64,000 bases of DNA, from IMG/VR virus record IMGVR_UViG_3300044267_003392. One strand, given 5' to 3'. This DNA comes from an uncultured virus (IMG/VR IMGVR_UViG_3300044267_003392) (taxonomy: Duplodnaviria > Heunggongvirae > Uroviricota > Caudoviricetes). Numbering within the stretch: the first letter of the stretch is position 1; the number at the start of each line of letters is the position of its first letter. The notes beneath the pieces were generated by a model. The model saw only the letters and a list, made by a program, of their open reading frames with translations. It was not told where the DNA came from and did not search any database. Positions 1-64,000 of the stretch are shown in pieces. The translations under genes and the position numbers were made by a program.

Positions 1-363
1 CATAGGGTCACGTTTAGTTTGTCCAATAATGCCACTGTCGGCACTATGTGAGTCAATAAACCCTCCACCTTGTTCTCTAGGTTTCCACTCTACATATTTG
101 AGGTGGTAGAAAACAGGAATGACTTCGAGTTTATCAAAGGTTTCTTGTGTAACTGTATTGAACAGTTGTCCAGCTTTTGCAGATTCTATATACTCTGCTT
201 TTGATGGATTCACTTGAGGGCTTGATGTTTGCAAGATGCTAATGTAAGGAATAGCTGTATCTCTTGCAAGGTTTATAGTACCAAAACCACTCATGGCTTT
301 TGAATCTTCTGCTAAAACAGCTAGATCCAAAGTATCTTTAGTTTTTACATTTTTAGTATTCAT
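1..363 (-). CDS. Putative ssDNA-binding protein of the replication module (partial, runs off the left edge)
   Basis: Hand-translated from ATG at 363 (AAGGT upstream): MNTKNVKT...DTAIPYISILQTSSPQV...AKAGQLFNTVT...VIPVFYHLKYVEWKPREQGGGF. Open to position 1. Pattern recalled from putative SSBs of PolA-encoding phages. Confidence 0.5.
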   Translation of the reverse strand, partial: MNTKNVKTKDTLDLAVLAEDSKAMSGFGTINLARDTAIPYISILQTSSPQVNPSKAEYIESAKAGQLFNTVTQETFDKLEVIPVFYHLKYVEWKPREQGGGFIDSHSADSGIIGQTKRDPM

Positions 364-371
364 AATTTACC

Positions 372-938
372 TTATTCAGATTTAATTGTTGTTTTGTGAC
401 CAATATAAGCACCAAGAAGATCCATAGGAAGTTCTCTGCCTGCCTCATATTGTTCACGGACGAATGCGCGAAGGGTGGAAGGTTCGACCCACTCGCGTTG
501 TGCAGGCTCTAATCCTTTCTCATTGAGATCAGATATAAGACTACTAGCTTTCTCATCTTCATTCCTTCCAAAGCTACAAGTGACTTGGTTCTTTACTAAA
601 TCACCAAATCCATTGTTTCTTAGCCAAGTATATGCTGCATCTCTATTCTCTACTTTAATAGCTGCACGGTAATACTCGGAAACTTTAATTTTACGACCAT
701 CAGACAATTTTAATTCTGATAATCCTACTTCTGAAAAAAGACTAGGTAAAACTTCTTCTGATAATTTTGTTTTATAATCTTCTTTTCTTTTTAATTCTTC
801 TTTTATTTTTTGTATTTCGTTTTCTGTTTCTGCAATGTCTGTAGCTACTGCACCAATCTTACCCATGTTATCTTCAGGTATAGTTTCAGCATCTTCTTGC
901 ATTTGCATAACTAAATCTTTTGGATCTAAACTTGTCAT
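372..938 (-). CDS. Conserved phage replication-module protein (coiled coil; AYTWLRNNGFGDLVK and VEPSTLRAFVRE motifs)
   Basis: 188-aa ORF, GAGG RBS, coupled to neighbours. Function unknown. Confidence 0.6.
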   Translation of the reverse strand: MTSLDPKDLVMQMQEDAETIPEDNMGKIGAVATDIAETENEIQKIKEELKRKEDYKTKLSEEVLPSLFSEVGLSELKLSDGRKIKVSEYYRAAIKVENRDAAYTWLRNNGFGDLVKNQVTCSFGRNEDEKASSLISDLNEKGLEPAQREWVEPSTLRAFVREQYEAGRELPMDLLGAYIGHKTTIKSE

Positions 939-939
939 A

Positions 940-1248
940 TCAACCTCTCAAATCTATTTCTAAATCGTAGTATCTTTTATCATTACGGTCCCACTTTAGA
1001 ACCTTAAATCTACCACCATTATTCTTTGCAGCAATTGCACCGCAAACTGCTATTATAGCAGGGTCACCAATTAAAAGCAAGTAGTCATCATCACTAAATT
1101 CTTTTAATTCTTGTTTAAGTTTAAATGTTAAAGGTCCAGATGCTAAAATCATTTGTTTATTATCTGGTAACATAACTTTTAAATCGCCAAACTTTTCAGC
1201 TGAACGAACGTTATAATCCATTACTTGCGGTATGTATACTTTTGCCAT
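940..1248 (-). CDS. Hypothetical phage protein
   Basis: 102-aa ORF, AGAAAGAGA upstream, first gene behind a leftward promoter. Confidence 0.65.
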   Translation of the reverse strand: MAKVYIPQVMDYNVRSAEKFGDLKVMLPDNKQMILASGPLTFKLKQELKEFSDDDYLLLIGDPAIIAVCGAIAAKNNGGRFKVLKWDRNDKRYYDLEIDLRG

Positions 1249-1258
1249 ATTCTCTTTC

Positions 1259-1287
1259 TTGACTCTTATTATAACATAGTATATAAT
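1259..1287 (+). promoter_or_regulatory. sigma70-type promoter for the SNF2 helicase
   Basis: TTGACT(1259-1264)-N17-TATAAT(1282-1287). Confidence 0.75.
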
Positions 1288-1296
1288 GCATTACAA
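1268..1296 (-). promoter_or_regulatory. sigma70-type promoter for the leftward SSB operon, overlapping the rightward promoter
   Basis: Minus strand TTGTAA(1296-1291)-N17-TATAAT(1273-1268). Confidence 0.7.
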
Positions 1297-1313
1297 GAAT
1301 AAAGAAAGACTAA

Positions 1314-2750
1314 ATGTATAAATTTAAGACGAAGCCGTTTGAGCATCAAAAAGATGCATTGAAGAAGTGTTGGAATAAAAAAGCTTTTGCTATTTTTGCT
1401 GAAATGGGCACAGGTAAAACAAAGATAGCATTAGACAATGCTTGTATTTTATACAACAAAGGTCGAATAGACAGATTATTAGTAGTTGCTCCTAAGGGTA
1501 CGTATATGAACTGGGTAGATCAAGAAATCCCAGTTCACGTTCCCGATTACATAGAGAAAGATGTGCTTGCTTGGAAACCAAATATTACAGAAAAATATGA
1601 ATTACAATTAAAAGCAATACGTAATGCAGAAAATTTTAAATTAAAAATATTTGTTATGAACGTAGAATCATTGTCTACTAAAAAAGGTTGTTATTACGCA
1701 AAGTTATTTCTATCTGGTAAATCTATGATGATTGTAGATGAAAGCACGACAATAAAAAACCCACAAGCAAAGAGAACAAAAAACATATTAGAATTAAGTA
1801 AAGAGGCACCTTACAAAAGAATATTAACAGGTTCACCAGTGACACAATCCCCTATGGATTTGTGGTCACAAATGGATTTTTTAGAACCAGAAATATTAGG
1901 ACAACAAAGTTTTTACGCTTTTCGCACAAAATATGCTGTGTTAATTACAGCTAGTGCAGCAGGAGGCACTCATAAATTTCAAAAAATAGTTAAATTTAAG
2001 AATTTAAAAGAATTAGGTAAATTAGTGTCGCCACATTCATACCGTATTTTAAAAAAAGATTGTTTAGATTTACCTGATAAAATTTTTACAAAAAGAATTA
2101 TAGAATTAAGTGATGAACAGAAAAAAGCTTACAGTGAAATGAAGACAAGTGCCATAACAATACTAAAAGGCGAACCAGCAACAGCTGTCAATGTTTTGAC
2201 ACAATTAATAAAATTACATCAAATTACTTGTGGTCACATGAAAACAGATAGTGGTGATATTATTAATTTAAAAAATTCTAGACTAGATGAGTTGATGCAA
2301 ATACTAGGAGAAACAACTGGCAAAGTAATAATTTGGGCTAATTATATACATGATATTAATACGATAGAAAGTGCCATTAAAAAAGAATTTGGCCCTACAT
2401 CATATTGCACTTATTATGGTGCAACTAAACAAGAAGATAGACAAGCTTGTATAAATAAATTTCAAGACGAAAAAAATCCTATACGTTTTTTTATAGGCAA
2501 CACACAAACAGGTGGATATGGTATTACACTGACACAAGCTAGCACCGTCGTATATTATTCTAATAATTATGATTTAGAAAAAAGAATACAATCAGAAGAT
2601 AGAGCGCACAGAATAGGTCAAAAAAATCCAGTATTATACATTGATTTAGTGGCAAAACAAACTGTAGATGAAAAAATAATACAAGCGTTAAGAAATAAAG
2701 TTAATATTGCTAGTGAAATAAATGGAGAAGAATTAGCTAGTTGGATTTAA
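1314..2750 (+). CDS. SNF2-family (SF2) helicase/ATPase
   Basis: Walker A EMGTGKT, Walker B IVDES, motif III LTGSP, TGGYGITLT, motif VI QSEDRAHRIGQ. Confidence 0.9.
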   Translation: MYKFKTKPFEHQKDALKKCWNKKAFAIFAEMGTGKTKIALDNACILYNKGRIDRLLVVAPKGTYMNWVDQEIPVHVPDYIEKDVLAWKPNITEKYELQLKAIRNAENFKLKIFVMNVESLSTKKGCYYAKLFLSGKSMMIVDESTTIKNPQAKRTKNILELSKEAPYKRILTGSPVTQSPMDLWSQMDFLEPEILGQQSFYAFRTKYAVLITASAAGGTHKFQKIVKFKNLKELGKLVSPHSYRILKKDCLDLPDKIFTKRIIELSDEQKKAYSEMKTSAITILKGEPATAVNVLTQLIKLHQITCGHMKTDSGDIINLKNSRLDELMQILGETTGKVIIWANYIHDINTIESAIKKEFGPTSYCTYYGATKQEDRQACINKFQDEKNPIRFFIGNTQTGGYGITLTQASTVVYYSNNYDLEKRIQSEDRAHRIGQKNPVLYIDLVAKQTVDEKIIQALRNKVNIASEINGEELASWI

Positions 2751-3421
2751 AGCAAAGATTGTAAATACAAGTCTAATTTTTTCATAAAAGCTTCACCTGC
2801 ACGCACAAAATTCTCACCTTTTAATTCAAATTTTTGAAATAATAAATCACGTGAACACATGAGCACTACACCTTGATCTATTTCTGTATCAAATAATTTA
2901 TTGTGTGCCATCGCATATGCAGATAATTGCATTAGATAATCCTGCACCCATTCTCTTTTCTTTGGTCTATTTGTTTGTTTAAAATCTATAATTGTTGGCC
3001 TGCCATCATATACACCAACCATATCTGTAGTGCCTGCAAACTTACCAGGATAATACAAATGTACTTCTGATCCCCATACTTCGCTAATTTTTTTTAACCC
3101 TTCATCGTGATCAATAATTACCTGGGCCATTTTCCCCGCTTGGATGCCTATATCTGTAAGATCCTTGTATGCATGTTCGTTCACATAATGTTCTATATAT
3201 AGGTGGAGCGCGGTTCCAATTTGTGAGGAATCAGATATAATTTTTTCTGCTTGTTTTTCCCCTACACGTGCACGCCATTCTTTTAAAAACGTTTTGTCTT
3301 TAGTTTTCGATAATATTGTGGTAACGGAAGGTAATGCTTCACCCTCAGGTGTAAGGTACAATCTTGTTGCACCATCTTTTCTTTTTAAATCTGCGTAATT
3401 ATATTTCTGTACGATTTGCAC
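2747..3421 (-). CDS. PD-(D/E)XK exonuclease (Cas4/RecB/MGME1-like)
   Basis: LPSVTTIL, GTALH, E...AGTTD...IIDFKQ and QLSAYA motifs. GTG start. Confidence 0.85.
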   Translation of the reverse strand: MQIVQKYNYADLKRKDGATRLYLTPEGEALPSVTTILSKTKDKTFLKEWRARVGEKQAEKIISDSSQIGTALHLYIEHYVNEHAYKDLTDIGIQAGKMAQVIIDHDEGLKKISEVWGSEVHLYYPGKFAGTTDMVGVYDGRPTIIDFKQTNRPKKREWVQDYLMQLSAYAMAHNKLFDTEIDQGVVLMCSRDLLFQKFELKGENFVRAGEAFMKKLDLYLQSLL

Positions 3422-3427
3422 TGCGGC

Positions 3428-3456
3428 ATTATATCACATTAATCCTGCTTTGGAAA
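3428..3456 (-). promoter_or_regulatory. Extended -10 promoter directly upstream of the exonuclease start
   Basis: Minus strand TTTCCA-N17-TATAAT with TGn extension. The -10 ends 6 nt before the GTG at 3421. Confidence 0.6.
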
Positions 3457-3960
3457 GGGAATAACATTTTGGTTTTTAGCCATTGATTGTCTTCTTTGTC
3501 TTGCAAGTGCAATCATATATTTTTCATAGTCAGTTAAACCACGTTGTGCAAAATTTCTTTTTGCCATGCTAGCAATAGCATTTTGTGCTAGGTCATCTAT
3601 GTATCTATCTCCACCAAACTCACCCCAATATGTTCTACCTGCTTGATTTATTTTGTTGTACTCATCAGGATTAGCGCGGTAATAATTTATTAAATCTTTT
3701 GTGACGTTATCGTTATTTATTTTAGCACGAAGCGTTGACATAATACCACTGTAAGGTGTTGGATTATTATCTGCTGTTAAATATTTGGAAGCGTTTTCCA
3801 TAATGCCTTCTGCTGCACCAAATCTAGATTCATCTCTAAAAGCAGGGTTACGCATTGATCTAACAAAACGATCATCAGGAAAATTTTGGGCTACAGCAAG
3901 AACACGACGCATCGCATCCTTGCCATATTTTTTCCCAATTAGCGACAGTATACCGTACAT
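3439..3960 (-). CDS. Hypothetical protein, last gene of the virion operon
   Basis: 173-aa ORF, GGGGAAAG upstream. Confidence 0.6.
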   Translation of the reverse strand: MYGILSLIGKKYGKDAMRRVLAVAQNFPDDRFVRSMRNPAFRDESRFGAAEGIMENASKYLTADNNPTPYSGIMSTLRAKINNDNVTKDLINYYRANPDEYNKINQAGRTYWGEFGGDRYIDDLAQNAIASMAKRNFAQRGLTDYEKYMIALARQRRQSMAKNQNVIPFPKQD

Positions 3961-3979
3961 TCTTTCCCCAAGCGGCCCC

Positions 3980-4183
3980 TTACCTGTCTAACTTTTCGTT
4001 GATGTGTTTTATCTCTGTCTCTATGACAGCAATACGTGAATCTATAGAATATAATAATTGTAATGATGTTTCTAATCTATCCATGTCTTTTTCTAATGCA
4101 GATACTCTTTGTGAAGTCATACCCCACGTTCCGCCTAAAGCTAGAACAACACCAACTAACCATACTATATCTTTAAAGGTCAT
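3980..4183 (-). CDS. Small membrane-anchored coiled-coil protein
   Basis: N-terminal TM helix IVWLVGVVLALGGTWG, then heptad repeats. ATGA coupling. Confidence 0.6.
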   Translation of the reverse strand: MTFKDIVWLVGVVLALGGTWGMTSQRVSALEKDMDRLETSLQLLYSIDSRIAVIETEIKHINEKLDR

Positions 4184-4722
4184 ACTTCCATGTCAAAATA
4201 ATTGAACGGAGGTATTCTACCTTCGTTTTCCATTTGCTCTCTTTGTTTTTGTTTAAACATAAAGTCTAACATGTAATCGTATAAATAATCTTTTTGTTCG
4301 TCTGTTAAAGGAACTCTTTCACTTTCTTGCATTCCTTCTGGTGTTGGTAATGATGCTATTCCTCCATCATCAAAACTAAATTTGTATCCAAAATCTAAAC
4401 CGTATTGATTATCGTCAATATCATATTGACCACCAAGACTAAAGATACCTGGGCCCATAGGCTTCTCGTAGTCGTACCTTATTGATTTGTCCCCTATATC
4501 TACGTCAGGTAAATACGGATCTATTTTTTCATAACTTTCTATAATAGGTCCTAATACACCAGAATTTTTTGCTGCATCAACAATATTATTTCTTCTTTCA
4601 GATATTTGAGGAGACAAAGAATTTTTAAATTGTCTAAACATTTCACCTCTTCGGTTTCTTATATCCTCTCGTCTAGAAAAATTATCACCAGATGTTAATA
4701 CACCTTTTTTTAAACTGCTCAC
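4180..4722 (-). CDS. Hypothetical virion-associated protein (FDDGGIASL motif)
   Basis: 180-aa ORF coupled to neighbours. Confidence 0.6.
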   Translation of the reverse strand: MSSLKKGVLTSGDNFSRREDIRNRRGEMFRQFKNSLSPQISERRNNIVDAAKNSGVLGPIIESYEKIDPYLPDVDIGDKSIRYDYEKPMGPGIFSLGGQYDIDDNQYGLDFGYKFSFDDGGIASLPTPEGMQESERVPLTDEQKDYLYDYMLDFMFKQKQREQMENEGRIPPFNYFDMEV

Positions 4723-7700
4723 ACTAAACTCCCTATACCTTTTTTAGTAAACGGATTGTCATTCATGCCTTGTTGTGGTTTGACATATTTACCTTGGTTA
4801 TTCATTATTGGATTCATTTCCATTAGCCCACCTCCTGCGGCGTATTGTGTTCCGCCACCATACTGTGCAGCAAGTGCTGCATCTGTATTACCTGTATATA
4901 ACGCGCCAGCTGCTGCTGGGTTAAAATTCTGGTTCCTATTTATCACCGACCCTGCACTGGCAGAATCATAACCGCCGACAGAAGCATCTGCTGCTTCTGG
5001 TGCAAACTGTGGTGCACCTAACGGTGGTGATTGACTAGGTAATAAATCTAATATTTTAGGATTAAGAGGACTGTCAAATATTTTTCCTGGAATAGATGGT
5101 GCTTGTTGTATTGCCTCTCCTATGCCCTCCATAACGTTTTGTCTTGTTGATTTTACTTTTTGTGCAACTCTAGAATTTCTGTTGTATTCTTTTTGTACTT
5201 GTTCCATTTCTGCAAGGTCTGCATCAAACGCTGCAAACTCTTCTGGATACATTCTAACTAATCTAGCAAAGTTTGCTTGTCTAATTGTGCTAGGTAGATT
5301 TACATCAGTTAAATTTTTTAACACTCTAATTGCAACTGGATTTGTTAAAACTTTACCGCCATAGTTAATTAAAAATGCTGCGGCACTTGCCATTAAAGGA
5401 CCTACGCCAATAACACCTGCACCCTCTGCCACACCTCTGCCAATTGCAGTCGATGGTAATAAAGAACGTGCAGCTCCTCTAGTTCCGGCCATTGTTGCAC
5501 GACGCATCATAAACTTAGAACCACTAGGCACACCGTTTTCAAATAACTTTTCTAATACTCTTGTTAAATCATCAAACTCTGCTAACGTTGGTAACCTTGT
5601 TGCATTTGTTTTCATCATGCCTTCAGGAACTTCTTCCCCTAATATTTCTTTTAAACCTTTACCTACACCAGTTTCATATATTTCATCATCAAACTTTTTA
5701 AATATTCCTGTTGCTGGATCAAATATTTCTAATTTAGATACTGTTGGTCCTGGTAATGCTTCTTTAAATAATCTATTTAATGGTCCAGTTGTTCCTATAC
5801 CAAGTGCACCTCTAAATGCTGCTGCGTCAAAAAACTGTACTCCTTCTTTTTCTTTTATTGCTGCATCAAAAGAATCTCTTATGTACATACCTAAACCATT
5901 TACATATCCACGGTCGCCTACAATTCTTCTAAGTGCTTGTATTTCTGCTTTACTATTAGGATTGCCTGCTCTTGCAGATTTAATTACTGTATCCCATAAA
6001 CTATGTGAACCACGTGTCGTGCTATTATTAAGTACAACACCAAATCCTCTTGTTGCAACTTCACCACCAGCTGCTGCTTTACCCACGTTGGTTCCGTATA
6101 ACATTAAACCTGATGATACAAATTTATCGTACGCATCAAAAGCTTTTGCCACGTCAGGATAACCCATTCTTTCTATTGATGCTACATCATTTTCCCACGC
6201 TTTCATTAATCTTGATATGTCATCTGCATAAGATGTTTCTGCTAATGTCTTATCTTTAAGTGGTGCTAGTAAATCATCAAGTTGTTCACGTAATCCTTTC
6301 ATTTGGTATACGTCACGTAAGCCATGTGTTCTGCCTTCGCCAACTGGTTTTATTATTTGGTTTTTTAAAACATTAATTAATTTATCACGAACTTCTGATG
6401 GTATAATATTACCAGATGGATCTCTTTGTAGTTTTAATTCATATTCTCTTAATGTTTGTTTAGCAACATTAACTAAATTTTCATCAGAAAAACCTTTGCC
6501 CATGCCTTCTGCAGCTTTAACAAAATCATCTTCTAATTGTTTTGCATGTGCAACAAAACCTCTATAGTTTTTAGATGCCAAGAAAGAAAAGTCATCTATC
6601 ATTTCATCTAAGTGTGCATACGGTGCGAACGCACCAATCATTTTTCTCATGACACCATCAATGTAAAAGTCACTTTGTTTTGCCATGTTGTTTTTTATAC
6701 TAATACCAAATATAGGAGCTGGTGATAGCATAGACGATATTTTGCCACCAAATCCACCGCCAACACTTGTACGTGCAACCATAGTGCCACCTATTTCTGC
6801 AGCTTCAGGAAACCATTCGTTAGTGCCAGGCTTTATTGGATCACGTGGACCAAGCCAATTAAATGCTTTTGAATTAGATAAACGAAATAAAAAATTACCA
6901 AGACCAAGTGGCATGTTGTATGATAATTTTTCTTTTGGTTGTTTTAATCCTTTTGTTGCAACTTGATCAAGCTCACTTTGTGAAGGCATCCATCGTTCTA
7001 ATATTCTTTGTTCACCTTCTAATATTTCTTTACCACTAACAACTCCTGGTGCTTTACTAGGTTTTTGTTTAAACATACCAAATGGGTATGTGCCTACTGT
7101 TCTTCTTAAACCATAAAACGTTGGTCTAAGTGCAAAGAAACCTGAAGTTAATCCTGCATCCCATATTGCTGCACTTGTAGCATTTTTAACTCTTTCCATT
7201 TGTTCTGGTCTATTAATACCTTGTGGTCCAAACGTTAATGCGTCCGGCACAACTGATGCTAATGCTGCATCAACAAGACTAGCTTGTTGATTAGGGTCAC
7301 GCATGTATCCTTTTGCTTTACCGGCTCTGTCCATAAGATCTAACATGCCTTCGTAACCATAATCTGCTACTCCAACAGCTAAAGCTCCACCAGTAACTGC
7401 TCCTACAGATCTTGCAAACCAGTTGCCTTTTGATTTTGCAAATGACTTTGCTGCACCTTTTAAAAATTTATCTCTTACAAGTTTTTCACCTTTTACAGAT
7501 CCTGCAATACCACCAGCAATATACATACTAGCTTCTACTGCCGGATAAGGATTAGGATTGTTTGTGAATAATCCTATGCCGTCACGTAAATCTTGTACTT
7601 CAGGTGTTAGTACAACATAATCATTTTCTGGTGTTAAACCTTCGTTAGCAAGTAAATCATTTGTTGCTTGTGTAGCTAGATCTAAAAATTTACTATCACC

Positions 7701-8096
7701 TGTTGTTTCGTATTTAAGTTTTGCAGCTTGTGCTATTTCTAAAATGTCATCTCTTACACGGTCTCTTCTTTCACGGTAATTTCTTGCGTTTTGTAATTCT
7801 GTTTTTCGTAACTCTTTGTCTGCTTTGGATTGTAAAATCCAGTTATCTTTTCCGTAACGCCATCCTGTTTTACCAAATGGTATATTCCAAGCAGAACCAA
7901 TTGCTGCCATAGGGACATCAAGAACTGTATCAATAGCTTGTCTGCCCTCCATTATTTTTTGTCTTTCTATTGATTGTGGAACGCCACCCTCAGTTGTCTC
8001 TCCTGTAAATCCTTTCTCTGCTGTGTATGCAGTTTTGTGTTCGTAAAAAGGTCTTACGGTTTCATTAAAAGCTTGTACTGAATTTTTAGTTGCCAT
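4719..8096 (-). CDS. Large internal virion / DNA ejection protein
   Basis: 1125 aa, helical, Ala/Gly-rich hydrophobic stretches, largest of three consecutive genes after the tail genes. This is the usual podovirus ejection-protein arrangement. Confidence 0.6.
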   Translation of the reverse strand: MATKNSVQAFNETVRPFYEHKTAYTAEKGFTGETTEGGVPQSIERQKIMEGRQAIDTVLDVPMAAIGSAWNIPFGKTGWRYGKDNWILQSKADKELRKTELQNARNYRERRDRVRDDILEIAQAAKLKYETTGDSKFLDLATQATNDLLANEGLTPENDYVVLTPEVQDLRDGIGLFTNNPNPYPAVEASMYIAGGIAGSVKGEKLVRDKFLKGAAKSFAKSKGNWFARSVGAVTGGALAVGVADYGYEGMLDLMDRAGKAKGYMRDPNQQASLVDAALASVVPDALTFGPQGINRPEQMERVKNATSAAIWDAGLTSGFFALRPTFYGLRRTVGTYPFGMFKQKPSKAPGVVSGKEILEGEQRILERWMPSQSELDQVATKGLKQPKEKLSYNMPLGLGNFLFRLSNSKAFNWLGPRDPIKPGTNEWFPEAAEIGGTMVARTSVGGGFGGKISSMLSPAPIFGISIKNNMAKQSDFYIDGVMRKMIGAFAPYAHLDEMIDDFSFLASKNYRGFVAHAKQLEDDFVKAAEGMGKGFSDENLVNVAKQTLREYELKLQRDPSGNIIPSEVRDKLINVLKNQIIKPVGEGRTHGLRDVYQMKGLREQLDDLLAPLKDKTLAETSYADDISRLMKAWENDVASIERMGYPDVAKAFDAYDKFVSSGLMLYGTNVGKAAAGGEVATRGFGVVLNNSTTRGSHSLWDTVIKSARAGNPNSKAEIQALRRIVGDRGYVNGLGMYIRDSFDAAIKEKEGVQFFDAAAFRGALGIGTTGPLNRLFKEALPGPTVSKLEIFDPATGIFKKFDDEIYETGVGKGLKEILGEEVPEGMMKTNATRLPTLAEFDDLTRVLEKLFENGVPSGSKFMMRRATMAGTRGAARSLLPSTAIGRGVAEGAGVIGVGPLMASAAAFLINYGGKVLTNPVAIRVLKNLTDVNLPSTIRQANFARLVRMYPEEFAAFDADLAEMEQVQKEYNRNSRVAQKVKSTRQNVMEGIGEAIQQAPSIPGKIFDSPLNPKILDLLPSQSPPLGAPQFAPEAADASVGGYDSASAGSVINRNQNFNPAAAGALYTGNTDAALAAQYGGGTQYAAGGGLMEMNPIMNNQGKYVKPQQGMNDNPFTKKGIGSLV

Positions 8097-10042
8097 TATT
8101 CAAGTTGCTCCAAGTAACTGTTTTTAATATCTTCACTACTTTGTTTGTTTTCATTGTGGTCAGCGTTTAAACCACCTTTTATTGATTGTGCGTATGCACC
8201 ATACAACTCTGCACCTACAATATCATGCTTAAAGAAATTTGTTTTATCGTTTTGTCTAAGCATATAATAAGAGTTAGCAAATTTATCTATACCTTTAATT
8301 TTAAAATCATCAGGTGCATATGTTAATCCAAACTGTTGTGATTTATCATAATCACTTGTCAACCCTGCACCTTCTAAAGCACCAGCCATGTTTCTAGATA
8401 ATTGGTTAAATATAAATGCATAGTTTTCTATTACTTGATTTGGATCAGTAGATGTCGTGCCACCAAAACCAGTCATTCTTGTGTCTGCAAATGATCTACG
8501 AAGAACGTCTGCTAACATACGACCAGTTGGCTGTCTGTCTCTTGCAAGTGCAAGACCAAGTGTTGTTTCAAAAGTCATTAATGCAGAACGATTAGGATTT
8601 TCAAGAATTAATTTCATGTCATCCCACACTACAATTTCTGCTGGTGTACCTGGGTCAAGCATTGTTTTACCATCATCAGAATACCTAGCACCTTCGTTTT
8701 GTCCGTACTTGTTTCCTGTGTCTACAAATACACCAATAGTAGTGCCACCACCTATATCCATTTGATAAGTAGCTTTTTCTGGTACAGTTATTTCTTTTGC
8801 AAAATCAAATGCTTGTGTTTCAAATTGTTTTAAGTCACCACTTTCACTAACAGCAGTGCTCATTATTTGGTTAAGCAAAGATATTTTAGGTCCAACGTAT
8901 CTACCAAACTCTCCAATTGCACCTGCCACTACATCTTTCTGGTCTATTAATATAGGCATAATGTAATCAGCCATTGTATCGAGTGTACGTTTTAAATATT
9001 TAGAATATTTTAATTGGTCAGCTTGTGCAGCGTCAGTTTGGAATGTAGCAGTGCCTCCACCATACCCAGCAACATTCATTCCTTCTTTTGATGCTGATGT
9101 ATCTACAAATGTAAATCTGTCATATCCTAATTCACTGTTCATGTTCATAAAGTTTTGTATCTCTGGACTCTTACGGTAGAAAGTTTGCACTCTTCGTGAC
9201 CCTGTTTTAACTGGATCACCATTTGGCCCATATATCATTTGACCATTTTTATCTGTTTTGTATAAATTTTCATAGACAACAGTAAAAGGTCCACTTCTGT
9301 CTTGCATTTTATCAAGCTCTGACATGTACATGTTAAGAGCTGCTGCTCCTATCTCACGCTCCGCCTTGCCTTTTTCTACACCCATTTGGAATAGTGTTGG
9401 TGCAACTTGCATTCCTGCTTGTCCTACAATGTCCATAAAACCTTTTAGACCTGGGTCCAAGGACTTACCGGACATGAGTGCTGAACCTAGTTGCATTAAT
9501 AGTGCAGTGCTTTGCATTTGTTGTGCGCCGTCACCATCACCCATTATCTGTCTTATAATATCTTTATATCCTTCTATTCTTGTAAGGCTTTCGTTCTCAA
9601 TTAATCCTGCGTATGCGTTAGTAGAATCTACTACAGCTTTTGTATTAGCTTCTGCATTGTCTGCTTGGTCATTAGTTGCATTTACCTCTTCACTTATTTC
9701 TATATCTTCAGAAACTTTTTCTTGATTTTCATCTACAAATATATCATCTTCTTGTGTTGGAGGTTTAATTGTTGGATCTTCTTGTTTAACTGCATCGTCT
9801 CTTTCTGGCGTAGTAGTTCTTTCCGGAAAAGCACCGTAAGCGGCTAGTGGTCCACCTAGTGCAACACCTTGTTTAAATCTACCTTGATTACCAGCTGCAG
9901 CGTCCATGTAATTTTTTGCGTAAGGTCTAGCCTTTTCAAATGCTTTACTGGCAGCTTCTTCTGCAGTGCCTTGCATTTTGTATGCAGCTCTTGCAGCTTT
10001 ATTAATAATAGGTTTAAATAATGGTCGAAGAAATGGGTTCAT
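8096..10042 (-). CDS. Internal virion / ejection protein
   Basis: 648 aa. Position, plus ALLMQLGSALMSG-type amphipathic segment. Confidence 0.55.
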   Translation of the reverse strand: MNPFLRPLFKPIINKAARAAYKMQGTAEEAASKAFEKARPYAKNYMDAAAGNQGRFKQGVALGGPLAAYGAFPERTTTPERDDAVKQEDPTIKPPTQEDDIFVDENQEKVSEDIEISEEVNATNDQADNAEANTKAVVDSTNAYAGLIENESLTRIEGYKDIIRQIMGDGDGAQQMQSTALLMQLGSALMSGKSLDPGLKGFMDIVGQAGMQVAPTLFQMGVEKGKAEREIGAAALNMYMSELDKMQDRSGPFTVVYENLYKTDKNGQMIYGPNGDPVKTGSRRVQTFYRKSPEIQNFMNMNSELGYDRFTFVDTSASKEGMNVAGYGGGTATFQTDAAQADQLKYSKYLKRTLDTMADYIMPILIDQKDVVAGAIGEFGRYVGPKISLLNQIMSTAVSESGDLKQFETQAFDFAKEITVPEKATYQMDIGGGTTIGVFVDTGNKYGQNEGARYSDDGKTMLDPGTPAEIVVWDDMKLILENPNRSALMTFETTLGLALARDRQPTGRMLADVLRRSFADTRMTGFGGTTSTDPNQVIENYAFIFNQLSRNMAGALEGAGLTSDYDKSQQFGLTYAPDDFKIKGIDKFANSYYMLRQNDKTNFFKHDIVGAELYGAYAQSIKGGLNADHNENKQSSEDIKNSYLEQLE

Positions 10043-10045
10043 TTC

Positions 10046-11053
10046 CTACCCTGTCATGTTTTGATAGCCCTGATATGCAGCGAGACCTGAAATTCCAGCT
10101 CCTACAGTCTGCGCCAATGGATTGCTGCCTGGTGCAGTTCCCATTGATATAGCCATGGCTCCAGATGGTACGTTACCTTGATAGATATCAGAAGTAAATC
10201 CTAGTCGTTGGTATGGTTCATAAATTTGTTGCAACTGTTGTTGGTACTGTGCATCCGTTAACTGTTGTTCACGTTGCTGTTGTATTGAACCAGCAGACAT
10301 TAGAGATCCAATATCTGTTAATCCTTGTTGTTGCACTTGACCACCAAGACCAGCCATTTGTTGAGCTGCTGCTCCGTATCTCCCCATTTGATTGTCAAAT
10401 CTTTGTTGCGCCATTTGTTGCGCTTGTCCGTAATTTTGTGCTTGTGCAGATCCAACAGCTAATGCTTGTTGCCTATCTAATTCTGCACGTTGTATTCCTT
10501 CACGTTCTGTGCCAAAAGCACCCTGTGTTCCTGCACCAGCTGCTGCTTGATTTCTAGCTTTTTCAAATTGTTGTTCTATGCCTGCAATAACTTCATCTTG
10601 GAATGGATTCATGTATTGTTGGTATGATGAAGGGTCGTATGCTTGTGTTGCTAATTGTGTTAGTTGTGTTGACTGGTTTAAAAAAGGTTGGTATGCACCA
10701 ATACCAGCTTGTGCTTGTTGAAAAGCTTGTTGTTGTAACGGATCAAACTCTGCTACACCTTGTGTAGGTATATCAACTTGTCCTTCACGCATTCTCTGTT
10801 CTCTTGTAAGATCAGAATACTTTGTGCCTTCAGCATACTTGCCGTCAGTGCCAGTGTATTTGTATTCGCCGTAGCCTTCGTCACCAGGTTTTAAAGTTGG
10901 ATCAACAGCCTCAAAAGGACTCATACCAAACATGGTATATTCTTTTGCGGCATCCATTAAGCCTAGCTTAGCTGCTTCTATTTGTGGCGCGTCACGTTGA
11001 TACGTTGTTTGAAACTGTGTATTCTGTGGACTATCGCCTGCACCAAAACTCAT
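10046..11053 (-). CDS. Gln/Ala-rich DNA transfer (pilot/ejection) protein
   Basis: YMNPFQDEVI and GAFG motifs, Q/A-rich coiled coil, C-terminal glycine-zipper GAGISGLAAY. Confidence 0.6.
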   Translation of the reverse strand: MSFGAGDSPQNTQFQTTYQRDAPQIEAAKLGLMDAAKEYTMFGMSPFEAVDPTLKPGDEGYGEYKYTGTDGKYAEGTKYSDLTREQRMREGQVDIPTQGVAEFDPLQQQAFQQAQAGIGAYQPFLNQSTQLTQLATQAYDPSSYQQYMNPFQDEVIAGIEQQFEKARNQAAAGAGTQGAFGTEREGIQRAELDRQQALAVGSAQAQNYGQAQQMAQQRFDNQMGRYGAAAQQMAGLGGQVQQQGLTDIGSLMSAGSIQQQREQQLTDAQYQQQLQQIYEPYQRLGFTSDIYQGNVPSGAMAISMGTAPGSNPLAQTVGAGISGLAAYQGYQNMTG

Positions 11054-11505
11054 ACAAATCTTCTCCTATATGCGTTCGCAAAATGTTCCATACCTAGACG
11101 TTTTGCCATCGCATCAAATTTTTTTACTGCGTTATCAGAAAGGCGTGGCTCAAAGAGAACTTCACGTACTCCTTTTATCTTAGCCCAATCCATAAATTTT
11201 TTCATCATAAATATTCCTGCCATCCCGTTTCTATGCTTAGGATCTACATACAATTCTAGTTCCTTCGCAAATGTTTCGTAACTATAAGAATACTCTAATA
11301 TCCTTCCAGCCATAAACCCAATTCTTTTGTCACCTTTCTCAACAAGGATCGCAAAATAATTTGGATCTGTTATTGCAACATCAAAGTATCGTTTAGCTTT
11401 GACATCGTTATACTCTACCTCACTCCAGTCAGATTCCTTGTGGTGTTCCTTGCTAGTAGCAATGACCCACTCATAATCTTGAGGTTCTACGAACCTCCAT
11501 TTCAT
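11050..11505 (-). CDS. GNAT-family acetyltransferase
   Basis: Motif A LYVDPKHRNGMAG...WAKIKGV, C-terminal RLGM. Confidence 0.8.
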   Translation of the reverse strand: MKWRFVEPQDYEWVIATSKEHHKESDWSEVEYNDVKAKRYFDVAITDPNYFAILVEKGDKRIGFMAGRILEYSYSYETFAKELELYVDPKHRNGMAGIFMMKKFMDWAKIKGVREVLFEPRLSDNAVKKFDAMAKRLGMEHFANAYRRRFV

Positions 11506-11852
11506 TACTTCCTTTTACTCTCCGTTTTTTTATCGTAATATTTTTTTTGTTTTTCTTTTTGTTTTTTATATAACTCATCAGCAGCTTTTTTTGTTGTTCG
11601 TTTTTTATCTTTTGCTTCTGCACTTTTACTTTTTATTTTTTGTGCACCGTAAGTTGTTGCAGCGCCAGCTGCTACTCCAGACTTAAATCCTGGTTTTTTT
11701 GGTGCTTTAGTAGGCATACGTTCGCCCATTATTTTAGCTCTACGTTTTGCTAGTTCAGCTTGTTTACCTTTAAACTTTGCATAAGGCTTAGTTTTTTTAC
11801 CAAGACTAGCTAGTTTTTTAACACCTGCTTTTAGTAATTTACTTTTTGCCAT
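11505..11852 (-). CDS. Lys-rich basic protein
   Basis: 115 aa, highly basic, TAATG-type coupling. Confidence 0.6.
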   Translation of the reverse strand: MAKSKLLKAGVKKLASLGKKTKPYAKFKGKQAELAKRRAKIMGERMPTKAPKKPGFKSGVAAGAATTYGAQKIKSKSAEAKDKKRTTKKAADELYKKQKEKQKKYYDKKTESKRK

Positions 11853-12989
11853 TTATACCTCACTCATTGTTTCAGATTCTGGATCTAGTTTGTTCATCAT
11901 CTGATACATTTTTTTTGCTCCTGCATAACGATCACCGTTACCGAAGTTTTCCACGGCTTTTGCTGTCATAACAAATTCACCGTCAGATAGTTTTGCATCA
12001 ATCATATCGTCCTTTGGACCACCTGGGCCACTGACGTTGCCGCCCATGTCCATGTTTAGTGATGCTATTCCTCCAGCGTTCATCATCGCTCCAGTGTAAA
12101 ATGGATTGTCCATCTCACCTTCGATTAAACTTTCATCAACACCATATAAAAATGCTAATTCTTTTCTTCTTCTACGTTTAGCTGCTTCAAATTCTTCCTC
12201 CGGCGTGTCACGTCCTGCATATAATCCTGCTGCTTGTGATACTGCTGTAGGTAAAAAATTAGTTGTAAATTCACCTGGTATAATATTACCAGCTTTATCT
12301 CTTACTGCTTTAGTAAATATATCTGCTGAAGGCATTGTCAATGCTTTACCTGGAACTTCTTGTGAGTATAAAAATTCATCTGCAAGACCAGTTGCATCTG
12401 GATTTAATGTTTTACTAAATCCTGGCATAGCATCAGCTTGATTACCCACGTATTGATCTAACGAAGATGGACCCATCATTACTGATTCTGGTGTTCTGCC
12501 AAATAAAATATCTTGTGCTGTTACAGTTGGTGCTGTGTAAGGCACTGTTGTTGGAACTAAACCTGGTGTTGGTGTTCGAGATGGCATGAAGAAACCTTGT
12601 TCTACATCAACAGGATCAAAAGGTATATTTTTCATAGCTCCACCTGGCTGCATTGTTAATGCTTCTTGTGTTGTAGCACCTGCATTTGCTGCGTTAAATC
12701 CTCTTGCGGCGTTTGCTGCGCTTAAATATGAAAACGGTATTGATGTAAGACCTGCAGCCATTGCTGCTTTACCTGGTCTTCTTGATCCACTAAGTGCTGC
12801 TGTACCATAACCAAGTGCTGTTTGTTTTAACGCGTTGGCCATGAGTGGATTCATTCCACTAAATAAACTTCCAATTCCTAATTTTGCACCTAATCCACCT
12901 CCAAATAATGCACTTGCTCCACCTGTAAGCGCCATTGGTAGTGCCATTTGCACTATTGGGTTCTTCATTAATTTACTTAAAAATCCCAT
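11853..12989 (-). CDS. Virion protein with glycine-zipper N-terminus and C-terminal GPG..D.I.A.LSDGEFV motif
   Basis: GGNVSGPGGPKDDMIDAKLSDGEFVMTAKAV resembles the motif seen at the end of tape-measure/ejection proteins. Confidence 0.6.
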   Translation of the reverse strand: MGFLSKLMKNPIVQMALPMALTGGASALFGGGLGAKLGIGSLFSGMNPLMANALKQTALGYGTAALSGSRRPGKAAMAAGLTSIPFSYLSAANAARGFNAANAGATTQEALTMQPGGAMKNIPFDPVDVEQGFFMPSRTPTPGLVPTTVPYTAPTVTAQDILFGRTPESVMMGPSSLDQYVGNQADAMPGFSKTLNPDATGLADEFLYSQEVPGKALTMPSADIFTKAVRDKAGNIIPGEFTTNFLPTAVSQAAGLYAGRDTPEEEFEAAKRRRRKELAFLYGVDESLIEGEMDNPFYTGAMMNAGGIASLNMDMGGNVSGPGGPKDDMIDAKLSDGEFVMTAKAVENFGNGDRYAGAKKMYQMMNKLDPESETMSEV

Positions 12990-13222
12990 TATGATGTTCC
13001 GCCAAATATGTCCGGTAATTTATTAACTGTTATTGCCACGTCTCGCTTTATGTCCTCTTTTGTTGTGCTAGTTTCAGGGTTATTGATGTCGTTTTCTGCC
13101 TCTGTTTCGTCAGCATAAACCTTCCCTGTTGTTGCGTGTTTGATAGTAGATTTAGTATCTATATCGACAGCAGGTAATGTTGGTTTTCCTGCCATCACGG
13201 TAATATCGTCTTTTATAGCCAT
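12989..13222 (-). CDS. Hypothetical protein
   Basis: 77-aa ORF, AAGGAG RBS. Confidence 0.65.
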   Translation of the reverse strand: MAIKDDITVMAGKPTLPAVDIDTKSTIKHATTGKVYADETEAENDINNPETSTTKEDIKRDVAITVNKLPDIFGGTS

Positions 13223-13243
13223 TTTTTCTCCTTATTGCAATAA

Positions 13244-13570
13244 TTAACTTATCTCTAACACACTTAAAATAATGTGTAAATCATTAGCATTTTGAGCTGT
13301 AGCCTTAATAACTTCTGATTCTTTTAAAACCAAAGCAGCTTTTAATATTTCGTCAGATGTTTTAGCAGCTATGCTTTTATCTTTTTCTAAAGAAAATGCA
13401 GCTGAATTAGTGTCTGTTAAAGTTATGGTTAACGTACAAGCATTTGATGGATCATCATTTGACAAACGAATAGAACGTACAATTGCAGTAGTTTCACTAG
13501 GAACTGTATAAACAGTTGTTTCGCTGTTTGTTGAAAGATCTACTTTATAGTTTGTGTATACGTTAGCCAT
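13244..13570 (-). CDS. Small beta-rich tail/virion protein
   Basis: VYTVPS..TAIV.SI.LSN pattern; paralogous in style to 25040..25402. Confidence 0.55.
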   Translation of the reverse strand: MANVYTNYKVDLSTNSETTVYTVPSETTAIVRSIRLSNDDPSNACTLTITLTDTNSAAFSLEKDKSIAAKTSDEILKAALVLKESEVIKATAQNANDLHIILSVLEIS

Positions 13571-13950
13571 TATTTAGTTGCCAACAAGTATCTAACTTGT
13601 TTTTGTAAAGCACTTACTTGTGTCTGTAAAGTGGTGATGTTTGAATTTGCACTGGTTATAGCATTTGCATTGGTAGTTATATTACTATTTGCTGTTGTTA
13701 TATTAGTTGCATTCGTTGCAATGTTTGTTGTATTTGTAGAAACGTCAGTTTCAATTGAAGCTAGTGCTGTGCTAGGAGAATCTCCCATAAAAAAAGCAAA
13801 AGCTTCATCATCATCACGAAGAGTTTCTGGTGTATAAGTATTATTTAAAGCAAAAATTAATTGATCCAAACTTTGAACCATTTGTGACATTTGGGATTGA
13901 TCGTATTGTTGTGTTGCTTGTGGTAATAGAGGTACTGTTATTTTAGCCAT
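13570..13950 (-). CDS. Tail-needle-like trimeric coiled-coil protein
   Basis: Heptads TNTTNIA-TNATNIT-TANSNIT-TNANAIT-SANSNIT-TLQTQVS, located downstream of the nozzle gene. Confidence 0.5.
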   Translation of the reverse strand: MAKITVPLLPQATQQYDQSQMSQMVQSLDQLIFALNNTYTPETLRDDDEAFAFFMGDSPSTALASIETDVSTNTTNIATNATNITTANSNITTNANAITSANSNITTLQTQVSALQKQVRYLLATK

Positions 13951-14621
13951 TAGATTCCTGGGTTAGTTCCTGCAAGACTTGCTATTCCTTGATTAGGATT
14001 ATTTCCAATAGGAAAAGCATTATTATCTTGTGCTATAGGTTGTGTGCTTACAGATAAATTACCATAATTTGGCTTTGGTGTTTCTCCAATACTTTCTAAG
14101 TATCTTCTAAAATTACTTGCACCGCCTGTATCACCAAATTGTATTGTCTCTCCTTGAGGCGTTGTAACATAACTTACTGCGGCTCCACCTATTCGCATAT
14201 AATCATTTGGATTCTGATTATAAAAATCTTCATAACCTTGTCTGTATCTTTCTGGTATTTGTTGTGGTGCAGTAATTTGATTAAACCGCAAAGGGTCATT
14301 TATTTTATTACCAGGAGCTAATGGCCCTGTGCCTTCAGCGTAACCTGTTCCAGGAATTGCTCCATGTGTACGGTTTCCACCAGGTGGCGAAGTCACATGT
14401 GTACGGTTTATAGGAAACGGATTATTATCTTGAATTGGTTGTATTCCACCAGGTGGCAGACCCATTTGTGGGGATATAGGTTGCATAGTAGAAGGTGGTG
14501 ATGGTTGCGTAGGAGCAAGACTTGCTAACCCCTCTAAAGGTTCTTGTGTAGGTTGTTGTGAAAACTCTTGTTGCATAGGTTGCTGTGCAATTGGATTCAT
14601 ATAAGAAGGATTAAAATACAT
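13950..14621 (-). CDS. Pro/Gln-rich hypothetical virion protein
   Basis: 223 aa, low complexity, GLASL and GIASL motifs. Confidence 0.55.
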   Translation of the reverse strand: MYFNPSYMNPIAQQPMQQEFSQQPTQEPLEGLASLAPTQPSPPSTMQPISPQMGLPPGGIQPIQDNNPFPINRTHVTSPPGGNRTHGAIPGTGYAEGTGPLAPGNKINDPLRFNQITAPQQIPERYRQGYEDFYNQNPNDYMRIGGAAVSYVTTPQGETIQFGDTGGASNFRRYLESIGETPKPNYGNLSVSTQPIAQDNNAFPIGNNPNQGIASLAGTNPGI

Positions 14622-16489
14622 TAACCGCCTCGCATTCCGTCTGGTTTACCGTCAAATCTAAGTGTGCCGTATCGCCACTTATCATCAACAGCATCACTAG
14701 ATACGCGTAGTGCAAGTTGTCTTCCACGTATACGTGTATCTTTTTTAGTTGTCGTTGTTTCTATTTCAAATGGTCCGTGTGTTCTTTGTGTAGTGCTTGG
14801 ATAAGGACGAGATTTAATTGTTAAATCTACATTACCAATTTGGTTTTTAAAGTCAGGTATAATTCTAGATATAGATATAAATTGATCACCATCGGCAATA
14901 TCAATATCACCTGATTCAATGTGACAATTCATAGCAGAACCATCATTATTAACTCCTTCTTCATGTGCATACACAAATGTACGTCCTTCTTTAACACCAT
15001 TAATAGTAGAAATGGTTGCAGTTGTATCATCAGAATCAAATTCTGCTGCATAAGGATTAGAATATACACCACGGTCTGCCCAAGAACTACGTGCCAATGT
15101 TCCAACATACCATAATTTTTCTGCATAATTATAAGTTACATGTCTATCTATTTGTAAAGAATTACCTGATGGATAAAACCACATAACTTCGTTAAAATCT
15201 GAATTAACTGCACAAAAAACATCTCCAAGTGCATTTGTATTTATATCGTCAAACACATAATCTTGTACGCTGCATGGTATTTTTTTAACTGCACCATCAA
15301 ATTGGAAAAAAGAATCATTACCCATCCAAAATGAAATACCACTAACATCAACAGCAGAATTAATTCCTACAGCGCCACAATTAGAACCTAGTTGTTTAAA
15401 ACCAAAAGTAAATGGAGGTCCTATAAATTGCATTTGATACAAAGCTGTATCTGTGTAAACAAGTATTGCACCCCTAGATCTAACTGCTGTTTGTATTTGA
15501 TTACCATCTGTCAATCTTTGTGATCCTGCAGTATTTGTTGCTGTTGGTGTCCAATCAGTTGTTGATTCTTGATCAGACCAACGTATAAACATATTGTCTT
15601 GTGTAGATGTTGTTCCTATTGTTGTTTCTGTACCAAAACAAATAACGTGTCTATCATCACCAGAAACTAACATAAATTTTGATTTGGTTGGTGCACCAGA
15701 AACATTTGTTCGTGATGCTAAATTACTAGATAAACCTGATGATGTATCCCAATAATATATACTACCGTCAAATTTTTGTGCTAGCACATCTTCTCCCCAG
15801 TTATCAAATGTCCATTTAGAAGATTGAAGTAAAACACCTTCAGCACCAGTTAAGCCTTCACGTGATGTATCCCATGTAGATGCATTCCACGTACCAGCAC
15901 CCCATCCATATCCATATATAGATGTTGGTTGTCCTGTGTTAATTTGGTAAGTTGCATTTGCTGTGGCACCTGTTGTTGACGAGGTAGCTGCTCCACCTGC
16001 AACTATTGTATATGTATTAGCGCTAGGAACTGTTTGTATTTCAAATTCACCTTGTAAATTAGCAGCAGATATACCTCCTACTGCACCACTAACACTGGCA
16101 ATAGTAACAAAATCTCCTATTAATGCACCGTGATCTGCATCCGTTACAATAACTGTTGTTGATTCATCTGTTGTTTCAAATTGTGTTATGTTACCTGTGC
16201 CTGTGGCACGTGTTGGTGTAATATCAGCGTATTCGCTATCTGAATAAGCATACACTTTTTTATTAGTACCGTATATGGCGTAATTAACACCTTTTAAATC
16301 TGAATATGTAAGTATTGCACGTGTTGCGCCAAGCAAAGCAGCGCTTGTTACTTTTGTCCAACCACCTATTTTTTCTGGCTGACCGTAACGAAAACGAATA
16401 TTATCACTATCGACCCATCTGCCTTCTGCACCGTACTCGGTATTTTGTTTATCTATACCTGGGGCAATTTGTAGTTTAGTTAGTGGCAT
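14621..16489 (-). CDS. Tail nozzle / packaged-DNA stabilisation protein (P22 gp10 / tail tubular B-like)
   Basis: Start reassigned to MPLTKLQIAPG. FIRWSDQE...W, beta-propeller-like repeats, C-terminal RIRGRQ...WRYG. Confidence 0.7.
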   Translation of the reverse strand: MPLTKLQIAPGIDKQNTEYGAEGRWVDSDNIRFRYGQPEKIGGWTKVTSAALLGATRAILTYSDLKGVNYAIYGTNKKVYAYSDSEYADITPTRATGTGNITQFETTDESTTVIVTDADHGALIGDFVTIASVSGAVGGISAANLQGEFEIQTVPSANTYTIVAGGAATSSTTGATANATYQINTGQPTSIYGYGWGAGTWNASTWDTSREGLTGAEGVLLQSSKWTFDNWGEDVLAQKFDGSIYYWDTSSGLSSNLASRTNVSGAPTKSKFMLVSGDDRHVICFGTETTIGTTSTQDNMFIRWSDQESTTDWTPTATNTAGSQRLTDGNQIQTAVRSRGAILVYTDTALYQMQFIGPPFTFGFKQLGSNCGAVGINSAVDVSGISFWMGNDSFFQFDGAVKKIPCSVQDYVFDDINTNALGDVFCAVNSDFNEVMWFYPSGNSLQIDRHVTYNYAEKLWYVGTLARSSWADRGVYSNPYAAEFDSDDTTATISTINGVKEGRTFVYAHEEGVNNDGSAMNCHIESGDIDIADGDQFISISRIIPDFKNQIGNVDLTIKSRPYPSTTQRTHGPFEIETTTTKKDTRIRGRQLALRVSSDAVDDKWRYGTLRFDGKPDGMRGG

Positions 16490-17477
16490 AGAATGGTATC
16501 CAGTAATCTGTTCCATTTACATTAACACGAACATGCCCTGTTAATGATCCTACACTTGTATCCGTTGTTATGCTTGATGATTGATCTGATGCACTTGTGC
16601 CATCAAATTTAATAAATTCTTGATCTGTATCATCTTGATCTAAAGATAGACAAGCAATAGCACCAGAAGAATTTGATTGATTTATTTCTACCATTGCATC
16701 TGATGGATCTTGACAACCAAAACCAACTTTATCAGCTGAACCGTCAATAAAGAAAGCGTCATCTAATCCATTTGTTTCACATCTAAAATCTAAAGAAGCA
16801 GAACTATCATTCCAAGTAAATCCACCTCCATCTAAATCAACAGCACCAGATATTTTTGCTGCTCCTGTTACATCTAAAGGAACTGAAGGGCTGGCATTAA
16901 ATATACCTACACGATCATTTCCGGCATCTACAAAAATTGCGTTAGCATTACCATTAGATTCAATTCTAAAATCAACATCTGCTGAAGATTCATTAAAAAC
17001 AAATGTGCCACCGTCAAGTGATACATTACCAGCTACTGCTAACGTTCCGTTTGCAGTTATATTTCCACAATCAGCTAAAACATCAAACATTGTTGAGCCA
17101 TCAGAATATAAAATATGTTTTGATCCTGCTACAAGATTTGCTGCAGTGCCCCCAGCAGGTTTAAACCCTAGTGTATAAGAGCTCATGCTTGTTGCATTAT
17201 CAACAATATACCATGTCTCTACGGCTTCTGATTGTATAGTCGTGTTACCAGATAATGTACCTGTTAATTTAATTATGGCATTACTTTGTTCGTCTGTCGT
17301 AGAACCATCCGTTGCTGTTAAAGAATCTGTAGTGCTAGCAATAGCTACAGACACATATCCTTTTGTTGCTGATTCTAATTTTTGTAAATTGTTATTTGTT
17401 TTAGTACCCCAAGATCCTGAGTTTTCACCAGTTGCTTGAAGTTCTAAATTTAAACTGCTTGTATATGTTGATGCCAT
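16476..17477 (-). CDS. Tail fibre/baseplate-type structural protein
   Basis: MASTYT..L.LELQATGENSGSWG..TN.NL N-terminus, repeated DFR(I/C)E.N...(AI/AF)F.D...D.VG units. Confidence 0.6.
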   Translation of the reverse strand: MASTYTSSLNLELQATGENSGSWGTKTNNNLQKLESATKGYVSVAIASTTDSLTATDGSTTDEQSNAIIKLTGTLSGNTTIQSEAVETWYIVDNATSMSSYTLGFKPAGGTAANLVAGSKHILYSDGSTMFDVLADCGNITANGTLAVAGNVSLDGGTFVFNESSADVDFRIESNGNANAIFVDAGNDRVGIFNASPSVPLDVTGAAKISGAVDLDGGGFTWNDSSASLDFRCETNGLDDAFFIDGSADKVGFGCQDPSDAMVEINQSNSSGAIACLSLDQDDTDQEFIKFDGTSASDQSSSITTDTSVGSLTGHVRVNVNGTDYWIPFYATN

Positions 17478-17486
17478 TTATCCTCC

Positions 17487-17951
17487 TTACACGTCATCTA
17501 TTAAAGCTGCTACAATGCAATTTGCTGTTGCATCACCTGCATCACCTATATCAGATGATATAGCATGTATATTTCCAACTGTCACTTGTGGTAATCTTGC
17601 AAACCATGATTCACTAGGACCTATAAATATTCCGTCTGCTAAATCATTTGCTGCAGTGCCACCGTCAATTGATATTACAATTCCATCTGCAGAACTTGTG
17701 TTTTTAATAAATAAAAATTTTACTTTATCGCTTGTGCTAACTGCTGTCATATCTGTGTCTTGGTCAACAGCTGTATAATCAATAAAACGACCAGCAATTA
17801 AATCAGCACTTGTTGTAGTTACTGCTGTAAGTTTATAATACCATTTATCATTAGCATCATCAGGTGACACTGTCATAGATCCTGATATACTTTTTGATAT
17901 TTCATCAGGTAAAATTGTAACGGTTATTGAAACACTTGCATCATCAGCCAT
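17487..17951 (-). CDS. Hypothetical structural protein
   Basis: 154 aa, GGAG RBS, inside the tail operon. Confidence 0.6.
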   Translation of the reverse strand: MADDASVSITVTILPDEISKSISGSMTVSPDDANDKWYYKLTAVTTTSADLIAGRFIDYTAVDQDTDMTAVSTSDKVKFLFIKNTSSADGIVISIDGGTAANDLADGIFIGPSESWFARLPQVTVGNIHAISSDIGDAGDATANCIVAALIDDV

Positions 17952-17959
17952 AATATCTC

Positions 17960-18283
17960 CTAATCAGTTGATCCTGGTTCTACATTTTTCCACGTGGATG
18001 TTTCACTATCATCAGTTGCACTCCATATAAAAAAGTCAAGACTTCCAGCACTAAATGTAATTAAATTTTGAAATGATTCACCAAATGCTGTTTCATCACC
18101 AACACTAAGTGTAGCACCTAAATCTGTTCCTTCAATTGTAACGCCTGCAGAAGCAGCTACTGTTTCAGTTCCTATACTAAAAGTCAATCCGCTTTGAGTT
18201 ACCCCAAAAGAATTGTTGTGTATAGCATCTAAACGTGCATCTTGAAAAGCTTGTTCTGCAAAAGTTGTATGTCCTAATAACAC
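17960..18283 (-). CDS. Hypothetical structural protein
   Basis: 107 aa, GTG start with GGAG RBS, MLLG...FAE.AF N-terminus typical of tail-associated proteins. Confidence 0.55.
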   Translation of the reverse strand: MLLGHTTFAEQAFQDARLDAIHNNSFGVTQSGLTFSIGTETVAASAGVTIEGTDLGATLSVGDETAFGESFQNLITFSAGSLDFFIWSATDDSETSTWKNVEPGSTD

Positions 18284-18296
18284 AATATCTCCAAAT

Positions 18297-18905
18297 TTAA
18301 TTAGTTTTAAACCATGCAGGTAAGCCTAGGAAAGGTCTTCCGTCGTACTTATTCTGTTCTGCGAATTCGCCATTTAGGTCATTATAGTGCAGAAAAACCT
18401 GCCCACAATTGTCACCTTCAAAAGGATCTCTCCAATGTTCTAAATCGCAACCGCGATATATTAACATATCTCCGGGATTTAGCAACACTTTTACCCCTTC
18501 TTTACCTTCGTCTCCAGAAGGTTCTAGATAAATAGGCCATTCATCGCCCCCTAAATTCATGGTACATGAGGTTTCACAAGATGGTCTATCTTTGTGTCTT
18601 TTTAATTCATCACCTTTTTTATATATTCTAGCGTAGGAATATGTTTCAATCAAACTCATTCCTGTTTCTTTTTCCATTATAGGCTTTACTTTTTCTAATA
18701 AAGTTTCCATGGCTGTATCGCCATATATAGAATATGTTTCTGGAATTTGCTCATCGTTCCATATTCCCCAATACTCTGTAAATGGTGATATGTATCTAGT
18801 GTCAAATAGGTGTCTTGCTGCCTTTCTTTTGTTTAAAAAATATTGGTATATAAAATTAGCTAATTCTGCTGTTATTGCTTTTTTAATAACTGTATGTGTT
18901 TTCAT
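18297..18905 (-). CDS. 2OG-Fe(II) oxygenase superfamily protein
   Basis: TYSYARIY..GD.L.RHKDR (HxD), distal HWR, QVFLHY. Confidence 0.8.
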   Translation of the reverse strand: MKTHTVIKKAITAELANFIYQYFLNKRKAARHLFDTRYISPFTEYWGIWNDEQIPETYSIYGDTAMETLLEKVKPIMEKETGMSLIETYSYARIYKKGDELKRHKDRPSCETSCTMNLGGDEWPIYLEPSGDEGKEGVKVLLNPGDMLIYRGCDLEHWRDPFEGDNCGQVFLHYNDLNGEFAEQNKYDGRPFLGLPAWFKTN

Positions 18906-19540
18906 CTAAAAGGCCATCCTAAATTCCAGATTACAAGTGAATAACGTGTGCCCGCTGTAACTGGTTTAACTCGGTGCCACACAAATGAAGGAAAAACTAC
19001 TAAAGAACCTTTTGTTTTAATTTCTTTACATACACGTGGTACATTAGAACCATCATCATTATTTCTAAAATCAAATTCAAATTCTCCACCTTCATATTCT
19101 GAACCATCCACCAAACTTATTGTTGCAGATAGTTTTCTAATTTTACCATGTGTATTTGGATCATTTGGCTTGTCGTATGGTAATTCATTTGAATCACAAT
19201 GCCAATCATAATGTTGTTTTTTTGAGCCTTCGTATTTTGTAAATTGACAAGACTCAGACCAATCCCAATCAAAATTCCAACCTGCACTTTTATTTGCTAT
19301 ATTAATGTAAGGTTGAATTTCTTTGTAAATCCACCGATCATCCATCCAAACTACGTTTGATTTTCTTTTTTTATGTAATTCTTTTATGTCTTTTTCACAT
19401 AAATCTTTAGACTCTACATTACCCTGTTTTCCTGTTAGGGCTACCTGTTCTTGTTGTTCTGATCCGTATTTTATGATTTCATCACAAATACGGTGAGGTA
19501 TTGCTGATTTAAAAAACCAATACTGGTTAGCAAGATTCAT
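18902..19540 (-). CDS. 2OG-Fe(II) oxygenase (prolyl-4-hydroxylase/PKHD-like)
   Basis: YDWHCD (HxD), RKLS, YEGGEF, VFPSFVWHRVKPVTAGTRYSLV.W. Confidence 0.9.
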   Translation of the reverse strand: MNLANQYWFFKSAIPHRICDEIIKYGSEQQEQVALTGKQGNVESKDLCEKDIKELHKKRKSNVVWMDDRWIYKEIQPYINIANKSAGWNFDWDWSESCQFTKYEGSKKQHYDWHCDSNELPYDKPNDPNTHGKIRKLSATISLVDGSEYEGGEFEFDFRNNDDGSNVPRVCKEIKTKGSLVVFPSFVWHRVKPVTAGTRYSLVIWNLGWPFR

Positions 19541-20166
19541 TAATAATCTTCTAACTTAGGCCATTCCCCCAAAGGTCTAGTAACACTTTTATCTTCTTGT
19601 TCTGTATATACATATAATGCTGCTAATTTATCTACAGTGTCAGCATTACCTATCGCAGTTTCCATCTCTCCTGCTTTAGTTCTTACTGCTGCTCTAAAAT
19701 TAGTTATGCTAGAAGGAACCGCTGTTCCCGCATCTGCTTTACGAATTACATACCAATCACTATCTTGTAAAAATCCTGCTGCTTGCGTTTTAATTACTTG
19801 TTTATGTATATAAGTTAAGCCTCTTGTTTTAATAGTATTAGTATCTGCTCCAGTTGGTGCTTCACCATCATCAATTTCTTTTTGTGTCCATTTTATGTCA
19901 GTTAAAGATTTTGCTGTAGCAGTAGCCCATACACGAGTTACTTTTCCACTACCAAAAGATATGGTATCTGCACCGTTAACATAATATTCTGGATCTTTAT
20001 AATTAGTTTTATCTTGAACTACTTCATAAACTCCATAATCTTCTTTTTGTTCTTTTGTCCATTCATCAGCGTATTTTGCAGAAAAATAAACACCGGGATT
20101 AGGTTGTAATCTTGTTTGATGTCCATTTATTTGTTTAATTACGCCGTCTTTTACATATGCCCACAT
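19540..20166 (-). CDS. Tail fibre assembly chaperone-like protein
   Basis: Start reassigned to MWAYVK (AAGGAG RBS). L..SDWYVIRK...VP....R.AVR motif. Confidence 0.6.
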   Translation of the reverse strand: MWAYVKDGVIKQINGHQTRLQPNPGVYFSAKYADEWTKEQKEDYGVYEVVQDKTNYKDPEYYVNGADTISFGSGKVTRVWATATAKSLTDIKWTQKEIDDGEAPTGADTNTIKTRGLTYIHKQVIKTQAAGFLQDSDWYVIRKADAGTAVPSSITNFRAAVRTKAGEMETAIGNADTVDKLAALYVYTEQEDKSVTRPLGEWPKLEDY

Positions 20167-20176
20167 AATATTCTCC

Positions 20177-21292
20177 TTATCTTGCGTTGTTGGGTGTTCC
20201 ATTTGATGTTACAAATGGTGATTCTGCAAATGCCATGTAGACGTATGTACCATCATCAAGGTTGGTATCGTTTCCTGAACCTCTACATTTAAATCCATTT
20301 GATAATATATCTATTGGATTTCCAGTTTGACTTGTTCCTTCAACATTATTTAAATCAGCATATAAAATACTGTCACTTACATTACTTACTTTTCTTTTAT
20401 TATCAAATATATGCCAACTTCCTGATGCCCCTGTTTCTTTAATCATAACCCAAGCAGGTTTAAATCCTGTATAAAGAAATGGGCCATTTGCATTGCCATT
20501 ACCTGTGTAGCCGCCAAATTTACTGTAGCCTTGTATTTCTGTAAAAAAATAACCTACAAAAGTTTCTCCAGAATCATTTGTTGAATCATCATTATTTACA
20601 GAAAATACAGTAGATGTAGGTGCTGTATCATTCCAAGCTACATCATTATCTGATGTTGCATTGTTAGTATTAAGTTGTAGATGGTCAGTTTGTGGAGCAG
20701 AAGTATTTTTATGATGATAAACCATCCAACTCTCACCTGCACTTTTTGACCTATTTTTAACTATCATTACAGAAGGCGTTGCTCCTAATCCATGTGCAAT
20801 AGTTCCCGCACTTCCTGTACCTGTGTAAGTTATAATAGAAAATCCTGCTGTTGTATTTGCTTGGTAAACTGAATCTATACTACCTACACTTGTTGCTGAA
20901 GCATCATTAGTTGTGGTTGTTCCACCATTAGCTTTCCATGCCCAACAAACCATGTTATTTGCACCTTGGTTTGCTTCCCCAATAGCTTGTCCATCTCCAT
21001 CAACAATAAAACCTGTGGATGTTTGAACTAATCCATCAGCATTATTATCATCTTCATCGGCATCGCTATCTGCTGATATAAAATTATACATATTAACATC
21101 ACCACTAGGCATTGTTGAACCATCTGCTGGTCTGCTTGTATCATATATGAGATGACTGTAAGTTTGTGTTCTTGATTTAAACCAAAACCAATCTGGTCGC
21201 ATATTCATATTAACAGGTATATTAACGGTATTACCAGTATATAAAACAGCGCCAAAATATTCTGAAGGGTCATTAATTGTTGTGTATGCCAT
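20177..21292 (-). CDS. Tail fibre / receptor-binding-type protein with internal YTGNG repeats
   Basis: Repeated (Y/F)TGN/TG...P.W...K.R units, C-terminal YVYMAFAESPF. Confidence 0.6.
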   Translation of the reverse strand: MAYTTINDPSEYFGAVLYTGNTVNIPVNMNMRPDWFWFKSRTQTYSHLIYDTSRPADGSTMPSGDVNMYNFISADSDADEDDNNADGLVQTSTGFIVDGDGQAIGEANQGANNMVCWAWKANGGTTTTNDASATSVGSIDSVYQANTTAGFSIITYTGTGSAGTIAHGLGATPSVMIVKNRSKSAGESWMVYHHKNTSAPQTDHLQLNTNNATSDNDVAWNDTAPTSTVFSVNNDDSTNDSGETFVGYFFTEIQGYSKFGGYTGNGNANGPFLYTGFKPAWVMIKETGASGSWHIFDNKRKVSNVSDSILYADLNNVEGTSQTGNPIDILSNGFKCRGSGNDTNLDDGTYVYMAFAESPFVTSNGTPNNAR

Positions 21293-21309
21293 AATTCCTT
21301 ATATCCTAC

Positions 21310-23682
21310 TTATCCGTATTGTGCTAGGTTTTTTGTACAAAGTGCATAATAACCACTAGGTACTGCGTATTCAAAATTACCATATCCATTAGCATCTGCA
21401 TTACCACTTGATATGCTATAAGGTGGATTGCCAAAATTAGCTGCCGCTACTAAAATTGATTCATCGTTACCATTACTGACATTATCTCCGATAGCAAAAA
21501 AATAAGCTCCTAAAACCGTGCTTGAAGGCGCAACAATAGTACCATAACCAGTAGGACTACTTTCATCATAGTTACCAGAACCATCTGCCCATTGTCCATT
21601 TTTAGCAAATGCTACTCTGTTATTATCTATATCTAAAGCCACAGACATTATGTCATTATCATCACCCCAAGTAGCACCATAAGTAGCTCCTGCTTGGTTG
21701 TTACTTGTAAATTTTCCATTATCGGCAGCAATACCATAGTTATATTGGCTAAAGGTTAATTTTTCATTTCCAGCACTATTACTATTGGCTGTAGAATCTT
21801 TATGATTACCAGATTCACTTATAACTCCAACATGTGCATAGTTAGCTCCTCCGGTAGCTGCTTCATCAATTATTTTAAATTCCATATACCATTTACCGCT
21901 TGTTACACCCATTGTAGATGCATAAAATGAATGGTTATTATTTGGTGTTGTAATTTTACAATTTCCTTCTGAAAATGTACCATTAAGAGCTTGAGCATCT
22001 AAAGGATTTAAAGTAGCAAAATTATTTGTAGGTGTATCTTCTACAATGTTTATTGATTCTAAATTATTTGATGTTAAATGATTTAAGTTTCCACTTGTAT
22101 CTGCTCCTATAGTACCTGTACCTGCTGTACCTGTACCTGTTTGTTTAAACTCAAGTTTAAATCCTGCTGCTCCAAAAGTACCTTCGTATTTTTTAGGTCT
22201 CCATATTGTAGGATTATCTGGATCCGGTTCTCCAAAATTTCCACAATGAAGAGCTTGTCCATCAATGTAATAAAAATCAGCCAAATAACCTTCTGACATA
22301 GAACTAACTGCACTAGAGCCATAGCCACCACCTACTGTTTGTGCGGCTTTATTTAATATTGGTAAAGAAGCATCTTGTGAAGGAGCACTTTCAGTTCCCC
22401 AATCAGTATATTGCTCTCCATTTATATACATTTTAAATCTATCTGCTGCAGTTGCTTGAGTTGTATCAATAGATACAACAACATGATACCAAGCAGTAGG
22501 GTCTCTAAATCTTGCATTAGAAGCATAATTTATATCTGCACTCCCACTTGTTCTAGAAAAAATACCAACATACCCATCTGGATCAGAAAAATATATATAA
22601 CCTCTGTTGTTAACGTCTGTATGACCACCAAATAATACGTTATCAGCACCTACATTTCCCATTTTTGTCCAAACAGAAAAAGTTGCTGTAGTATTACTTT
22701 GTGAAATTCTTGTTCTATTTAAATAATCAGTGTCACCATCATCAAACCTACAAGAGTTAGTAATTTCATATTGATTAGGGTCTGGCCATTGTCCTTTTAT
22801 TTTTGAAGAATATTGATTTTTCATATTCCACACACCGCTAGCTTTGTCTTTTTCTTTTATTATAACTATACCAGATCCACCTGCTCCACCTGCAACAGGT
22901 GCTGAGCCAGAAGCTCCACCTCCACCGCCAGTATTAGCAGTTCCTGCAGTTCCTGCGGCTCCATTACCACCGGGACCTCCTCCGCCATTACCGCCAGCTC
23001 CACCGGCTGTTCCACCAGTAGATTCAGAGCCTCCTCCGCCTCCACCAGCATAATAAATAGAAGTTCCTGTAATTGTTGAGGGGGCACCCTCACCACCATT
23101 ACCTGCAGCTCCGGGATCATTTGCTCCATCAGTACCTGCAGCTCCTGCACCGCCGCCTCCACCACCTCTATCATTAGTGGGTGAAGATTGTGGTTTTGAT
23201 TTTCCACCATCGTTACCTTGACCAGCAGTTCCACTACCACCAGCATCGTCTCCACGACCTCCGCCGCCGCCGCCAGAACCTCCATCAACACCTGTTCCTC
23301 CACCACCAGAATCACCAAGGCCTCCGCCTCCGCCTCCTGCTGATGTTATAGGATTTACAGGATTTGAAAAAACTGAATTTGCGCCACTACTACCATCTTC
23401 TGGTGTTCCAGTGCCTCCTGCGGCACCACCAGCTCCAACTGTAATTGCAATATTACTATTAGCTAAAACGTGTTGTCTAGTTAGATTTCTAAATCCACCA
23501 GCTCCTCCGCCGCCAGCTCCTTGGTCTCCTCCAGAGCCTCCGCCGCCAGCAACAGTTAAAACATCTACTTCTGTTGTTCCTTGTTGTACTGCAAAATTAC
23601 CAGAAGTTTTCATAGTAGTAATAACATTACCACCATGAGAAGGTTTATTTAATTTACCTTTAATTCCACCGTTGGCTGCCAT
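21310..23682 (-). CDS. Gly-rich fibre protein fused to LamG/ConA-like and SPRY-like domains
   Basis: N-terminal GGGGG repeat module, then FRDPTAWYHVVV (LamG-like) and SGKWYME...ALDIDN (SPRY-like). Confidence 0.7.
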   Translation of the reverse strand: MAANGGIKGKLNKPSHGGNVITTMKTSGNFAVQQGTTEVDVLTVAGGGGSGGDQGAGGGGAGGFRNLTRQHVLANSNIAITVGAGGAAGGTGTPEDGSSGANSVFSNPVNPITSAGGGGGGLGDSGGGGTGVDGGSGGGGGGRGDDAGGSGTAGQGNDGGKSKPQSSPTNDRGGGGGGAGAAGTDGANDPGAAGNGGEGAPSTITGTSIYYAGGGGGGSESTGGTAGGAGGNGGGGPGGNGAAGTAGTANTGGGGGASGSAPVAGGAGGSGIVIIKEKDKASGVWNMKNQYSSKIKGQWPDPNQYEITNSCRFDDGDTDYLNRTRISQSNTTATFSVWTKMGNVGADNVLFGGHTDVNNRGYIYFSDPDGYVGIFSRTSGSADINYASNARFRDPTAWYHVVVSIDTTQATAADRFKMYINGEQYTDWGTESAPSQDASLPILNKAAQTVGGGYGSSAVSSMSEGYLADFYYIDGQALHCGNFGEPDPDNPTIWRPKKYEGTFGAAGFKLEFKQTGTGTAGTGTIGADTSGNLNHLTSNNLESINIVEDTPTNNFATLNPLDAQALNGTFSEGNCKITTPNNNHSFYASTMGVTSGKWYMEFKIIDEAATGGANYAHVGVISESGNHKDSTANSNSAGNEKLTFSQYNYGIAADNGKFTSNNQAGATYGATWGDDNDIMSVALDIDNNRVAFAKNGQWADGSGNYDESSPTGYGTIVAPSSTVLGAYFFAIGDNVSNGNDESILVAAANFGNPPYSISSGNADANGYGNFEYAVPSGYYALCTKNLAQYG

Positions 23683-24059
23683 TATTCTTCAATCCAACCT
23701 TTTGTGTTATCTCCTTGATAAACAGACTCATCCCAATAATAAAATTTATCACCACCATTTGATTTGTCATCGCTAGGTCTTGGTATTGGTGGTTCCCACT
23801 CATCATTATCATCTAAAGTCCAAGAAGCATGGGGTTGAGGTGCTATAAAAATATCTTTTGTAGCATTATAGGTATAATTTTTACCTGCATATTGTTTTCT
23901 AAAATTGTTATTATAAGATGTTTGTTTCCATGTACCACCCCAAAAGTTAGTACACCATGTTTCACCATCAACATGTTTGTCTGAGGGAACGTGTTTGTTA
24001 TCAACAACGCATACCCTTAATACAACATTATTTTTATCTAATTCTGCAAAATGTGCCAT
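23682..24059 (-). CDS. Conserved phage protein accompanying Gly-rich fibres
   Basis: MAHFAELD..NVVLRV, WKQTSYN..FRK.YAG motifs. Confidence 0.65.
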   Translation of the reverse strand: MAHFAELDKNNVVLRVCVVDNKHVPSDKHVDGETWCTNFWGGTWKQTSYNNNFRKQYAGKNYTYNATKDIFIAPQPHASWTLDDNDEWEPPIPRPSDDKSNGGDKFYYWDESVYQGDNTKGWIEE

Positions 24060-24084
24060 TAATCGTTCTCCTTCATATTATTTA

Positions 24085-25029
24085 TTAAGTTGGCCAGTCA
24101 TTGTTTAATTCATGTTCATAAACTTCACTTATACTCCATACACCAGTTGCTTTTGATATGCCAGTTAATGCTGCTTCTTGAACTTCTATAATACCAGAAC
24201 CACCAGAACCACCAGTTCTATTGTTAGAAGGACCGCCTGCGGCACCTCCACCACCACCAGTGTTAGCAGTTCCTGCTGTGCCATTTTCATCACCACCAGA
24301 ACCTGCACCGCCTCCACCTGAACCTCCTGATGAAGCTCCCATTGGGGTTTGTCTTGCACCGCCGCCACCACCGCCAGCATATGTATTTGATGATATAGGT
24401 GAAGAGCTGCCTGCGCCGCCATTACCACCTTTTCCTGATGGTGCGTCACCAGTTGCTCCATTTGAACCAACACCGCCTATACCGCCACCGCCACCCCCAG
24501 CAGTTTTATCATTAGTGTTTTCAGGGCCACCTGAATTACCACCATTGTTTCCTTGAGAGGGACTTACAGGTGGTGTATTTCCTGAACCTTGTGATCCTGT
24601 TTCATCATTACCACAACCGCCACCAGATCCACCATCAACACCTTGGTGTGAACTAGCACCGCCACCGCCTGCACCGCCACCTGCTGAAGTTATAGTAGAC
24701 GCGCTTGCAAGAGATGAATCTCCACCACTAGCACCTTTACCATGTGGATGACCTGACGAAGTGGCTGCACCACCAGCACCTATTGTAACTGCATGACCTT
24801 GACCACTTGTTACTGCAAGAGGACCTGTTCTAAATCCACCAGCACCTGCGCCACCGCCTGCATATCCGCCACCACCTGCACCACCACCTCCAACAATAAC
24901 ATAAGTTACTGCTGTCGTTAAAGGTTGTGCTGTGAACGTGCCACTAGATGTAAAAGTAGTAACTTTTGATTTTTGCGATAAACTGGTTCCTGCTTTATTT
25001 TCTGGACCTATGATACCACCATTAGCCAT
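24085..25029 (-). CDS. Gly-rich tail-associated protein
   Basis: FTSSGTF...V.GGG.GG...GSGGSG.I, with ATG at 25029 behind AGGAG. Confidence 0.7.
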   Translation of the reverse strand: MANGGIIGPENKAGTSLSQKSKVTTFTSSGTFTAQPLTTAVTYVIVGGGGAGGGGYAGGGAGAGGFRTGPLAVTSGQGHAVTIGAGGAATSSGHPHGKGASGGDSSLASASTITSAGGGAGGGGASSHQGVDGGSGGGCGNDETGSQGSGNTPPVSPSQGNNGGNSGGPENTNDKTAGGGGGGIGGVGSNGATGDAPSGKGGNGGAGSSSPISSNTYAGGGGGGARQTPMGASSGGSGGGGAGSGGDENGTAGTANTGGGGGAAGGPSNNRTGGSGGSGIIEVQEAALTGISKATGVWSISEVYEHELNNDWPT

Positions 25030-25039
25030 CAATTACTCC

Positions 25040-25402
25040 TTACGCGTCGTCTAATTCTTCGTAAGACACGAAATAAGTTAAATCATTTGCTGCGGATGCT
25101 GTGAAATATAATAAATCTGTTTCATCCAAATAAATTGGATTTTCTAAAAGACTTAACGTTGCATCGGCAGGAACTGAAATAGTGCTTGCTATTGCCACAA
25201 AATTAGAACCATTATCAATACTTACTTCTACTGTAATATCAGCAGCATTTGTGCCATCAACGTTAGCAACAAGTATAGTATTAATTTTGGCTACCTTATC
25301 TGCAGGAACATCTATCGCTTCTGTGCGGCTAGTTCCAGTCAAAAGCGCCGTAGCGTTTTTGGCATTAATCGTAGCTACATTTACAATATTCGGTGTTGCC
25401 AT
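25040..25402 (-). CDS. Small beta-rich tail protein
   Basis: MATPNIVNV...KINTILVANVDG...IYL.E.D pattern. Confidence 0.6.
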   Translation of the reverse strand: MATPNIVNVATINAKNATALLTGTSRTEAIDVPADKVAKINTILVANVDGTNAADITVEVSIDNGSNFVAIASTISVPADATLSLLENPIYLDETDLLYFTASAANDLTYFVSYEELDDA

Positions 25403-25421
25403 TATTTACCTCCTTAATTAA

Positions 25422-27194
25422 TTATCCAAAAACAATAGCCATTGCTATTGCCTTTCCTACTGAAGCCGCACTTGAATTTGCGTCAACGTATGTTATTATT
25501 CTTGAGGCAGCCATTTTTCTTTCAGTGCCTCCTGCTCCGTTATCTACAATAAATAAATCTGCATCTGCCAAAGCTTCTCCAATATCAGTAGCACCATCAA
25601 TATCTAGAGCTCCAATGTCTACTTTATTTGCTGTAGAAATTGTAGCTAATTTAGAATCTGCAATTGCTGCTGAAGCGTTAACATCGGCATTAACTATTAC
25701 ACCAGATGCTATACTAAATACACCAGCGTTAGTCAATCCAACATCACCACTTGGAACTACTGGATTATAATTTGTTCCGTCTGCTACTAAAATAGCAGTA
25801 TCAGTGTTAGTGCCCATGGTAATATCATCACCAGTAACTGTTAGATCACCACCTACGGTAGCATTACCAGTTGTTGTAATTGTATCCACATAAGCGTCTT
25901 TCCATCTTACCCCTGTAGAACCTAAGTCAACATCACTGTCTGACTGTGGTCCAAAAATATTATCACCAAGGTAAACTTGTTCTACGTTTGCTGCATAAAA
26001 ATGTATTTCATCCGCTGTTTCAAAATCTATTTTAGTCTCATCATCCTCACCAATTTTAATGTCGGTTGCGAGCAATGATGTAATTGTTGTTTGAGCTGCG
26101 GCTATTGCAAAATCTAAATTATCATTTGTTGTGTCATATGTAACAGAAATACCAGTTTCAGTATTACTAGAGACCATGTTTGTTCCAACAGTATCTCTTA
26201 TAAATGTTGCTAAAGCTGTTCCATCAACAGTGATTGCATCTGCTTCTAAAGTTCCATCAATATCTGCATTACCACTAATATCTAAAGTTGCCGCGTCTAA
26301 TTCTCCACTAATGGTAATATTTCTACCACCAGTAATGTCTATGTTAGAATCAGCAACCATTGCTTTACTTGCTGCTGCCGTACCTGCTGTAATTCCATCA
26401 AGAAATTCTAATTCCGCTTCTGTTAATTCCGCGTTTGAACCAAGAGTTAATGTTCCTGTAACTGTAAGATTATCATTAATTGTTACTTCAGAAGTTGTGT
26501 GTCCAATTGAAATAGGCACGCCAGATGTTGCAGTTCCTATGGTAATACCATTGGATGTATTAGAGTTATCTATATTTAATGATGTTGTTGCGTCTAATGA
26601 AATAGTTGTACCATCAACAGCAAGTATTCCATTAATGTCTATTGTTGTAGCTGCTATTTGTACTTCTGTATCTGCAACAATGTCTAATTGTCCATCAGTA
26701 GATGAATTAATATATAATCCAGTATCTCTAAATAATAATTTATTTGTACTGTTTAAAGTTAAACCTGTGCCGTCGGTATGTGTTAAAGTTGTGTCAGAGT
26801 CAGCTCCAAATTTTAACACAGCTGAATCTGATCCTAAAATAAGATCGTTTGCTAAAGTGACATCATTACTAGCATCTTCAAATGTTACTTTACTTGCTGG
26901 TAAAGTTACAAATACATCTTTAGTTCCAGCACTAAAATCAGTTGCTGAATCACTATTAGAACTTGTAATAACAGTAGTTCTTGCTAACGTGTCAGTAGAT
27001 GCATCAGTGACTGTTCCTAATCCTACTTCCCATTCATCTGCGTCACGATTAACAATAGCATAATACGTTGTGTTACCATTACCAACACCTGCTACAAAAG
27101 TTTCAAAACCACTTACAGCTCCACTTAAGTTAAGTGTCCCTGTTCCTGTAGTAGTAGAAGTTTCTTTTACTCTGTCATTAATTACTAATGCCAT
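25422..27194 (-). CDS. Tail fibre protein
   Basis: MALVINDRVKETSTTTGTG N-terminal attachment domain, Thr/Asp-rich shaft, C-terminal GKAIAMAIVFG. Confidence 0.7.
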   Translation of the reverse strand: MALVINDRVKETSTTTGTGTLNLSGAVSGFETFVAGVGNGNTTYYAIVNRDADEWEVGLGTVTDASTDTLARTTVITSSNSDSATDFSAGTKDVFVTLPASKVTFEDASNDVTLANDLILGSDSAVLKFGADSDTTLTHTDGTGLTLNSTNKLLFRDTGLYINSSTDGQLDIVADTEVQIAATTIDINGILAVDGTTISLDATTSLNIDNSNTSNGITIGTATSGVPISIGHTTSEVTINDNLTVTGTLTLGSNAELTEAELEFLDGITAGTAAASKAMVADSNIDITGGRNITISGELDAATLDISGNADIDGTLEADAITVDGTALATFIRDTVGTNMVSSNTETGISVTYDTTNDNLDFAIAAAQTTITSLLATDIKIGEDDETKIDFETADEIHFYAANVEQVYLGDNIFGPQSDSDVDLGSTGVRWKDAYVDTITTTGNATVGGDLTVTGDDITMGTNTDTAILVADGTNYNPVVPSGDVGLTNAGVFSIASGVIVNADVNASAAIADSKLATISTANKVDIGALDIDGATDIGEALADADLFIVDNGAGGTERKMAASRIITYVDANSSAASVGKAIAMAIVFG

Positions 27195-27202
27195 TTATAC
27201 TC

Positions 27203-27631
27203 CTACGCTAATCTTAGTATAGCGTTACTTGCATCTGCAGTTGGAAATTGAATTGTAAACGTCCCACTTGTAGATGTTTTATCCCCACCAAAATCTAATA
27301 CGCACACTGCTTTGTTTGAATTAGTACTGTTATAAATCAAAGCTCCACGCGCTGTAATAGTAGCTGATGTAAAAGATATATCAGCAAAATCACAGATTGC
27401 AGTCGTACCACTAGTTGTTGGTGTTACACTTGTAAGTGATCCACCTCCAGCAGAGTAAGACCCTGAATCAGAAACTTCGTTTGAACTGGAATAAGCAGTA
27501 GTTGAGGCATCTAAAGAAGCAGAACTTGTATACAATGCAATTTTAAAAGTGTCTTGTCCATTAGTAAAATTATGTCCTTCAACAAGAATTTCTTGTTTAA
27601 AACTGGTACAGACAGCTTGAGTTATAGCCAT
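27203..27631 (-). CDS. Conserved tail/collar structural protein
   Basis: MAITQAVCTSFKQE...FKIALY...ARGALIYN...VLDFG.DK pattern. Confidence 0.65.
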   Translation of the reverse strand: MAITQAVCTSFKQEILVEGHNFTNGQDTFKIALYTSSASLDASTTAYSSSNEVSDSGSYSAGGGSLTSVTPTTSGTTAICDFADISFTSATITARGALIYNSTNSNKAVCVLDFGGDKTSTSGTFTIQFPTADASNAILRLA

Positions 27632-27634
27632 GTT

Positions 27635-28333
27635 TTATTCTCCTATAGTTTTTGTTTTTGTAGATTGCATAGGGAATTTTAACTCTCCATGCAAATATTC
27701 ATCTCGTCTGTGCCTTCCAGTTTGCTCAACTATAAGCTCTTGCATAGCACGTTGATAAGATTGTTCGTATAATTGCAGCATTTCAGCTGGTCCCTTTAAG
27801 AACTTAAAGGCTTCTGCAAGACATCCATAAAGCAACGCCATTGGGGCATTGTCTCCCAACCATGAGGTTGTATTACTACTAGACAGTCTTGTAGGTAATC
27901 TAGTAATTCCTAATTCTACGTTATACGCTGAATCCGGCGTAGGAGCAAGATAAATTGTGTTTTGATCCCACCATGACCAATATCTTGGTGTGCCTGTAGC
28001 AGTTCTGTCAGGCCAATATTCATTCATGTAACTAAGATCACGATGTTCTAAAAAATCTCTTGTTGGTGTGCCTGAAGCAGGCCATATGTGAATTGTTCGT
28101 ATCGTAGCTAGTGATGTTGGATCTGGTGATGTACCTCCAGGTAAAGATACAAAAGGATTACTAGTTGTTAAAGTAGCTGATTGATGTGATTTAAAAGCAT
28201 CCAAGTCAGCTTCTTTTAATATTCTATTTTCTGTGTGCTCTATAAAATCATTTGTAATAGTAGACGTTAATACATCAGTGCTTGTTTCTGTATAGTCTAA
28301 TATTTGTTGTGTTAATTGTGCGTATGTAGTCAT
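27635..28333 (-). CDS. Head-tail adaptor-like protein
   Basis: GTPRY...LAPTPD.AY...LLYGCL.EA motif. Confidence 0.6.
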   Translation of the reverse strand: MTTYAQLTQQILDYTETSTDVLTSTITNDFIEHTENRILKEADLDAFKSHQSATLTTSNPFVSLPGGTSPDPTSLATIRTIHIWPASGTPTRDFLEHRDLSYMNEYWPDRTATGTPRYWSWWDQNTIYLAPTPDSAYNVELGITRLPTRLSSSNTTSWLGDNAPMALLYGCLAEAFKFLKGPAEMLQLYEQSYQRAMQELIVEQTGRHRRDEYLHGELKFPMQSTKTKTIGE

Positions 28334-28827
28334 TAGTTACTCAATGTTGCTGGACCAGAAGACGTTTGTCCTCCTCCACCATTTCCTGTAATAGATGGTG
28401 CTGTTGACACAGTAAAGGTATAAAAGTCATCATCTGTTTTTGTTATACTAAAACCAGCTTCTGCTTCTATTTCTGATTTAGATGCACCAAATAAATTACC
28501 AGACACAGTTCTAAATCTAACTGTATCACTACTAGATCTTTTATGTGCAGGTTCAAATACTGTTACTGTTGTACTAGAAGCTGTAAATCTAAACGGATTT
28601 AAAGGCAACAATCTTTCTGTTTCATTTTCTGTTCTTGCTGGTCTTGGAAATTGCAAAGCTTCTGCATCTGGCGAATGCTTGTTAGGTCTATCCTGTGGTG
28701 TTTTAGGTTCAAATTCACTTTTGTGAACACGTGCACCATTCCATTCCACAACCATTTCTGTGTATGGGTATTCCATACCACTACGGTCAGAAATAAATTT
28801 AGCATGTTTACCTATTGCATAAGCCAT
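28333..28827 (-). CDS. Hypothetical virion protein
   Basis: ISDRSG..YPY..M..EWNG..V...E.E.K.PQ motif. Confidence 0.6.
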   Translation of the reverse strand: MAYAIGKHAKFISDRSGMEYPYTEMVVEWNGARVHKSEFEPKTPQDRPNKHSPDAEALQFPRPARTENETERLLPLNPFRFTASSTTVTVFEPAHKRSSSDTVRFRTVSGNLFGASKSEIEAEAGFSITKTDDDFYTFTVSTAPSITGNGGGGQTSSGPATLSN

Positions 28828-28832
28828 TTAGT

Positions 28833-29066
28833 TTACCAATTACTTTTATTCTTACTAGACCAATGATACTTACCACCTTTAGTAGCTGCACCCATACCTT
28901 GAACTGTACCGTGTATCTCACCTTCTGCTATAGAAATAGTTTTTTCTTTTTCTTTTGGTTTAGCAGTAGGTATAGAATTAGTACCTCTATGACTCCAATT
29001 ACTTTTTACTCCACCAGTAGATCCACTAGCGTTAGCAGTTTGGTTATTCCAGTTTTTATTACTCAT
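28833..29066 (-). CDS. Small basic protein (GMGAATKGG motif)
   Basis: 77 aa, AAGGAGG RBS. Confidence 0.6.
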   Translation of the reverse strand: MSNKNWNNQTANASGSTGGVKSNWSHRGTNSIPTAKPKEKEKTISIAEGEIHGTVQGMGAATKGGKYHWSSKNKSNW

Positions 29067-29173
29067 TCTTCCTCCTTTTTACATTCACAGTTACCACATT
29101 GGCACTGTCCTCCGCAACATGAACCGCCATTACTACAATGACATTCATGATCACAATGTTTACATATTGGCAT
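29063..29173 (-). CDS. 36-aa Cys/His-rich metallothionein-like peptide (not in ORF track)
   Basis: Hand translation MPICKHCDHECHCSNGGSCCGGQCQCGNCECKKEEE*. GGAGG RBS, ATGA overlap with the next gene. Confidence 0.7.
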   Translation of the reverse strand: MPICKHCDHECHCSNGGSCCGGQCQCGNCECKKEEE

Positions 29174-29181
29174 ATTACCTC

Positions 29182-29931
29182 CTATGGTGTGTACGCCCGT
29201 GCTGGTTCAACTCTAAAAGAAACTCTTTCCCTATCGTTTTCAGAAGCACGTTTAAATTCTTCGTCATACACCGCTTTTAAGTTTGCACTTAACATCGGTG
29301 CTCTTTTTAAACTTATATAGTAAGCTAATCCAGCCGTCAAACAAGGAAGAAAATAAAAAGGTACATCAGCATTGTTTGTATAACTACCTGCGTCTTCTAT
29401 TCTTGCGATATAAAAATACTTAAATATGTAAGCTTTATCTGGGCTAGGATACAAAAACAATGTCATATCATTTTCTGGTCTGCCACTACTAGAAGAACTT
29501 CCAGTTGTAACTGTGCCTGGAACTAAAGCAAATTGTGTAGGTCTTGCATCACCCGAAGATGAATTTTCTTTTTTGCTTAAATTTATATATTCAGTTCTAG
29601 AAATTCTATTCATAGCAACATCTGTAGTATTACTATCACCTTCTAAATTAGAAGTTGCGCCTGTTGTAGTTGTTACAACAGCATCTACTATGTCTACTAC
29701 TTTTTGATCAATAGAATAATAATTTGTACCAGCAGTTAATGTTTGTGTTGCATATGTTATGGTCCATAAATTTAAACCACGGTTTGCCCACTCTGCTAAC
29801 ATTAAGTTCATAGATCTTCTAGCAGTTTTTAAATCATAACCACTACGAGTCTCTAATTGACACCTTTCGTATGCCTCTTCTATTATTTCCTCAATCGAAA
29901 GATTAAAGGTTTGTGTGCCTGAATAAGCCAT
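29182..29931 (-). CDS. Head-tail connector / tail tubular protein A-like
   Basis: IIEEAYERC...ARRSMNLM.AEWANRGLNLW, RPTQF, LYPSPD. Confidence 0.65.
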   Translation of the reverse strand: MAYSGTQTFNLSIEEIIEEAYERCQLETRSGYDLKTARRSMNLMLAEWANRGLNLWTITYATQTLTAGTNYYSIDQKVVDIVDAVVTTTTGATSNLEGDSNTTDVAMNRISRTEYINLSKKENSSSGDARPTQFALVPGTVTTGSSSSSGRPENDMTLFLYPSPDKAYIFKYFYIARIEDAGSYTNNADVPFYFLPCLTAGLAYYISLKRAPMLSANLKAVYDEEFKRASENDRERVSFRVEPARAYTP

Positions 29932-29939
29932 TTAAACCT

Positions 29940-30359
29940 TTAATAAATCTTTTGAAATTCAGCTACAACTGTGTACATGTTACCACTATCAGCAGCACCA
30001 GGTACAACAAGATTAACATCACTTTGATTACTGTTGCTAGATTTATCTGCTGGTATGCCACCAAATTCTCTAAAATCCCAATATCCTGTTCCTGTCAGTC
30101 CTATTATAGGAATATCTCCATCTGAATCTTCTTCATCTAGACGCGCATAAGAGTCGCCTCCATCGCCTCCTTGGCAAGAAAACCAAACTCTAAGTAATCC
30201 TAAGTGTGCCACAGCAGTTCCGTCTGCTCTTGCATCTAATGCTGACACATCACCAAAAACTGTTGTTGCTCCTGTTCCGTCTGATTGATTGACTATTTTG
30301 ATTGTAACGCGAGCGTCATTTTGTTGTAGGATAGTCGGTCCTGTTACTGTATCTGCCAT
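29940..30359 (-). CDS. Hypothetical virion protein
   Basis: 139 aa, AAGGAGGG RBS. Confidence 0.6.
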   Translation of the reverse strand: MADTVTGPTILQQNDARVTIKIVNQSDGTGATTVFGDVSALDARADGTAVAHLGLLRVWFSCQGGDGGDSYARLDEEDSDGDIPIIGLTGTGYWDFREFGGIPADKSSNSNQSDVNLVVPGAADSGNMYTVVAEFQKIY

Positions 30360-30381
30360 GTTCCCTCCTTAATCAAGAACT

Positions 30382-30399
30382 GTGGGGCCGAAGCCCCAC
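30382..30399 (-). terminator. GC-rich hairpin with C(UUCG)G loop (weak terminator or stability element)
   Basis: GTGGGGC-TTCG-GCCCCAC followed by AGTTCTT, directly after a stop codon. Confidence 0.6.
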
Positions 30400-30410
30400 T
30401 TGTTTATTTA

Positions 30411-31304
30411 TTATTCGTATACGTTTCTGCTCATGCAAACATGATGTACGTTTACTGCTTCTGCAGCAGCCGCACCAGCTTCAATACCAACATATGGAAT
30501 GAAATCCACATCGTTAGTTAAAGCTGCAGTTTTAGTAGCTGCAACACCTGGTTGTACTGCTGTAGCAGCTGTACCACCAGTTGATCCTGCTGTATTAGCA
30601 ACATTGTACTGTACACCATTTATAAAAATAGTAGCTTTTCTGTCGCTATCTATTTCAATTTTTAAATGATATGGTGTATTTGCTGCAACAGTCACTGGTA
30701 ACGCAGTGATATAATCAGTGCCACCAATACTGTGAACAAAATGCCAAACAGAAAAATCACTAAATGCTTCTGAGTTAGTAGCATCAGTTTGATATTTAAA
30801 ATATGCTTGATCATCATCAGTTGCAATTAATTGATCATTAGTTAATTTTAATCCTGCCCAAACCTTTTGGTTATCAAGTGCAGGTAACATAATTGATGTT
30901 TCAAAATGAACTGAATTTTCTGTTCCCCATTGACAACCTGCCCACGCTGTCGCTGCAGTATCTAAGTGAGGTGTAATGATTGCTTGGTCTTGGTCTGCAC
31001 CTGCTGTTGTTGCTAAAATTCCTGCTGAAGTTGAAGCAAATGTAACTAGTGCAGTAGTTACGTTAGTTCCAAGTGCTTCCCAGTTTCTATTCAAAGCTCT
31101 TTGAACTTCAACTGTTGATACTTGGTCAATGTTTGCATTTAAACCTGGTCTTTGTAAAAACCATTCTTCTAAATAAAATCTTCTAGCGTCCATTGCTGGA
31201 TCACTTATAGTTCTATCATGTTCAACACCTGTTGAAGCAGTAGTACTATATAATTTATAGTTATTTTTGGATCTTACCGGACCCACAAAGCTAGTATTAG
31301 CCAT
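30411..31304 (-). CDS. Capsid-associated (decoration/fibre) protein
   Basis: Start reassigned to MANTSFVGPVRS behind GAGGAG. Lectin-like beta-rich body, directly downstream of the major capsid gene. Confidence 0.55.
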   Translation of the reverse strand: MANTSFVGPVRSKNNYKLYSTTASTGVEHDRTISDPAMDARRFYLEEWFLQRPGLNANIDQVSTVEVQRALNRNWEALGTNVTTALVTFASTSAGILATTAGADQDQAIITPHLDTAATAWAGCQWGTENSVHFETSIMLPALDNQKVWAGLKLTNDQLIATDDDQAYFKYQTDATNSEAFSDFSVWHFVHSIGGTDYITALPVTVAANTPYHLKIEIDSDRKATIFINGVQYNVANTAGSTGGTAATAVQPGVAATKTAALTNDVDFIPYVGIEAGAAAAEAVNVHHVCMSRNVYE

Positions 31305-31315
31305 AATATTCTCCT

Positions 31316-31375
31316 CGGTCATATAGACCAATCGTCATACAGTCTCTATATCGTCTGCCTAGTCAGTCTGTATAA
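31316..31375 (-). promoter_or_regulatory. Structured intergenic RNA element between capsid gene and next RBS
   Basis: TTATACAG/CTGTATGA stem enclosing a CTG-ACTAGG-CAG hairpin, then a GGTC-TATAT-GACC hairpin abutting GAGGAG. Confidence 0.45.
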
Positions 31376-31391
31376 CTTGTTATACTAGGTA

Positions 31392-31418
31392 TAGTGGGGC
31401 ACATAATGCGCCCCACTA
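31392..31418 (-). terminator. 12-bp hairpin after the major capsid stop, lacking a U-tract
   Basis: TAGTGGGGCGCA-TTA-TGTGCCCCACTA (one G-U pair on the minus strand). Confidence 0.55.
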
Positions 31419-31424
31419 AAAGAT

Positions 31425-32330
31425 TTACGCTCCTGGTGATCCGAAGATACCTCTCCAGTCAGAGAACCCAAACGAGTATCTCTCTCTAGCTTTGTATCTA
31501 ACGTTACCAGTATCGAAGTCACCTTCCATCGCAGTTCTAATAGGAGCTCTAGTGAACATCTTAAGTCCATTAGGAGCATCTGTTTTGATAAAGAACGCAT
31601 CAGTATCAGTTAGGAAGTTGTTAACCACATATCCTTGTGGCACCATTCCCATTGATTTGATAGCGTTTAAGTCATTATCAGCAGTTCCTACTCTACCTGC
31701 AGATTTCATTAACCTTTCAGCAGTAAATTGAAGGTTTACAGGAATGATCATTTTCATACCTCTAAGAGCAATTTTCATTCCTCTTTCATCCTTCATACCA
31801 GCAATATCAATTAACATCTGCTCAAGCGAAGTTTCGTTTAAGTCAGCTGAAGTTGATAGCTCGTTCTTTTGGTCTCCACTAAGTGTAGGGTGATCAGTAG
31901 CACAAAGCTCCTTATCATCGCCACCAAGAAAAGAACTGTTGAACGCTCTGTTAAGAACGTTAGCAGCTTTAATCTGTTTAGTGTTAGCCATTGAACGTGC
32001 CAATGCTTTTGTGTATCTAGTGCTGATTTTGTCGTAAAGGTTATCCTCTACGGCTTCTTCAGTTAATGAGAAAGCCAAAGCAATGGTTTCGTGAGTATAG
32101 CGTGCAGTGAAAGTTTCTTGTGCTGCTTCATACACAACACCAGAACCTTCTGGTTTTACCTCTGCATTGCCAAACCCACCTAGCATTACTTCTTCTTCAA
32201 ATGCACGATCAGAATTCTCTGAATCAAAGATTTCTGTGTGCTGGTTTTCGTATCGGTCGTATTCTAATCCGAACAGAGCATTCAAGCCAGGCTCGAGCTC
32301 TTTGACCAATTGCATTCTTGAAATTGCCAT
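31425..32330 (-). CDS. Major capsid protein
   Basis: MAISRMQLVKELEPGLNALFGLEY...SDRAFEEEV...GDFDTGNVRYKARERYSFG pattern, follows scaffold, strongly biased codons, GGAG RBS. Confidence 0.85.
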   Translation of the reverse strand: MAISRMQLVKELEPGLNALFGLEYDRYENQHTEIFDSENSDRAFEEEVMLGGFGNAEVKPEGSGVVYEAAQETFTARYTHETIALAFSLTEEAVEDNLYDKISTRYTKALARSMANTKQIKAANVLNRAFNSSFLGGDDKELCATDHPTLSGDQKNELSTSADLNETSLEQMLIDIAGMKDERGMKIALRGMKMIIPVNLQFTAERLMKSAGRVGTADNDLNAIKSMGMVPQGYVVNNFLTDTDAFFIKTDAPNGLKMFTRAPIRTAMEGDFDTGNVRYKARERYSFGFSDWRGIFGSPGA

Positions 32331-32348
32331 TTATCTCTCCTCTAACTA

Positions 32349-32948
32349 TTATGTACCGGTGATACCAGTGCCCAATTTAACGTGTTCATTAAACATAATG
32401 TACCAGTTAGCATTTGCACTTGAAGCATCATCGTTCTCTGGATCTTTTGTAATCCCAATAATTTTGACCTGTAGTCCAGCAGTAGTTGCTTCTGTACCAT
32501 CATCAATTTCATTTTTTGATTGTCCAGTTACAGTACTACCAGTTGTTAATACTGAATCAGTATTTTTACCAATATCAGTTTTAGCAATAGTGCCATCACA
32601 TTGAGCTTCGAAAAGCATATACGGATCGTCATAGATATACGCGTCTATATTAGTTGAGCCAGATATGGAACCAGCACTGGTTACATTAGTCTGACTGTAG
32701 TAATTTGACCATGTAGGTTTTTTACTTACTGGATCAATGTAGAAGCAACCGTTAAAAACACCTAGGTTCGTAGCGCCGGAAGCTGTTCCAGCAATTACAT
32801 ACCCACCAGACTGCATTACGTGATCACCTTTAAAAATAGATGTACTGTAATTGTCTTCGATGGTGTACATAGTCGTACCCATGTTTTGAACGCCACTACC
32901 AACTTTCCCAATAGGTCTGTACCCAAAGGCCGCGTCAATATTAGCCAT
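32349..32948 (-). CDS. Minor capsid / capsid cement protein
   Basis: Start reassigned to MANIDAAFG (GAGGA RBS). IFKGD.V, GVFNGC.Y.D and DDP..FEAQ motifs. Confidence 0.6.
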   Translation of the reverse strand: MANIDAAFGYRPIGKVGSGVQNMGTTMYTIEDNYSTSIFKGDHVMQSGGYVIAGTASGATNLGVFNGCFYIDPVSKKPTWSNYYSQTNVTSAGSISGSTNIDAYIYDDPYMLFEAQCDGTIAKTDIGKNTDSVLTTGSTVTGQSKNEIDDGTEATTAGLQVKIIGITKDPENDDASSANANWYIMFNEHVKLGTGITGT

Positions 32949-32969
32949 GATTTTATCCTCATAGTAATT

Positions 32970-33008
32970 GTTACAACACACTCACCATGAATGTGCTATG
33001 TTTGTAAC
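32970..33008 (-). promoter_or_regulatory. Long imperfect hairpin in the leader of the capsid genes
   Basis: GTTACAA..CACATTCA-TGG-TGAGTGTG.TTGTAAC on the minus strand. Confidence 0.45.
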
Positions 33009-33023
33009 TTAAGGGGAAAAAAA

Positions 33024-33497
33024 CTAGTTGTCTTTTTTACCGCCACCAAAGGTTACGCGAGAACGCCTGCTTTCATTATGTACAGGCATGCTAGGATGTT
33101 GGTCCTTGAGTGGATCGTTTGCAACAGCATCGTCTTTATCTTGCGCAACTTGTGCAAAATACTTTCTTCGCTGCTCAACAATTTCCTCAGGAATTCTTGC
33201 TAGCATCAAACCTCCGACAGCTATAACACCTTCGTATTTACCTGATTCCATTTGTGGCCATTCAGTGTCTGGGTATTCATCAGCTCTGACAAATTCCCAT
33301 CCTTCACGCATTCTAGCGGATACATTTTTTGAATCCATCTGTCCTATCGTTTCGGCCCTTATCCAACGGTGTTTAAAACCGTTAGGTGCAGGTGGTGCAT
33401 CTAACTGTGATGGTGGAGCCCATTCTTTCCTTCGTTCGGTTTTAACTCGGGTTTCAGACTCGCGTGATGGTAGTTTATTATTTTTATTTGTATTCAT
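33024..33497 (-). CDS. Conserved head-module protein
   Basis: W.PPSQLDAP.AP.G..HRWIR...REGWE.VR...GGL.LARIP. Confidence 0.65.
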   Translation of the reverse strand: MNTNKNNKLPSRESETRVKTERRKEWAPPSQLDAPPAPNGFKHRWIRAETIGQMDSKNVSARMREGWEFVRADEYPDTEWPQMESGKYEGVIAVGGLMLARIPEEIVEQRRKYFAQVAQDKDDAVANDPLKDQHPSMPVHNESRRSRVTFGGGKKDN

Positions 33498-33501
33498 ATG
33501 C

Positions 33502-34443
33502 CTACTCCTTCACGTACTTCGCATATTCGCTTAGTGGCACACCTAATTTTTTTGCTATGGCTACCTGTGAGGGTGTGAGTCTTACAGAACCTTTACGCGC
33601 CTTTGCTGGTGCTGCACCTCTATTAGCGGATGCAACTGTTTGCGAAGGCGAAACTTGTTGTTCAAATTTATGAGGAAAAGTATCCCTCATTCTTTTGTCT
33701 ACTTCACTATAGTATGAATCTGACTGTGGGTCAAATCCTTCTTCCATTAGTTTACGATGAATTGAGAAAGATGTCAAGGTCATTGGTTCATCTGAACCAA
33801 ACCAAGTGTTCTTTTCAGCCCATTCTGTTGCTTTTGGGTCAGGTTGACGAGGTGGTGCAGGTTGCCTAGGCATTGGTTGCTGAGGCATTTGCGGTTGATT
33901 TGGATCAACCCCTTGAGCTTGCATCTCCTGTTGTAGTCTTTCTCTTTGTGCTTTATGTGATGCTGCACGTTCTTCTTCTATGGATAATCTACTAAGTTTA
34001 GCTTGTGCTTCTACTTGTTTATCCACATCACCTAAATCCATAGCTTGTTTAAGCTCGTTTTTAGTTTCAGTTATTTGTGCTGCTACACGATCTCCAAATT
34101 CTGTAACATAACCAGAATCTAATTGATTAGCACGTTGTGCTTGTGTCTGTGCTTCTTTTTGTACACCTTGTGCATATTGCACAGCTGCTTGTTCACGTCT
34201 TTCAGCTTCTCTTAATCTTTTTGTTAATTTGTCGATTCTTGATTGAACCTTATTACCGTAGTCATCCATTTCTTCTGAGGATGCAGTCTTGACTTCTGTC
34301 TCAACAACTGGGGTATCCTCATCAGGATTTATAGTCTTTTTAGTGTCTGAGATTTCTACTTCAACAGGTGAACCAGAATCAGGTAAGTCTACCATCTTTT
34401 CTTCTACTTCAGCTTGTGTCTGTATTTTAGTTTCTGCAGGCAT
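33502..34443 (-). CDS. Capsid scaffolding protein
   Basis: Acidic N-terminus, long coiled coil, PDPKA..WA.KN.WFG, C-terminal LTPSQVAIAKKLGVPL.EYAKY. Located upstream of the capsid genes. Confidence 0.7.
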   Translation of the reverse strand: MPAETKIQTQAEVEEKMVDLPDSGSPVEVEISDTKKTINPDEDTPVVETEVKTASSEEMDDYGNKVQSRIDKLTKRLREAERREQAAVQYAQGVQKEAQTQAQRANQLDSGYVTEFGDRVAAQITETKNELKQAMDLGDVDKQVEAQAKLSRLSIEEERAASHKAQRERLQQEMQAQGVDPNQPQMPQQPMPRQPAPPRQPDPKATEWAEKNTWFGSDEPMTLTSFSIHRKLMEEGFDPQSDSYYSEVDKRMRDTFPHKFEQQVSPSQTVASANRGAAPAKARKGSVRLTPSQVAIAKKLGVPLSEYAKYVKE

Positions 34444-34456
34444 AATTTACTCCTGT

Positions 34457-34960
34457 TTATTTATATTGCAAGATATCCTCTGGGTCTTTTACCACAGCAA
34501 TTATCTCGTCCTCGTTTAATATTCTCACTTCACCACCTTCTATACCAAAACGTGATCCGGCATAACGACCAAATATAATCCAGTCATTTTTTTTACACCA
34601 AGGTCCGTTTGGATATCTCGTTTCATCTTTATAAGCATCAGGTCCAACTTTTAAAACTAAACCTGTTACTGTCGTGTAACCTCTCTCTTCAATTGTTTCA
34701 TCTGCTAATATTACACCACCTTTAGTTTTACCTTGTCCTTTGTACGGAAGAACTAATATTCTCCATCCAGTTGGATCTGGTAAACGTTCTAATACTTTAT
34801 CTGTAGGTAAATGCTTTATATCTTTTGTAGCGTCTTCTTGTATTTTTTTAAGAAACCTGTTTTCTTTTTCTTCAGCTTTCTGATTGTTTTCATCAGCTTC
34901 TACAGCTAAATCTTTTTCTTCTAAAGCAAATCGTCTTTTAGGCAACTCTTTTTCAGTCAT
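34457..34960 (-). CDS. groES: GroES/Cpn10 co-chaperonin with N-terminal extension
   Basis: PTGWRILV...KTKGGVIL (mobile loop)...G.VLKVG...YAG...ILNEDEIIAVV. Start reassigned to MTEKELP. Confidence 0.85.
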   Translation of the reverse strand: MTEKELPKRRFALEEKDLAVEADENNQKAEEKENRFLKKIQEDATKDIKHLPTDKVLERLPDPTGWRILVLPYKGQGKTKGGVILADETIEERGYTTVTGLVLKVGPDAYKDETRYPNGPWCKKNDWIIFGRYAGSRFGIEGGEVRILNEDEIIAVVKDPEDILQYK

Positions 34961-35144
34961 TTTCTTCCTCATCTTTCTGCAGGTCTTGTACTTCCTGTTC
35001 AATTATAGTGTAAGCTTTGTGTTCACCAACAGCTTTCATGTATTCATCAAAGCTCGGTAAACCCGTTGCTATCACTTCTTTTAGTTCTTCTTTGCGCGAT
35101 CTAATCTTTTTCAAGACGAGATAAATCGCGGTTTCATCTCTCAT
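34953..35144 (-). CDS. Small helical hypothetical protein
   Basis: 63 aa, overlaps the groES start. Confidence 0.6.
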   Translation of the reverse strand: MRDETAIYLVLKKIRSRKEELKEVIATGLPSFDEYMKAVGEHKAYTIIEQEVQDLQKDEEEND

Positions 35145-35160
35145 TAAAAAAGTCTATATA

Positions 35161-35403
35161 TTAACAATCCCATTTACGCAAGGCTTTATTTATCCTAGAG
35201 TTAGGATCTCTCTTTGTTTTTGCCCCTGTTAATTTTTTCTTCATGCCACCCATACGTGCACAAAAAGATTTACGTCTACCACTTGTTTTAGATTTAGTAG
35301 GCGCTTTTAACGTGCCACCTTTATAGCTAGCACGTCCTTTTTTATTTAAACCACCTGACGGGCTTTTCCCTGCTTTACGTTGCCATGCTGCTGTTTTAGG
35401 CAT
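35161..35403 (-). CDS. Small basic protein (GGLN.KGR and RRKSFCARM motifs)
   Basis: 80 aa, Lys/Arg-rich, ends KALRKWDC. Confidence 0.65.
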   Translation of the reverse strand: MPKTAAWQRKAGKSPSGGLNKKGRASYKGGTLKAPTKSKTSGRRKSFCARMGGMKKKLTGAKTKRDPNSRINKALRKWDC

Positions 35404-35518
35404 ACTTAGTTTTTTTCCTTTTATTTTCTAAAACCATTCCACAACCTTTTGCTATGCCTTTTGGATTTTTATCTGATTTGGCTTTTCTTTGTTGTGATAT
35501 TGATTTCTTTTTAGCCAC
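35396..35518 (-). CDS. 40-aa basic peptide (not in ORF track)
   Basis: GTG start: MAKKKSISQQRKAKSDKNPKGIAKGCGMVLENKRKKTKYA*. Fills the gap with 8-nt overlaps on both sides. Confidence 0.55.
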   Translation of the reverse strand: MAKKKSISQQRKAKSDKNPKGIAKGCGMVLENKRKKTKYA

Positions 35519-35843
35519 GTTTTTTAGCTGGTTTTTTTGCTGTTTTAGCAGATTGCTTTAACGCTTTATCTGTAACAGTGCCTTTACCAGGTCTGCTCGT
35601 ACCTCTTTTTTTAGCGCGGTTCATGTAATAATATAAACCTTTTTTAACAGTACGACCGTCTTTTGTTACGTGTGTATCTTTTTTAGCAGATCCACCTTTG
35701 GCCATTTTCTTTTTACCTTTTGTTGCACCAGCAATTCTGTCTGCTGCTGTAGGCTTAGGGTTATTGTCAATACCTGCTTTTACAGAAAGCATTCCAAAAC
35801 TAGATTTTTTTCCGTTTTTCTTTTTCATTGTTTTTTTCATCAT
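35511..35843 (-). CDS. Lys-rich basic protein (MAKGG motif)
   Basis: 110 aa, ATGA coupling. Confidence 0.6.
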   Translation of the reverse strand: MMKKTMKKKNGKKSSFGMLSVKAGIDNNPKPTAADRIAGATKGKKKMAKGGSAKKDTHVTKDGRTVKKGLYYYMNRAKKRGTSRPGKGTVTDKALKQSAKTAKKPAKKRG

Positions 35844-36274
35844 TTTTTAACTAAGCTTCCTCCGAAATATAGTCCAATAATTGACGCCATTAAATGCGTA
35901 TCCATTGGTGTTATCACAACACCTGCGTACTGTCTGTCCACAAGCATTTCTTTCTGTTCAATTAAAAACAGAAAACCTCTACTAAACTCTGTCCATGTCA
36001 AAAATACTGCCGTGTCAAAAAACACTGGTACTATTTTTGGCCACACTATTATAAAGAAAACTGCAGTAAGTGCAATAATTCTTCTTGTAAATTGAAAACC
36101 TTTATTCTCGTATGTGCGAGCTTCACTAATGTGTTTCATTTGGTTATTAGCTCTTGCTAATAACATCTTTTGTTCATCTTGTTTTGCTTTAATACTTTGT
36201 CCCCAGATAGTCATAAAACCACCTAGTACACTAGATCCAAGCATTGTAATCATTTCTACTGGTAATCCAAACAT
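35840..36274 (-). CDS. Putative holin (three hydrophobic segments)
   Basis: TM segments around a short coiled coil, TRRIIAL, C-terminal IIGLYFGGSLVKK. Layout like 3TM holins. Confidence 0.5.
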   Translation of the reverse strand: MFGLPVEMITMLGSSVLGGFMTIWGQSIKAKQDEQKMLLARANNQMKHISEARTYENKGFQFTRRIIALTAVFFIIVWPKIVPVFFDTAVFLTWTEFSRGFLFLIEQKEMLVDRQYAGVVITPMDTHLMASIIGLYFGGSLVKK

Positions 36275-36275
36275 A

Positions 36276-36941
36276 TTAATTCTCCACTAAACTAACTATA
36301 CCACCTTTGGCAAATGGTTTTCCACCTGACAAAAATGCTTGGTTAACTTGTTCTTGTAAACTTCCTGGCCCTATTCTTGCTCTTTGACGAACTTGTCCTT
36401 GTGGTCCCATGTTGTAGGAAAAACCTCCACCACCTTGGCCACCGCCGCCACCACCGTAACGATATCCATAACCACCACCGCCGCCTCTACCAAAACCGCT
36501 GTAAGGGTCATAAATACCACGATCCACGAAGCCTTCTACTAACTGACCATTTTCATATAAAGCTCCTGGTCCTGCTATATATTGAAAACCTGTAGGAGAA
36601 TAACCTTGCGTGCCTGGAAGGTAAGTGCTGTAGTAAACATCAGGAACATTAGTATAAAACATTGCACCACTAGATCCAAGTCCTACACCTCCTCCTGCTA
36701 CTCCATACTGTTGATTGTAATCTTTTAAAGATGCAGCGTATTGTTCTTGCGGATTACTATATCCACCGTAAGCAGGTTCGTTGTAAGGAACATAAGCTTC
36801 TTGTTCACCACCACCGTAACTGCCTCCACCATATGGATTGCTTTGAGGTGCAGGTGTTCCATAATTAGAAGATGCTTGAGTATTAGTACCACCTGAAGTG
36901 GCCTCCATGTACTTACCAAAATCTTTTCCTCCGCCTGGCAT
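36276..36941 (-). CDS. Gly/Tyr-rich low-complexity protein ending FAKGGIVSL
   Basis: 221-aa ORF, TAATG coupling. Confidence 0.55.
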   Translation of the reverse strand: MPGGGKDFGKYMEATSGGTNTQASSNYGTPAPQSNPYGGGSYGGGEQEAYVPYNEPAYGGYSNPQEQYAASLKDYNQQYGVAGGGVGLGSSGAMFYTNVPDVYYSTYLPGTQGYSPTGFQYIAGPGALYENGQLVEGFVDRGIYDPYSGFGRGGGGGYGYRYGGGGGGQGGGGFSYNMGPQGQVRQRARIGPGSLQEQVNQAFLSGGKPFAKGGIVSLVEN

Positions 36942-37981
36942 TATCTTAAATTTATCCTACTTGGTTCTTGTTGTATTTTTTGATTGTTAATAAAATCTAA
37001 TAATTGTTGAAGTTTAAGTGAATCTCTTCTGCCTTTTCTTTCAGCATCATAATCATATCCGTATCTTGGTAAATCTCCTCTACCTCTACCTTCTTGGTAT
37101 ACAATTTCAGGACCATATTCAGGGTATGGTATTAAACCAGGATATAAAGGTCCTGCTACGTCTGCCATTGTCGGTCTACGATTAGGATCGTCTCTTGGTC
37201 CAATAAAATTAGTTGAGTATTGACTCATAATGCCTGCTTCTCTGTTAGAGTCATCAAACGGCATTGGTCTTTTTGATGCTAAAACTATATTACCATCTCT
37301 ATCTTTTTCATAAAAAGCACCAAAGTCATCTTCTACATAATTATCTTCTGGCATATAAGGTTGATCTGGGTCTGTATCAAAATCTAACCCTTCCCCTCTG
37401 TCATAATAAATTTCTCCCGTGTGAATATTAGGTAATACTGTAGATTTTCCTGGACCTTCGATAACTGGTGTTGAACCAGGATGTCTATCCATAGGTGCAC
37501 CCATACCAAAAGTCTGTGCTGCATAGTCTTGCATCTCTGCTTCGTCTGCATCAGCAGCTCCTGTTATACCTACTTTATTAGACATATCTTTTCCAAAGTC
37601 AGAAACTTTATTAAACATTTCTTTTGCCGCCATGCCAAGTAACCCTCCAGCCTCACCATATTTCATGGCAAAATCTTGAATAGGGTACATTGTTGCGTAA
37701 GCATTGGGTGCAGCGTTTCTAAGCATATTACTTTGATTAGAAAATTGTCGTTGTACGTCCAAAGGTGCCATACCTTGACGTTCACCTATTTTGTATTTAT
37801 CAAAACGATTGTATTGTCTTCTTACATCTTTAAGTTCGTCTAGGCGTGGATCGTTTTTTGCAAAGTTAGGTGCTTGCGATTGCAAGTTCATCATACGATT
37901 GTAATTCTGCATCTCCGGCCCCTGATTAAAAGGGGTCGGAGTGTTTTTACGTTTTAAATATTCTGACCTTTTGTCTATCAC
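36941..37981 (-). CDS. Hypothetical, probably virion-internal protein
   Basis: 346-aa ORF in the portal operon. Confidence 0.6.
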   Translation of the reverse strand: MIDKRSEYLKRKNTPTPFNQGPEMQNYNRMMNLQSQAPNFAKNDPRLDELKDVRRQYNRFDKYKIGERQGMAPLDVQRQFSNQSNMLRNAAPNAYATMYPIQDFAMKYGEAGGLLGMAAKEMFNKVSDFGKDMSNKVGITGAADADEAEMQDYAAQTFGMGAPMDRHPGSTPVIEGPGKSTVLPNIHTGEIYYDRGEGLDFDTDPDQPYMPEDNYVEDDFGAFYEKDRDGNIVLASKRPMPFDDSNREAGIMSQYSTNFIGPRDDPNRRPTMADVAGPLYPGLIPYPEYGPEIVYQEGRGRGDLPRYGYDYDAERKGRRDSLKLQQLLDFINNQKIQQEPSRINLR

Positions 37982-38100
37982 TAAATAGCTCCAATTATTA
38001 CTATGACAACTAATGCGACGATAGCCGCCTTAATCCAGTCCTTAAGTTTCCAGTCACTCCACTCTTTCAAATGAGCCCATAAATCTTTTAGTAACTTCAT
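37981..38100 (-). CDS. 39-aa single-TM peptide (not in ORF track)
   Basis: MKLLKDLWAHLKEWSDWKLKDWIKAAIVALVVIVIIGAI*, AGGAGG RBS. Confidence 0.65.
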   Translation of the reverse strand: MKLLKDLWAHLKEWSDWKLKDWIKAAIVALVVIVIIGAI

Positions 38101-38108
38101 ATTACCTC

Positions 38109-38264
38109 CTATTTGCCTTTTTTAAGGCCACCCTTACGGTAACCTTTTTTAACCTTTCCACCTTTCTTCATTGTCATTCTTTGACCTGTTGCACGTGCAT
38201 GCTTTGTTGCTTGCTGCGCACCAGCAGAAGTATAGGGAAATGATCTACTACCTACTTTTGGCAT
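38109..38264 (-). CDS. 51-aa basic peptide with MKKGG and YRKGG motifs (not in ORF track)
   Basis: MPKVGSRSFPYTSAGAQQATKHARATGQRMTMKKGGKVKKGYRKGGLKKGK*, AGGAGG RBS. Confidence 0.65.
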   Translation of the reverse strand: MPKVGSRSFPYTSAGAQQATKHARATGQRMTMKKGGKVKKGYRKGGLKKGK

Positions 38265-38272
38265 ATTACCTC

Positions 38273-38539
38273 CTAATGTATTGTTGGTTTTGGCATATCC
38301 TTAAAGAAATGCAAAACTTCTTGTTGGTAATCAAAACTTTCAGCAACAGCCACAAACATTTCTTTTGTCTGTTCTGTTCCTAAAGCTTTTTCATACATGT
38401 TTCTTGTTACAGCCATCAAAGCTCCACAAACCTGTAAATAATCTTCACTACATTTTATTTCGCTTTCTGCAGCTTCTTCTATTTTCAGCATTGCGTCCCT
38501 AAGCTTGGTTAGTAGTTTTTTTGTTTGTTCTGTTTCCAT
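38273..38539 (-). CDS. Hypothetical protein
   Basis: 88 aa, overlaps the portal 3' end. Confidence 0.6.
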   Translation of the reverse strand: METEQTKKLLTKLRDAMLKIEEAAESEIKCSEDYLQVCGALMAVTRNMYEKALGTEQTKEMFVAVAESFDYQQEVLHFFKDMPKPTIH

Positions 38540-41018
38540 TATTACTTGCCTTTTGTTTCATAGCCTCCCTAGTGTTTGCCATGTTCTCTTTTAGTAATGC
38601 CATCGCCTCTGTAGAGTCCTCTTTATTAACATCGGCTGCAACTTTCATCAAGTTAATAGTTGTGTCTGCTTCTAATTTATCTCTTTCAATATCAATTTTT
38701 TCTGCATCAAATACCATGTCTTTTTGCATCTGCATTTGAGTTTCCATAGCTTTTAAGTCAATTTCTTGTTGTTTTAATTTAACAAGTGGATCTTGAGCTT
38801 CTTTGCTTATTCTAGCTTCTTCATCAGACGCTAATTGTTTTGTCATTTCTGCTTCAATTTTTGCTTGTTCTGCTGCTTGTTGATTTATTAATTGATCCAT
38901 CTGCTGTTGTAATTGTTGTACTGCTTGGGGGTTTTGTTGTGCCTGTTGCATTGCTTGTTGTAACTCTTGAAACTGTGGTCCGTATTTTTCTTGCATTTGT
39001 TCACTCGCCATTAATGATATGTGTTCTGATACATGAGCTTGTAACATTGCATATAACTGCGGATTAATTTGTACCATTCTTGTAAACATAAATTCTGCAT
39101 GTGCAGATATATGTGACATATGATCTTGCATAGGAAACGGTTTTGGTTCTTTGCCACGCATTGCACCAGCGTTTTCCATTGCAGGTGACATAGGTTGTGG
39201 ATTGCCTGGATCTGGTAGTAATAACGATTCTACATTATCAACACCCATCGCCGCATACATTCTTCTATATGCTTCACGTAAATTGTGTAATTGTGGTGCA
39301 GCATTAGCAAGTTGTAATTGTTGTTGTGCTAATGTAACACGTTGTGCCATAGAAAATATGTTAGGGTCAGATACAGGTAGTATATCTACTCTGTCATCAA
39401 AATCTTGTTGTTTAATCATTTGGTTTCCACCAACAACCATGTAAGGATATTGTGGTGGTAAATAAATAGAGAATACTTTTGCCAATAGTTTAAATTCTAT
39501 TTTTTGTGCATAGTGTAATCGTTTGTGTATTGCACTCATAACTTTTGTGCCACGCTCTATTAATGCTAGTGTTGTGCCTACAGGATTTTGTTCGTTGCCT
39601 TCACCCATTTTCATGTCTGCTATTGCAGCAAATGATTTACCTGCATCAACAGCGAAACCTAATAATTGAAATAATACAGCTGACGGTTCCTTGTATGGAA
39701 GCATCATTAATGATTCTTTTATTGATTGTCCTGTTACATCTACATCTCTAAACTCACCCGGTTGTAAAGGTTCATCGTGATCACGTATACGCATGCCACG
39801 TGCCTTAAAACCTGCTGGTAAGTTAGCAAGAGTACCTGCATCAATTAATTGTCGCAAAGCACTTGTTGCAGTTCTTGATAACCCACCAAGCATGTGGATA
39901 AGACCAAATCCATAAAAGCCTAATCCAGGGAGGAACTTATAGTGTACAAAATAATGGTTCTTCATAAAGTTTAGATCACCTTCTTTGTAATTTCTTTTTA
40001 TTGACAATATCTCTTGTGAGTATTGATCAATAGAAACTATGTAAGGTAATTTAACCCCAGACGTATCTTCAAATCCTGGTACGTCTGCATTTATATGCAT
40101 TTCCAATATTGTATGTTCTTCATCGCTAGAGCCATAATTTTTTTCTGCTCCATCTAATTCGTCTATTTTATCTGCAACGTCATCAGAATCAATTTGTCCA
40201 GTTGGTAATTCTATGTCACGGTAAAAACCTTGTAATTGTTGTTTACGTATATCGTTGCCACTTGTTTTTATAATGTGTGTAATTCTATCAGCTGATTCTA
40301 AATCAGTTGCCATGTAGTTTATAACAAGATCTTCACCTGCAACAAATTTTGCACAGGCACGTTTCATCAAACCATCATAGTAAACTTTTTTAAATGCAGA
40401 ACCACACAACGGTAAATAAAACAATAACTGGTCCATGTCTGGATCGTATTCTTGCATTACCTCTGTTATTTGGTAATTCATAAATTCTTGCACACGCTGT
40501 GCTTGTTCGTTTGTTTCAGGTGTTTCTACACCTACAACTTGAGTTCGTACGGGGCCGCTTGGGGGGAGAAGTTCCTTATACGCTTGGGCTTGAAACTGTG
40601 TAACAGATTCAGCGAGTAAGGGATGTACGACCCCGGACGCTCCTTCGAATGGTTGTGTGCGGTCTTCATATTTGAAGCCTAGCATATCAAGGCCTTTGAT
40701 ATAGGTATCTTCCCAATCTTTCCTTGAATCACGATCCGATTCGAATTCAGCTAGTAGATCACTTGCAAATCTACTTAATTCATTATCTTCTATATATTCT
40801 GCTAAATTAGCATCATGTGGTACTTGCGACAAATCTATTGGTGCGTTTGGATCTAAATTAATTTCTGCACTACCATCTTCTAGTAGTTCTACGTCAGATT
40901 CAAAGTCAACACCTTTCTCAGGATTAATTTCTATTTCCTCACCAGTAGGTTCTATTTCTAGTGCACCTGTAAGTGCTTCTAATGCTTTATCTATATTGTT
41001 TTTATTATTATCAGCCAT
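38499..41018 (-). CDS. Portal protein (P22-like, long Gln-rich C-terminal barrel)
   Basis: 839 aa. SRKDWE, HPLLAE...QFQA, LP..GSAFKKVY, GFYGFGL, LIDAGTL.NLP.G motifs. Downstream of TerL. Confidence 0.85.
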   Translation of the reverse strand: MADNNKNNIDKALEALTGALEIEPTGEEIEINPEKGVDFESDVELLEDGSAEINLDPNAPIDLSQVPHDANLAEYIEDNELSRFASDLLAEFESDRDSRKDWEDTYIKGLDMLGFKYEDRTQPFEGASGVVHPLLAESVTQFQAQAYKELLPPSGPVRTQVVGVETPETNEQAQRVQEFMNYQITEVMQEYDPDMDQLLFYLPLCGSAFKKVYYDGLMKRACAKFVAGEDLVINYMATDLESADRITHIIKTSGNDIRKQQLQGFYRDIELPTGQIDSDDVADKIDELDGAEKNYGSSDEEHTILEMHINADVPGFEDTSGVKLPYIVSIDQYSQEILSIKRNYKEGDLNFMKNHYFVHYKFLPGLGFYGFGLIHMLGGLSRTATSALRQLIDAGTLANLPAGFKARGMRIRDHDEPLQPGEFRDVDVTGQSIKESLMMLPYKEPSAVLFQLLGFAVDAGKSFAAIADMKMGEGNEQNPVGTTLALIERGTKVMSAIHKRLHYAQKIEFKLLAKVFSIYLPPQYPYMVVGGNQMIKQQDFDDRVDILPVSDPNIFSMAQRVTLAQQQLQLANAAPQLHNLREAYRRMYAAMGVDNVESLLLPDPGNPQPMSPAMENAGAMRGKEPKPFPMQDHMSHISAHAEFMFTRMVQINPQLYAMLQAHVSEHISLMASEQMQEKYGPQFQELQQAMQQAQQNPQAVQQLQQQMDQLINQQAAEQAKIEAEMTKQLASDEEARISKEAQDPLVKLKQQEIDLKAMETQMQMQKDMVFDAEKIDIERDKLEADTTINLMKVAADVNKEDSTEAMALLKENMANTREAMKQKASNNGNRTNKKTTNQA

Positions 41019-44000
41019 TTACAGCTATTCCCCCTCGTTTGTATGCGCCCAATCCTTTAGAAATTCTATCTATTGCTTGTGGATTATCCTTTATAAGCAA
41101 CATTGGAACTTCATAAGCCCTATTGTTGTCATCAACTATAACAGATTTCATAAATTTTGCACCACTTTTTTTAGACACTTTTTTCATTGCCCCTTCTGCT
41201 ATTGGACCGTAAGCAGTTATGTTACCTATGTAATCTCTACTGCCCACTGATGTGCTTCTATTTTTTATTGCTGGTGTTGATATGGATATGCCATCATACC
41301 CACCTTCTTGTGCTGTTTTAAGTGCATACTTCATAACAAACTCGTTATAATCTTCTGTTTTAGAGTATGGTCCTTGAGGTATACCACTATTATCACCAGA
41401 ACCAGCTGCTGCTCTTTTATCTGCAATAATTTTTCTTATCTTTGCACGCTCTCTGTTTAATCTTGCTAGTCGCACTTGTGTTTGTTTTGTTTGTGGCATT
41501 GATAATAAATCTTCTATCTTGGATTGTATTAACATCATTTGTTGCTCGTTTGCATTATCTGTCTCTCTTACCAAATCACCACGCTCTGCATATTTTGATT
41601 GTCTTAGATCATCGCGGTATGCACGTTGGTTTGTTTGTCCTGCTGCCTGTGCTTTTTTAACTCTTCTGCCTGCAGCATTTACTGGTTGGTGCATATCAGA
41701 TTGTATTTCTTCTATGTGTAATATTCTTCTGCCAAATTCATCTGTTCTATCAGACGTACGCATGTGTACAAAACCATTATTTCGTTGTGAAGTTGTTAAA
41801 TTAAAATCATGCGCGTATGTGTATGATGGTTCTGTATTACGCAGTGATCCTGGTTTGTGATTGTACTTAAATAAAAACTCACGGTAGTTTGATCCACCAC
41901 CCATTGTTTGTTGTCCACGATAACTAGCTTCTCTCGCATACTCTTTAAATCCTCCAAGTCTTACACCAGTTGTTGATGCAATTTCTTGTAATGGTTGTTT
42001 TAATTCGTACGGAAACTTTTGTGGAAATCCTTCTGTAATAGAATTAGCAACACCAAAGTTTTTTTGCACTAGATCTTCTATAGTTGCAATTTCTTTTAGT
42101 ATTGCATCTTTGTTATTATTATTTACTGCTTCTTCTAATGAAGGTATTCTCATTTTCATACCACTTAAAACATTTTTTAATGGTCCAGGTCTATATGCTT
42201 GTAAATCTGTTTTTCGGTAAAGTCTAGTAAGTGCTTTTGATTCTTTTACCTTAGGTGAGCCTAATGATATTACATCTATTTCAGGTGCAAGCTTTGTATC
42301 AAACTCTTCTATTATCTGTGCTTTTGATAATGTCTTATTTCCGTTTCTAGATAAGTGTGTCGATAATTGTGTATCATTTAATTCCATGTCCTTAATAGGA
42401 TTGTGTTTTGCAAATGGTCGTTTTAAATATGCTAGCCATTCTGATCCTTTTGCAGACTCCATTGGTGCATCTATAAGTTTCTCACGTGATGACCAAAACA
42501 TTGCACCAGCTGTGTCATCTTCCGGGAATTTAGCTTTTTTTGAATAACTTGTACCTATGGTATACATATCAGCTGAACCACCAGCTCGTGCATCATCTCT
42601 TAAAAAATTTCTAGCTGCTTTTTCTGTATCAAAATCTTTTATTGGCAAACCAGCTTCATCAAAAACTGTAAACGGTTTATCCGGGCGCATTGGTCCTTGC
42701 TTTTTAGGCCCTGTTATTTTAGGAGAGTATTCTCTTAACTTGCCTATTACTTTTGGTGCTAGTTTCTTTACCAGTCCACCGCCGACAAAATTTTGTGGAT
42801 TAGCTTTTATTTCTTTTACTGCATCACTAACTGTAAACTCTTTAGCCATGCCACCTTGGTTATATGATTTATAAAATTTGTGTGCACCATATTGATCTAT
42901 ATATTGAGGTGCTTGTGATAAACCAAAATTACCTTCAGTTCCTGGCAACGCAAAAAAATCTGCCCCACCTGTAAAATCTTGTTTGTTACCTGCTAATATT
43001 TCACCGGCATAATTGTAATAATCATCATATGTTTTATTGCCTGTGTAATCTTTAAAAAAATTTGTTTTAGATTGAGTGTAAGGAGAAAATCCTGTTGAGG
43101 AAGAAAGAACACTAATTATAGGGCTAATGCCTTCTGCTCTATTAGGCATGTATATACTAGGATTTTGAGATCTATTATAAATTACATGACCTACACCATA
43201 TCCTCCTTGCGGATTTTTATCATCCTCTGCCATCATCATACGTGCCATTGCTTCCTGATCAGACATGTTTTTTATAGCTTTAAATCTTTCACCTTGTCTT
43301 CTGGATATTCCGTATTCTCTGTATGCATCACGAGATGCATCACGAGGATTAGGTGGTTTGTCTTTTCTTTTTACTTGAATACCACCTTTATTAAAACCGT
43401 GTATGTTGCCACCTCTAAATTGTGATTCAAAATCCATTTCCATTTCTTCGTCTCTTAAATTTTTTAATCTTTTTTGTTCTTTAGCTATTTGTTTAGCTTT
43501 TGCTTTTGTGTTGAATATGTTACCAGATGGGGAAAAGGAATCAATAAAACTTTCGAATAAGTCTGTATAGTCACCGTCCTCAGGCAGGGAAGCAAAGTCT
43601 TTCATCTTTTCACTACCGTCACCACGCATAATGCCCATCTTTCTTTCGAACGCTTGCATCTGTGATGGTGTAGTTACATCCCAAGTAATTGGATCATCTT
43701 TTGCATAATCTTCTGGTGACGTCATGTAATAATTCTCATCAACTATTTCTACTTGTCCTGTTTTCTTATCTATGTAGATGTGTTGGTTATTAGCAAAGTC
43801 ATCGCGAATATCAAACTCTATGTGTAGGTCACCGTTTTTTTCTTTTGTCATGTTAACAGGAACTTTGTAACCATCCGAGTTTGTAATTTCATATGATTGT
43901 GTATTTCCCTTGCTACCATAATTTCTAATCCTAGTGCCATTTGCTAAAGTTCTTCCCATAGTATTTGGTCCACTTAATTGATCTAATACACCTACCATTG

Positions 44001-45207
44001 ATTTAATCCATGGTGGTGCACTTCTTGTTATTGTTTTTGTTGCAGCCTGGGCCGCTAGCGGCGTTAATTTACCCACAGGCATTGCTGCAGCAGCAGCTGT
44101 GGCACCAGTTTGTTTCATAAATTTTCTACGTGACGGATCAAACTTTGCACTGTCAATAATTTTTTGTAATCCTTTTTTAATTAGACCACCTTTTGATAAA
44201 CTATATTTGTCCATTAAATCATAATTAATAATCCTACTATCTAGTTCTTGTAAATAGTCATCTCTTCTTTGAGCAATTTCTCCTCTAGGTCTTGCTCTGT
44301 TTATTCCTCTAGGTTCATAAAAAACATTTTGTATATCCAAAGCTTTTGACAAATCGTTTTGTACAGGAATAACGTGACTTATTTCTGGTCTATCATCTTT
44401 TGTAAGTATTCCAATTTTTTCACCTCTTTTTATATCAGCAGCTCTTACATTTCTTTCTTTTAACATTTTTCCCCAAGCAGAATTATCTACTTGTTTTATA
44501 ACATTCTGTACTACTTTATCTTCTGGTATTTTTGCTGCTTTGCCACCTTGGATAGCTCTATTGACTTGTAAAAACAAAGAACTTCTTGCATTAATACCAC
44601 TCATAGTTTTACTTTCTGCTAATGAATCTATATCATTAAATAAATTTATTATTTTTTTATAATTTTTTTCTTTGAGACCAAGATCTGATTTTAATTTTCT
44701 ATCAATAGCAATTGGATTATCAAATTCATCGTACTTTTTAAAATGTCTTCCAAATGCCGAAAGCCCCATTTCAAAAGGTTTGTAATTTTTTCCTGTTGCA
44801 GGATCTATTCTTTTAGCAAGCACACGTTTTCTTTGGGAACTTACATTACGGCCAAACATTTTATCCATTTCTTTTGTTGTAAGTCGAAATAATTGCTTAT
44901 CGGGCATACTTTCAAGAGTATCCATAATGTATTTATTCTTATCTATAGCCTCGTCAGTAAGGCTAGTTTTAAGTTTTTTATTAACAATTGGTTTATCTGC
45001 GAGTACTACACGTGGTATAAATTTGTCTCGATGAAAACTAAAGTTTCCCTTTTCTCCCCTTGCCTTTAAAGGAGTAAGTTCATCAAGTTCATACCGCCTG
45101 CCGTCATATATGCCGTGTGATGCTACCTTTTGACCTTTTCTAGGTCCTCCAGGGATTCCTTCTTTTATTTTTTTAAAAACAATTTTTGCAAATTTTGCTT
45201 TAGACAT
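41011..45207 (-). CDS. 1398-aa multidomain virion protein: HNH-like segment, Tat-signal-led segment, SleB/Hydrolase_2-like cell-wall hydrolase, EEIQSD-type C-terminal domain
   Basis: ISH...N........N (about aa 276-303); SRRKFMK (359-365); MMAE...GVGHVIYNR...GFSPY...GGADFF...YGAHKFY (610-784); ILHIEEIQSDMHQ. Confidence 0.65.
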   Translation of the reverse strand: MSKAKFAKIVFKKIKEGIPGGPRKGQKVASHGIYDGRRYELDELTPLKARGEKGNFSFHRDKFIPRVVLADKPIVNKKLKTSLTDEAIDKNKYIMDTLESMPDKQLFRLTTKEMDKMFGRNVSSQRKRVLAKRIDPATGKNYKPFEMGLSAFGRHFKKYDEFDNPIAIDRKLKSDLGLKEKNYKKIINLFNDIDSLAESKTMSGINARSSLFLQVNRAIQGGKAAKIPEDKVVQNVIKQVDNSAWGKMLKERNVRAADIKRGEKIGILTKDDRPEISHVIPVQNDLSKALDIQNVFYEPRGINRARPRGEIAQRRDDYLQELDSRIINYDLMDKYSLSKGGLIKKGLQKIIDSAKFDPSRRKFMKQTGATAAAAAMPVGKLTPLAAQAATKTITRSAPPWIKSMVGVLDQLSGPNTMGRTLANGTRIRNYGSKGNTQSYEITNSDGYKVPVNMTKEKNGDLHIEFDIRDDFANNQHIYIDKKTGQVEIVDENYYMTSPEDYAKDDPITWDVTTPSQMQAFERKMGIMRGDGSEKMKDFASLPEDGDYTDLFESFIDSFSPSGNIFNTKAKAKQIAKEQKRLKNLRDEEMEMDFESQFRGGNIHGFNKGGIQVKRKDKPPNPRDASRDAYREYGISRRQGERFKAIKNMSDQEAMARMMMAEDDKNPQGGYGVGHVIYNRSQNPSIYMPNRAEGISPIISVLSSSTGFSPYTQSKTNFFKDYTGNKTYDDYYNYAGEILAGNKQDFTGGADFFALPGTEGNFGLSQAPQYIDQYGAHKFYKSYNQGGMAKEFTVSDAVKEIKANPQNFVGGGLVKKLAPKVIGKLREYSPKITGPKKQGPMRPDKPFTVFDEAGLPIKDFDTEKAARNFLRDDARAGGSADMYTIGTSYSKKAKFPEDDTAGAMFWSSREKLIDAPMESAKGSEWLAYLKRPFAKHNPIKDMELNDTQLSTHLSRNGNKTLSKAQIIEEFDTKLAPEIDVISLGSPKVKESKALTRLYRKTDLQAYRPGPLKNVLSGMKMRIPSLEEAVNNNNKDAILKEIATIEDLVQKNFGVANSITEGFPQKFPYELKQPLQEIASTTGVRLGGFKEYAREASYRGQQTMGGGSNYREFLFKYNHKPGSLRNTEPSYTYAHDFNLTTSQRNNGFVHMRTSDRTDEFGRRILHIEEIQSDMHQPVNAAGRRVKKAQAAGQTNQRAYRDDLRQSKYAERGDLVRETDNANEQQMMLIQSKIEDLLSMPQTKQTQVRLARLNRERAKIRKIIADKRAAAGSGDNSGIPQGPYSKTEDYNEFVMKYALKTAQEGGYDGISISTPAIKNRSTSVGSRDYIGNITAYGPIAEGAMKKVSKKSGAKFMKSVIVDDNNRAYEVPMLLIKDNPQAIDRISKGLGAYKRGGIAVNG

Positions 45208-46199
45208 TAGTCCCTCATGTATTCATTAACTGCGTCTTGTAAGTCAGGGCTTATTCTATCTTGTTTTTTCATTCCTTTTCTAAGAAATCTTTTTGCTAAT
45301 GGAATACCAAAACCACCACCAAGTTCCATGGCAAAACTTAAGTCTTGCAATCTTTCTTTTTCTGGTCCTTCATACTCCATGAACGGAAGAACATATTCGC
45401 CTTCTGCTGCATACTTTAATGGTAAGTTTGGTAATCCTGGAACTTTAATATTACCTAAATCAAATTTTCTTAATCCTGGACCAACTAAATCATCAACAGC
45501 AACATTTGAATCAAAAATATTATAACCAAATTTATTTATTGAACTTTGTGATGCTAAATTATTTAGATCTTGCATATATTGTGAAGATAAATTGCTATCA
45601 TACAATTCATCAAATTTTGCAGTAAACATTTCGTCTTCCATTGCTTTATAATCTGCTATTGTTTTATTAGGATTGTTAACAGCAAAAGTTGAAAATGAAG
45701 GCATTACACTATCAACATAATTGTAAGCATCGTCTGCTATGTTTTGAAATTCTGGTTCGTATTTAGAATCTATAGTAGCTTGGGTGTCTAACATTAAATT
45801 TTTACTTAATGATTCATCCATCATAGGGTTTTCAATAGTTAAACTTGGTAGTCCTGTAAATTCATTTATTAAAGCGGAAACTGTATCTTTTCCTCTGTCG
45901 GTTATAATATTTTGAAAATCAATTCCTGGTATTAATGTATTTCTTTCCATGCCCTCTTGTGTAAATGGGTTGTAATAATCTGCGCTTGCAAATTGATCAA
46001 CTACAGCGCCTGGAATATCACCTGCAAGATCACCTATAAAAGTTGCTGCATCAAGTAAAGCATTTCCTGGTGCTCTAACAAGTGTGTCTGCATATAAATC
46101 TGGGTTTGTTAATCTGTCTACGTTAGTATCGCCGTACGATTGATAGATCTCTGGTAAATCCAGATAATCGGCTAACGCCATTATTCCTGTGCCAAACAT
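45207..46199 (-). CDS. Acidic hypothetical protein
   Basis: 330 aa, TAATG-coupled to TerL and to the polyprotein. Confidence 0.6.
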   Translation of the reverse strand: MFGTGIMALADYLDLPEIYQSYGDTNVDRLTNPDLYADTLVRAPGNALLDAATFIGDLAGDIPGAVVDQFASADYYNPFTQEGMERNTLIPGIDFQNIITDRGKDTVSALINEFTGLPSLTIENPMMDESLSKNLMLDTQATIDSKYEPEFQNIADDAYNYVDSVMPSFSTFAVNNPNKTIADYKAMEDEMFTAKFDELYDSNLSSQYMQDLNNLASQSSINKFGYNIFDSNVAVDDLVGPGLRKFDLGNIKVPGLPNLPLKYAAEGEYVLPFMEYEGPEKERLQDLSFAMELGGGFGIPLAKRFLRKGMKKQDRISPDLQDAVNEYMRD

Positions 46200-47650
46200 T
46201 AATAGTACTCCCTCCCTCCGACTTGTGTCGTTTTCTCATCTTCGTAATCATCTTTTAACCCAACATAGTAGCCTTGTCTATATTTCATTAAAGCTTGCGT
46301 GGTAGAATCCACGTAGTCATCGTGATCACCGAAAGGAAACGCTGCGCATTCTTCTATCACTTCCTCGGCGAACTTTTTATTGGGCGCCCATATAGCTCCT
46401 GACTCAAATAGTGGAGCCACGCTGTTTACCCTCGAGTGTTTATCATTTCCTCGTGAGGGTGTATAATTTATAACAGGTATTCCTGCTTTTTGCAACTCAT
46501 GAGTGAGTGGCATGCCAGATGCCTTTGCTTCTATCAAAATTGTCTCCGGTTCCCAGTATTTATATTCTTCTTGTGCTATTTGTTTTAGTTCAGGAAAGTT
46601 CCAACGTCCTTTTTTCGCGTCCAGTAGAATTAATGCTTGCGGACCACCTTCTTCAGGCTCAAATACGCCCCATGTTGTTATTGCCGAGTAATCGGCTGTC
46701 TCTTTTGCACTAAACGCTGTATCATAGCTTTGTATAATGTATTTTAGGTGCGGAATTGTATCTTCTTCCCATGTTTGCCACCATTCACGTTTTATAAGTG
46801 CACCTTCCTCGGATGTAGGCTGTTGCATCCACTGTGCTTGCCATTTTGACTCTGGAATAGATGCCTTGACACCTTGTAGACCTTTCATGGTCCAAAAATT
46901 ACCCCACATGGGTTTGTCATTTATAATTGCAGGGAATTCGACAACTTCCCATTGATCAGAATCTTCTGCCTTACCCTGGGCCTCGAGCAGCCGTCCAGTG
47001 AGATCTTTTATTGACCATCTTGTCATAACGACAACGATTGAACCGCCAGGTTGTAGACGTTGACGCGGACCGGATGTATACCATTCGTAATGTGAGTCTA
47101 GAACGGCCGGCGAAAGTGCATCTTGCTCGGAATGAGGGTCATCAATGATAAGTAAGTCTGCACCACGTCCTGTAATCGCACCACCCACACCTGCAGCGAA
47201 GTATTCACCGCCATGGTTTGACTCCCAACGGCCGGCGGCCTTTGAATCAGCTGCTAATCTGACTGTAGGGAAAACTGTTTCGTACTCTGGCGACTCTATA
47301 ACGTTCTTGGCCTTCCGACCGAACCTAATTGCCAGTTCGCCTGTGTGTGTTGTTTGGATAAGCTTGGCCTTTGGATGGTTGCCCATGTAAAATGCAGGAA
47401 AAAGGTTAGATGCGAACTCCGATTTTGTATGTCGGGGTGGCATATTGACAATAAGGCGCTTTAATTCGCCTTTTGCAATACGATTTAGCTTCTCTGCGTA
47501 GATGCGATGGTGTTTTCCTTCTATAAAATCAGGCCAAACAGTCTTGACAAACGATAAAAAATCATTTTGTGACTTTTCTTGCTTGTCTAACAGCGCATTT
47601 TTAAGAATATACTTTAAAGTTTGGGTATCAAGCGTCTCTAAATTGCTCAT
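46199..47650 (-). CDS. terL: Terminase large subunit
   Basis: Walker A NMPPRHTKSE, GRGADLLIIDDP (Walker B), MTRW, nuclease SYDTAF and HDDYVDS. Confidence 0.93.
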   Translation of the reverse strand: MSNLETLDTQTLKYILKNALLDKQEKSQNDFLSFVKTVWPDFIEGKHHRIYAEKLNRIAKGELKRLIVNMPPRHTKSEFASNLFPAFYMGNHPKAKLIQTTHTGELAIRFGRKAKNVIESPEYETVFPTVRLAADSKAAGRWESNHGGEYFAAGVGGAITGRGADLLIIDDPHSEQDALSPAVLDSHYEWYTSGPRQRLQPGGSIVVVMTRWSIKDLTGRLLEAQGKAEDSDQWEVVEFPAIINDKPMWGNFWTMKGLQGVKASIPESKWQAQWMQQPTSEEGALIKREWWQTWEEDTIPHLKYIIQSYDTAFSAKETADYSAITTWGVFEPEEGGPQALILLDAKKGRWNFPELKQIAQEEYKYWEPETILIEAKASGMPLTHELQKAGIPVINYTPSRGNDKHSRVNSVAPLFESGAIWAPNKKFAEEVIEECAAFPFGDHDDYVDSTTQALMKYRQGYYVGLKDDYEDEKTTQVGGREYY

Positions 47651-48285
47651 TTTTGCTCTTTTAAGTCATAAAAATAGTTTTCATCGTCGCCAGCAGTCCA
47701 TTTTGACTTATTTTCAACAGAATAATACTCTGTTGACACTTTAAAATCAGGCTGCGTCGTTTCTGACGGCGTTAATGACTTATCGTAGAATATAACACGG
47801 TTATTTGGCTGTGCTGCGTAATGACCATTGTCCAATTCTAGTATGTTAAACGATTTATGCTCCTCTGGGACCTCAGAATAAGATGTGTTTAAGGTGTTAC
47901 TGTCCGCATGGCAGTTGTCAATCGTAAACAAGTATTCACCATAGTACCATTTTTTTGAGGGCGCAAGGAATTTACATCTAACGCCGGAAAGCGAAGCTTT
48001 TTCTACAATAGTAAAGTGATAGCTAAACGCATCCCACAGTTCTAGTTCTTCTAAAGGAAGATCTTGATCAGTAGGGGCAGTGACAAAAGCACTAATAGGG
48101 AGCTTATCGTATAAAGCACCATATTCCGGCAGATACGTTTCAAAGTAAAGTGCTCGACCTTGGATAGATTTACAGCTAACCCAAACACCTTCTACAAATT
48201 CTCCTTGTCCTTTTTTGTGATCATATAAATATTGTTTTTTTACAAACACCTTTATAGGTGGTAAGTTCGCAACTAAAAAAGCCAT
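47647..48285 (-). CDS. Conserved hypothetical phage protein
   Basis: 212 aa. GALYDKLPISAF, GEYLFTID and EHKSFN...NG..AAQPNNR motifs. ATGA-coupled to TerL. Confidence 0.7.
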   Translation of the reverse strand: MAFLVANLPPIKVFVKKQYLYDHKKGQGEFVEGVWVSCKSIQGRALYFETYLPEYGALYDKLPISAFVTAPTDQDLPLEELELWDAFSYHFTIVEKASLSGVRCKFLAPSKKWYYGEYLFTIDNCHADSNTLNTSYSEVPEEHKSFNILELDNGHYAAQPNNRVIFYDKSLTPSETTQPDFKVSTEYYSVENKSKWTAGDDENYFYDLKEQK

Positions 48286-48420
48286 AAACGATTTAATTTT
48301 TTTAAAAATTTTTTATAACGTTTTTTACGAAGATTGTCACTCTCAAACTTGCCTCTACATAATTCAAAGCATGCTTACGCAAAAAGGGGGGGTTGGGGGT
48401 CGTTTATGTCCCGGGCAAAA

Positions 48421-48441
48421 GTTATCCACAGGTTATCCACA
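48421..48441 (+). promoter_or_regulatory. Two tandem perfect DnaA boxes (TTATCCACA)
   Basis: TTATCCACA at 48422-48430 and 48433-48441, 11-bp period. Confidence 0.75.
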
Positions 48442-48472
48442 GTCAATGTAGCATATTGTCACACCCGGGCAA

Positions 48473-48520
48473 CCACTACATACTGTGGTCAGGGCATAAA
48501 AAAAGGGCTACATATAGTAG
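48473..48520. promoter_or_regulatory. Pair of NrdR-box-like 16-mers, 32 bp apart
   Basis: CCACTACATACTGTGG (48473-48488) and GGGCTACATATAGTAG (48505-48520), compared with consensus acaCwAtATaTwGtg. Confidence 0.45.
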
Positions 48521-48526
48521 CCCTTT
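48498..48526 (-). terminator. Rho-independent terminator
   Basis: Minus strand AAAGGGCTAC-TATAT-GTAGCCC-TTTTTTT, 20 nt after the stop of 48546..48842. Confidence 0.8.
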
Positions 48527-48545
48527 CTTCGAGAATTAGCTGAGA

Positions 48546-48842
48546 CTAACCAGCTAAACCTAGTCGCTTTAACAGATAGCCAACATCACCTTGCATATGA
48601 TGTAGCAACTGCATACGATTGTCTTTATCTTCTGCAATCCATTCAACAATAGAATTACATAATACACCACTAATCAACTTCCAATCCAAGCTATCCTTAC
48701 GAGGAACACTTGATATAATTGATTCGAGGTCGCCAACGCTTGCTTGGTCTTTAGCATACTCAACTACTTCCGTAAGTACAGGTGTAATATCCACACCCTT
48801 TACTGATTCTACTTTAACTACTTCTTTAGATTCATTAGTCAT
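48546..48842 (-). CDS. Hypothetical (probably early) protein
   Basis: 98 aa, AAAGGAG RBS, own terminator. Confidence 0.7.
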   Translation of the reverse strand: MTNESKEVVKVESVKGVDITPVLTEVVEYAKDQASVGDLESIISSVPRKDSLDWKLISGVLCNSIVEWIAEDKDNRMQLLHHMQGDVGYLLKRLGLAG

Positions 48843-48932
48843 TTCTAATTCTCCTTTGTTAACTAATTGATAATATAAAGCTATATCCTATAAACCACAT
48901 AATAGATACACCTATTATTAATGTTATAATAT

Positions 48933-49199
48933 TCATTGTGGATAACTCTTTCCGCTAATCTCAAATACAGTATTAGGATTGACATTAGCCCAACGTTGAA
49001 ACCCCTCTTTAGCTCTACTATTAATCTTAAATACTAATACATAGTTAGGGTGTTCAGTCACTTTCTTTTCTTGGGTAAATCTATATCCAAGTTTACCAAG
49101 TACACCTAGTTTGATGTGTCCTATTTGTCCGTTGTTCTTTCTCCACTTACAGCTAAAGAAACCACGTTTAACAATATCTTTAAATTGATTCTTAGTCAT
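48933..49199 (-). CDS. Hypothetical (probably early) protein, possible SH3/WYL-like beta-barrel
   Basis: 88 aa, AGAAAGAGAAAG RBS. F...W.K.NG...W..VN pattern; fold guess is weak. Confidence 0.6.
   Translation of the reverse strand: MTKNQFKDIVKRGFFSCKWRKNNGQIGHIKLGVLGKLGYRFTQEKKVTEHPNYVLVFKINSRAKEGFQRWANVNPNTVFEISGKSYPQ
48937..48945 (-). promoter_or_regulatory. DnaA box
   Basis: TGTGGATAA, overlapping the last codons of 48933..49199. Confidence 0.6.
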
Positions 49200-49404
49200 A
49201 TCTTTCTCTTTCTATTTATTAACCTACCACTATGCACATAAATAAGACAATAATAAGATGACAAATTGTCGCACCCGGGCAAATAACTGGTAGCGAGATG
49301 GCAGATGTGAATGGATGAAGATGGGAAGGAAGCGGGCGCCCGGTGTATAAACGTGGGAGCTTCAGCTACTAGTTGTGTTGGTTGTTAGGGAGCTTGGGAG
49401 TTTT

Positions 49405-49521
49405 AAGGGAAGAAGGCTTTAGGTATTCTTAGAAGTTTCCCCACTAACTCTAGGTTAGTGTTCACGACTTCCCTTTTTTGCGAGGGCTTACAGATATAAC
49501 TACCATGCCTCTTAGTTAACT
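49405..49521 (-). ncRNA. Candidate ~115-nt structured RNA
   Basis: Own promoter. Closing helix AAGAGGC..GGTA / TACC..GCCTTCTT, CCCT/AGGG hairpin, GAAGT/ACTTC plus CACTAAC/GTTAGTG hairpin. Confidence 0.5.
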
Positions 49522-49527
49522 ATTCTT

Positions 49528-49556
49528 ATTATACCACACCAAGGTCGGTCGTCCAA
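49528..49556 (-). promoter_or_regulatory. sigma70-type promoter
   Basis: TTGGAC-N17-TATAAT with TGn extension. Confidence 0.65.
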
Positions 49557-49574
49557 GGACATTAACAAATATCT

Positions 49575-49583
49575 TGTGGATAA
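49575..49583 (-). promoter_or_regulatory. DnaA box
   Basis: TGTGGATAA, 18 nt upstream of the -35 of the 49528-49556 promoter. Confidence 0.65.
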
Positions 49584-49797
49584 CCCAATTCTTATACTGT
49601 GCAGTACCAAACCATGTCTTTCTATTATAATATATCATAACTCAGCAGTTCCCCGGCGCGCCCGGTGTAGTTAGTCGACAACCAGCCAACATTATGCTGG
49701 TTGGTTGTTCCAGGAGTTTGGAGTTTGCAGCAGCTCCTGCTGCCTGGCAGCTACTGACCAGCAGTACCTGCATCTCCTGCTGCAGCTACGCAGCTGT

Positions 49798-49875
49798 TTA
49801 GTATATTAATATGTACCATGCCAAAAGGCAGAAAACCGCCAATTTTACAGGTATAAGTAGCATTAGTCAGTCCAT
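49798..49875 (-). pseudogene. Small membrane-peptide gene with a stop at codon 3, or a 21-aa restart product
   Basis: AGAAAGAGAGGT RBS then M-D-TGA-LMLLIPVKLAVFCLLAWYILIY*. Resembles 53380..53487. Confidence 0.4.
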
Positions 49876-50077
49876 ATTTACCTCTCTTTCTCATTCTATC
49901 TTCAGGTGTATCCCATCTGGAAGCGTCTGTCAACAGTCATGCTTCGAAAAATAATGGCGGAAAACCACGAAAAAACTTTTTAGGTTAACGGGATCGCGCC
50001 CGGGCTACAATGACACCATATCACCCCCACCTATAGGCGAGGGAGATATTCATCGGAGTTTGGGAGTTTGCCTACTT

Positions 50078-50290
50078 TCAGTTGCTAAACACCTCGTACA
50101 TCTTGTCCAATGTACTTCTGTTATCTGAATGTGCCTCATCGACTCTATCAGCATTTCGCTTCATTACAGGAACAACACTATCATAGTGCTGTGATATCTT
50201 TCGCAAGGTATCGTTTTGTTCTTCTAATGATTCGTTGATTCTATTTAACGCATCCACTATTGGATCGTATTTATCTTCTGGTAATACCAT
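50078..50290 (-). CDS. Small coiled-coil hypothetical (early) protein
   Basis: 70 aa, AAAGGAG RBS, consensus promoter upstream. Confidence 0.75.
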   Translation of the reverse strand: MVLPEDKYDPIVDALNRINESLEEQNDTLRKISQHYDSVVPVMKRNADRVDEAHSDNRSTLDKMYEVFSN

Positions 50291-50321
50291 GATAACTCCT
50301 TTGTTTCTAATTCTAAGTCCT

Positions 50322-50350
50322 ATTATAGCAGAAAGTTATCCACATGTCAA
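50322..50350 (-). promoter_or_regulatory. Perfect consensus sigma70 promoter with a DnaA box in its spacer
   Basis: TTGACA(50350-50345)-TGTGGATAACTTTCTGC-TATAAT(50327-50322). DnaA box at 50336-50344. Confidence 0.85.
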
Positions 50351-50410
50351 TGGCAGAAGTTACCATCCTGCTGCGCAGCTGGGCCCTGGTCAACTGATGG
50401 AAGACATCAA

Positions 50411-50863
50411 CTATATTTTTTGGCGGTTTTGTTGGAGTTTGGGAGTTTGCGAGCTTCGGACAGCTGCCAGAAGACCAGCGGGCGCCCGGGCTACTGGACC
50501 ATGCCACAAGGACCTTGGCCCTTGGGTGTATTTTTGACGGAGTTTGGGAGTTTCGGTGCCGTGAAAAACGTTTACGGTGCGTGAGTCTGGGTCGTATACC
50601 ATAATAAATACAGGTGCGCCAAGCATACCATGTTTGACATGCCATGCATTTTGTAAGGGTGAAATTAGTACCGTTTCGGTACCATTTTTATTACGTTTAA
50701 GCACCTTTAATTCAAGCGTAAAAAATCCTGTGTCTTTATGAAATACTACGCAATCTGGGAAACCTGGCGTAACGTAGGACTCAATACGAGACACAACAAA
50801 ATTACCATCGCTTAAACATGTCTTTAAACTCTTCCAAAAGTTTGTTTCCGTCTTTGCGGTCAT
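50411..50863 (-). CDS. PD-(D/E)XK nuclease (VRR-NUC / Holliday junction resolvase-like)
   Basis: E..F...K...RIES...PGFPD...FFTLELK...SPLQNAW. Confidence 0.75.
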   Translation of the reverse strand: MTAKTETNFWKSLKTCLSDGNFVVSRIESYVTPGFPDCVVFHKDTGFFTLELKVLKRNKNGTETVLISPLQNAWHVKHGMLGAPVFIMVYDPDSRTVNVFHGTETPKLRQKYTQGPRSLWHGPVARAPAGLLAAVRSSQTPKLQQNRQKI

Positions 50864-50871
50864 AACTTTTC

Positions 50872-51507
50872 TTACTCTTCTTGACTCTCTGATGATACTG
50901 GCGTGATGTCTTTAGGTCCTTCGCTATCGGATTTCTCTTCGACCGATAAGACTGTGTTGACTCCCTCTTTTTTGAATTCACCTGTTAATCCTAGCTCCTT
51001 TAATTGTCTTAGTACATCATCTCGAGACATGTCATCAATAGATCCTGTTCTAATTTCTTTTCTCTCAACATACAATCCTGCAGCTTGTCCTCGTAACCGT
51101 TCTGCATTTATAGCAGCACTGTGTGATTTGTCTTGTAATGCCTTCTCACGTAGTCTTGCTAATTCTGTCACATGTTTATTCATTTCTACCTTGTGTGTCT
51201 CGTACAATTCATTTCTTTTTTTGTTCACTATTTGTACCACTTTAGGATATTTCTTTACATTCAACAACTCAGAAGCTGTTGTTGCAGCACGTTCAGGTTT
51301 ATAGCCTGCTTGTCTTGCACATTCTGTTGGTGTTATTCTACCTTCGTTAGCAACATATATATCTACAAATATTCTTTGCCTATCTGTCAATCCATCAGCA
51401 CCTCTTGGGTGTTTTAATGCCATATCACGAGTATTACGGATGGTATTACCAACCACCTTCTCTTCAATCTTCTTTAACTTACTGTTATATATATCTTTTT
51501 CACTCAT
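50872..51507 (-). CDS. terS: Terminase small subunit
   Basis: LTDRQRIF...Y......TECARQAGY...A...ASELL HTH pattern, SAAINAE.LRG.A.GLY. Start reassigned to ATG 51507 (GGAG RBS). Confidence 0.75.
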   Translation of the reverse strand: MSEKDIYNSKLKKIEEKVVGNTIRNTRDMALKHPRGADGLTDRQRIFVDIYVANEGRITPTECARQAGYKPERAATTASELLNVKKYPKVVQIVNKKRNELYETHKVEMNKHVTELARLREKALQDKSHSAAINAERLRGQAAGLYVERKEIRTGSIDDMSRDDVLRQLKELGLTGEFKKEGVNTVLSVEEKSDSEGPKDITPVSSESQEE

Positions 51508-51920
51508 TTTAACTCCAAAATACAATAATTTGACTCTTTACCCATGAACTCGTAATACCTTCGTAATACCTGGTATCCCTTATCCCATATAGAGAATTGG
51601 CAAAAGGTATTACGGTATTGGCAAATCCCGGTAAATAAAAAAACAAAAAAACTTTTTAGCATCCAGCGCACAATACAATACCTATGGTAATACGACAATA
51701 CTTCTCTTCGAATATGGTATATCGTCAACATATCCGCGCTTTTTTAGTGCTTGCACGTATGCATGCACATTACTCTTTGACTTCATGTTATTCATTTGTT
51801 TTAACTCTTCGTACGATGGAGAATAGCCATTTGCCTCTATAAAATCCTTAATTTTAGCTAAAAAATTCATCTGTTTTGGTGTTAATCCTTTCTTATTACT
51901 CATAATACCTCGCCAATACC
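51431..51920. repeat. Cluster of GTAATAC / CAATAC motifs in both orientations
   Basis: GTATTAC at 51431, 51443, 51607; GTAATAC at 51552, 51563, 51687; CAATAC-type at 51615 (reverse), 51671, 51676, 51696, 51914. Confidence 0.6.
51682..51903 (-). CDS. Stand-alone LexA-type winged-helix DNA-binding domain
   Basis: LTPKQ..FL..I..FI..NGYSPSYEEL......KSKSNVH.....L.KRGY......KRSI. No peptidase domain. Confidence 0.8.
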   Translation of the reverse strand: MSNKKGLTPKQMNFLAKIKDFIEANGYSPSYEELKQMNNMKSKSNVHAYVQALKKRGYVDDIPYSKRSIVVLP

Positions 51921-52022
51921 TTATTTTTCCTTCTTAAACTTACGGCCTACAAAGAATACAATAAGATTTTGTATTGTATTCACAGTCACCATTAATAATA
52001 ACCAAAATTCCCATAACTCCAT
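51921..52022 (-). CDS. 33-aa membrane peptide (not in ORF track)
   Basis: MELWEFWLLLMVTVNTIQNLIVFFVGRKFKKEK*, TAATG coupling. Confidence 0.5.
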   Translation of the reverse strand: MELWEFWLLLMVTVNTIQNLIVFFVGRKFKKEK

Positions 52023-52417
52023 TACCTTTTTTCTTCTAATCCTTTTGCATCTGGGTGACTCCAATAGTCTTTCCTAACTGTATTTAACATTTCTTCTGCA
52101 CCCCACTCATCTATAGCTTCTTTTGTAATAGATCTTTCTAGTGTCTTTTGTATTTCTTTTTCCTCTTCTGTAAGTTGTATTCTTTTTGGCCCTTTCTTAC
52201 GCACATACGTGTTTATTTTTGCCCACGTAATTGTGTATTCAGATGCCTTTGGCCTTACATATCCTCTTGTAGGATCTAAACTTGGATACTCTGGTGTAGG
52301 ACTGGTGTCAAAATTATTAGTTATATATTCCAATACTTTATCATCACTTTCAAATTGCTTTACTATCTTCTCTACTATTACTTTGTCTTTCCATAAATTA
52401 ATCTCGTACGTCTGCAT
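52022..52417 (-). CDS. Hypothetical protein
   Basis: 131 aa, GAGGG RBS. Confidence 0.6.
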   Translation of the reverse strand: MQTYEINLWKDKVIVEKIVKQFESDDKVLEYITNNFDTSPTPEYPSLDPTRGYVRPKASEYTITWAKINTYVRKKGPKRIQLTEEEKEIQKTLERSITKEAIDEWGAEEMLNTVRKDYWSHPDAKGLEEKR

Positions 52418-52676
52418 GTGTTACCCTCAAATATTCTATCTTTTTTATCCATCCTTTTGGAATAGCAATAGCACCACCCCCATGGTTATCGTCCCGGTCC
52501 AAGCACCACGAACGCATGATCACTATCTTTTCATCATTATTAACTGTCATCCACCCAACCTCTTGGCATGTCGCTAAAGGTGCAGCCATAATATCTTTTA
52601 TATCAATCCACCCAGTCTCTGTGTCACGGGCATCCATCCACGTTACACGCACCATTGGCACATTGTTAATGTCCAT
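52398..52676 (-). CDS. Conserved small beta-rich phage protein
   Basis: V.VTW.DA....GW...C..VGW...IPKGWIKKI pattern. Confidence 0.65.
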   Translation of the reverse strand: MDINNVPMVRVTWMDARDTETGWIDIKDIMAAPLATCQEVGWMTVNNDEKIVIMRSWCLDRDDNHGGGAIAIPKGWIKKIEYLRVTHADVRD

Positions 52677-53129
52677 TTAACTAAGCTTAGTTATTTTTTC
52701 TATCCACTCACGTATCATAGGTTTACTATTATACATGGGTCTTTTAAGATCCTCTCGTTGCCCACTGCCATCTTTACTAACAAAGGATAACGTTCTAATC
52801 ATGGCATCTTCTTCATTCTTTGCACGAATCATGTAACTAAATGTTATCTCACGTTTCGTTGTAATTTGGTATGTATGCTTTTCTTCGCCTTTTTCTACAT
52901 GGAATGACTTCATGCCACCAATTGATGTACCTTCCACAGGCTGTGTAAATGTTACTGTAGGGTCAGTAGGATTTGATTCTGCTTCCGCCAACGCTACCTC
53001 AGCTCTTGCATCACGTATTTTTTGTCGTTCTTTTTGTATATGGTCCCATTCTTGTGGACGTTCTTTTATTATAGCATCACGTAATTCAGCATGCTTTTTT
53101 TCTTCCGGTGTATTTAATTTTTTCTTCAT
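52677..53129 (-). CDS. Hypothetical protein
   Basis: 150-aa ORF abutting neighbours. Confidence 0.6.
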   Translation of the reverse strand: MKKKLNTPEEKKHAELRDAIIKERPQEWDHIQKERQKIRDARAEVALAEAESNPTDPTVTFTQPVEGTSIGGMKSFHVEKGEEKHTYQITTKREITFSYMIRAKNEEDAMIRTLSFVSKDGSGQREDLKRPMYNSKPMIREWIEKITKLS

Positions 53130-53206
53130 AATAATCGCTCATTAAATAATAACATAAATATAACAACAACAATACAACCAAGCATTATTATAAGTTTTTC
53201 TTCCAT
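53126..53206 (-). CDS. 26-aa membrane peptide (not in ORF track)
   Basis: MEEKLIIMLGCIVVVIFMLLFNERLL*, coupled on both sides. Confidence 0.45.
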   Translation of the reverse strand: MEEKLIIMLGCIVVVIFMLLFNERLL

Positions 53207-53383
53207 TTAAAATCCTGGGTACTCTGGACAAGACGTGCCGTCCATTGATTCATAATAACCTACAGCATTATTTGCTGCACACATTTCTTCTTCGTTTTCT
53301 CTAAACATAGCATCATAAAATGCATCACGTGCACGTTTTAGTTCATCGTGCACACTAACCATTTTAATTATTGGACCACTCAT
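53207..53383 (-). CDS. 58-aa hypothetical protein (not in ORF track)
   Basis: MSGPIIKMVSVHDELKRARDAFYDAMF...SCPEYPGF*, ATGA coupling. Confidence 0.55.
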   Translation of the reverse strand: MSGPIIKMVSVHDELKRARDAFYDAMFRENEEEMCAANNAVGYYESMDGTSCPEYPGF

Positions 53384-53487
53384 AACCCTATCATGTATAA
53401 AAATATTTTATACACCCATATCAATAAATAAAAAGCAACATACAATTTTATAGGTATTAATAAAAACCAAAATAATGTCCAGGTCAT
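53380..53487 (-). CDS. 35-aa hydrophobic peptide (not in ORF track)
   Basis: MTWTLFWFLLIPIKLYVAFYLLIWVYKIFLYMIGL*, ATGA overlaps at both ends. Confidence 0.5.
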   Translation of the reverse strand: MTWTLFWFLLIPIKLYVAFYLLIWVYKIFLYMIGL

Positions 53488-53723
53488 GTGCGTATCGCTA
53501 TGTATTCATAATCAAAGTCAGCGTGTTTCTTTTGCACTAATAATAACAAACCATTATCTGCCATAGAATAAACTGTGCTGCCTAATTTTTTTACGCGATC
53601 ACGATCATTTGTTGGCGCTATTGGCTGTAGAAAAGGATCACATAAGTAACCGCGGTAATATGTTATCTTATCACCTTTGTTAGATTTATTTAACCAGGTG
53701 TGTATTGCTTTTTGACTCATCAT
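53484..53723 (-). CDS. Hypothetical protein (ITYYRG and LVQKK...YEYIA motifs)
   Basis: 79 aa, directly downstream of the structured RNA. Confidence 0.65.
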   Translation of the reverse strand: MMSQKAIHTWLNKSNKGDKITYYRGYLCDPFLQPIAPTNDRDRVKKLGSTVYSMADNGLLLLVQKKHADFDYEYIAIRT

Positions 53724-53737
53724 AATAATTTCTTTTT

Positions 53738-53922
53738 GAGTAGGGGGGTTCTTTGACTACCCCCAACCTTTTCCCGTCCAGTCAACATTTCCTATGCTAA
53801 CAAGTACTTCAGTACCAACCCTCACACCCTCAGTCATTCGACCATACCTTGTGAGAGCCGTGCCTTACAACCTGGAGACTGTTGTTCAGCCATACTCGGA
53901 GAATGTTGCACCATCCTCATTT
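53738..53922 (-). ncRNA. ~185-nt highly structured RNA (multi-helix junction)
   Basis: Own promoter. Seven or more helices with many G-U pairs on the minus strand. Long-range GAGUA(53897-53893)/UACUC(53742-53738) closing helix. Confidence 0.75.
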
Positions 53923-53928
53923 ACGTGT

Positions 53929-53957
53929 ATTATACCATTTTTACCAAAACATTACAA
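53929..53957 (-). promoter_or_regulatory. sigma70-type promoter for the structured RNA
   Basis: TTGTAA(53957-53952)-N17-TATAAT(53934-53929) with TGn extension. Confidence 0.75.
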
Positions 53958-54060
53958 GAACATTATTTCGCAGATTTCTGCGGCAAATCGTGTCAAGAAA
54001 AAACTTTACTTGTCACGCCTTGTAACATATAACTAAATTCTCAACTTCATTTCACCCAGT

Positions 54061-54095
54061 GGACTCTATACTGCTCATTCGAGCAGTGAGGGTCC
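54061..54095 (+). promoter_or_regulatory. Strong leader hairpin of the plus-strand cassette
   Basis: GGACTCT-at-ACTGCTC-attc-GAGCAGT-g-AGGGTCC. Confidence 0.6.
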
Positions 54096-54114
54096 CATTA
54101 ACAAAGAGAACAAT

Positions 54115-54207
54115 ATGGCAACAAGAATCAGAAATATCTGGTATAAATTTAAAAAATGGTTACACTACCACCCTGAAAAAACTTATTTCAGGGGACATCG
54201 TGATTAA
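54115..54207 (+). CDS. 30-aa peptide (not in ORF track)
   Basis: MATRIRNIWYKFKKWLHYHPEKTYFRGHRD*, AAAGAGA upstream. Confidence 0.55.
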   Translation: MATRIRNIWYKFKKWLHYHPEKTYFRGHRD

Positions 54208-54442
54208 AATATGGTTTATGCTGATACTAATGTCAGCACCAAATTTACCTTCAGTAAAATATAACGGAATATTATATACAACTGAAGAAGAATGCTTAAA
54301 TGCACAGGTAGAATTTTTAAATTTGTATGAAGCTAGACCTCAAGTATACAAAGATTCAGTTACCGTTGATGCATTTTGTTTGCCTTTTGAAGCGTTTCCT
54401 ATACAAGGTATGAACTACGACAAGTCATCATTTAAGACATAA
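54200..54442 (+). CDS. Small protein with hydrophobic N-terminus and two Cys
   Basis: Start reassigned to GTG 54200 (MIKIWFMLILMS). TEEEC...AFC pattern. Confidence 0.6.
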   Translation: MIKIWFMLILMSAPNLPSVKYNGILYTTEEECLNAQVEFLNLYEARPQVYKDSVTVDAFCLPFEAFPIQGMNYDKSSFKT

Positions 54443-54462
54443 AATTTTCTTCTGGAGGAGAA

Positions 54463-55224
54463 ATGAAAAACAACATAATATTATTAGTATTACTAACTTT
54501 TATACTTAGTGTAAGCACTGTGTCATTTGCCAACGACACAAATTCACAGACAAATACTTCTGGTTCCAATACAAATATTACGGGTGGATACACGGCTACC
54601 ACAACAAACAATAACGACGGACAAACAAACACAACTACGTCAACAACAACGAATTCAACAACATCTAACGCATCAGATATACCACCACCATCTGCTAACT
54701 CACCATCTTACTCGTCCATGAGCCAAGATGTGTGCTCCATGGGTATTAGTGGATCTGTTTCTACTGGTGTTTTTGGTTTATCGGGGGGCAAACATGTGGT
54801 CGATGAAAACTGCGAGCGTATAAAATTAGCCAAGGTCCTTCAAGATTTCGGCATGAAGGTTGCAAGCGTGGCGGTGCTTTGTCAAGACAAACGTGTATTT
54901 GCAGCCATGGAAGCTGCAGGCACACCATGCCCATACTCAGGCCTCATAGGTCCACAGGCCGCGGAAATGTGGGAAAAATACCCTGAACTTAGACCTGATT
55001 ACGAAGAACATCTTGCTAAAGAACAAGTAGTCGCTAAAATAAATGCTGAAATTGCAGAAAAAGAAAGAATAGAGGCAGAGAGAATAGCTGCCGAAGAGGC
55101 AGAAGCAGCAAGAATAGAGGCAGAAAGAATTGAACAAGAACTACTTACATTAAAGGAAGAAAATGAAGTTAACGATATCGAGCCTGTTATTGACCCTGTG
55201 CCTGTTAACATGCACGGCGAATAG
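54463..55224 (+). CDS. Exported protein, Thr/Asn-rich linker plus four-Cys domain
   Basis: Sec signal ending SFA, GGAGG RBS. PPPSANSPS..QDVC...DENCERIKL...LCQD.RVF.AM..AGTPCP. Confidence 0.75.
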   Translation: MKNNIILLVLLTFILSVSTVSFANDTNSQTNTSGSNTNITGGYTATTTNNNDGQTNTTTSTTTNSTTSNASDIPPPSANSPSYSSMSQDVCSMGISGSVSTGVFGLSGGKHVVDENCERIKLAKVLQDFGMKVASVAVLCQDKRVFAAMEAAGTPCPYSGLIGPQAAEMWEKYPELRPDYEEHLAKEQVVAKINAEIAEKERIEAERIAAEEAEAARIEAERIEQELLTLKEENEVNDIEPVIDPVPVNMHGE

Positions 55225-56920
55225 TGTAGAAGTAACTACAGGAAATTTATTACCAAACGCAAATGATGGTGTAGACTGGGGATCCAGTAGCACAGATCAA
55301 ATACATTCTGGATCTAGTTCCGGTTACGTTACCAACGGCAGCACTGTAGGTGGATTTGATATTACTTGTACTAATCAATCTAACTGTGGATATAAATACA
55401 GCGTAGGTGGTGATTTTGAAGTAACAGGTGATACTACAGTATCTGTTGAAGATGTAGGATTAACAACAAACTCCATAACACAACAAATGTTAGATAATGG
55501 TGTAACATTAAATAGTCACATTGACGTTGCAAACTGCGAAAGCACAGAAGGTAATTGTGAATCTAAAGGCGGTGCAAATGACACACATACAACCACAATA
55601 GTATTAAAAGATTCAAGTGGTAATGTACTAAGTACAACAACACAGACAAGAAACGAAGTTACAGGATTCCAAGGTAATTGTAATGGTTATCCGGGCTCAA
55701 GTGCCGCTGGCATATCGTCAGCATGTGGGCAGTACACTGACACAGTTACACACAACGATGTGGGTGCAAACAAGTTTGATTGGTCATGGCGTGGTGTTGA
55801 CAGTAATTATACTAATCAATCTAGACAAGGACCAAACTTACTTGGTGCAAAGGTTACAATGACCTACAACAACACCGAGTACAATCCAATAGACGATGAC
55901 GCAGCTGATGCAATAGATGACATAGAAGAAAATATACCTGACATACCAGAAGATATATTTGAAGAACCAGATTTTACATTTGAAGAAGAATATTTTACGT
56001 GGGAAGATGATTTTTATTTTGAGGATGATTTTTTTGAAGAAGATTTTACCGTGTATGAAATGCCAGAAGAATTTCAAATTATAGAGATGCCAGAAGAATT
56101 TGAAGAAATGGCCATGGAAATGCCAGAAGAAATGCCTGACATGGAAATGCCTGCAGACATGGAAGACGCATTTACAATCATATCAGAAGAAATGCCAGAA
56201 ATGGAGATGACAGAAGAACCTACTGAAATGGAGATGGAAGAAGAATTTGTGGAAATGGAAATGGAGGAAGATAAACCAAACATGGAAGAAGTCAAGGAAG
56301 AACCTGCAGAAATGGACATGGCAGAAGAAGAAACTGTTGACATGGAGATGAAAACAGAGGAAGATACCATGGAAATGCCTGAAGAAGAGGCAGAAGAAAT
56401 GGAGGTAGCTGAAAATGAAGATACCATGGAAGACCCCAAAGAGGATGAAGAATCTAGCGAAGGTTCTGAAGAAACACTGGAAGAAGAGTCGGGATCGGAA
56501 GAAAGCGTTTCAGAGACTGCTTCGAATGAAGAAAAGACAGTGGGAGACACAGATGTTGCTGACAAAGGAGGAATCAAGACTAAGAATATCGAAGTCAGCA
56601 AGAATATAAAGATTAAAGACGTGGATGTCGGTGAAATAAAAATAACCGTCAACCCAAAAGATATATTTAAGGAGGTCGTTAGCCTAGATTCATACGAAAG
56701 TAAGGATTTTTACAAGGATAAGGGCCTCCAATACAAAGTAAATGACGATTTCTTTGACCAAGCAAGCATGATTCAATACAACAAAGAAATATACACAAAT
56801 GTTACTTTAATAGCCTACATACAGACAGATCCGGTGACTGTGTACAAACAGGAGCTGGAAGAATTGGCTATACAAAAAGCTGGAATTATGATAGAATTAA
56901 AGCTCTTGAGAGGAGAATAG
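55163..56920 (+). CDS. Exported protein with Cys-paired beta domain and long Glu/Met-rich acidic region
   Basis: Signal peptide ending ANS. EMPEE-type repeats. C-terminal coiled coil. Confidence 0.75.
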   Translation: MKLTISSLLLTLCLLTCTANSVEVTTGNLLPNANDGVDWGSSSTDQIHSGSSSGYVTNGSTVGGFDITCTNQSNCGYKYSVGGDFEVTGDTTVSVEDVGLTTNSITQQMLDNGVTLNSHIDVANCESTEGNCESKGGANDTHTTTIVLKDSSGNVLSTTTQTRNEVTGFQGNCNGYPGSSAAGISSACGQYTDTVTHNDVGANKFDWSWRGVDSNYTNQSRQGPNLLGAKVTMTYNNTEYNPIDDDAADAIDDIEENIPDIPEDIFEEPDFTFEEEYFTWEDDFYFEDDFFEEDFTVYEMPEEFQIIEMPEEFEEMAMEMPEEMPDMEMPADMEDAFTIISEEMPEMEMTEEPTEMEMEEEFVEMEMEEDKPNMEEVKEEPAEMDMAEEETVDMEMKTEEDTMEMPEEEAEEMEVAENEDTMEDPKEDEESSEGSEETLEEESGSEESVSETASNEEKTVGDTDVADKGGIKTKNIEVSKNIKIKDVDVGEIKITVNPKDIFKEVVSLDSYESKDFYKDKGLQYKVNDDFFDQASMIQYNKEIYTNVTLIAYIQTDPVTVYKQELEELAIQKAGIMIELKLLRGE

Positions 56921-56921
56921 A

Positions 56922-57446
56922 ATGAAAATTATAGAGAAATTAAGCACATATGCCGCATTAATTGGCGTTATAGGGGCCATAGGCGGAGGTTTTTACACCT
57001 GGGGCCAGTTTAATACACGTCTTGATGCAATAGAAGCAACACCAGCTGTTGATGTGGGCGCAATAAATAAAAAAATAAATCAAAATAAAATAGAACTTAT
57101 AGATCGTATTGATGCAGTAGAGGATAGTATTCCTGAAACACAAGACATGACATGGGTTTTAAAAGAATTTGTAGCTGTAAGAGAAGAGATGCCAGAACAA
57201 GTTGATCTAACATCTGTATTTAAAGAAATTGGTAAAGTTAGAGAGCAAATAGCCATGCTACCTGAACCTGCTGATTTGCAACCTATTCTAAACAAACTTC
57301 AAATGTTAGAAGAGTATGGTTGGGAAATAGAAGAAGATCTTGAAGAACTTTCTAAACAAACTGCAATTGTATCAAAAGAAAACGAATTACAAGACATACA
57401 AATTAAAGAAATAAAAAAGAAGGCTGACAATCCTTTAGCTAAGTAA
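56922..57446 (+). CDS. Membrane-anchored coiled-coil protein
   Basis: TM AALIGVIGAIGGGFYTWG, heptads, C-terminal NPLAK. Confidence 0.7.
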   Translation: MKIIEKLSTYAALIGVIGAIGGGFYTWGQFNTRLDAIEATPAVDVGAINKKINQNKIELIDRIDAVEDSIPETQDMTWVLKEFVAVREEMPEQVDLTSVFKEIGKVREQIAMLPEPADLQPILNKLQMLEEYGWEIEEDLEELSKQTAIVSKENELQDIQIKEIKKKADNPLAK

Positions 57447-57838
57447 TGAAGGTATCTGATAACACAGCGATCAGTATGCCTATGAGAAATCTTCTCAGCA
57501 TACTCGCGGCCGTTGGGATTGGAGTGTATAGTTATTTTGGGATTATTGAACGCCTGAATAATATTGAAACAAATGGCAAACTAATGATTGCTGATGTTGA
57601 TAAAAATACAGAATTTAGAATTAAATGGCCTCGTGGTGAAATGGGCAATTTGCCCGCGGATAGTCAACAAGATATGCTTATAGAATTTATGGCAGCTCAA
57701 ATTGAGGCTATGCAAGAAGAAATGGAAGGTATGATGTCAAATACCGTAAACATAAAAAGAGCTCAGCAAGACATAGAAAAATTAATTATAGATACAGAAA
57801 AACTTGAGGACAAAGTAAGGCAAAATGGAAGTCATTAG
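57446..57838 (+). CDS. Membrane-anchored coiled-coil protein
   Basis: MPMRNLLSILAAVGIGVYSYFG, FRIKWPRG, ends DKVRQNG. Confidence 0.7.
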   Translation: MKVSDNTAISMPMRNLLSILAAVGIGVYSYFGIIERLNNIETNGKLMIADVDKNTEFRIKWPRGEMGNLPADSQQDMLIEFMAAQIEAMQEEMEGMMSNTVNIKRAQQDIEKLIIDTEKLEDKVRQNGSH

Positions 57839-58130
57839 CGTAATACTCATGTTTGTTTTTGGTAACATGAATGATCAAAATACTCAAATGACACAATACA
57901 TTCCTATGAAATCATTATCTTCTTGTATGAAAGAAGTAAGACTAATGAAGAAGAAAAATACAGGTTATGATAAGGATGCTTTTTGTGGACCTGGTATTGT
58001 ACACATAGAAGACGGTGAAGTAATTGCATTATACAATGAAGTGCCAGCTGGTGCCAAAATGGTTAAAAAAGAAATAGATGCAGCAGCATTTGAAAGATGG
58101 TCTCTACGCGCTAAAGCAAAGTGGGACTAA
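57825..58130 (+). CDS. Small protein with hydrophobic N-terminus and two Cys
   Basis: 101 aa, SLSSCMK...AFC, similar in layout to 54200..54442. Confidence 0.65.
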   Translation: MEVISVILMFVFGNMNDQNTQMTQYIPMKSLSSCMKEVRLMKKKNTGYDKDAFCGPGIVHIEDGEVIALYNEVPAGAKMVKKEIDAAAFERWSLRAKAKWD

Positions 58131-58202
58131 AGAATAAAGAAATAATATATAAGACCTAAAATTATACTAACGTCCAAAGATAAAGACCATGCAATATAAA
58201 GT

Positions 58203-58625
58203 CTAAACAGCCACTTTATTATTATTTTCTTTGGCATAAAATTTTACTTTTTTTAACATACTGTGCACACCATTGTTTCTTCCTGGTGTTAACAATGAAT
58301 CAAGATTCATTTTCTCAAACTCTTTTTGATTAAAATCATTAATATCCTGGGCCCTAGATCCACTGTACACGTCCGCAATAATACAGACCATGCCTTTGCT
58401 AATCAATGCAGCTGAGTCAGCACTAAAATATATTTTATCGTCAACAAAATGTGGTACTAACCATGTCTGTGATTGACATCCAGGAATCTCAAATGATTTA
58501 ACTTTATGATCTTTATTCATGTCTCTAGAATTTTTTCCAAAATCCATAATCCATAAAAATTTATCTTGATCTGAATCTATATTATTTAGTACTTGCAGAT
58601 ATCTTTCTAATTTTCTTTTTATCAT
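58203..58625 (-). CDS. sufE: SufE/CsdE-family sulfur acceptor
   Basis: IPGCQSQTWL (catalytic Cys), ADSAALISKG, LTPGRNNG. Confidence 0.9.
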   Translation of the reverse strand: MIKRKLERYLQVLNNIDSDQDKFLWIMDFGKNSRDMNKDHKVKSFEIPGCQSQTWLVPHFVDDKIYFSADSAALISKGMVCIIADVYSGSRAQDINDFNQKEFEKMNLDSLLTPGRNNGVHSMLKKVKFYAKENNNKVAV

Positions 58626-58729
58626 TCTTAACTTCTTTCATCCAACTTTCTTTAGGTCCATAATAATATGCTGTTGTTTCTTCGTACGGATATACTTTTC
58701 TTTTTTCTTTGTATGTTTGTAAAATATAT

Positions 58730-59050
58730 TTAGGCATTGCATTCCGGTAACATTTTTATACATGAAACAATATTTATTTTATCAACAACAGGTTCTTCGT
58801 ATTCAATTGGAGGTAAATCTGTAATTTTAATTTCATCATTATTCTTTTTTATGAACGAACAACCAGAAACAAGCAAAACAAAGATAAAAAAGTAAAAAAC
58901 AATAAAAATTGACCATAGAATCACCCGGGTCATTAGTTTAAACCCTGCTAGCGGTGCCTTTACGGCCTCTTTTATTTGGCGGAAACCCTTGGTTTTTTTG
59001 TCATAGCCCCAAACGGCCATTTCCTCATTTTTTCGCCAATGATTTGTCAT
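58730..59050 (-). CDS. Putative lipoprotein (true start may be ATG 58933)
   Basis: MTRVILWSIFIVFYFFIFVLLVSG-C lipobox-like signal. Confidence 0.5.
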   Translation of the reverse strand: MTNHWRKNEEMAVWGYDKKTKGFRQIKEAVKAPLAGFKLMTRVILWSIFIVFYFFIFVLLVSGCSFIKKNNDEIKITDLPPIEYEEPVVDKINIVSCIKMLPECNA

Positions 59051-59222
59051 CTGTCAACTCCATTTGATCTATTGTCCAATTGCACTGTTGTATTGCACCT
59101 TGTATTTGTCCAACACTTGACTCCATGTTTCTAATTGCTTCTTTACCTTGATTAATTTTATCAATAAGATCTTTTCCTTGTTTTTCTAATTCTTTTTTTC
59201 TCTCTAATATTTTTTCTTTCAT
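59025..59222 (-). CDS. Small coiled-coil protein
   Basis: Start reassigned to MKEKILE (GGAG RBS). IQGAIQQC motif. Confidence 0.6.
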   Translation of the reverse strand: MKEKILERKKELEKQGKDLIDKINQGKEAIRNMESSVGQIQGAIQQCNWTIDQMELTDDKSLAKK

Positions 59223-59223
59223 T

Positions 59224-60294
59224 CTATACTCCACATAATCCTTCACACTCATCGGCAAATTCCTCATCGAATGTTTCGCCAAATAATGAAGCTTGTTTTT
59301 TTGGTTCCAAGAAATCTATATCGCGAAGTGGTTTTGCTGATTTGTGCAAAAACAATTCTGATGTTGTATTCTTTAAACCATGTCTAATCTTATCATCAAC
59401 TTCACATGCATCTGCAAAATCTTCCGGATAATTCTTTTGCATGTTTTTCCATTGGTCGTTATGATGATAAGGGCACCCTATGCACGATGATTTACCTGGC
59501 ATAGGGTGTTTTTTAATATCACGATACCACTGAAGACAATCCATACGAGACATCTTCATTTCTATTAAAGGCCAACGTGATGTTAACCATGGTAGCCTAG
59601 CGTTTTTCATACGCATAGCCTCGTCGGTAGATATACCAATCCACTGTTCAACCAACATGCCTTTCTTAACACGGTGTCGTGGTTTAATACCTAACAACTC
59701 TCTAATCTTTTTTTGAATAGGAATAACTTTATAATCATGTGTACACTGACGATAAAGCATTCCTACTCTTCCACCAGGACGAGCAGCAAACAACGGTGGG
59801 TTTGGTACACGTCCAGCAAACGATTTTTCCTCTTCTCTAGACCCTGGTTCTGGGTTCGCTGCTTTGATAAGATCCTCGCGGATGTTACCTCTTTCCACAG
59901 TGATCAGCGGACAAATTGTTATTGCTTTCTTTAAATATTCTACATGTTCATACACAAACTTAGGTTCCCACCCAGTGTCTGCAAATATCATGTAGTCTGG
60001 TTTATGTTTTGTTAATCCTTCTTGCGCCATGAGTGCCAAACAGGAAGACTGTACCCCTGCCCCGAGTGATAATATGCGCATCGTCGGTTCGCGTTTGTTT
60101 CCTTCTTCGTCAAAGTACTCTGGTTCTTTTGTCGCCGCAACTGCTGCCATATTGTTGAGCTTTTTACGATCAATTTTCGTAGACATTTGTTCAAGTACTT
60201 TTCTTCTTTCAAATTCCATCTGCTCCGGATTAATAGCAAAGCTATTCTTTTTATTCTCTAATCTTTTTTTCCTTGTTTCTTTATTTATGCTCAC
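59224..60294 (-). CDS. PAPS-reductase-like (PP-loop/AANH) protein with Cys clusters
   Basis: ILSLGAGVQSS (PP-loop variant), IFADTGWE, QCT.DYK, IGISTDE..R, KSSCIGCPYH, C-terminal CEGLC. Confidence 0.8.
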   Translation of the reverse strand: MSINKETRKKRLENKKNSFAINPEQMEFERRKVLEQMSTKIDRKKLNNMAAVAATKEPEYFDEEGNKREPTMRILSLGAGVQSSCLALMAQEGLTKHKPDYMIFADTGWEPKFVYEHVEYLKKAITICPLITVERGNIREDLIKAANPEPGSREEEKSFAGRVPNPPLFAARPGGRVGMLYRQCTHDYKVIPIQKKIRELLGIKPRHRVKKGMLVEQWIGISTDEAMRMKNARLPWLTSRWPLIEMKMSRMDCLQWYRDIKKHPMPGKSSCIGCPYHHNDQWKNMQKNYPEDFADACEVDDKIRHGLKNTTSELFLHKSAKPLRDIDFLEPKKQASLFGETFDEEFADECEGLCGV

Positions 60295-62156
60295 TTGGCA
60301 TCTCCCCAGTTATCCTTAATTTTGTAATCAACATTAGAAGGCACTTTTAAATCTATACATGTTTCCATCATATCTTTTATTTCTTTTGCCTCTTTATCAG
60401 ATTTTACACTACAATTCAACTCATCATGAACCTGTATAAGCGGTATTATACCCAATTGTTCGTATATATCAACCATGGCTTTTTTAGTTTGATCAGCAGC
60501 TGTGCCCTGTATTAACCTATTCAATGCCTTATATGTGCCAGCTCTTTTTATAGAACCACCCCATTTTGTTGTTGCTTCATTGTGTGGTAATGCTTTATGA
60601 AATACACCAGCTTCGTACCAAGAGGGCTCCCATAGATCAAATTTACATCTACGTCCTAAATATGTTCTTACAGATCCTATTTGGTTTGCACGATTCATTA
60701 CAGCCTCTAACATACCCTGCATAAACGGAACTTTTTCTCTAAACTCTTTTAACATTTCTTTTGCCTCCATAGGAGCTATATCTAGGTCCACAGCCATCTT
60801 TTTATACCCCATGCCATACATTACCCCTAAACCTATTGTTTTAGCTAGTCTACGATCAATTCCTGCCATCTCTGCTGTTTGTTTATGAAAGTCTAATCCT
60901 TTTACAAATGCTTGTTGCACTTCTTCTGCGCCTGCATTTTTATTTAATATGGCAAAATGTGTCAATATTCTAGGTTCTTGTTGTGAATAGTCAGCAGACA
61001 ACCAATACTCTCCTTGCTCTGGTATAAATATTTTACGTAACTCTGATCCATATTCATTTCTTATAGGCATCTGTTGTAAATTAGGAGCGTACATAGAAAA
61101 CCTACCTGTCACTGTGCCACCATTATCGCCACGTATCTGGTTTATATGTGCATGTAATCTACCATTGTGTACATATTTAGCTACACCATCAACAAATGTT
61201 CCTTGTAGTTTGTTTAACACACGTGCCTTTGTTATCATGCGTGGTAATTCATGTGCATGTGTTTCAAGAAATGTTTGTGTAAAACTAGGAGCTCCAAGTG
61301 CTGTTCTAGGATATTCTAAATTAACACTATCAAATGCCTGGGCCACAGACCGTGCTGCATTGATTTGTACATCTTGACCTACTAAATCTTTTATTCTTTT
61401 TAAGTATTGTTTTTCTTTGTTAAGTAATTTCTTTTTAAGACCAAATGCTTTCTCCATGTCTACGCGTACACCACGTTTAGTCATGTTAAATATAACACGT
61501 ATTAATCTGCATTCTACATCATATACTTTTGTTAAATCTTCTTTTTCTATTTCAGTAATAAATCTTTCGTGTAAACGCCATGTCAATTTAGCGTCTGCTT
61601 CTGCATACTCCCCAACAAATGATGCGTGCATTTTATACATATCAGCTTTAGGGTCTAACCCCAATTCTTCTGCTTTCGCTTTTAATAATGATTCATTTTT
61701 AAACTCACCTAAATACTCTGCTACCATGCTATTTAATGTAAAAGAATATCTATTCTCATTTAATAATGCAGCAGCTATCATAGTGTCATGTATGTAACCT
61801 TTTACCTCTATACCTAAAGTAGATAACCATCCAATGTCATACTGTGCATTGTGAAATACTTTTTGTATAGACTCATCTTCACACACTTCTTTAATATACT
61901 CTACGATAATTGATTTATCCATGTTACCACCACCTTCGTGCGCTATAGGATAATAAGCAGTAAAGTCACCACTGGATATAGCAATACCTATAACAGATCC
62001 AATTTTTCTAGGCCAACCAGGACCCATCTTTTTTAACTCTGTATCACACGTTTCCAAGTCAATTGCTACCACGTCTTTACCCTTCATTGAAGGTGTTTCT
62101 GTGGGATGCAACCACTCTGCTTTTACTTCGTCTTTTCTAAAAAGATCCTGATTCAT
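60291..62156 (-). CDS. polA: DNA polymerase family A with 3'-5' exonuclease domain
   Basis: ExoI AIDLET, HNAQYD, YAEADA; TGRFS...PNLQQ; motif A DYSQQEPR; motif B RRLAKTIGLGVMYG; motif C QVHDEL. Confidence 0.95.
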   Translation of the reverse strand: MNQDLFRKDEVKAEWLHPTETPSMKGKDVVAIDLETCDTELKKMGPGWPRKIGSVIGIAISSGDFTAYYPIAHEGGGNMDKSIIVEYIKEVCEDESIQKVFHNAQYDIGWLSTLGIEVKGYIHDTMIAAALLNENRYSFTLNSMVAEYLGEFKNESLLKAKAEELGLDPKADMYKMHASFVGEYAEADAKLTWRLHERFITEIEKEDLTKVYDVECRLIRVIFNMTKRGVRVDMEKAFGLKKKLLNKEKQYLKRIKDLVGQDVQINAARSVAQAFDSVNLEYPRTALGAPSFTQTFLETHAHELPRMITKARVLNKLQGTFVDGVAKYVHNGRLHAHINQIRGDNGGTVTGRFSMYAPNLQQMPIRNEYGSELRKIFIPEQGEYWLSADYSQQEPRILTHFAILNKNAGAEEVQQAFVKGLDFHKQTAEMAGIDRRLAKTIGLGVMYGMGYKKMAVDLDIAPMEAKEMLKEFREKVPFMQGMLEAVMNRANQIGSVRTYLGRRCKFDLWEPSWYEAGVFHKALPHNEATTKWGGSIKRAGTYKALNRLIQGTAADQTKKAMVDIYEQLGIIPLIQVHDELNCSVKSDKEAKEIKDMMETCIDLKVPSNVDYKIKDNWGDAK

Positions 62157-62433
62157 TAATTTCTCCTGCTATTGCTGCATAACCACACATGTCAATGAAG
62201 TTATCCAAATTGTTTTTCGTTCCTTGCGTGTGTCTAGATATTTTTAATAGCACCATCATTAAAGCTACATCTTCAGCTGTGATACTAGCCATTGGTTGTA
62301 ATTTTTTGTCTAGAAATATATTCCAAAACTCTGCAATCTCTGCATGATTTTTAAATGCATCTCCATGTGTTTTGTTCCTGTCACCAGCGACAAGATCTTT
62401 TGCCTTCTTTAATATTTCTTCTTTGTTTATCAT
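62137..62433 (-). CDS. DUF6378-like nucleotide-metabolism-associated helical protein
   Basis: GDR...HGD...N...IA..W...VALMM.LLK.SR...DN.ID..GYAA. Confidence 0.7.
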   Translation of the reverse strand: MINKEEILKKAKDLVAGDRNKTHGDAFKNHAEIAEFWNIFLDKKLQPMASITAEDVALMMVLLKISRHTQGTKNNLDNFIDMCGYAAIAGEINESGSF

Positions 62434-63929
62434 ATGAAATATCCTCTCTCTGTTTGGGGGTTTATAATATGCAGTGATTTTTTCGCACGAGTTGCGCCTA
62501 CATAAAAAACTCTATCTGTATCATCTGGATTAACTTCCATTTCATTTTGATTTGCACGAGACAAATCTGTTAATAACATAACATTATCACATTCTCCACC
62601 TTTTGCCATGTGTATTGTACTTAAATTTATTTTTGGATCTACACCTAATCCTCCATGTTTTTCTAATGACATCACATACGATTTATCTTTTTCTCCTATT
62701 GTAGTAAAAGCCACATCCCAAGGCACACCAGCATTTATTAATCCATGGTGCATTGTCAATGATTCTAAATCATACATTTGCCCTTCTTCTAATGTTTTTA
62801 AAGTTTTGTAACCTCTTTTTATATTAAAACCTGTTTTTAGATTTGCATAAATAGCCGCAACGTCATTGTAATTTAATTGTTCAAATTGATTTAATCTTTT
62901 CCAAGCACTAATAGCTTTTAACAAATCTTGTTTAATTGGTGTCTTGCCATAAATTGTATAAGGCAATCCTAAGTGGCGTAAATCTTCTTCAATATCATTT
63001 AGCATGTAGCTGCATGTTGCAAGTGCTAACCAATTACCTTCAGAAACATCAACAGCACCAGGATATGCATGGTATCTAACTTCTCCTTTATATGCTCTTG
63101 GTGCCCACTCTTTAGGTCTTCTGTTTTTAATTCTTGACACAACTTGTGTTGCTATTAAATGCACATCAAGAGGAACTCTATATGATTGATTTAAAACACT
63201 TATATTGCCATCCATCTTAATTAAATGCTCAATGTCAGCACCAGCCCATCTAAATATTGCCTGGTCATCATCGCCACTTATGTACACTCTTTTAGAATTA
63301 GCCCATATCTTTTCACACATTCTCCATTGTAACTTTGTCAAATCTTGTGCTTCATCTACAATAACAACATCAAGAGGTGGTGTGTGTCCAAACTGTGTAA
63401 ACTGTGTCAACATATCTGTAAAATCAAATTTGTTATTTGTTTGTTTATAATCTTCAAAAGAACGATAAGCCCACAACAATTCTTCCCAAGCATAATCTAA
63501 ATTAGCTGCGTTATAAAAATCTTGTAATTCTAAATCTTGCATCTTTGACTTATTTATATCTCTTAAATATTTATTGTCGGTAGACACAACGCCATTCTCT
63601 TCCCAATCAGTTGTAACTCTTTTTAAATCTACACCATACTTATCAGAAAATTCTAAATAATCTTTATTGTCCATAATTTCTGATTTTGTAAATCCCATCT
63701 GCCTTTTACCAAATGCATGCAGCGTACAAAAATAAGGAAAATCTTTGTCTGTTAAATTAAATTTTACCTTTGCTCTATCACGTGCTTCATTTGTTGCTTT
63801 TGTTGTAAAACTTACAAATGCAATTCTATCAGGTGGTGTACCACTTTTAAGTTCCTGGTCCACGATCCGCAGTAAGTTTTCAGTTTTACCTGTGCCAGGT
63901 GGTCCTAATATTATATTAACGTCCGGCAA
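62430..63929 (-). CDS. UvrD/Rep-family (SF1) helicase
   Basis: GPPGTGKT, SFT, TLH, DEAQD, GDDDQAIF, QSYR, STIH.AKG.E, YVG.TRAK. TTG at 63929 follows GGAGG; ORF track start is 63944. Confidence 0.9.
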   Translation of the reverse strand: MPDVNIILGPPGTGKTENLLRIVDQELKSGTPPDRIAFVSFTTKATNEARDRAKVKFNLTDKDFPYFCTLHAFGKRQMGFTKSEIMDNKDYLEFSDKYGVDLKRVTTDWEENGVVSTDNKYLRDINKSKMQDLELQDFYNAANLDYAWEELLWAYRSFEDYKQTNNKFDFTDMLTQFTQFGHTPPLDVVIVDEAQDLTKLQWRMCEKIWANSKRVYISGDDDQAIFRWAGADIEHLIKMDGNISVLNQSYRVPLDVHLIATQVVSRIKNRRPKEWAPRAYKGEVRYHAYPGAVDVSEGNWLALATCSYMLNDIEEDLRHLGLPYTIYGKTPIKQDLLKAISAWKRLNQFEQLNYNDVAAIYANLKTGFNIKRGYKTLKTLEEGQMYDLESLTMHHGLINAGVPWDVAFTTIGEKDKSYVMSLEKHGGLGVDPKINLSTIHMAKGGECDNVMLLTDLSRANQNEMEVNPDDTDRVFYVGATRAKKSLHIINPQTERGYFI

Positions 63930-64000
63930 TGCGACACCCTCCATTCTTGTCTACAAATATAAATTTCATTTTTAATTTCTTTTGTTCTTGTGTTAGTTTT

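What the first reader, a model, noticed from the sequence alone, without database searches (positions are those of the whole stretch)
41011..45207. 1398-aa polyprotein segmented by xxGG motifs, with a cryptic internal Tat signal
Seen: LSKGG (GG at aa 340-341), FNKGG (608-609), YNQGG (785-786), FVGGG (809-811) and YKRGG (1392-1393) fall at apparent domain boundaries. Segment 1 ends in an HNH-like H...N...N pattern. Segment 2 has SRRKFMKQTGATAAAAAMP with RR at aa 360-361, 19 residues after the GG. Segment 3 is exactly the cell-wall-hydrolase-like domain. The last segment has an EEIQSD motif. Established: Tat signals follow (S/T)RRxFLK and work only near an N-terminus. Inference: cleavage after GG releases separate effectors and unmasks a Tat signal, so this could be a processed multi-effector cargo.
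Basis: partly seen in the sequence, partly recalled or inferred. Interest (0 to 1): 0.75.

Follow-up and report, generated by a model that had tools for sequence, protein, structure and literature searches.

The report
Glycine-jointed phage cargo hides export signal
A marine phage gene strings swappable protein modules together at a short glycine-glycine tag and carries a bacterial export-type (Tat) signal just behind one tag; the tag is likely a capsid-loading and cutting site that would expose the signal, but neither cutting nor export has been tested.

Summary
Observation confirmed. The 1398-aa ORF lies between terminase and portal of an HTVC023P/027P-type marine podovirus. Five Phi-x-x-G-G tags mark real module joints: relatives swap, drop or split modules exactly there, and free genes end 3-9 residues behind the tag. 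Modules: HNH-like (weak), RR leader plus acidic beta domain, cell-wall hydrolase, linker, GNAT-like EEIQSD domain. The leader passes the TIGR01409 cut-off; 81 of 87 distinct copies lie within 30 residues of a tag or gene start. The same leader follows L-x-E sites in two unrelated head-type polyproteins. Against: no protease found, scaffold/capsid/portal lack the tag, and the h-region is weaker than in 7 E. coli Tat substrates. Best reading: packaged cargo whose tag both loads and is cut, unmasking a Tat leader (0.4); uncut docking tag 0.3. This scan has noted the GG tag and buried Tat leaders before, separately, on other genomes; eight paper searches found no description. Cultured HTVC027P gp42 has a similar layout (KR variant) and makes it testable.

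The parts
41011..45207 (-). 1398-aa modular ORF between terminase and portal
44185..45207 (-). Segment 1 (aa 1-341), basic (pI 9.9), variable slot, ends in an HNH-like H...N motif (weak)
44185..44199 (-). Tag 1 (LSKGG, aa 337-341), joint S1/S2
44032..44184 (-). RR leader (aa 342-392; RR at 360-361), Tat-type signal, low confidence in the model
   Evidence: TIGR01409 21.3 bits over cut-off 16.7; match 44080-44133
43381..44031 (-). Segment 2 body (aa 393-609), acidic (pI 5.1) beta-meander domain, no clear fold match
43381..43395 (-). Tag 2 (FNKGG, aa 605-609), joint S2/S3
42850..43380 (-). Segment 3 (aa 610-786), SleB-type cell-wall hydrolase; slot filled by an SLT domain or another family in relatives
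42850..42864 (-). Tag 3 (YNQGG, aa 782-786)
42775..42849 (-). Segment 4, 25-aa linker ending in tag 4 (FVGGG, aa 807-811)
41029..42774 (-). Segment 5 (aa 812-1393), basic, EEIQSD domain with a predicted GNAT-like core; related to large polyvalent phage proteins
41029..41043 (-). Tag 5 (YKRGG, aa 1389-1393), 5 residues from the C-terminus
38499..41018 (-). Portal (context; lacks the tag)
   Evidence: phrog_1216
46199..47650 (-). Terminase large subunit (context)
36276..36941 (-). 221-aa neighbour with the tag 7 residues from its C-terminus
38109..38264 (-). 51-aa basic protein with two tags
35511..35843 (-). 110-aa basic protein with one tag
11853..12989 (-). 378-aa protein of the ejection module: tag, then a small domain shared with tape-measure proteins
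4719..8096 (-). 1125-aa putative ejection protein with a tag near its C-terminus

Best explanation
The ORF is a chain of swappable modules joined at a conserved Phi-x-x-G-G tag, and it is likely a capsid cargo protein whose tag would both load it into the head and be cut, so that the module starting with a twin-arginine leader would get a new N-terminus and be routed by the host Tat system. Shown: the tag marks the joints and C-termini of these proteins, is kept at the protein level, and modules recombine at it; the RR leader is conserved and almost always lies just behind a tag or at a gene start. Inferred: packaging and ejection (about 0.7), cutting after GG by an unidentified enzyme (about 0.55), productive Tat recognition of the leader (about 0.5). 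Inferred roles after delivery: segment 3 would open peptidoglycan during entry; segments 1 (nuclease-like) and 5 (GNAT-like) would act in the cytoplasm; the acidic segment 2 would go to the periplasm or inner membrane, most plausibly to block later infection (about 0.25).
For: Swaps at the tag: against L009, DNA identity goes 58% to 97% across tag 1, 95% to 33% across tag 2, 75% to 97% across tag 3. Of 48 segment-3 slots, 25, 15 and 5 fall in three BLAST-unrelated families and 3 lack the module; two families carry Pfam muralytic domains. Segment 5 is a separate gene in L084-L086, and upstream genes there end in the tag. 87 of 340 strict tags lie within 12 aa of a C-terminus against 6.2 expected. 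Codons vary freely. RR leader: 21 of 26 aligned members match TIGR01409 at E<=0.1; 58 of 87 distinct copies lie 2-30 aa behind a tag and 23 at a gene start, zones that cover 14% of residues (related loci, not independent events). In a second lineage the RR follows the tag by 2-4 aa (leaders homologous, hhalign 94%). The same leader (15-16 of 25 identical) sits about 6 aa behind L-x-E sites, twice each, in P0067 and P0075, which have no strict GG tag; L/I-x-E is the cut rule of T4 gp21 (PMC9026906 passages). Passengers are acidic (median pI 5.07 and 5.03) while segments 1 and 5 are basic. Segment 5 matches large polyvalent phage proteins by fold. HTVC027P gp41/gp42 are late genes and host HTCC1062 has tatA, tatB, tatC (PMC12753301 supplement rows). 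No in-frame ATG/GTG/TTG lies between tag 1 and RR in the window.
Against: No protease gene was recognised (motif screen). Scaffold (0 of 35), capsid (0 of 17) and portal (0 of 145) homologs lack the tag, unlike T4 gp21 substrates. Tags 3-9 aa from a C-terminus and tandem tags gain little from cutting. h-region: best 12-aa hydropathy 1.15 here, median 1.03 in the family, against 1.35-1.80 in 7 E. coli substrates; only 21 of 61 copies have 13 or more uncharged residues, and one gene-start clade has a Lys inside it. Gene-start copies would expose the leader in the producing cell, competing with packaging. HTVC027P gp42 has KR, not RR, and TIGR01409 misses it. The leader may sit behind tags simply because it begins a module that was once a gene. 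The host of this phage is not known. No virion proteomics was found.
Confidence: 0.4

Rival explanations
1. The tag is only a docking or loading signal and is not cut. It sits at the ends of free cargo genes; recombination at it fuses modules, and the protein is packaged and delivered whole. The leader is then read internally or not at all.
For: Strong C-terminal bias with 3-9 aa tails; tandem tags and small basic proteins made largely of tags; no protease, and no tag in head proteins; internal Tat recognition exists (PMC7317946).
Against: The same leader lies behind L-x-E sites in other polyproteins; leader-to-tag distance stays at 2-30 aa; fused forms reach 157 kDa with cytoplasmic-type and envelope-type modules alternating.
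Confidence: 0.3
2. The tag is cut or not, but the RR leader is not an export signal: it binds TatC as a decoy, anchors the module to the membrane, or is an amphipathic ejection helix; the acidic beta domain then acts in the cytoplasm, for example as a DNA mimic.
For: Short, weak h-region with Lys in some clades; KR in HTVC027P; other modules also begin with basic amphipathic stretches; the acidic Ugi inhibitor appears among weak fold matches (Z 4.6, generic).
Against: The full S/T-R-R-x-F-L-K consensus is kept across sequences about 35% identical; the second lineage has h-regions in the E. coli range (median 1.66).
Confidence: 0.18
3. The protein is not virion cargo but a late lysis factor: after a cut at tag 1 only, segments 2 and 3 are exported together by Tat in the producing cell, carrying the cell-wall hydrolase to the peptidoglycan.
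For: The hydrolase lies right behind the Tat module; homologous region is expressed late in HTVC027P.
Against: A conserved tag separates segments 2 and 3; the hydrolase is missing in 3 of 48 slots and in gene-start forms such as L087, L217, L222 and L225; location in the head module and kinship to polyvalent proteins.
Confidence: 0.1
4. The motif is a by-product of Shine-Dalgarno sequences or internal translation starts, not a protein signal.
For: Gly-Gly codons can spell GGAGG, and many tags lie near the next gene's start.
Against: First Gly is GGA in 36 of 273 motifs against 39% background; GGAGG in 44 of 273; only 8 of 58 after-tag leaders have a start codon with an SD-like stretch and 11 have no ATG/GTG.
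Confidence: 0.02

Closest known systems
Polyvalent proteins of phages (Iyer et al. 2017, PMC5512222; passages seen)
   Same: Large multi-domain proteins next to portal and terminase, proposed to be packaged and injected; nuclease, peptidoglycan-attacking and GNAT domains; proposed processing. Segment 5 matches 'large polyvalent protein associated domain' entries by fold.
   Different: No named LPD/MuF/zincin domain found here; the paper's main text has no 'glycine', 'SleB' or 'twin-arginine'; no built-in peptidase.
T4 internal proteins and Alt with capsid targeting sequence, cut by gp21 (PMC9026906; passages seen)
   Same: One short peptide that targets cargo to the head and is cut; cargo ejected with DNA.
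   Different: Here the tag is Gly-Gly based, mostly C-terminal or internal, absent from scaffold, capsid and portal, and no head protease is seen. Targeting and cutting are measured in T4, only inferred here.
Bacterial Tat signal peptides (TIGR01409; PMC7317946, passages seen)
   Same: S-R-R-x-F-L-K consensus, Gly/Ala-rich stretch ending in Pro, basic residue and A-x-A behind it.
   Different: Internal in a soluble phage protein; h-region weaker than 7 E. coli substrates.
Pelagibacter phage HTVC027P gp41/gp42 (MN698241)
   Same: Same gene position, same tags, HNH-like module then tag then K-R-x-F-I-K leader and small acidic domain.
   Different: No tblastn match to this ORF; KR instead of RR; annotated hypothetical.
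Viral polyproteins cut after Gly-Gly (adenovirus, African swine fever virus proteases; recalled, no call)
   Same: Cut rule ending in GG would separate structural modules.
   Different: Eukaryotic viruses with a known cysteine protease; none recognised here.

Membership tests
Tat substrate | S/T-R-R-x-F-L-K motif | tested here: met
   TIGR01409 21.3 bits, cut-off 16.7; Pfam TAT_signal 20.2, below cut-off 22.7
Tat substrate | h-region of 12 or more residues, moderately hydrophobic | tested here: inconclusive
   14 uncharged residues but hydropathy 1.15 against 1.35-1.80; 45 of 61 copies reach 12, 21 reach 13
Tat substrate | Signal at the N-terminus of the mature chain | tested here: inconclusive
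   Internal here; at a gene start in 23 of 87 copies, behind a tag in 58; cut not shown
Tat substrate | TatC-dependent export | not testable with these tools
   needs a reporter assay
T4-type head-protease cargo system | Phage head protease gene | tested here: inconclusive
   none recognised by Pfam/PHROG or motif screen; many genes are unannotated
T4-type head-protease cargo system | Cut motif also in scaffold and capsid protein | tested here: not met
   0 of 35 scaffold, 0 of 17 capsid, 0 of 145 portal homologs
T4-type head-protease cargo system | Measured packaging and cleavage | not testable with these tools
   needs virion proteomics
Polyvalent phage proteins | Large multi-domain protein in the portal-terminase module with mixed effector domains | tested here: met
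Polyvalent phage proteins | Named LPD, MuF or MPTase domain | tested here: inconclusive
   no Pfam hit; fold kinship to LPD-containing entries, E 2e-8
SleB/Hydrolase_2 cell-wall hydrolase (segment 3) | Pfam PF07486 over cut-off | tested here: met
   34.9 bits, cut-off 27
HNH nuclease (segment 1) | Profile match and conserved His/Asn | tested here: inconclusive
   His and Asn invariant in 14 rows; Cas9 HNH E 0.3-0.55
GNAT fold (segment 5) | Fold match over most of a GNAT domain | tested here: inconclusive
   Z 8.2, rmsd 3.7, 154 of 162 aligned to 8g8k and Z 8.2 to ICL2 601-764, a GNAT-like domain (PMC6788997), tied with coiled-coil rows; several acetyltransferases at E 0.3-1.4

The most novel reading that the evidence does not exclude
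Abundant marine podoviruses use a Gly-Gly peptide code to load and cut interchangeable capsid cargo without a classical head protease, and a portable Tat leader, shared with T4-like phages that use a different cut code, lets a protein injected with the DNA be re-exported by the host's Tat machine to the periplasm at the very start of infection.
Probability: 0.25. Interest if true: 0.85.

Novelty: new variant of a known kind. Interest (0 to 1): 0.6.

Why it matters
[quoted passage not shown] A sequence tag that marks their cargo would let the injected proteome be read from genomes, and points to a loading or cutting machine that is not a known head protease. A cut-activated Tat leader on injected cargo would be a route for phage proteins into the host envelope that my searches did not find described. 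A cultured pair (HTVC027P on HTCC1062) makes the tag directly testable.

Tried and rejected
Shine-Dalgarno or internal-start origin of the motif: rejected. Protease search: no Pfam/PHROG protease among 73 window proteins scanned, no HExxH or JAB motif, ESM Atlas gave only hypothetical clusters for the 157-aa head gene. The tape-measure-like small domain of the 378-aa protein was considered as the tag reader; it is also in Caulobacter phage RW, which shows few tags near its portal, so co-occurrence does not support it. Profile searches of segments 2 and 5 against PDB sequences gave nothing useful; ESM Atlas for segment 5 gave only hypothetical clusters; segment 2 has no clear fold match (best Z 6.8); Foldseek PDB gave no E<=0.001 match for segment 5. 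The bacterial genome scan did not reveal a host (two short contigs in a Kiritimatiellia MAG and five distant hits). tblastn of the ORF against cultured phages gave two weak hits. The sliding-window switch test (101 of 467 within 10 aa of a tag, 29.5 expected) mixes swaps with edges of conserved cores and pairs are not independent. A leader-TatC complex prediction could not be run, so that question is open. Paper searches with no relevant result: (two were for background).
Full report
Context. The window is 64,000 of 66,361 bases of one virus record. Its portal is 51% identical to those of Pelagibacter phages HTVC027P and HTVC023P, and gene order matches them: terminase, a 330-aa gene, the 1398-aa ORF, portal, small genes, GroES, scaffold, capsid, tail, ejection module. 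It is an HTVC023P-type podovirus by kinship; its own host is unknown (one search did not help).

Observation. All motifs are at the stated positions. Only 5 of 16 GG starts fit Phi-x-x-G-G-Phi (post hoc pattern, P=0.0024). Pfam finds Hydrolase_2 at aa 667-779 and a sub-threshold Tat signal at 358-377.

The tags are joints. Among 160 loci fetched by segment 5 and by terminase, 88 ORFs hit segment 5. Segment 1 falls into groups of 14, 6, 3, 1, 1 and 1 among 26 complete copies; the segment-3 slot holds families of 25, 15 and 5 among 48 and is empty in 3. Pfam names two of those families as cell-wall hydrolase and SLT; the third has no hit. DNA identity to L009 changes abruptly at tags 1, 2 and 3, and to L007 at tags 2 and 3. 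Segment 5 is a free gene in L084-L086, and the genes before it end in the same tag. Over 860 distinct complete ORFs of 150 aa or more, 87 of 340 strict tags lie within 12 aa of the C-terminus (6.2 expected), with tails of 3-9 aa in 86. All four Gly codons are used and GGAGG is not favoured. In the window the strict tag hits 9 of 74 genes: this ORF, three small genes near the portal, two ejection-module genes, and three Gly-rich or tail-region proteins that are probably chance. HTVC027P carries it in gp41, 42, 44, 47, 49, 82 and 84; CRP-901 and RW show few in the stretches fetched. Models of segments 2 and 5, each folded alone, have low confidence at the tags; because the models end there, this is weak evidence.

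The RR leader. It passes the TIGR01409 cut-off and 21 of 26 members match. Of 80 segment-2 hits, 15 were truncated and 4 had no RR in range; among the 61 left, 33 lie 13-22 aa behind a tag, 25 lie 6-25 aa from a gene start, 2 are at contig edges and 1 was a mis-pick. A second lineage found through L134 has a homologous leader 2-4 aa behind the tag in many copies. Pooling, 81 of 87 distinct leaders are within 30 aa of a tag or start, zones covering 14% of residues; 4 are not and 2 are at edges. These loci are related, so counts are not independent events. A profile search over 1.84 billion proteins found 54 hits, among them P0067 and P0075, which carry the same leader twice each about 6 aa behind L-x-E sites, before unrelated acidic passengers, with no strict GG tag; their genomes were not seen, so calling them T4-like rests on the motif. 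L/I-x-E is the T4 gp21 rule (PMC9026906 passages). This is the best argument that the leader needs a cut in front of it. Against export: the h-region is weaker than in 7 E. coli substrates, some gene-start copies have a Lys in it, and HTVC027P gp42 has KR, which the review calls poorly tolerated unless hydrophobicity compensates (PMC7317946 passages). Pelagibacter HTCC1062 has tatA, tatB and tatC, and gp41/gp42 are late genes (PMC12753301 supplement rows).

The modules. Segment 1 is basic with invariant His and Asn that align weakly to Cas9 HNH. Segment 2 is an acidic beta-meander with no clear match. Segment 5 (pLDDT 80) matches large polyvalent phage proteins and, weakly, GNAT-like domains.

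The gap. No protease was recognised, and scaffold, capsid and portal lack the tag in every homolog examined. So this is not a T4-type head maturation code. A tag a few residues from a C-terminus suggests loading; the leader's position suggests cutting; T4's capsid targeting sequence shows one peptide can do both. I commit to load-and-cut with Tat routing at 0.4, uncut docking at 0.3, non-export leader 0.18, lysis factor 0.1.

What is known. Papers seen as passages only: PMC5512222, PMC7317946, PMC3827258, PMC9026906, PMC6788997, PMC12753301 (plus supplement rows). Searches found no description of the tag or of a buried Tat leader in phage cargo; the library lacks most subscription papers. This scan's earlier notes report the GG tag (e1-6316678, e1-6181868, e1-6081721) and buried Tat signals behind E-type sites (e1-5834962, e1-5773398, e1-5989655) on other genomes; these are unchecked and are not counted as support. 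What this locus adds is both features in one protein, gene-start versions of the leader, one leader family spanning two joint codes, and a cultured test system.

Verdict. Real, conserved and not found in print; mechanism inferred. New variant of a known kind, interest 0.6.

Noticed in passing
window 11853-12140 (-): C-terminal small domain shared with tape-measure proteins (PDB 8zdo E 3.6e-6), preceded by tags; also in HTVC023P, HTVC027P and RW.
   Followed up: partly
TerL homologs in L081-L160: 16 of 97 terminase homologs end in a tag-like F-R-Q/E-G-G-L stretch; if that end docks on the portal, the cargo tag could use a similar site.
   Followed up: no
window 35161-35403 (-): 80-aa DUF6321 protein; PHROG matches put the domain at the C-terminus of much larger proteins, so it may be another mobile cargo module.
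   Followed up: no
window 33024-33497 (-): Conserved 157-aa gene between scaffold and capsid genes, ending in V-T-F-G-G plus a few residues; no family found.
   Followed up: partly
window 44185-44556 (-): Weak match of segment 1's end to crAss cargo protein 2 (PF25712, E 0.004, below cut-off).
   Followed up: no
window 58203-58625 and 59224-60294 (-): SufE and PAPS-reductase-like auxiliary genes next to DNA polymerase.
   Followed up: no
L079, L080: Portal gene appears in two pieces; assembly error or insertion not checked.
   Followed up: no
L167-L171: Distant EEIQSD-domain relatives (25-30%) in Lachnospiraceae, Oscillospiraceae and Campylobacteraceae MAG contigs.
   Followed up: no

What the first reader, a model, noticed from the sequence alone, without database searches (positions are those of the whole stretch)
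53738..53957. Large, densely folded non-coding RNA with its own promoter and tRNA-like ends
Seen on the minus strand after TTGTAA-N17-TATAAT: a hairpin GAGGAUG/CAUUCUC, then a junction closed by GAGUA/UACUC about 150 nt apart. Inside are GCU-ga-ACAAC/GUUGU-aa-GGC, GGCUCUCACA/UGUGAGGGUU capped by UGGUC-gaau-GACUG, GGUAC-ugaa-GUACU, GUUAGCAU-aggaa-AUGUUGAC and GGGGGU/ACCCCC. Helices abut with 0-2 nt linkers, and numerous G-U pairs fix the strand. Loop UCCA can pair with single-stranded UGGA (possible pseudoknot). The ends (GAGUA-UG-GCUGA ... GGGGG-loop-CCCCC-UACUC) echo tRNA acceptor/D/T geometry but lack TTCRA and an anticodon arm. Inference: ribozyme, riboswitch-like leader or tRNA mimic. It may match a known marine orphan motif (e.g. 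manA, IMES) or be new; I cannot tell without a search.
Basis: partly seen in the sequence, partly recalled or inferred. Interest (0 to 1): 0.85.

Follow-up and report, generated by a model that had tools for sequence, protein, structure and literature searches.

The report
Pelagiphage cousin of the manA RNA
The flagged stretch is a real, intricately folded RNA of about 185 bases at the very start of a marine phage's main transcript, and it belongs to an uncatalogued branch of the manA RNA family, whose job in the cell is still unknown.

Summary
Window 53738-53918 (minus strand) lies just after a TTGTAA-17-TATAAT promoter with an upstream TG. It encodes a structured RNA kept in at least 120 marine viral contigs. 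On 99 distinct copies, 92.3% of pair cells are paired and 32 of 43 pairs show compensatory double changes. Slid controls reach at most 45%.

Its GGUAC/GUACU hairpin is not supported. One helix register is shifted, and nothing is tRNA-like.

The only Rfam relative is manA (RF01745), always below its cut-off of 55.2 bits. The window scores 30.6 bits; 21 of 40 related loci score 26.7-47.4. My model finds 0 of 80 loci fetched with a manA consensus pattern. This is a sister branch carried by SAR11-type phages, including the cultured HTVC008M.

It sits 40 nt or less before unrelated genes in 75 of 99 loci, with no terminator and no pairing to the ribosome-binding region. A gene-specific riboswitch is therefore unlikely.

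New here are a second loop-to-strand pairing that competes with a covarying hairpin, and a palindromic apical loop. Both fit the loop-mediated self-assembly that a 2026 preprint reports for manA in vitro. Function is untested.

The scan's earlier notes describe other manA-like phage RNAs, but none with this sequence.

The parts
53929..53957 (-). Sigma-70-type promoter: TTGTAA, 17 nt, TG-n-TATAAT (extended -10)
   Evidence: 10 of 12 matches, TG present. In relatives, -10-like hexamers peak 45-50 nt upstream of the closing stem.
53899..53918 (-). P0, the 5' hairpin: 7-bp stem 53918-53912 / 53905-53899, with loop GUGCAA that holds the palindrome UGCA
   Evidence: 95 of 95 distinct upstream segments have a perfect stem of at least 5 bp, with 62 distinct stems, and every loop holds a 4-nt palindrome. 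P0 is not part of model R1.
53738..53897 (-). Core domain enclosed by closing stem P1 (53897-53893 with 53742-53738)
   Evidence: Model R1 scores the window 157.6 bits. P1 has 5 of 5 pairs with double changes and 90.7% of cells paired.
53862..53890 (-). P2 hairpin: P2a 53890-53888 / 53864-53862, conserved internal loop (GAACA opposite AA), P2b 53882-53878 / 53871-53867. Its loop carries the 5' strand of pseudoknot 1 (UCCAG, 53876-53872).
   Evidence: helices 99-100% paired. The same sequence signature appears in the manA consensus. The pseudoknot is supported.
53816..53860 (-). P3 long stem (53860-53851 / 53825-53816), a conserved internal loop, and a capping hairpin (53843-53840 / 53835-53832)
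   Evidence: 10 of 10 stem pairs and 3 of 4 cap pairs show double changes.
53805..53816 (-).
   Evidence: no covariation, and changes break the drawn pairs.
53774..53804 (-). P5 arm: P5a 53804-53803 / 53775-53774; P5b 53801-53794 (strand X) / 53788-53781 (strand Y). The 3' side carries the pseudoknot-1 strand CUGGA (53781-53777).
   Evidence: helices 6 and 7; X with Y: 0 of 5000 permutations reach the observed value; for the pseudoknot strand.
53780..53785 (-). UUGACU, the part of strand Y that can pair either with X (the P5b hairpin) or with the P6 loop (pairing 2)
   Evidence: 67 distinct loop/strand combinations; 0 of 5000 permutations; duplex energies -5.1 and -5.3 kcal/mol on average.
53743..53764 (-). 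P6 hairpin (53764-53760 / 53747-53743) with loop UAGUCAAAGAAC. AGUCAA (53758-53753) is complementary to UUGACU.
   Evidence: helix 8. The loop begins UA and ends AA(U/C), as in the manA consensus.
53484..53723 (-). First downstream gene (79 aa, no family match). Its ATG lies 14 nt after P1, and it heads a minus-strand gene run of about 54 kb.

Best explanation
This is the window's copy of an uncatalogued, pelagiphage-borne branch of the manA RNA family.

Shown:
- It follows a strong extended -10 promoter and forms the first ~185 nt of the leftward transcript.
- It folds into a 5' hairpin plus a multi-helix junction closed by a 5-bp stem.
- The loop of P2 pairs with a 5-nt strand on the 3' side of the P5 arm (pairing 1).
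- The loop of P6 is complementary to the strand just beside it (pairing 2). That same strand also forms a covarying hairpin with the 5' side of the arm, so the arm has two mutually exclusive states.

Inferred: it is a self-contained RNA module, not a sensor for one pathway. As the 2026 preprint reports for canonical manA in vitro, its exposed loops probably pair with partner strands on neighbouring copies. That would build a compact particle or a defined multimer. The palindromic P0 loop would serve as a two-fold contact, and the P5b hairpin as a closed state that opens on assembly.

My confidence by layer: real structured RNA about 0.97; manA relative outside the Rfam family about 0.85; self-association as the working principle about 0.35-0.4. 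The role in infection is unknown.
For: Reality and structure
- 99 of 99 searched sources score 102-162 bits with R1.
- 92.3% of cells are paired, 32 of 43 pairs show double changes, and the covariation score is 0.579 against at most 0.128 when partners are slid.

Pairing 1
- 99 of 99 copies have at least 5 contiguous complementary bases, against 16% with swapped partners.
- 0 of 5000 type-level permutations reach the observed value.
- On fixed columns, 84% are paired against 24-56% when slid.

Pairing 2 and its competitor
- Both are significant (0 of 5000 permutations each) while five control region pairs are not.
- Covarying variants are listed.
- Mean duplex energies are similar, -5.1 and -5.3 kcal/mol.

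P0 loop
- All 95 distinct loops hold a 4-nt palindrome, and the core changes from UGCA to UCGA, UAUA or CAUG. The chance expectation is 0.29 per loop.

manA kinship
- Full-length alignment to RF01745 at E 6.6e-6, sharing the stem-UG-CUGAAYAA...GUAAGG and UUG-G..GGUA...AAUCC..C-stem signatures.

manA assembly
- Preprint 10.64898/2026.07.01.735769 (passages, outline and section 8 read).
- It reports pentamer-based decamers and a 60-mer, held by intermolecular kissing loops L5-L7', L8-L9' and L3-L8'.
- By my mapping of its numbering onto the Rfam consensus, L3 is my P2 loop, P8 my P5 arm and L9 my P6 loop. Pairings 1 and 2 therefore sit where its L3-L8' and L8-L9' contacts sit.

Not gene-specific
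- 26 unrelated downstream protein clusters.
- One copy stands alone, antisense to its neighbours.
Against: - Sequence covariation cannot tell pairing within one molecule from pairing between copies. Both pairings could be ordinary intramolecular pseudoknots.
- The assembly of manA is shown only in vitro, at high RNA and Mg concentration. It was shown for RNAs that score 150-197 bits with Rfam where this one scores 30.6.
- My mapping of helix numbers rests on the preprint's text. I could not see its figures or supplements.
- In 75 of 99 loci the RNA is fused to an mRNA, 40 nt or less before a start codon. That suits a cis-acting leader and makes a closed cage awkward unless the RNA is cut off, and I have no evidence of cutting.
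- UGCA is mostly inherited, so the palindrome argument rests on only three alternative cores.
- The RNA is dispensable. 3 of 36 informative orthologous loci lack it and 1 keeps only a remnant. The cultured relatives HTVC027P and HTVC023P lack it.
Confidence: 0.45

Rival explanations
1. It is a cis-acting riboswitch or other ligand- or condition-sensing leader. The two mutually exclusive states of the P5 arm are the switch, and they modulate translation or stability of the first gene of the operon.
For: - It is promoter-proximal and lies 40 nt or less upstream of a same-strand start codon in 75 of 99 loci.
- It has a complex fold with many invariant unpaired bases.
- Two covarying, mutually exclusive helices of similar strength exist.
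- Weinberg et al. 2010 rated manA a probable riboswitch (PMC2864571, passages).
Against: - Neither kind of expression platform I looked for was found. Terminator-like hairpins within 110 nt occur in only 8 of 99 loci, most 48-91 nt past the RNA.
- No RNA element is more complementary to the 50-nt tail holding the start region than swapped controls.
- The competing helices both lie inside the closing stem.
- Downstream genes fall into 26 unrelated clusters, so there is no shared pathway to regulate.
- One copy has no downstream gene at all.
Confidence: 0.25
2. It is a fixed, purely intramolecular double-pseudoknot cap at the 5' end of early phage mRNAs. It would protect them from host 5'-end-dependent RNases, or set up ribosome loading on messages with weak ribosome-binding sites.
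For: - It starts within a few bases of the predicted transcription start.
- It is followed by a short A/U-rich linker and then the start codon.
- It occurs in front of many unrelated, mostly tiny early-type genes.
- It is optional between close relatives, as an accessory module would be.
- Earlier notes of this scan describe other phage leader pseudoknots read this way (leads only).
Against: - About 185 nt with this many invariant single-stranded bases, a conserved palindromic loop and two competing helices is far more than end protection needs.
- This reading does not explain why strand Y keeps two partners.
- The stand-alone antisense copy in phage 023Pt_psg01 protects no message.
Confidence: 0.2
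3. It is a tRNA mimic or RNase P substrate.
For: Only a loose resemblance: a closing stem next to a G/C-rich 3' hairpin.
Against: - ARAGORN finds no tRNA or tmRNA in the window.
- Rfam gives no tRNA-clan hit even at E up to 10.
- The 3' hairpin loop of 12 nt matches the manA loop rather than a 7-nt T-loop.
- There is no anticodon arm and no CCA-like end.
Confidence: 0.03

Closest known systems
manA RNA motif (Rfam RF01745; Weinberg et al. 2010, PMC2864571; cryo-EM preprint 10.64898/2026.07.01.735769)
   Same: - A 5' hairpin followed by a junction closed by a 5-bp stem.
- The closing stem runs through UG into a hairpin with the CUGAAYAA / (G)UAAGG internal loop.
- GGUA follows the long stem.
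- UUG leads into a 3' hairpin G..GG / CC..C with a loop beginning UA and ending AAU, directly abutting the closing stem.
- The loop of that 3' hairpin is complementary to the preceding arm.
- Both are marine phage RNAs mostly in 5' leaders.
   Different: - It never reaches the family cut-off. Scores are 25.9-47.4 bits against 55.2, while 15 of 20 pattern-fetched loci tested score 152-197.
- My model finds 0 of 80 pattern-fetched loci.
- The long stem carries one capped hairpin where manA has three, including its GNRA loop.
- The 3'-hairpin loop pairs with the 3' strand of the arm, not with its apical loop, and that strand has a covarying competitor.
- The first hairpin has a conserved palindromic loop, against GAcg in the manA consensus.
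- Its carriers are SAR11-type phages rather than cyanophages or Photobacterium.
Riboswitch aptamers with pseudoknots, as a class
   Same: A promoter-proximal leader position, a complex conserved junction with long-range pairings, and mutually exclusive helices.
   Different: I found no terminator or start-site sequestration, no shared downstream pathway and no candidate ligand.
T4 gene 32 mRNA leader pseudoknot, an autogenous translational operator (recalled; not read here)
   Same: A subset of copies sits upstream of single-strand DNA-binding protein genes. These are gp32-like in 9 of 95 loci and in HTVC008M, and gp2.5-like in 3.
   Different: The RNA is far larger and has a different fold. 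Most copies precede unrelated genes. No binding was tested.

Membership tests
manA RNA (RF01745) | Score at or above Rfam's gathering threshold (55.2 bits) | tested here: not met
   - There are 0 hits at gathering in the whole window.
- The window scores 30.6 bits.
- 14 of 20 related loci score 30.9-40.7 bits, 7 of 20 score 26.7-47.4, and HTVC008M scores 25.9.
- 15 of 20 loci fetched with the manA consensus pattern score 152-197 bits.
manA RNA (RF01745) | Closing stem, UG, then a hairpin with the CUGAAYAA / UAAGG internal loop | tested here: met
   cmscan alignments. The helices are 99-100% paired in 99 copies. The 12-nt block was fixed by my search pattern, so its invariance in the alignment is not independent evidence.
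manA RNA (RF01745) | 3' hairpin G..GG/CC..C with a UA...AAU loop, preceded by UUG and abutting the closing stem | tested here: met
   In helix 8, 2 of 5 pairs show double changes.
manA RNA (RF01745) | Three hairpins inside the long stem (the preprint's P5-P7, including the GAAA loop) | tested here: not met
   Only one capped hairpin is present. cmscan skips this region with local ends, whereas the full consensus aligns.
manA RNA (RF01745) | Loop of the 3' hairpin complementary to the apical loop of the preceding arm | tested here: inconclusive
   The complementarity exists and covaries, but it is to the 3' strand of the arm and competes with a hairpin. In the manA consensus it is loop to loop (aCUgu with acAgu).
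manA RNA (RF01745) | Recognised reciprocally by a model of this RNA | tested here: not met
   R1 finds 0 matches at E <= 1 in 80 loci fetched with the manA consensus pattern, using default filters.
manA RNA (RF01745) | Forms pentamer-based homo-oligomers | not testable with these tools
   Reported only for canonical members in vitro.
Riboswitch | Expression platform coupled to the aptamer | tested here: not met
   Terminator-like hairpins occur in 8 of 99 loci. No element is complementary to the start region beyond swapped controls.
Riboswitch | Consistent association with genes of one pathway | tested here: not met
   26 unrelated clusters occur among 95 downstream ORFs.
Riboswitch | Binds a small-molecule ligand | not testable with these tools
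   No assay is available.
tRNA-like element | Cloverleaf elements or a T-loop recognised by tRNA finders | tested here: not met
   ARAGORN finds 0. There is no tRNA-clan match at E up to 10.

The most novel reading that the evidence does not exclude
During infection of SAR11 cells, pelagiphages make an RNA that self-assembles into defined RNA-only multimers, possibly cage-like as reported for manA in vitro. The contacts would be the P2-loop and P6-loop pairings plus a palindromic P0 loop on two-fold axes. The covarying P5b hairpin would act as a built-in lock that keeps the monomer closed until assembly. That would make it a regulated, protein-free quaternary structure in the most abundant virus-host system of the ocean.
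Probability: 0.15. Interest if true: 0.9.

Novelty: new variant of a known kind. Interest (0 to 1): 0.62.

Why it matters
manA is a sixteen-year-old orphan RNA. A 2026 preprint has just reported that it builds RNA-only decamers and a 60-subunit shell in vitro, but nobody knows what it does in cells.

This branch extends the family from cyanophages to phages of SAR11-type hosts. It is present in at least 120 viral contigs.

It also occurs in a phage that can be grown with its host, HTVC008M on Pelagibacter HTCC1062. The in vivo question is therefore directly testable there.

The branch shows which parts of the fold are indispensable. It also adds two features absent from the Rfam manA consensus: a competing hairpin and a palindromic loop. 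Both give concrete handles for mutagenesis.

It also flags a likely mis-annotated gene in HTVC008M.

Tried and rejected
- **blastn against 50,697 phage records.** The window RNA found nothing. Two other classes, L045 and L019, also found nothing.
- **Nearest held virus record, G001.** It does not contain this region. The window's own assembly is not held.
- **Other Rfam hits at E up to 10.** L20 leader scored 25.1 bits on the plus strand against a cut-off of 58.7. The others were snoRNAs and DUF2815. I rejected all as sub-threshold chance matches.
- **Genome-collection pattern scan.** It returned 26 stretches. I judged 24 to be chance from the flanking sequence printed, by eye and not with R1. 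Only L162 and L166 were confirmed with R1.
- **A pair I first built into R1.** Alignment columns 106-158 are better explained as part of pairing 1, so helix 6 is really 2 pairs in most copies.
- **Expression platform.** Terminators and start-site pairing were both rejected.
Rejected.
- **Metatranscriptome runs.**
  - Contigs of 3 of the 4 runs laid, each from a different study, cover the RNA: 53732-53912, 53737-53905 and 53737-53849. Their flanks are unlike the window.
  - This shows that relatives' RNA sequence is present in RNA libraries. It does not show a discrete transcript, its ends or its level.
  - Run X7 gave no contig.
- **The scan's earlier findings.** Nothing was found by place or by sequence.
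- **Not used.** The metagenome-contig scan, protein structure prediction and complex prediction were left out as not bearing on the RNA.

Full report
**What is there**

On the minus strand, a sigma-70-type promoter lies upstream of a 335-nt gene-free stretch. It reads TTGTAA at 53957-53952, a 17-nt spacer, then TG-n-TATAAT at 53937-53929. The stretch ends at the ATG (53723) of a 79-aa ORF, which heads a minus-strand run of genes down to the start of the window. Those genes include small and large terminase and portal, so the window is phage DNA. Genes on the other side run the opposite way. The RNA therefore sits at a divergence point.

**Is it more than chance?**

- The minus strand folds to -61.1 kcal/mol, z -2.37 against 200 dinucleotide shuffles, with 1 shuffle as good. 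The plus strand gives z -1.46. That alone is modest.
- The decisive evidence is comparative. A search with the downstream 79-aa protein gave 37 loci in IMG/VR. My model R1 later found the RNA in 28 of them complete, in 4 cut by a contig end, and as a remnant in 1 (L023, 22.5 bits). It is absent from L017, L021 and L022, where the same promoter runs straight into the gene. L037 has no upstream DNA.
It also hit 26 stretches in 185,579 species genomes.
  - Only two of those are real: a 13-kb contig of an uncultured alphaproteobacterial single-cell genome and a 9.8-kb contig binned with a planctomycete.
  - I judged the other 24 to be chance by eye. The two real ones were confirmed with R1 at 160.2 and 130.8 bits.
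- Before aligning, I dropped 5 loci with odd spacing, copies cut by contig ends or holding N, duplicates, and 25 of the 26 genome-scan loci: the 24 judged chance, plus L166, whose copy holds N. That left 111 distinct sequences.
- I built R1 (167 positions, 43 pairs) from 47 representatives below 88% identity. I then searched 99 sources below 97% identity. All 99 matched at 102-162 bits.
- On that alignment:
  - 92.3% of 4218 pair cells form standard pairs, against 70.3% when shuffled.
  - 32 of 43 pairs show changes on both sides, in 856 cells.
  - The covariation score is 0.579, against 0.086-0.128 when partners are slid by 1-3 columns.
  - The alignment was fitted to the model and so leans toward it. 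The raw MAFFT alignment already gave 81.8% against 37-46% slid.

**Corrected anatomy**

| Element | Window coordinates (minus strand) |
|---|---|
| P0 hairpin | 53918-53912 / 53905-53899 |
| Closing stem P1 | 53897-53893 / 53742-53738 |
| P2a | 53890-53888 / 53864-53862 |
| P2b | 53882-53878 / 53871-53867 |
| P3 | 53860-53851 / 53825-53816 |
| P3 cap | 53843-53840 / 53835-53832 |
| Conserved junction GGUACUGAAGUA | 53816-53805 |
| P5a | 53804-53803 / 53775-53774 |
| P5b | 53801-53794 / 53788-53781 |
| P6 | 53764-53760 / 53747-53743 |

- Its ACAAC/GUUGU register is 3 nt off. The 3' partner column covaries with the base 3 nt further in: AU 46, UA 34, GU 10, CG 5, GC 2, UG 2.
- Its GGUAC/GUACU hairpin has no support: 0 double changes and 79.3% paired against 79.4% shuffled.
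- P0 is a perfect stem of at least 5 bp in 95 of 95 distinct upstream segments, with 62 different stems.

**Long-range pairings**

  - The P2 loop (UCCAG, 53876-53872) pairs with CUGGA (53781-53777).
  - All 99 copies have at least 5 contiguous complementary bases, against 16% with swapped partners.
  - Among 11 independent types, own partners average 5.00 against 3.29 +/- 0.26 permuted, and 0 of 5000 permutations reach the observed value.
  - On fixed columns, 84% are paired against 24-56% slid.
  - By eye the variants include ACAAG/CUUGU, GCAAA/UUUGC, AAGAG/CUCUU, AAGCG/CGCUU, AGCUA/UAGCU and CCUAA/UUAGG.
- *Pairing 2 is new.*
  - The middle of the P6 loop (AGUCAA, 53758-53753) is complementary to UUGACU (53785-53780).
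  - It covaries across classes: GGUCAUG/CAUGAUU, GGUCACA/UGUGAUU, CCAAU/AUUGG, AUCCA/UGGAU, UCAUCCA/UGGAUGA and CCAAG/CUUGG.
  - Across 25 types the own-partner mean is 5.32 against 4.29 +/- 0.18, with 0 of 5000 permutations reaching it.
- *The two partners compete.*
  - That same strand is the 3' half of P5b, which itself covaries. 7 of 8 pairs show double changes, and across 38 types 0 of 5000 permutations reach the observed value.
  - The two partners are mutually exclusive and about equally strong, with mean duplex energies of -5.1 and -5.3 kcal/mol.
- Five control region pairs show nothing.
- These permutation tests do not correct for shared ancestry.

**The P0 loop**

Every one of the 95 loops holds a 4-nt palindrome. 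It is mostly UGCA, but UCGA in 4, UAUA in 1 and CAUG in 1. Random loops of the same length and composition hold one 29% of the time. Because UGCA is mostly inherited, only the three alternative cores count as independent events. This is suggestive and no more.

**Relation to manA**

- At gathering thresholds Rfam 15 finds nothing in the window.
- With E-value reporting, manA (RF01745) aligns over its full 192 positions at 30.6 bits, against a cut-off of 55.2, with E 6.6e-6 for the 901 bases searched.
- 14 of 20 related loci score 30.9-40.7 bits and 7 of 20 others score 26.7-47.4. None passes the cut-off.
- Of loci fetched with a pattern from the manA consensus, 15 of 20 tested score 152-197 bits. 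R1 finds none in all 80 such loci.
- The shared parts are:
  - the closing stem running through UG into the CUGAAYAA/UAAGG hairpin;
  - GGUA after the long stem;
  - UUG plus the 3' hairpin with a UA...AAU loop.
- The differences are:
  - one hairpin where manA has three;
  - a remodelled penultimate arm;
  - the competing helix;
  - the palindromic first loop.
- I read this as a sister branch, not as a member of the Rfam family.

**Carriers and context**

- *Phage relatives by large terminase.* The best matches are Pelagibacter phage HTVC027P (67.5% identity), metagenomic phage 023Pt_psg01 (64.2%) and HTVC023P (58.4%).
- *Which of these carry the RNA (R1).*
  - 023Pt_psg01 has it at 99.8 bits. 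HTVC027P, HTVC023P and DSL-LC04 do not.
  - In 023Pt_psg01 the copy lies antisense between plus-strand genes. It has its own TTGACA-17-TATATA promoter, read by eye, because the scan did not list it. It has no credible downstream gene.
- *A cultured carrier.*
  - A different class of the RNA is 87% identical to a stretch of the T4-like Pelagibacter phage HTVC008M.
  - There R1 scores one copy at 131.7 bits (5056-5224). It lies 72 nt upstream of the gp32-like SSB gene and overlaps an annotated 56-aa hypothetical CDS.
- *Host genomes.* The single-cell genome that holds a copy has relatives of 1.0-1.5 Mb, and 0 of the 40 searched carry the RNA. The RNA therefore travels with phages, not with hosts.
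- *Downstream genes.*
  - Among the 99 copies, 95 have a same-strand ORF starting within 400 nt and 75 have one within 40 nt.
  - The ORFs fall into 26 unrelated clusters.
  - The clusters include the 79-aa protein (33), gp32-like SSB (9), a gp2.5-like SSB (3), DUF6378, an HTH protein and many tiny unknowns.
- *Promoters.* Hexamers resembling a -10 box peak 45-50 nt upstream of P1, which is just before P0.
- *Expression platform.* Terminator-like hairpins follow in only 8 of 99 loci. No RNA element pairs with the start region more than swapped controls do.
- *RNA libraries.* Contigs from marine metatranscriptomes of three studies cover the RNA with divergent flanks. This shows presence in RNA libraries and nothing more.

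**How it most likely works**

Shown: a promoter-proximal, covariation-supported fold with two long-range pairings, and an arm that has two exclusive states.

Inferred: the diversity of downstream genes, the lack of a platform and the stand-alone copy argue against a pathway-specific riboswitch.

The July 2026 preprint reports that canonical manA RNAs form pentamer-based decamers and a 60-mer in vitro. The contacts are intermolecular kissing loops L5-L7', L8-L9' and L3-L8' (I read passages, the outline with abstract, and section 8, but saw no figures or supplements). I mapped its numbering onto the Rfam consensus. The GAAA loop is its L6, which fixes the count. On that mapping, my pairing 1 corresponds to L3-L8' and pairing 2 to L8-L9'.

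I therefore favour a self-contained module whose loops pair with partner strands, possibly on neighbouring copies. The palindromic P0 loop is a candidate two-fold contact, and the P5b hairpin a closed state. The same covariation fits purely intramolecular pseudoknots, and most copies are fused to an mRNA. I hold this at about 0.35-0.4. The riboswitch-type leader stands at about 0.25, and a fixed protective or translation-setting cap at about 0.2.

**Literature**

- Weinberg et al. 2010 (PMC2864571, passages) describe manA as a riboswitch candidate of marine metagenomes, T4-like cyanophages and two gamma-proteobacteria, with a questioned pseudoknot.
- PMC9964418 (passages) lists a cyanophage manA at 100.6 bits.
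- Three searches turned up no paper describing a pelagiphage manA-like RNA or an in vivo function for manA: manA with wcaG or cyanophage, manA motif or riboswitch, and pelagiphage with RNA-motif terms.
- PMC12753301 (passages) covers transcriptomes of HTVC022P and HTVC027P and does not mention HTVC008M.
- The loop-E reading of the internal loops and the T4 gene 32 comparison are recalled, not tested.

**Limits**

- There was no R-scape or phylogeny-aware test.
- The 12-nt and 8-nt blocks used as the search pattern are invariant by construction. The collection is therefore biased toward copies that keep them.
- The bioRxiv supplements were closed, and they may hold secondary structures that would confirm or correct my helix mapping.

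Noticed in passing
L313 1473-1643 (Pelagibacter phage HTVC008M record 4993-5163): An annotated 56-aa 'hypothetical protein' CDS overlaps the 5' hairpin and first half of the RNA (R1 hit at record 5056-5224, 131.7 bits). It is probably a mis-called gene over a non-coding RNA.
   Followed up: partly
L310 1394-1700 (phage 023Pt_psg01 record 10193-10500, minus strand): A stand-alone copy of the RNA lies antisense between plus-strand genes. It is preceded by a terminator-like hairpin and by its own TTGACA-17-TATATA promoter, and it ends 7 nt from the stop codon of the convergent gene. Its core block reads TGGCAGAAC, not TGGCUGAAC.
   Followed up: partly
L017, L021, L022 and L023 (upstream of the 79-aa gene orthologue): Three relatives lack the RNA cleanly, with the promoter running straight into the gene. 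L023 keeps only the capped hairpin of P3 as a remnant (22.5 bits). The RNA therefore behaves as an insertable and deletable cassette of about 190 nt.
   Followed up: partly
window 53969-53996: A second -35-like TTGACA (53996-53991) is followed by a small inverted repeat CGCAG-AAAU-CUGCG (53982-53969) upstream of the RNA's promoter. A similar arrangement is seen in relatives that lack the RNA. It could be a tandem promoter or an operator.
   Followed up: no
window 51682-51903 (-): A 73-aa protein consists of only a LexA-type DNA-binding domain (PF01726, 47.5 bits). It lies in the same operon and is a candidate phage repressor.
   Followed up: no
window 47647-48285 (-): A gene matching PHROG 3704, labelled ferredoxin / auxiliary metabolic gene (E 6e-99), lies directly upstream of the large terminase gene.
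   Followed up: no
window 55163-56920 (+): A 585-aa ORF has a long, extremely acidic, repetitive middle part (runs of E, M, P, D) and no family match. The neighbouring 253-aa ORF has a Thr/Asn-rich N-terminus.
   Followed up: no
L190 159-232 and L204 621-691: Canonical manA copies in viral contigs lie within about 50 nt or less of tRNA genes (Rfam tRNA 57 and 52 bits).
   Followed up: no
L029, L030, L024, L018 (between the RNA and the start codon): Some relatives carry an extra 40-90-nt insert, in two cases a long perfect hairpin, between the RNA and the downstream gene.
   Followed up: no
L040-type loci and L045-type loci: Two unrelated families of single-strand DNA-binding protein genes follow the RNA. 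They are gp32-like (PF08804, 9 loci) and gp2.5-like (3 loci). This recalls the T4 gene 32 leader operator.
   Followed up: partly
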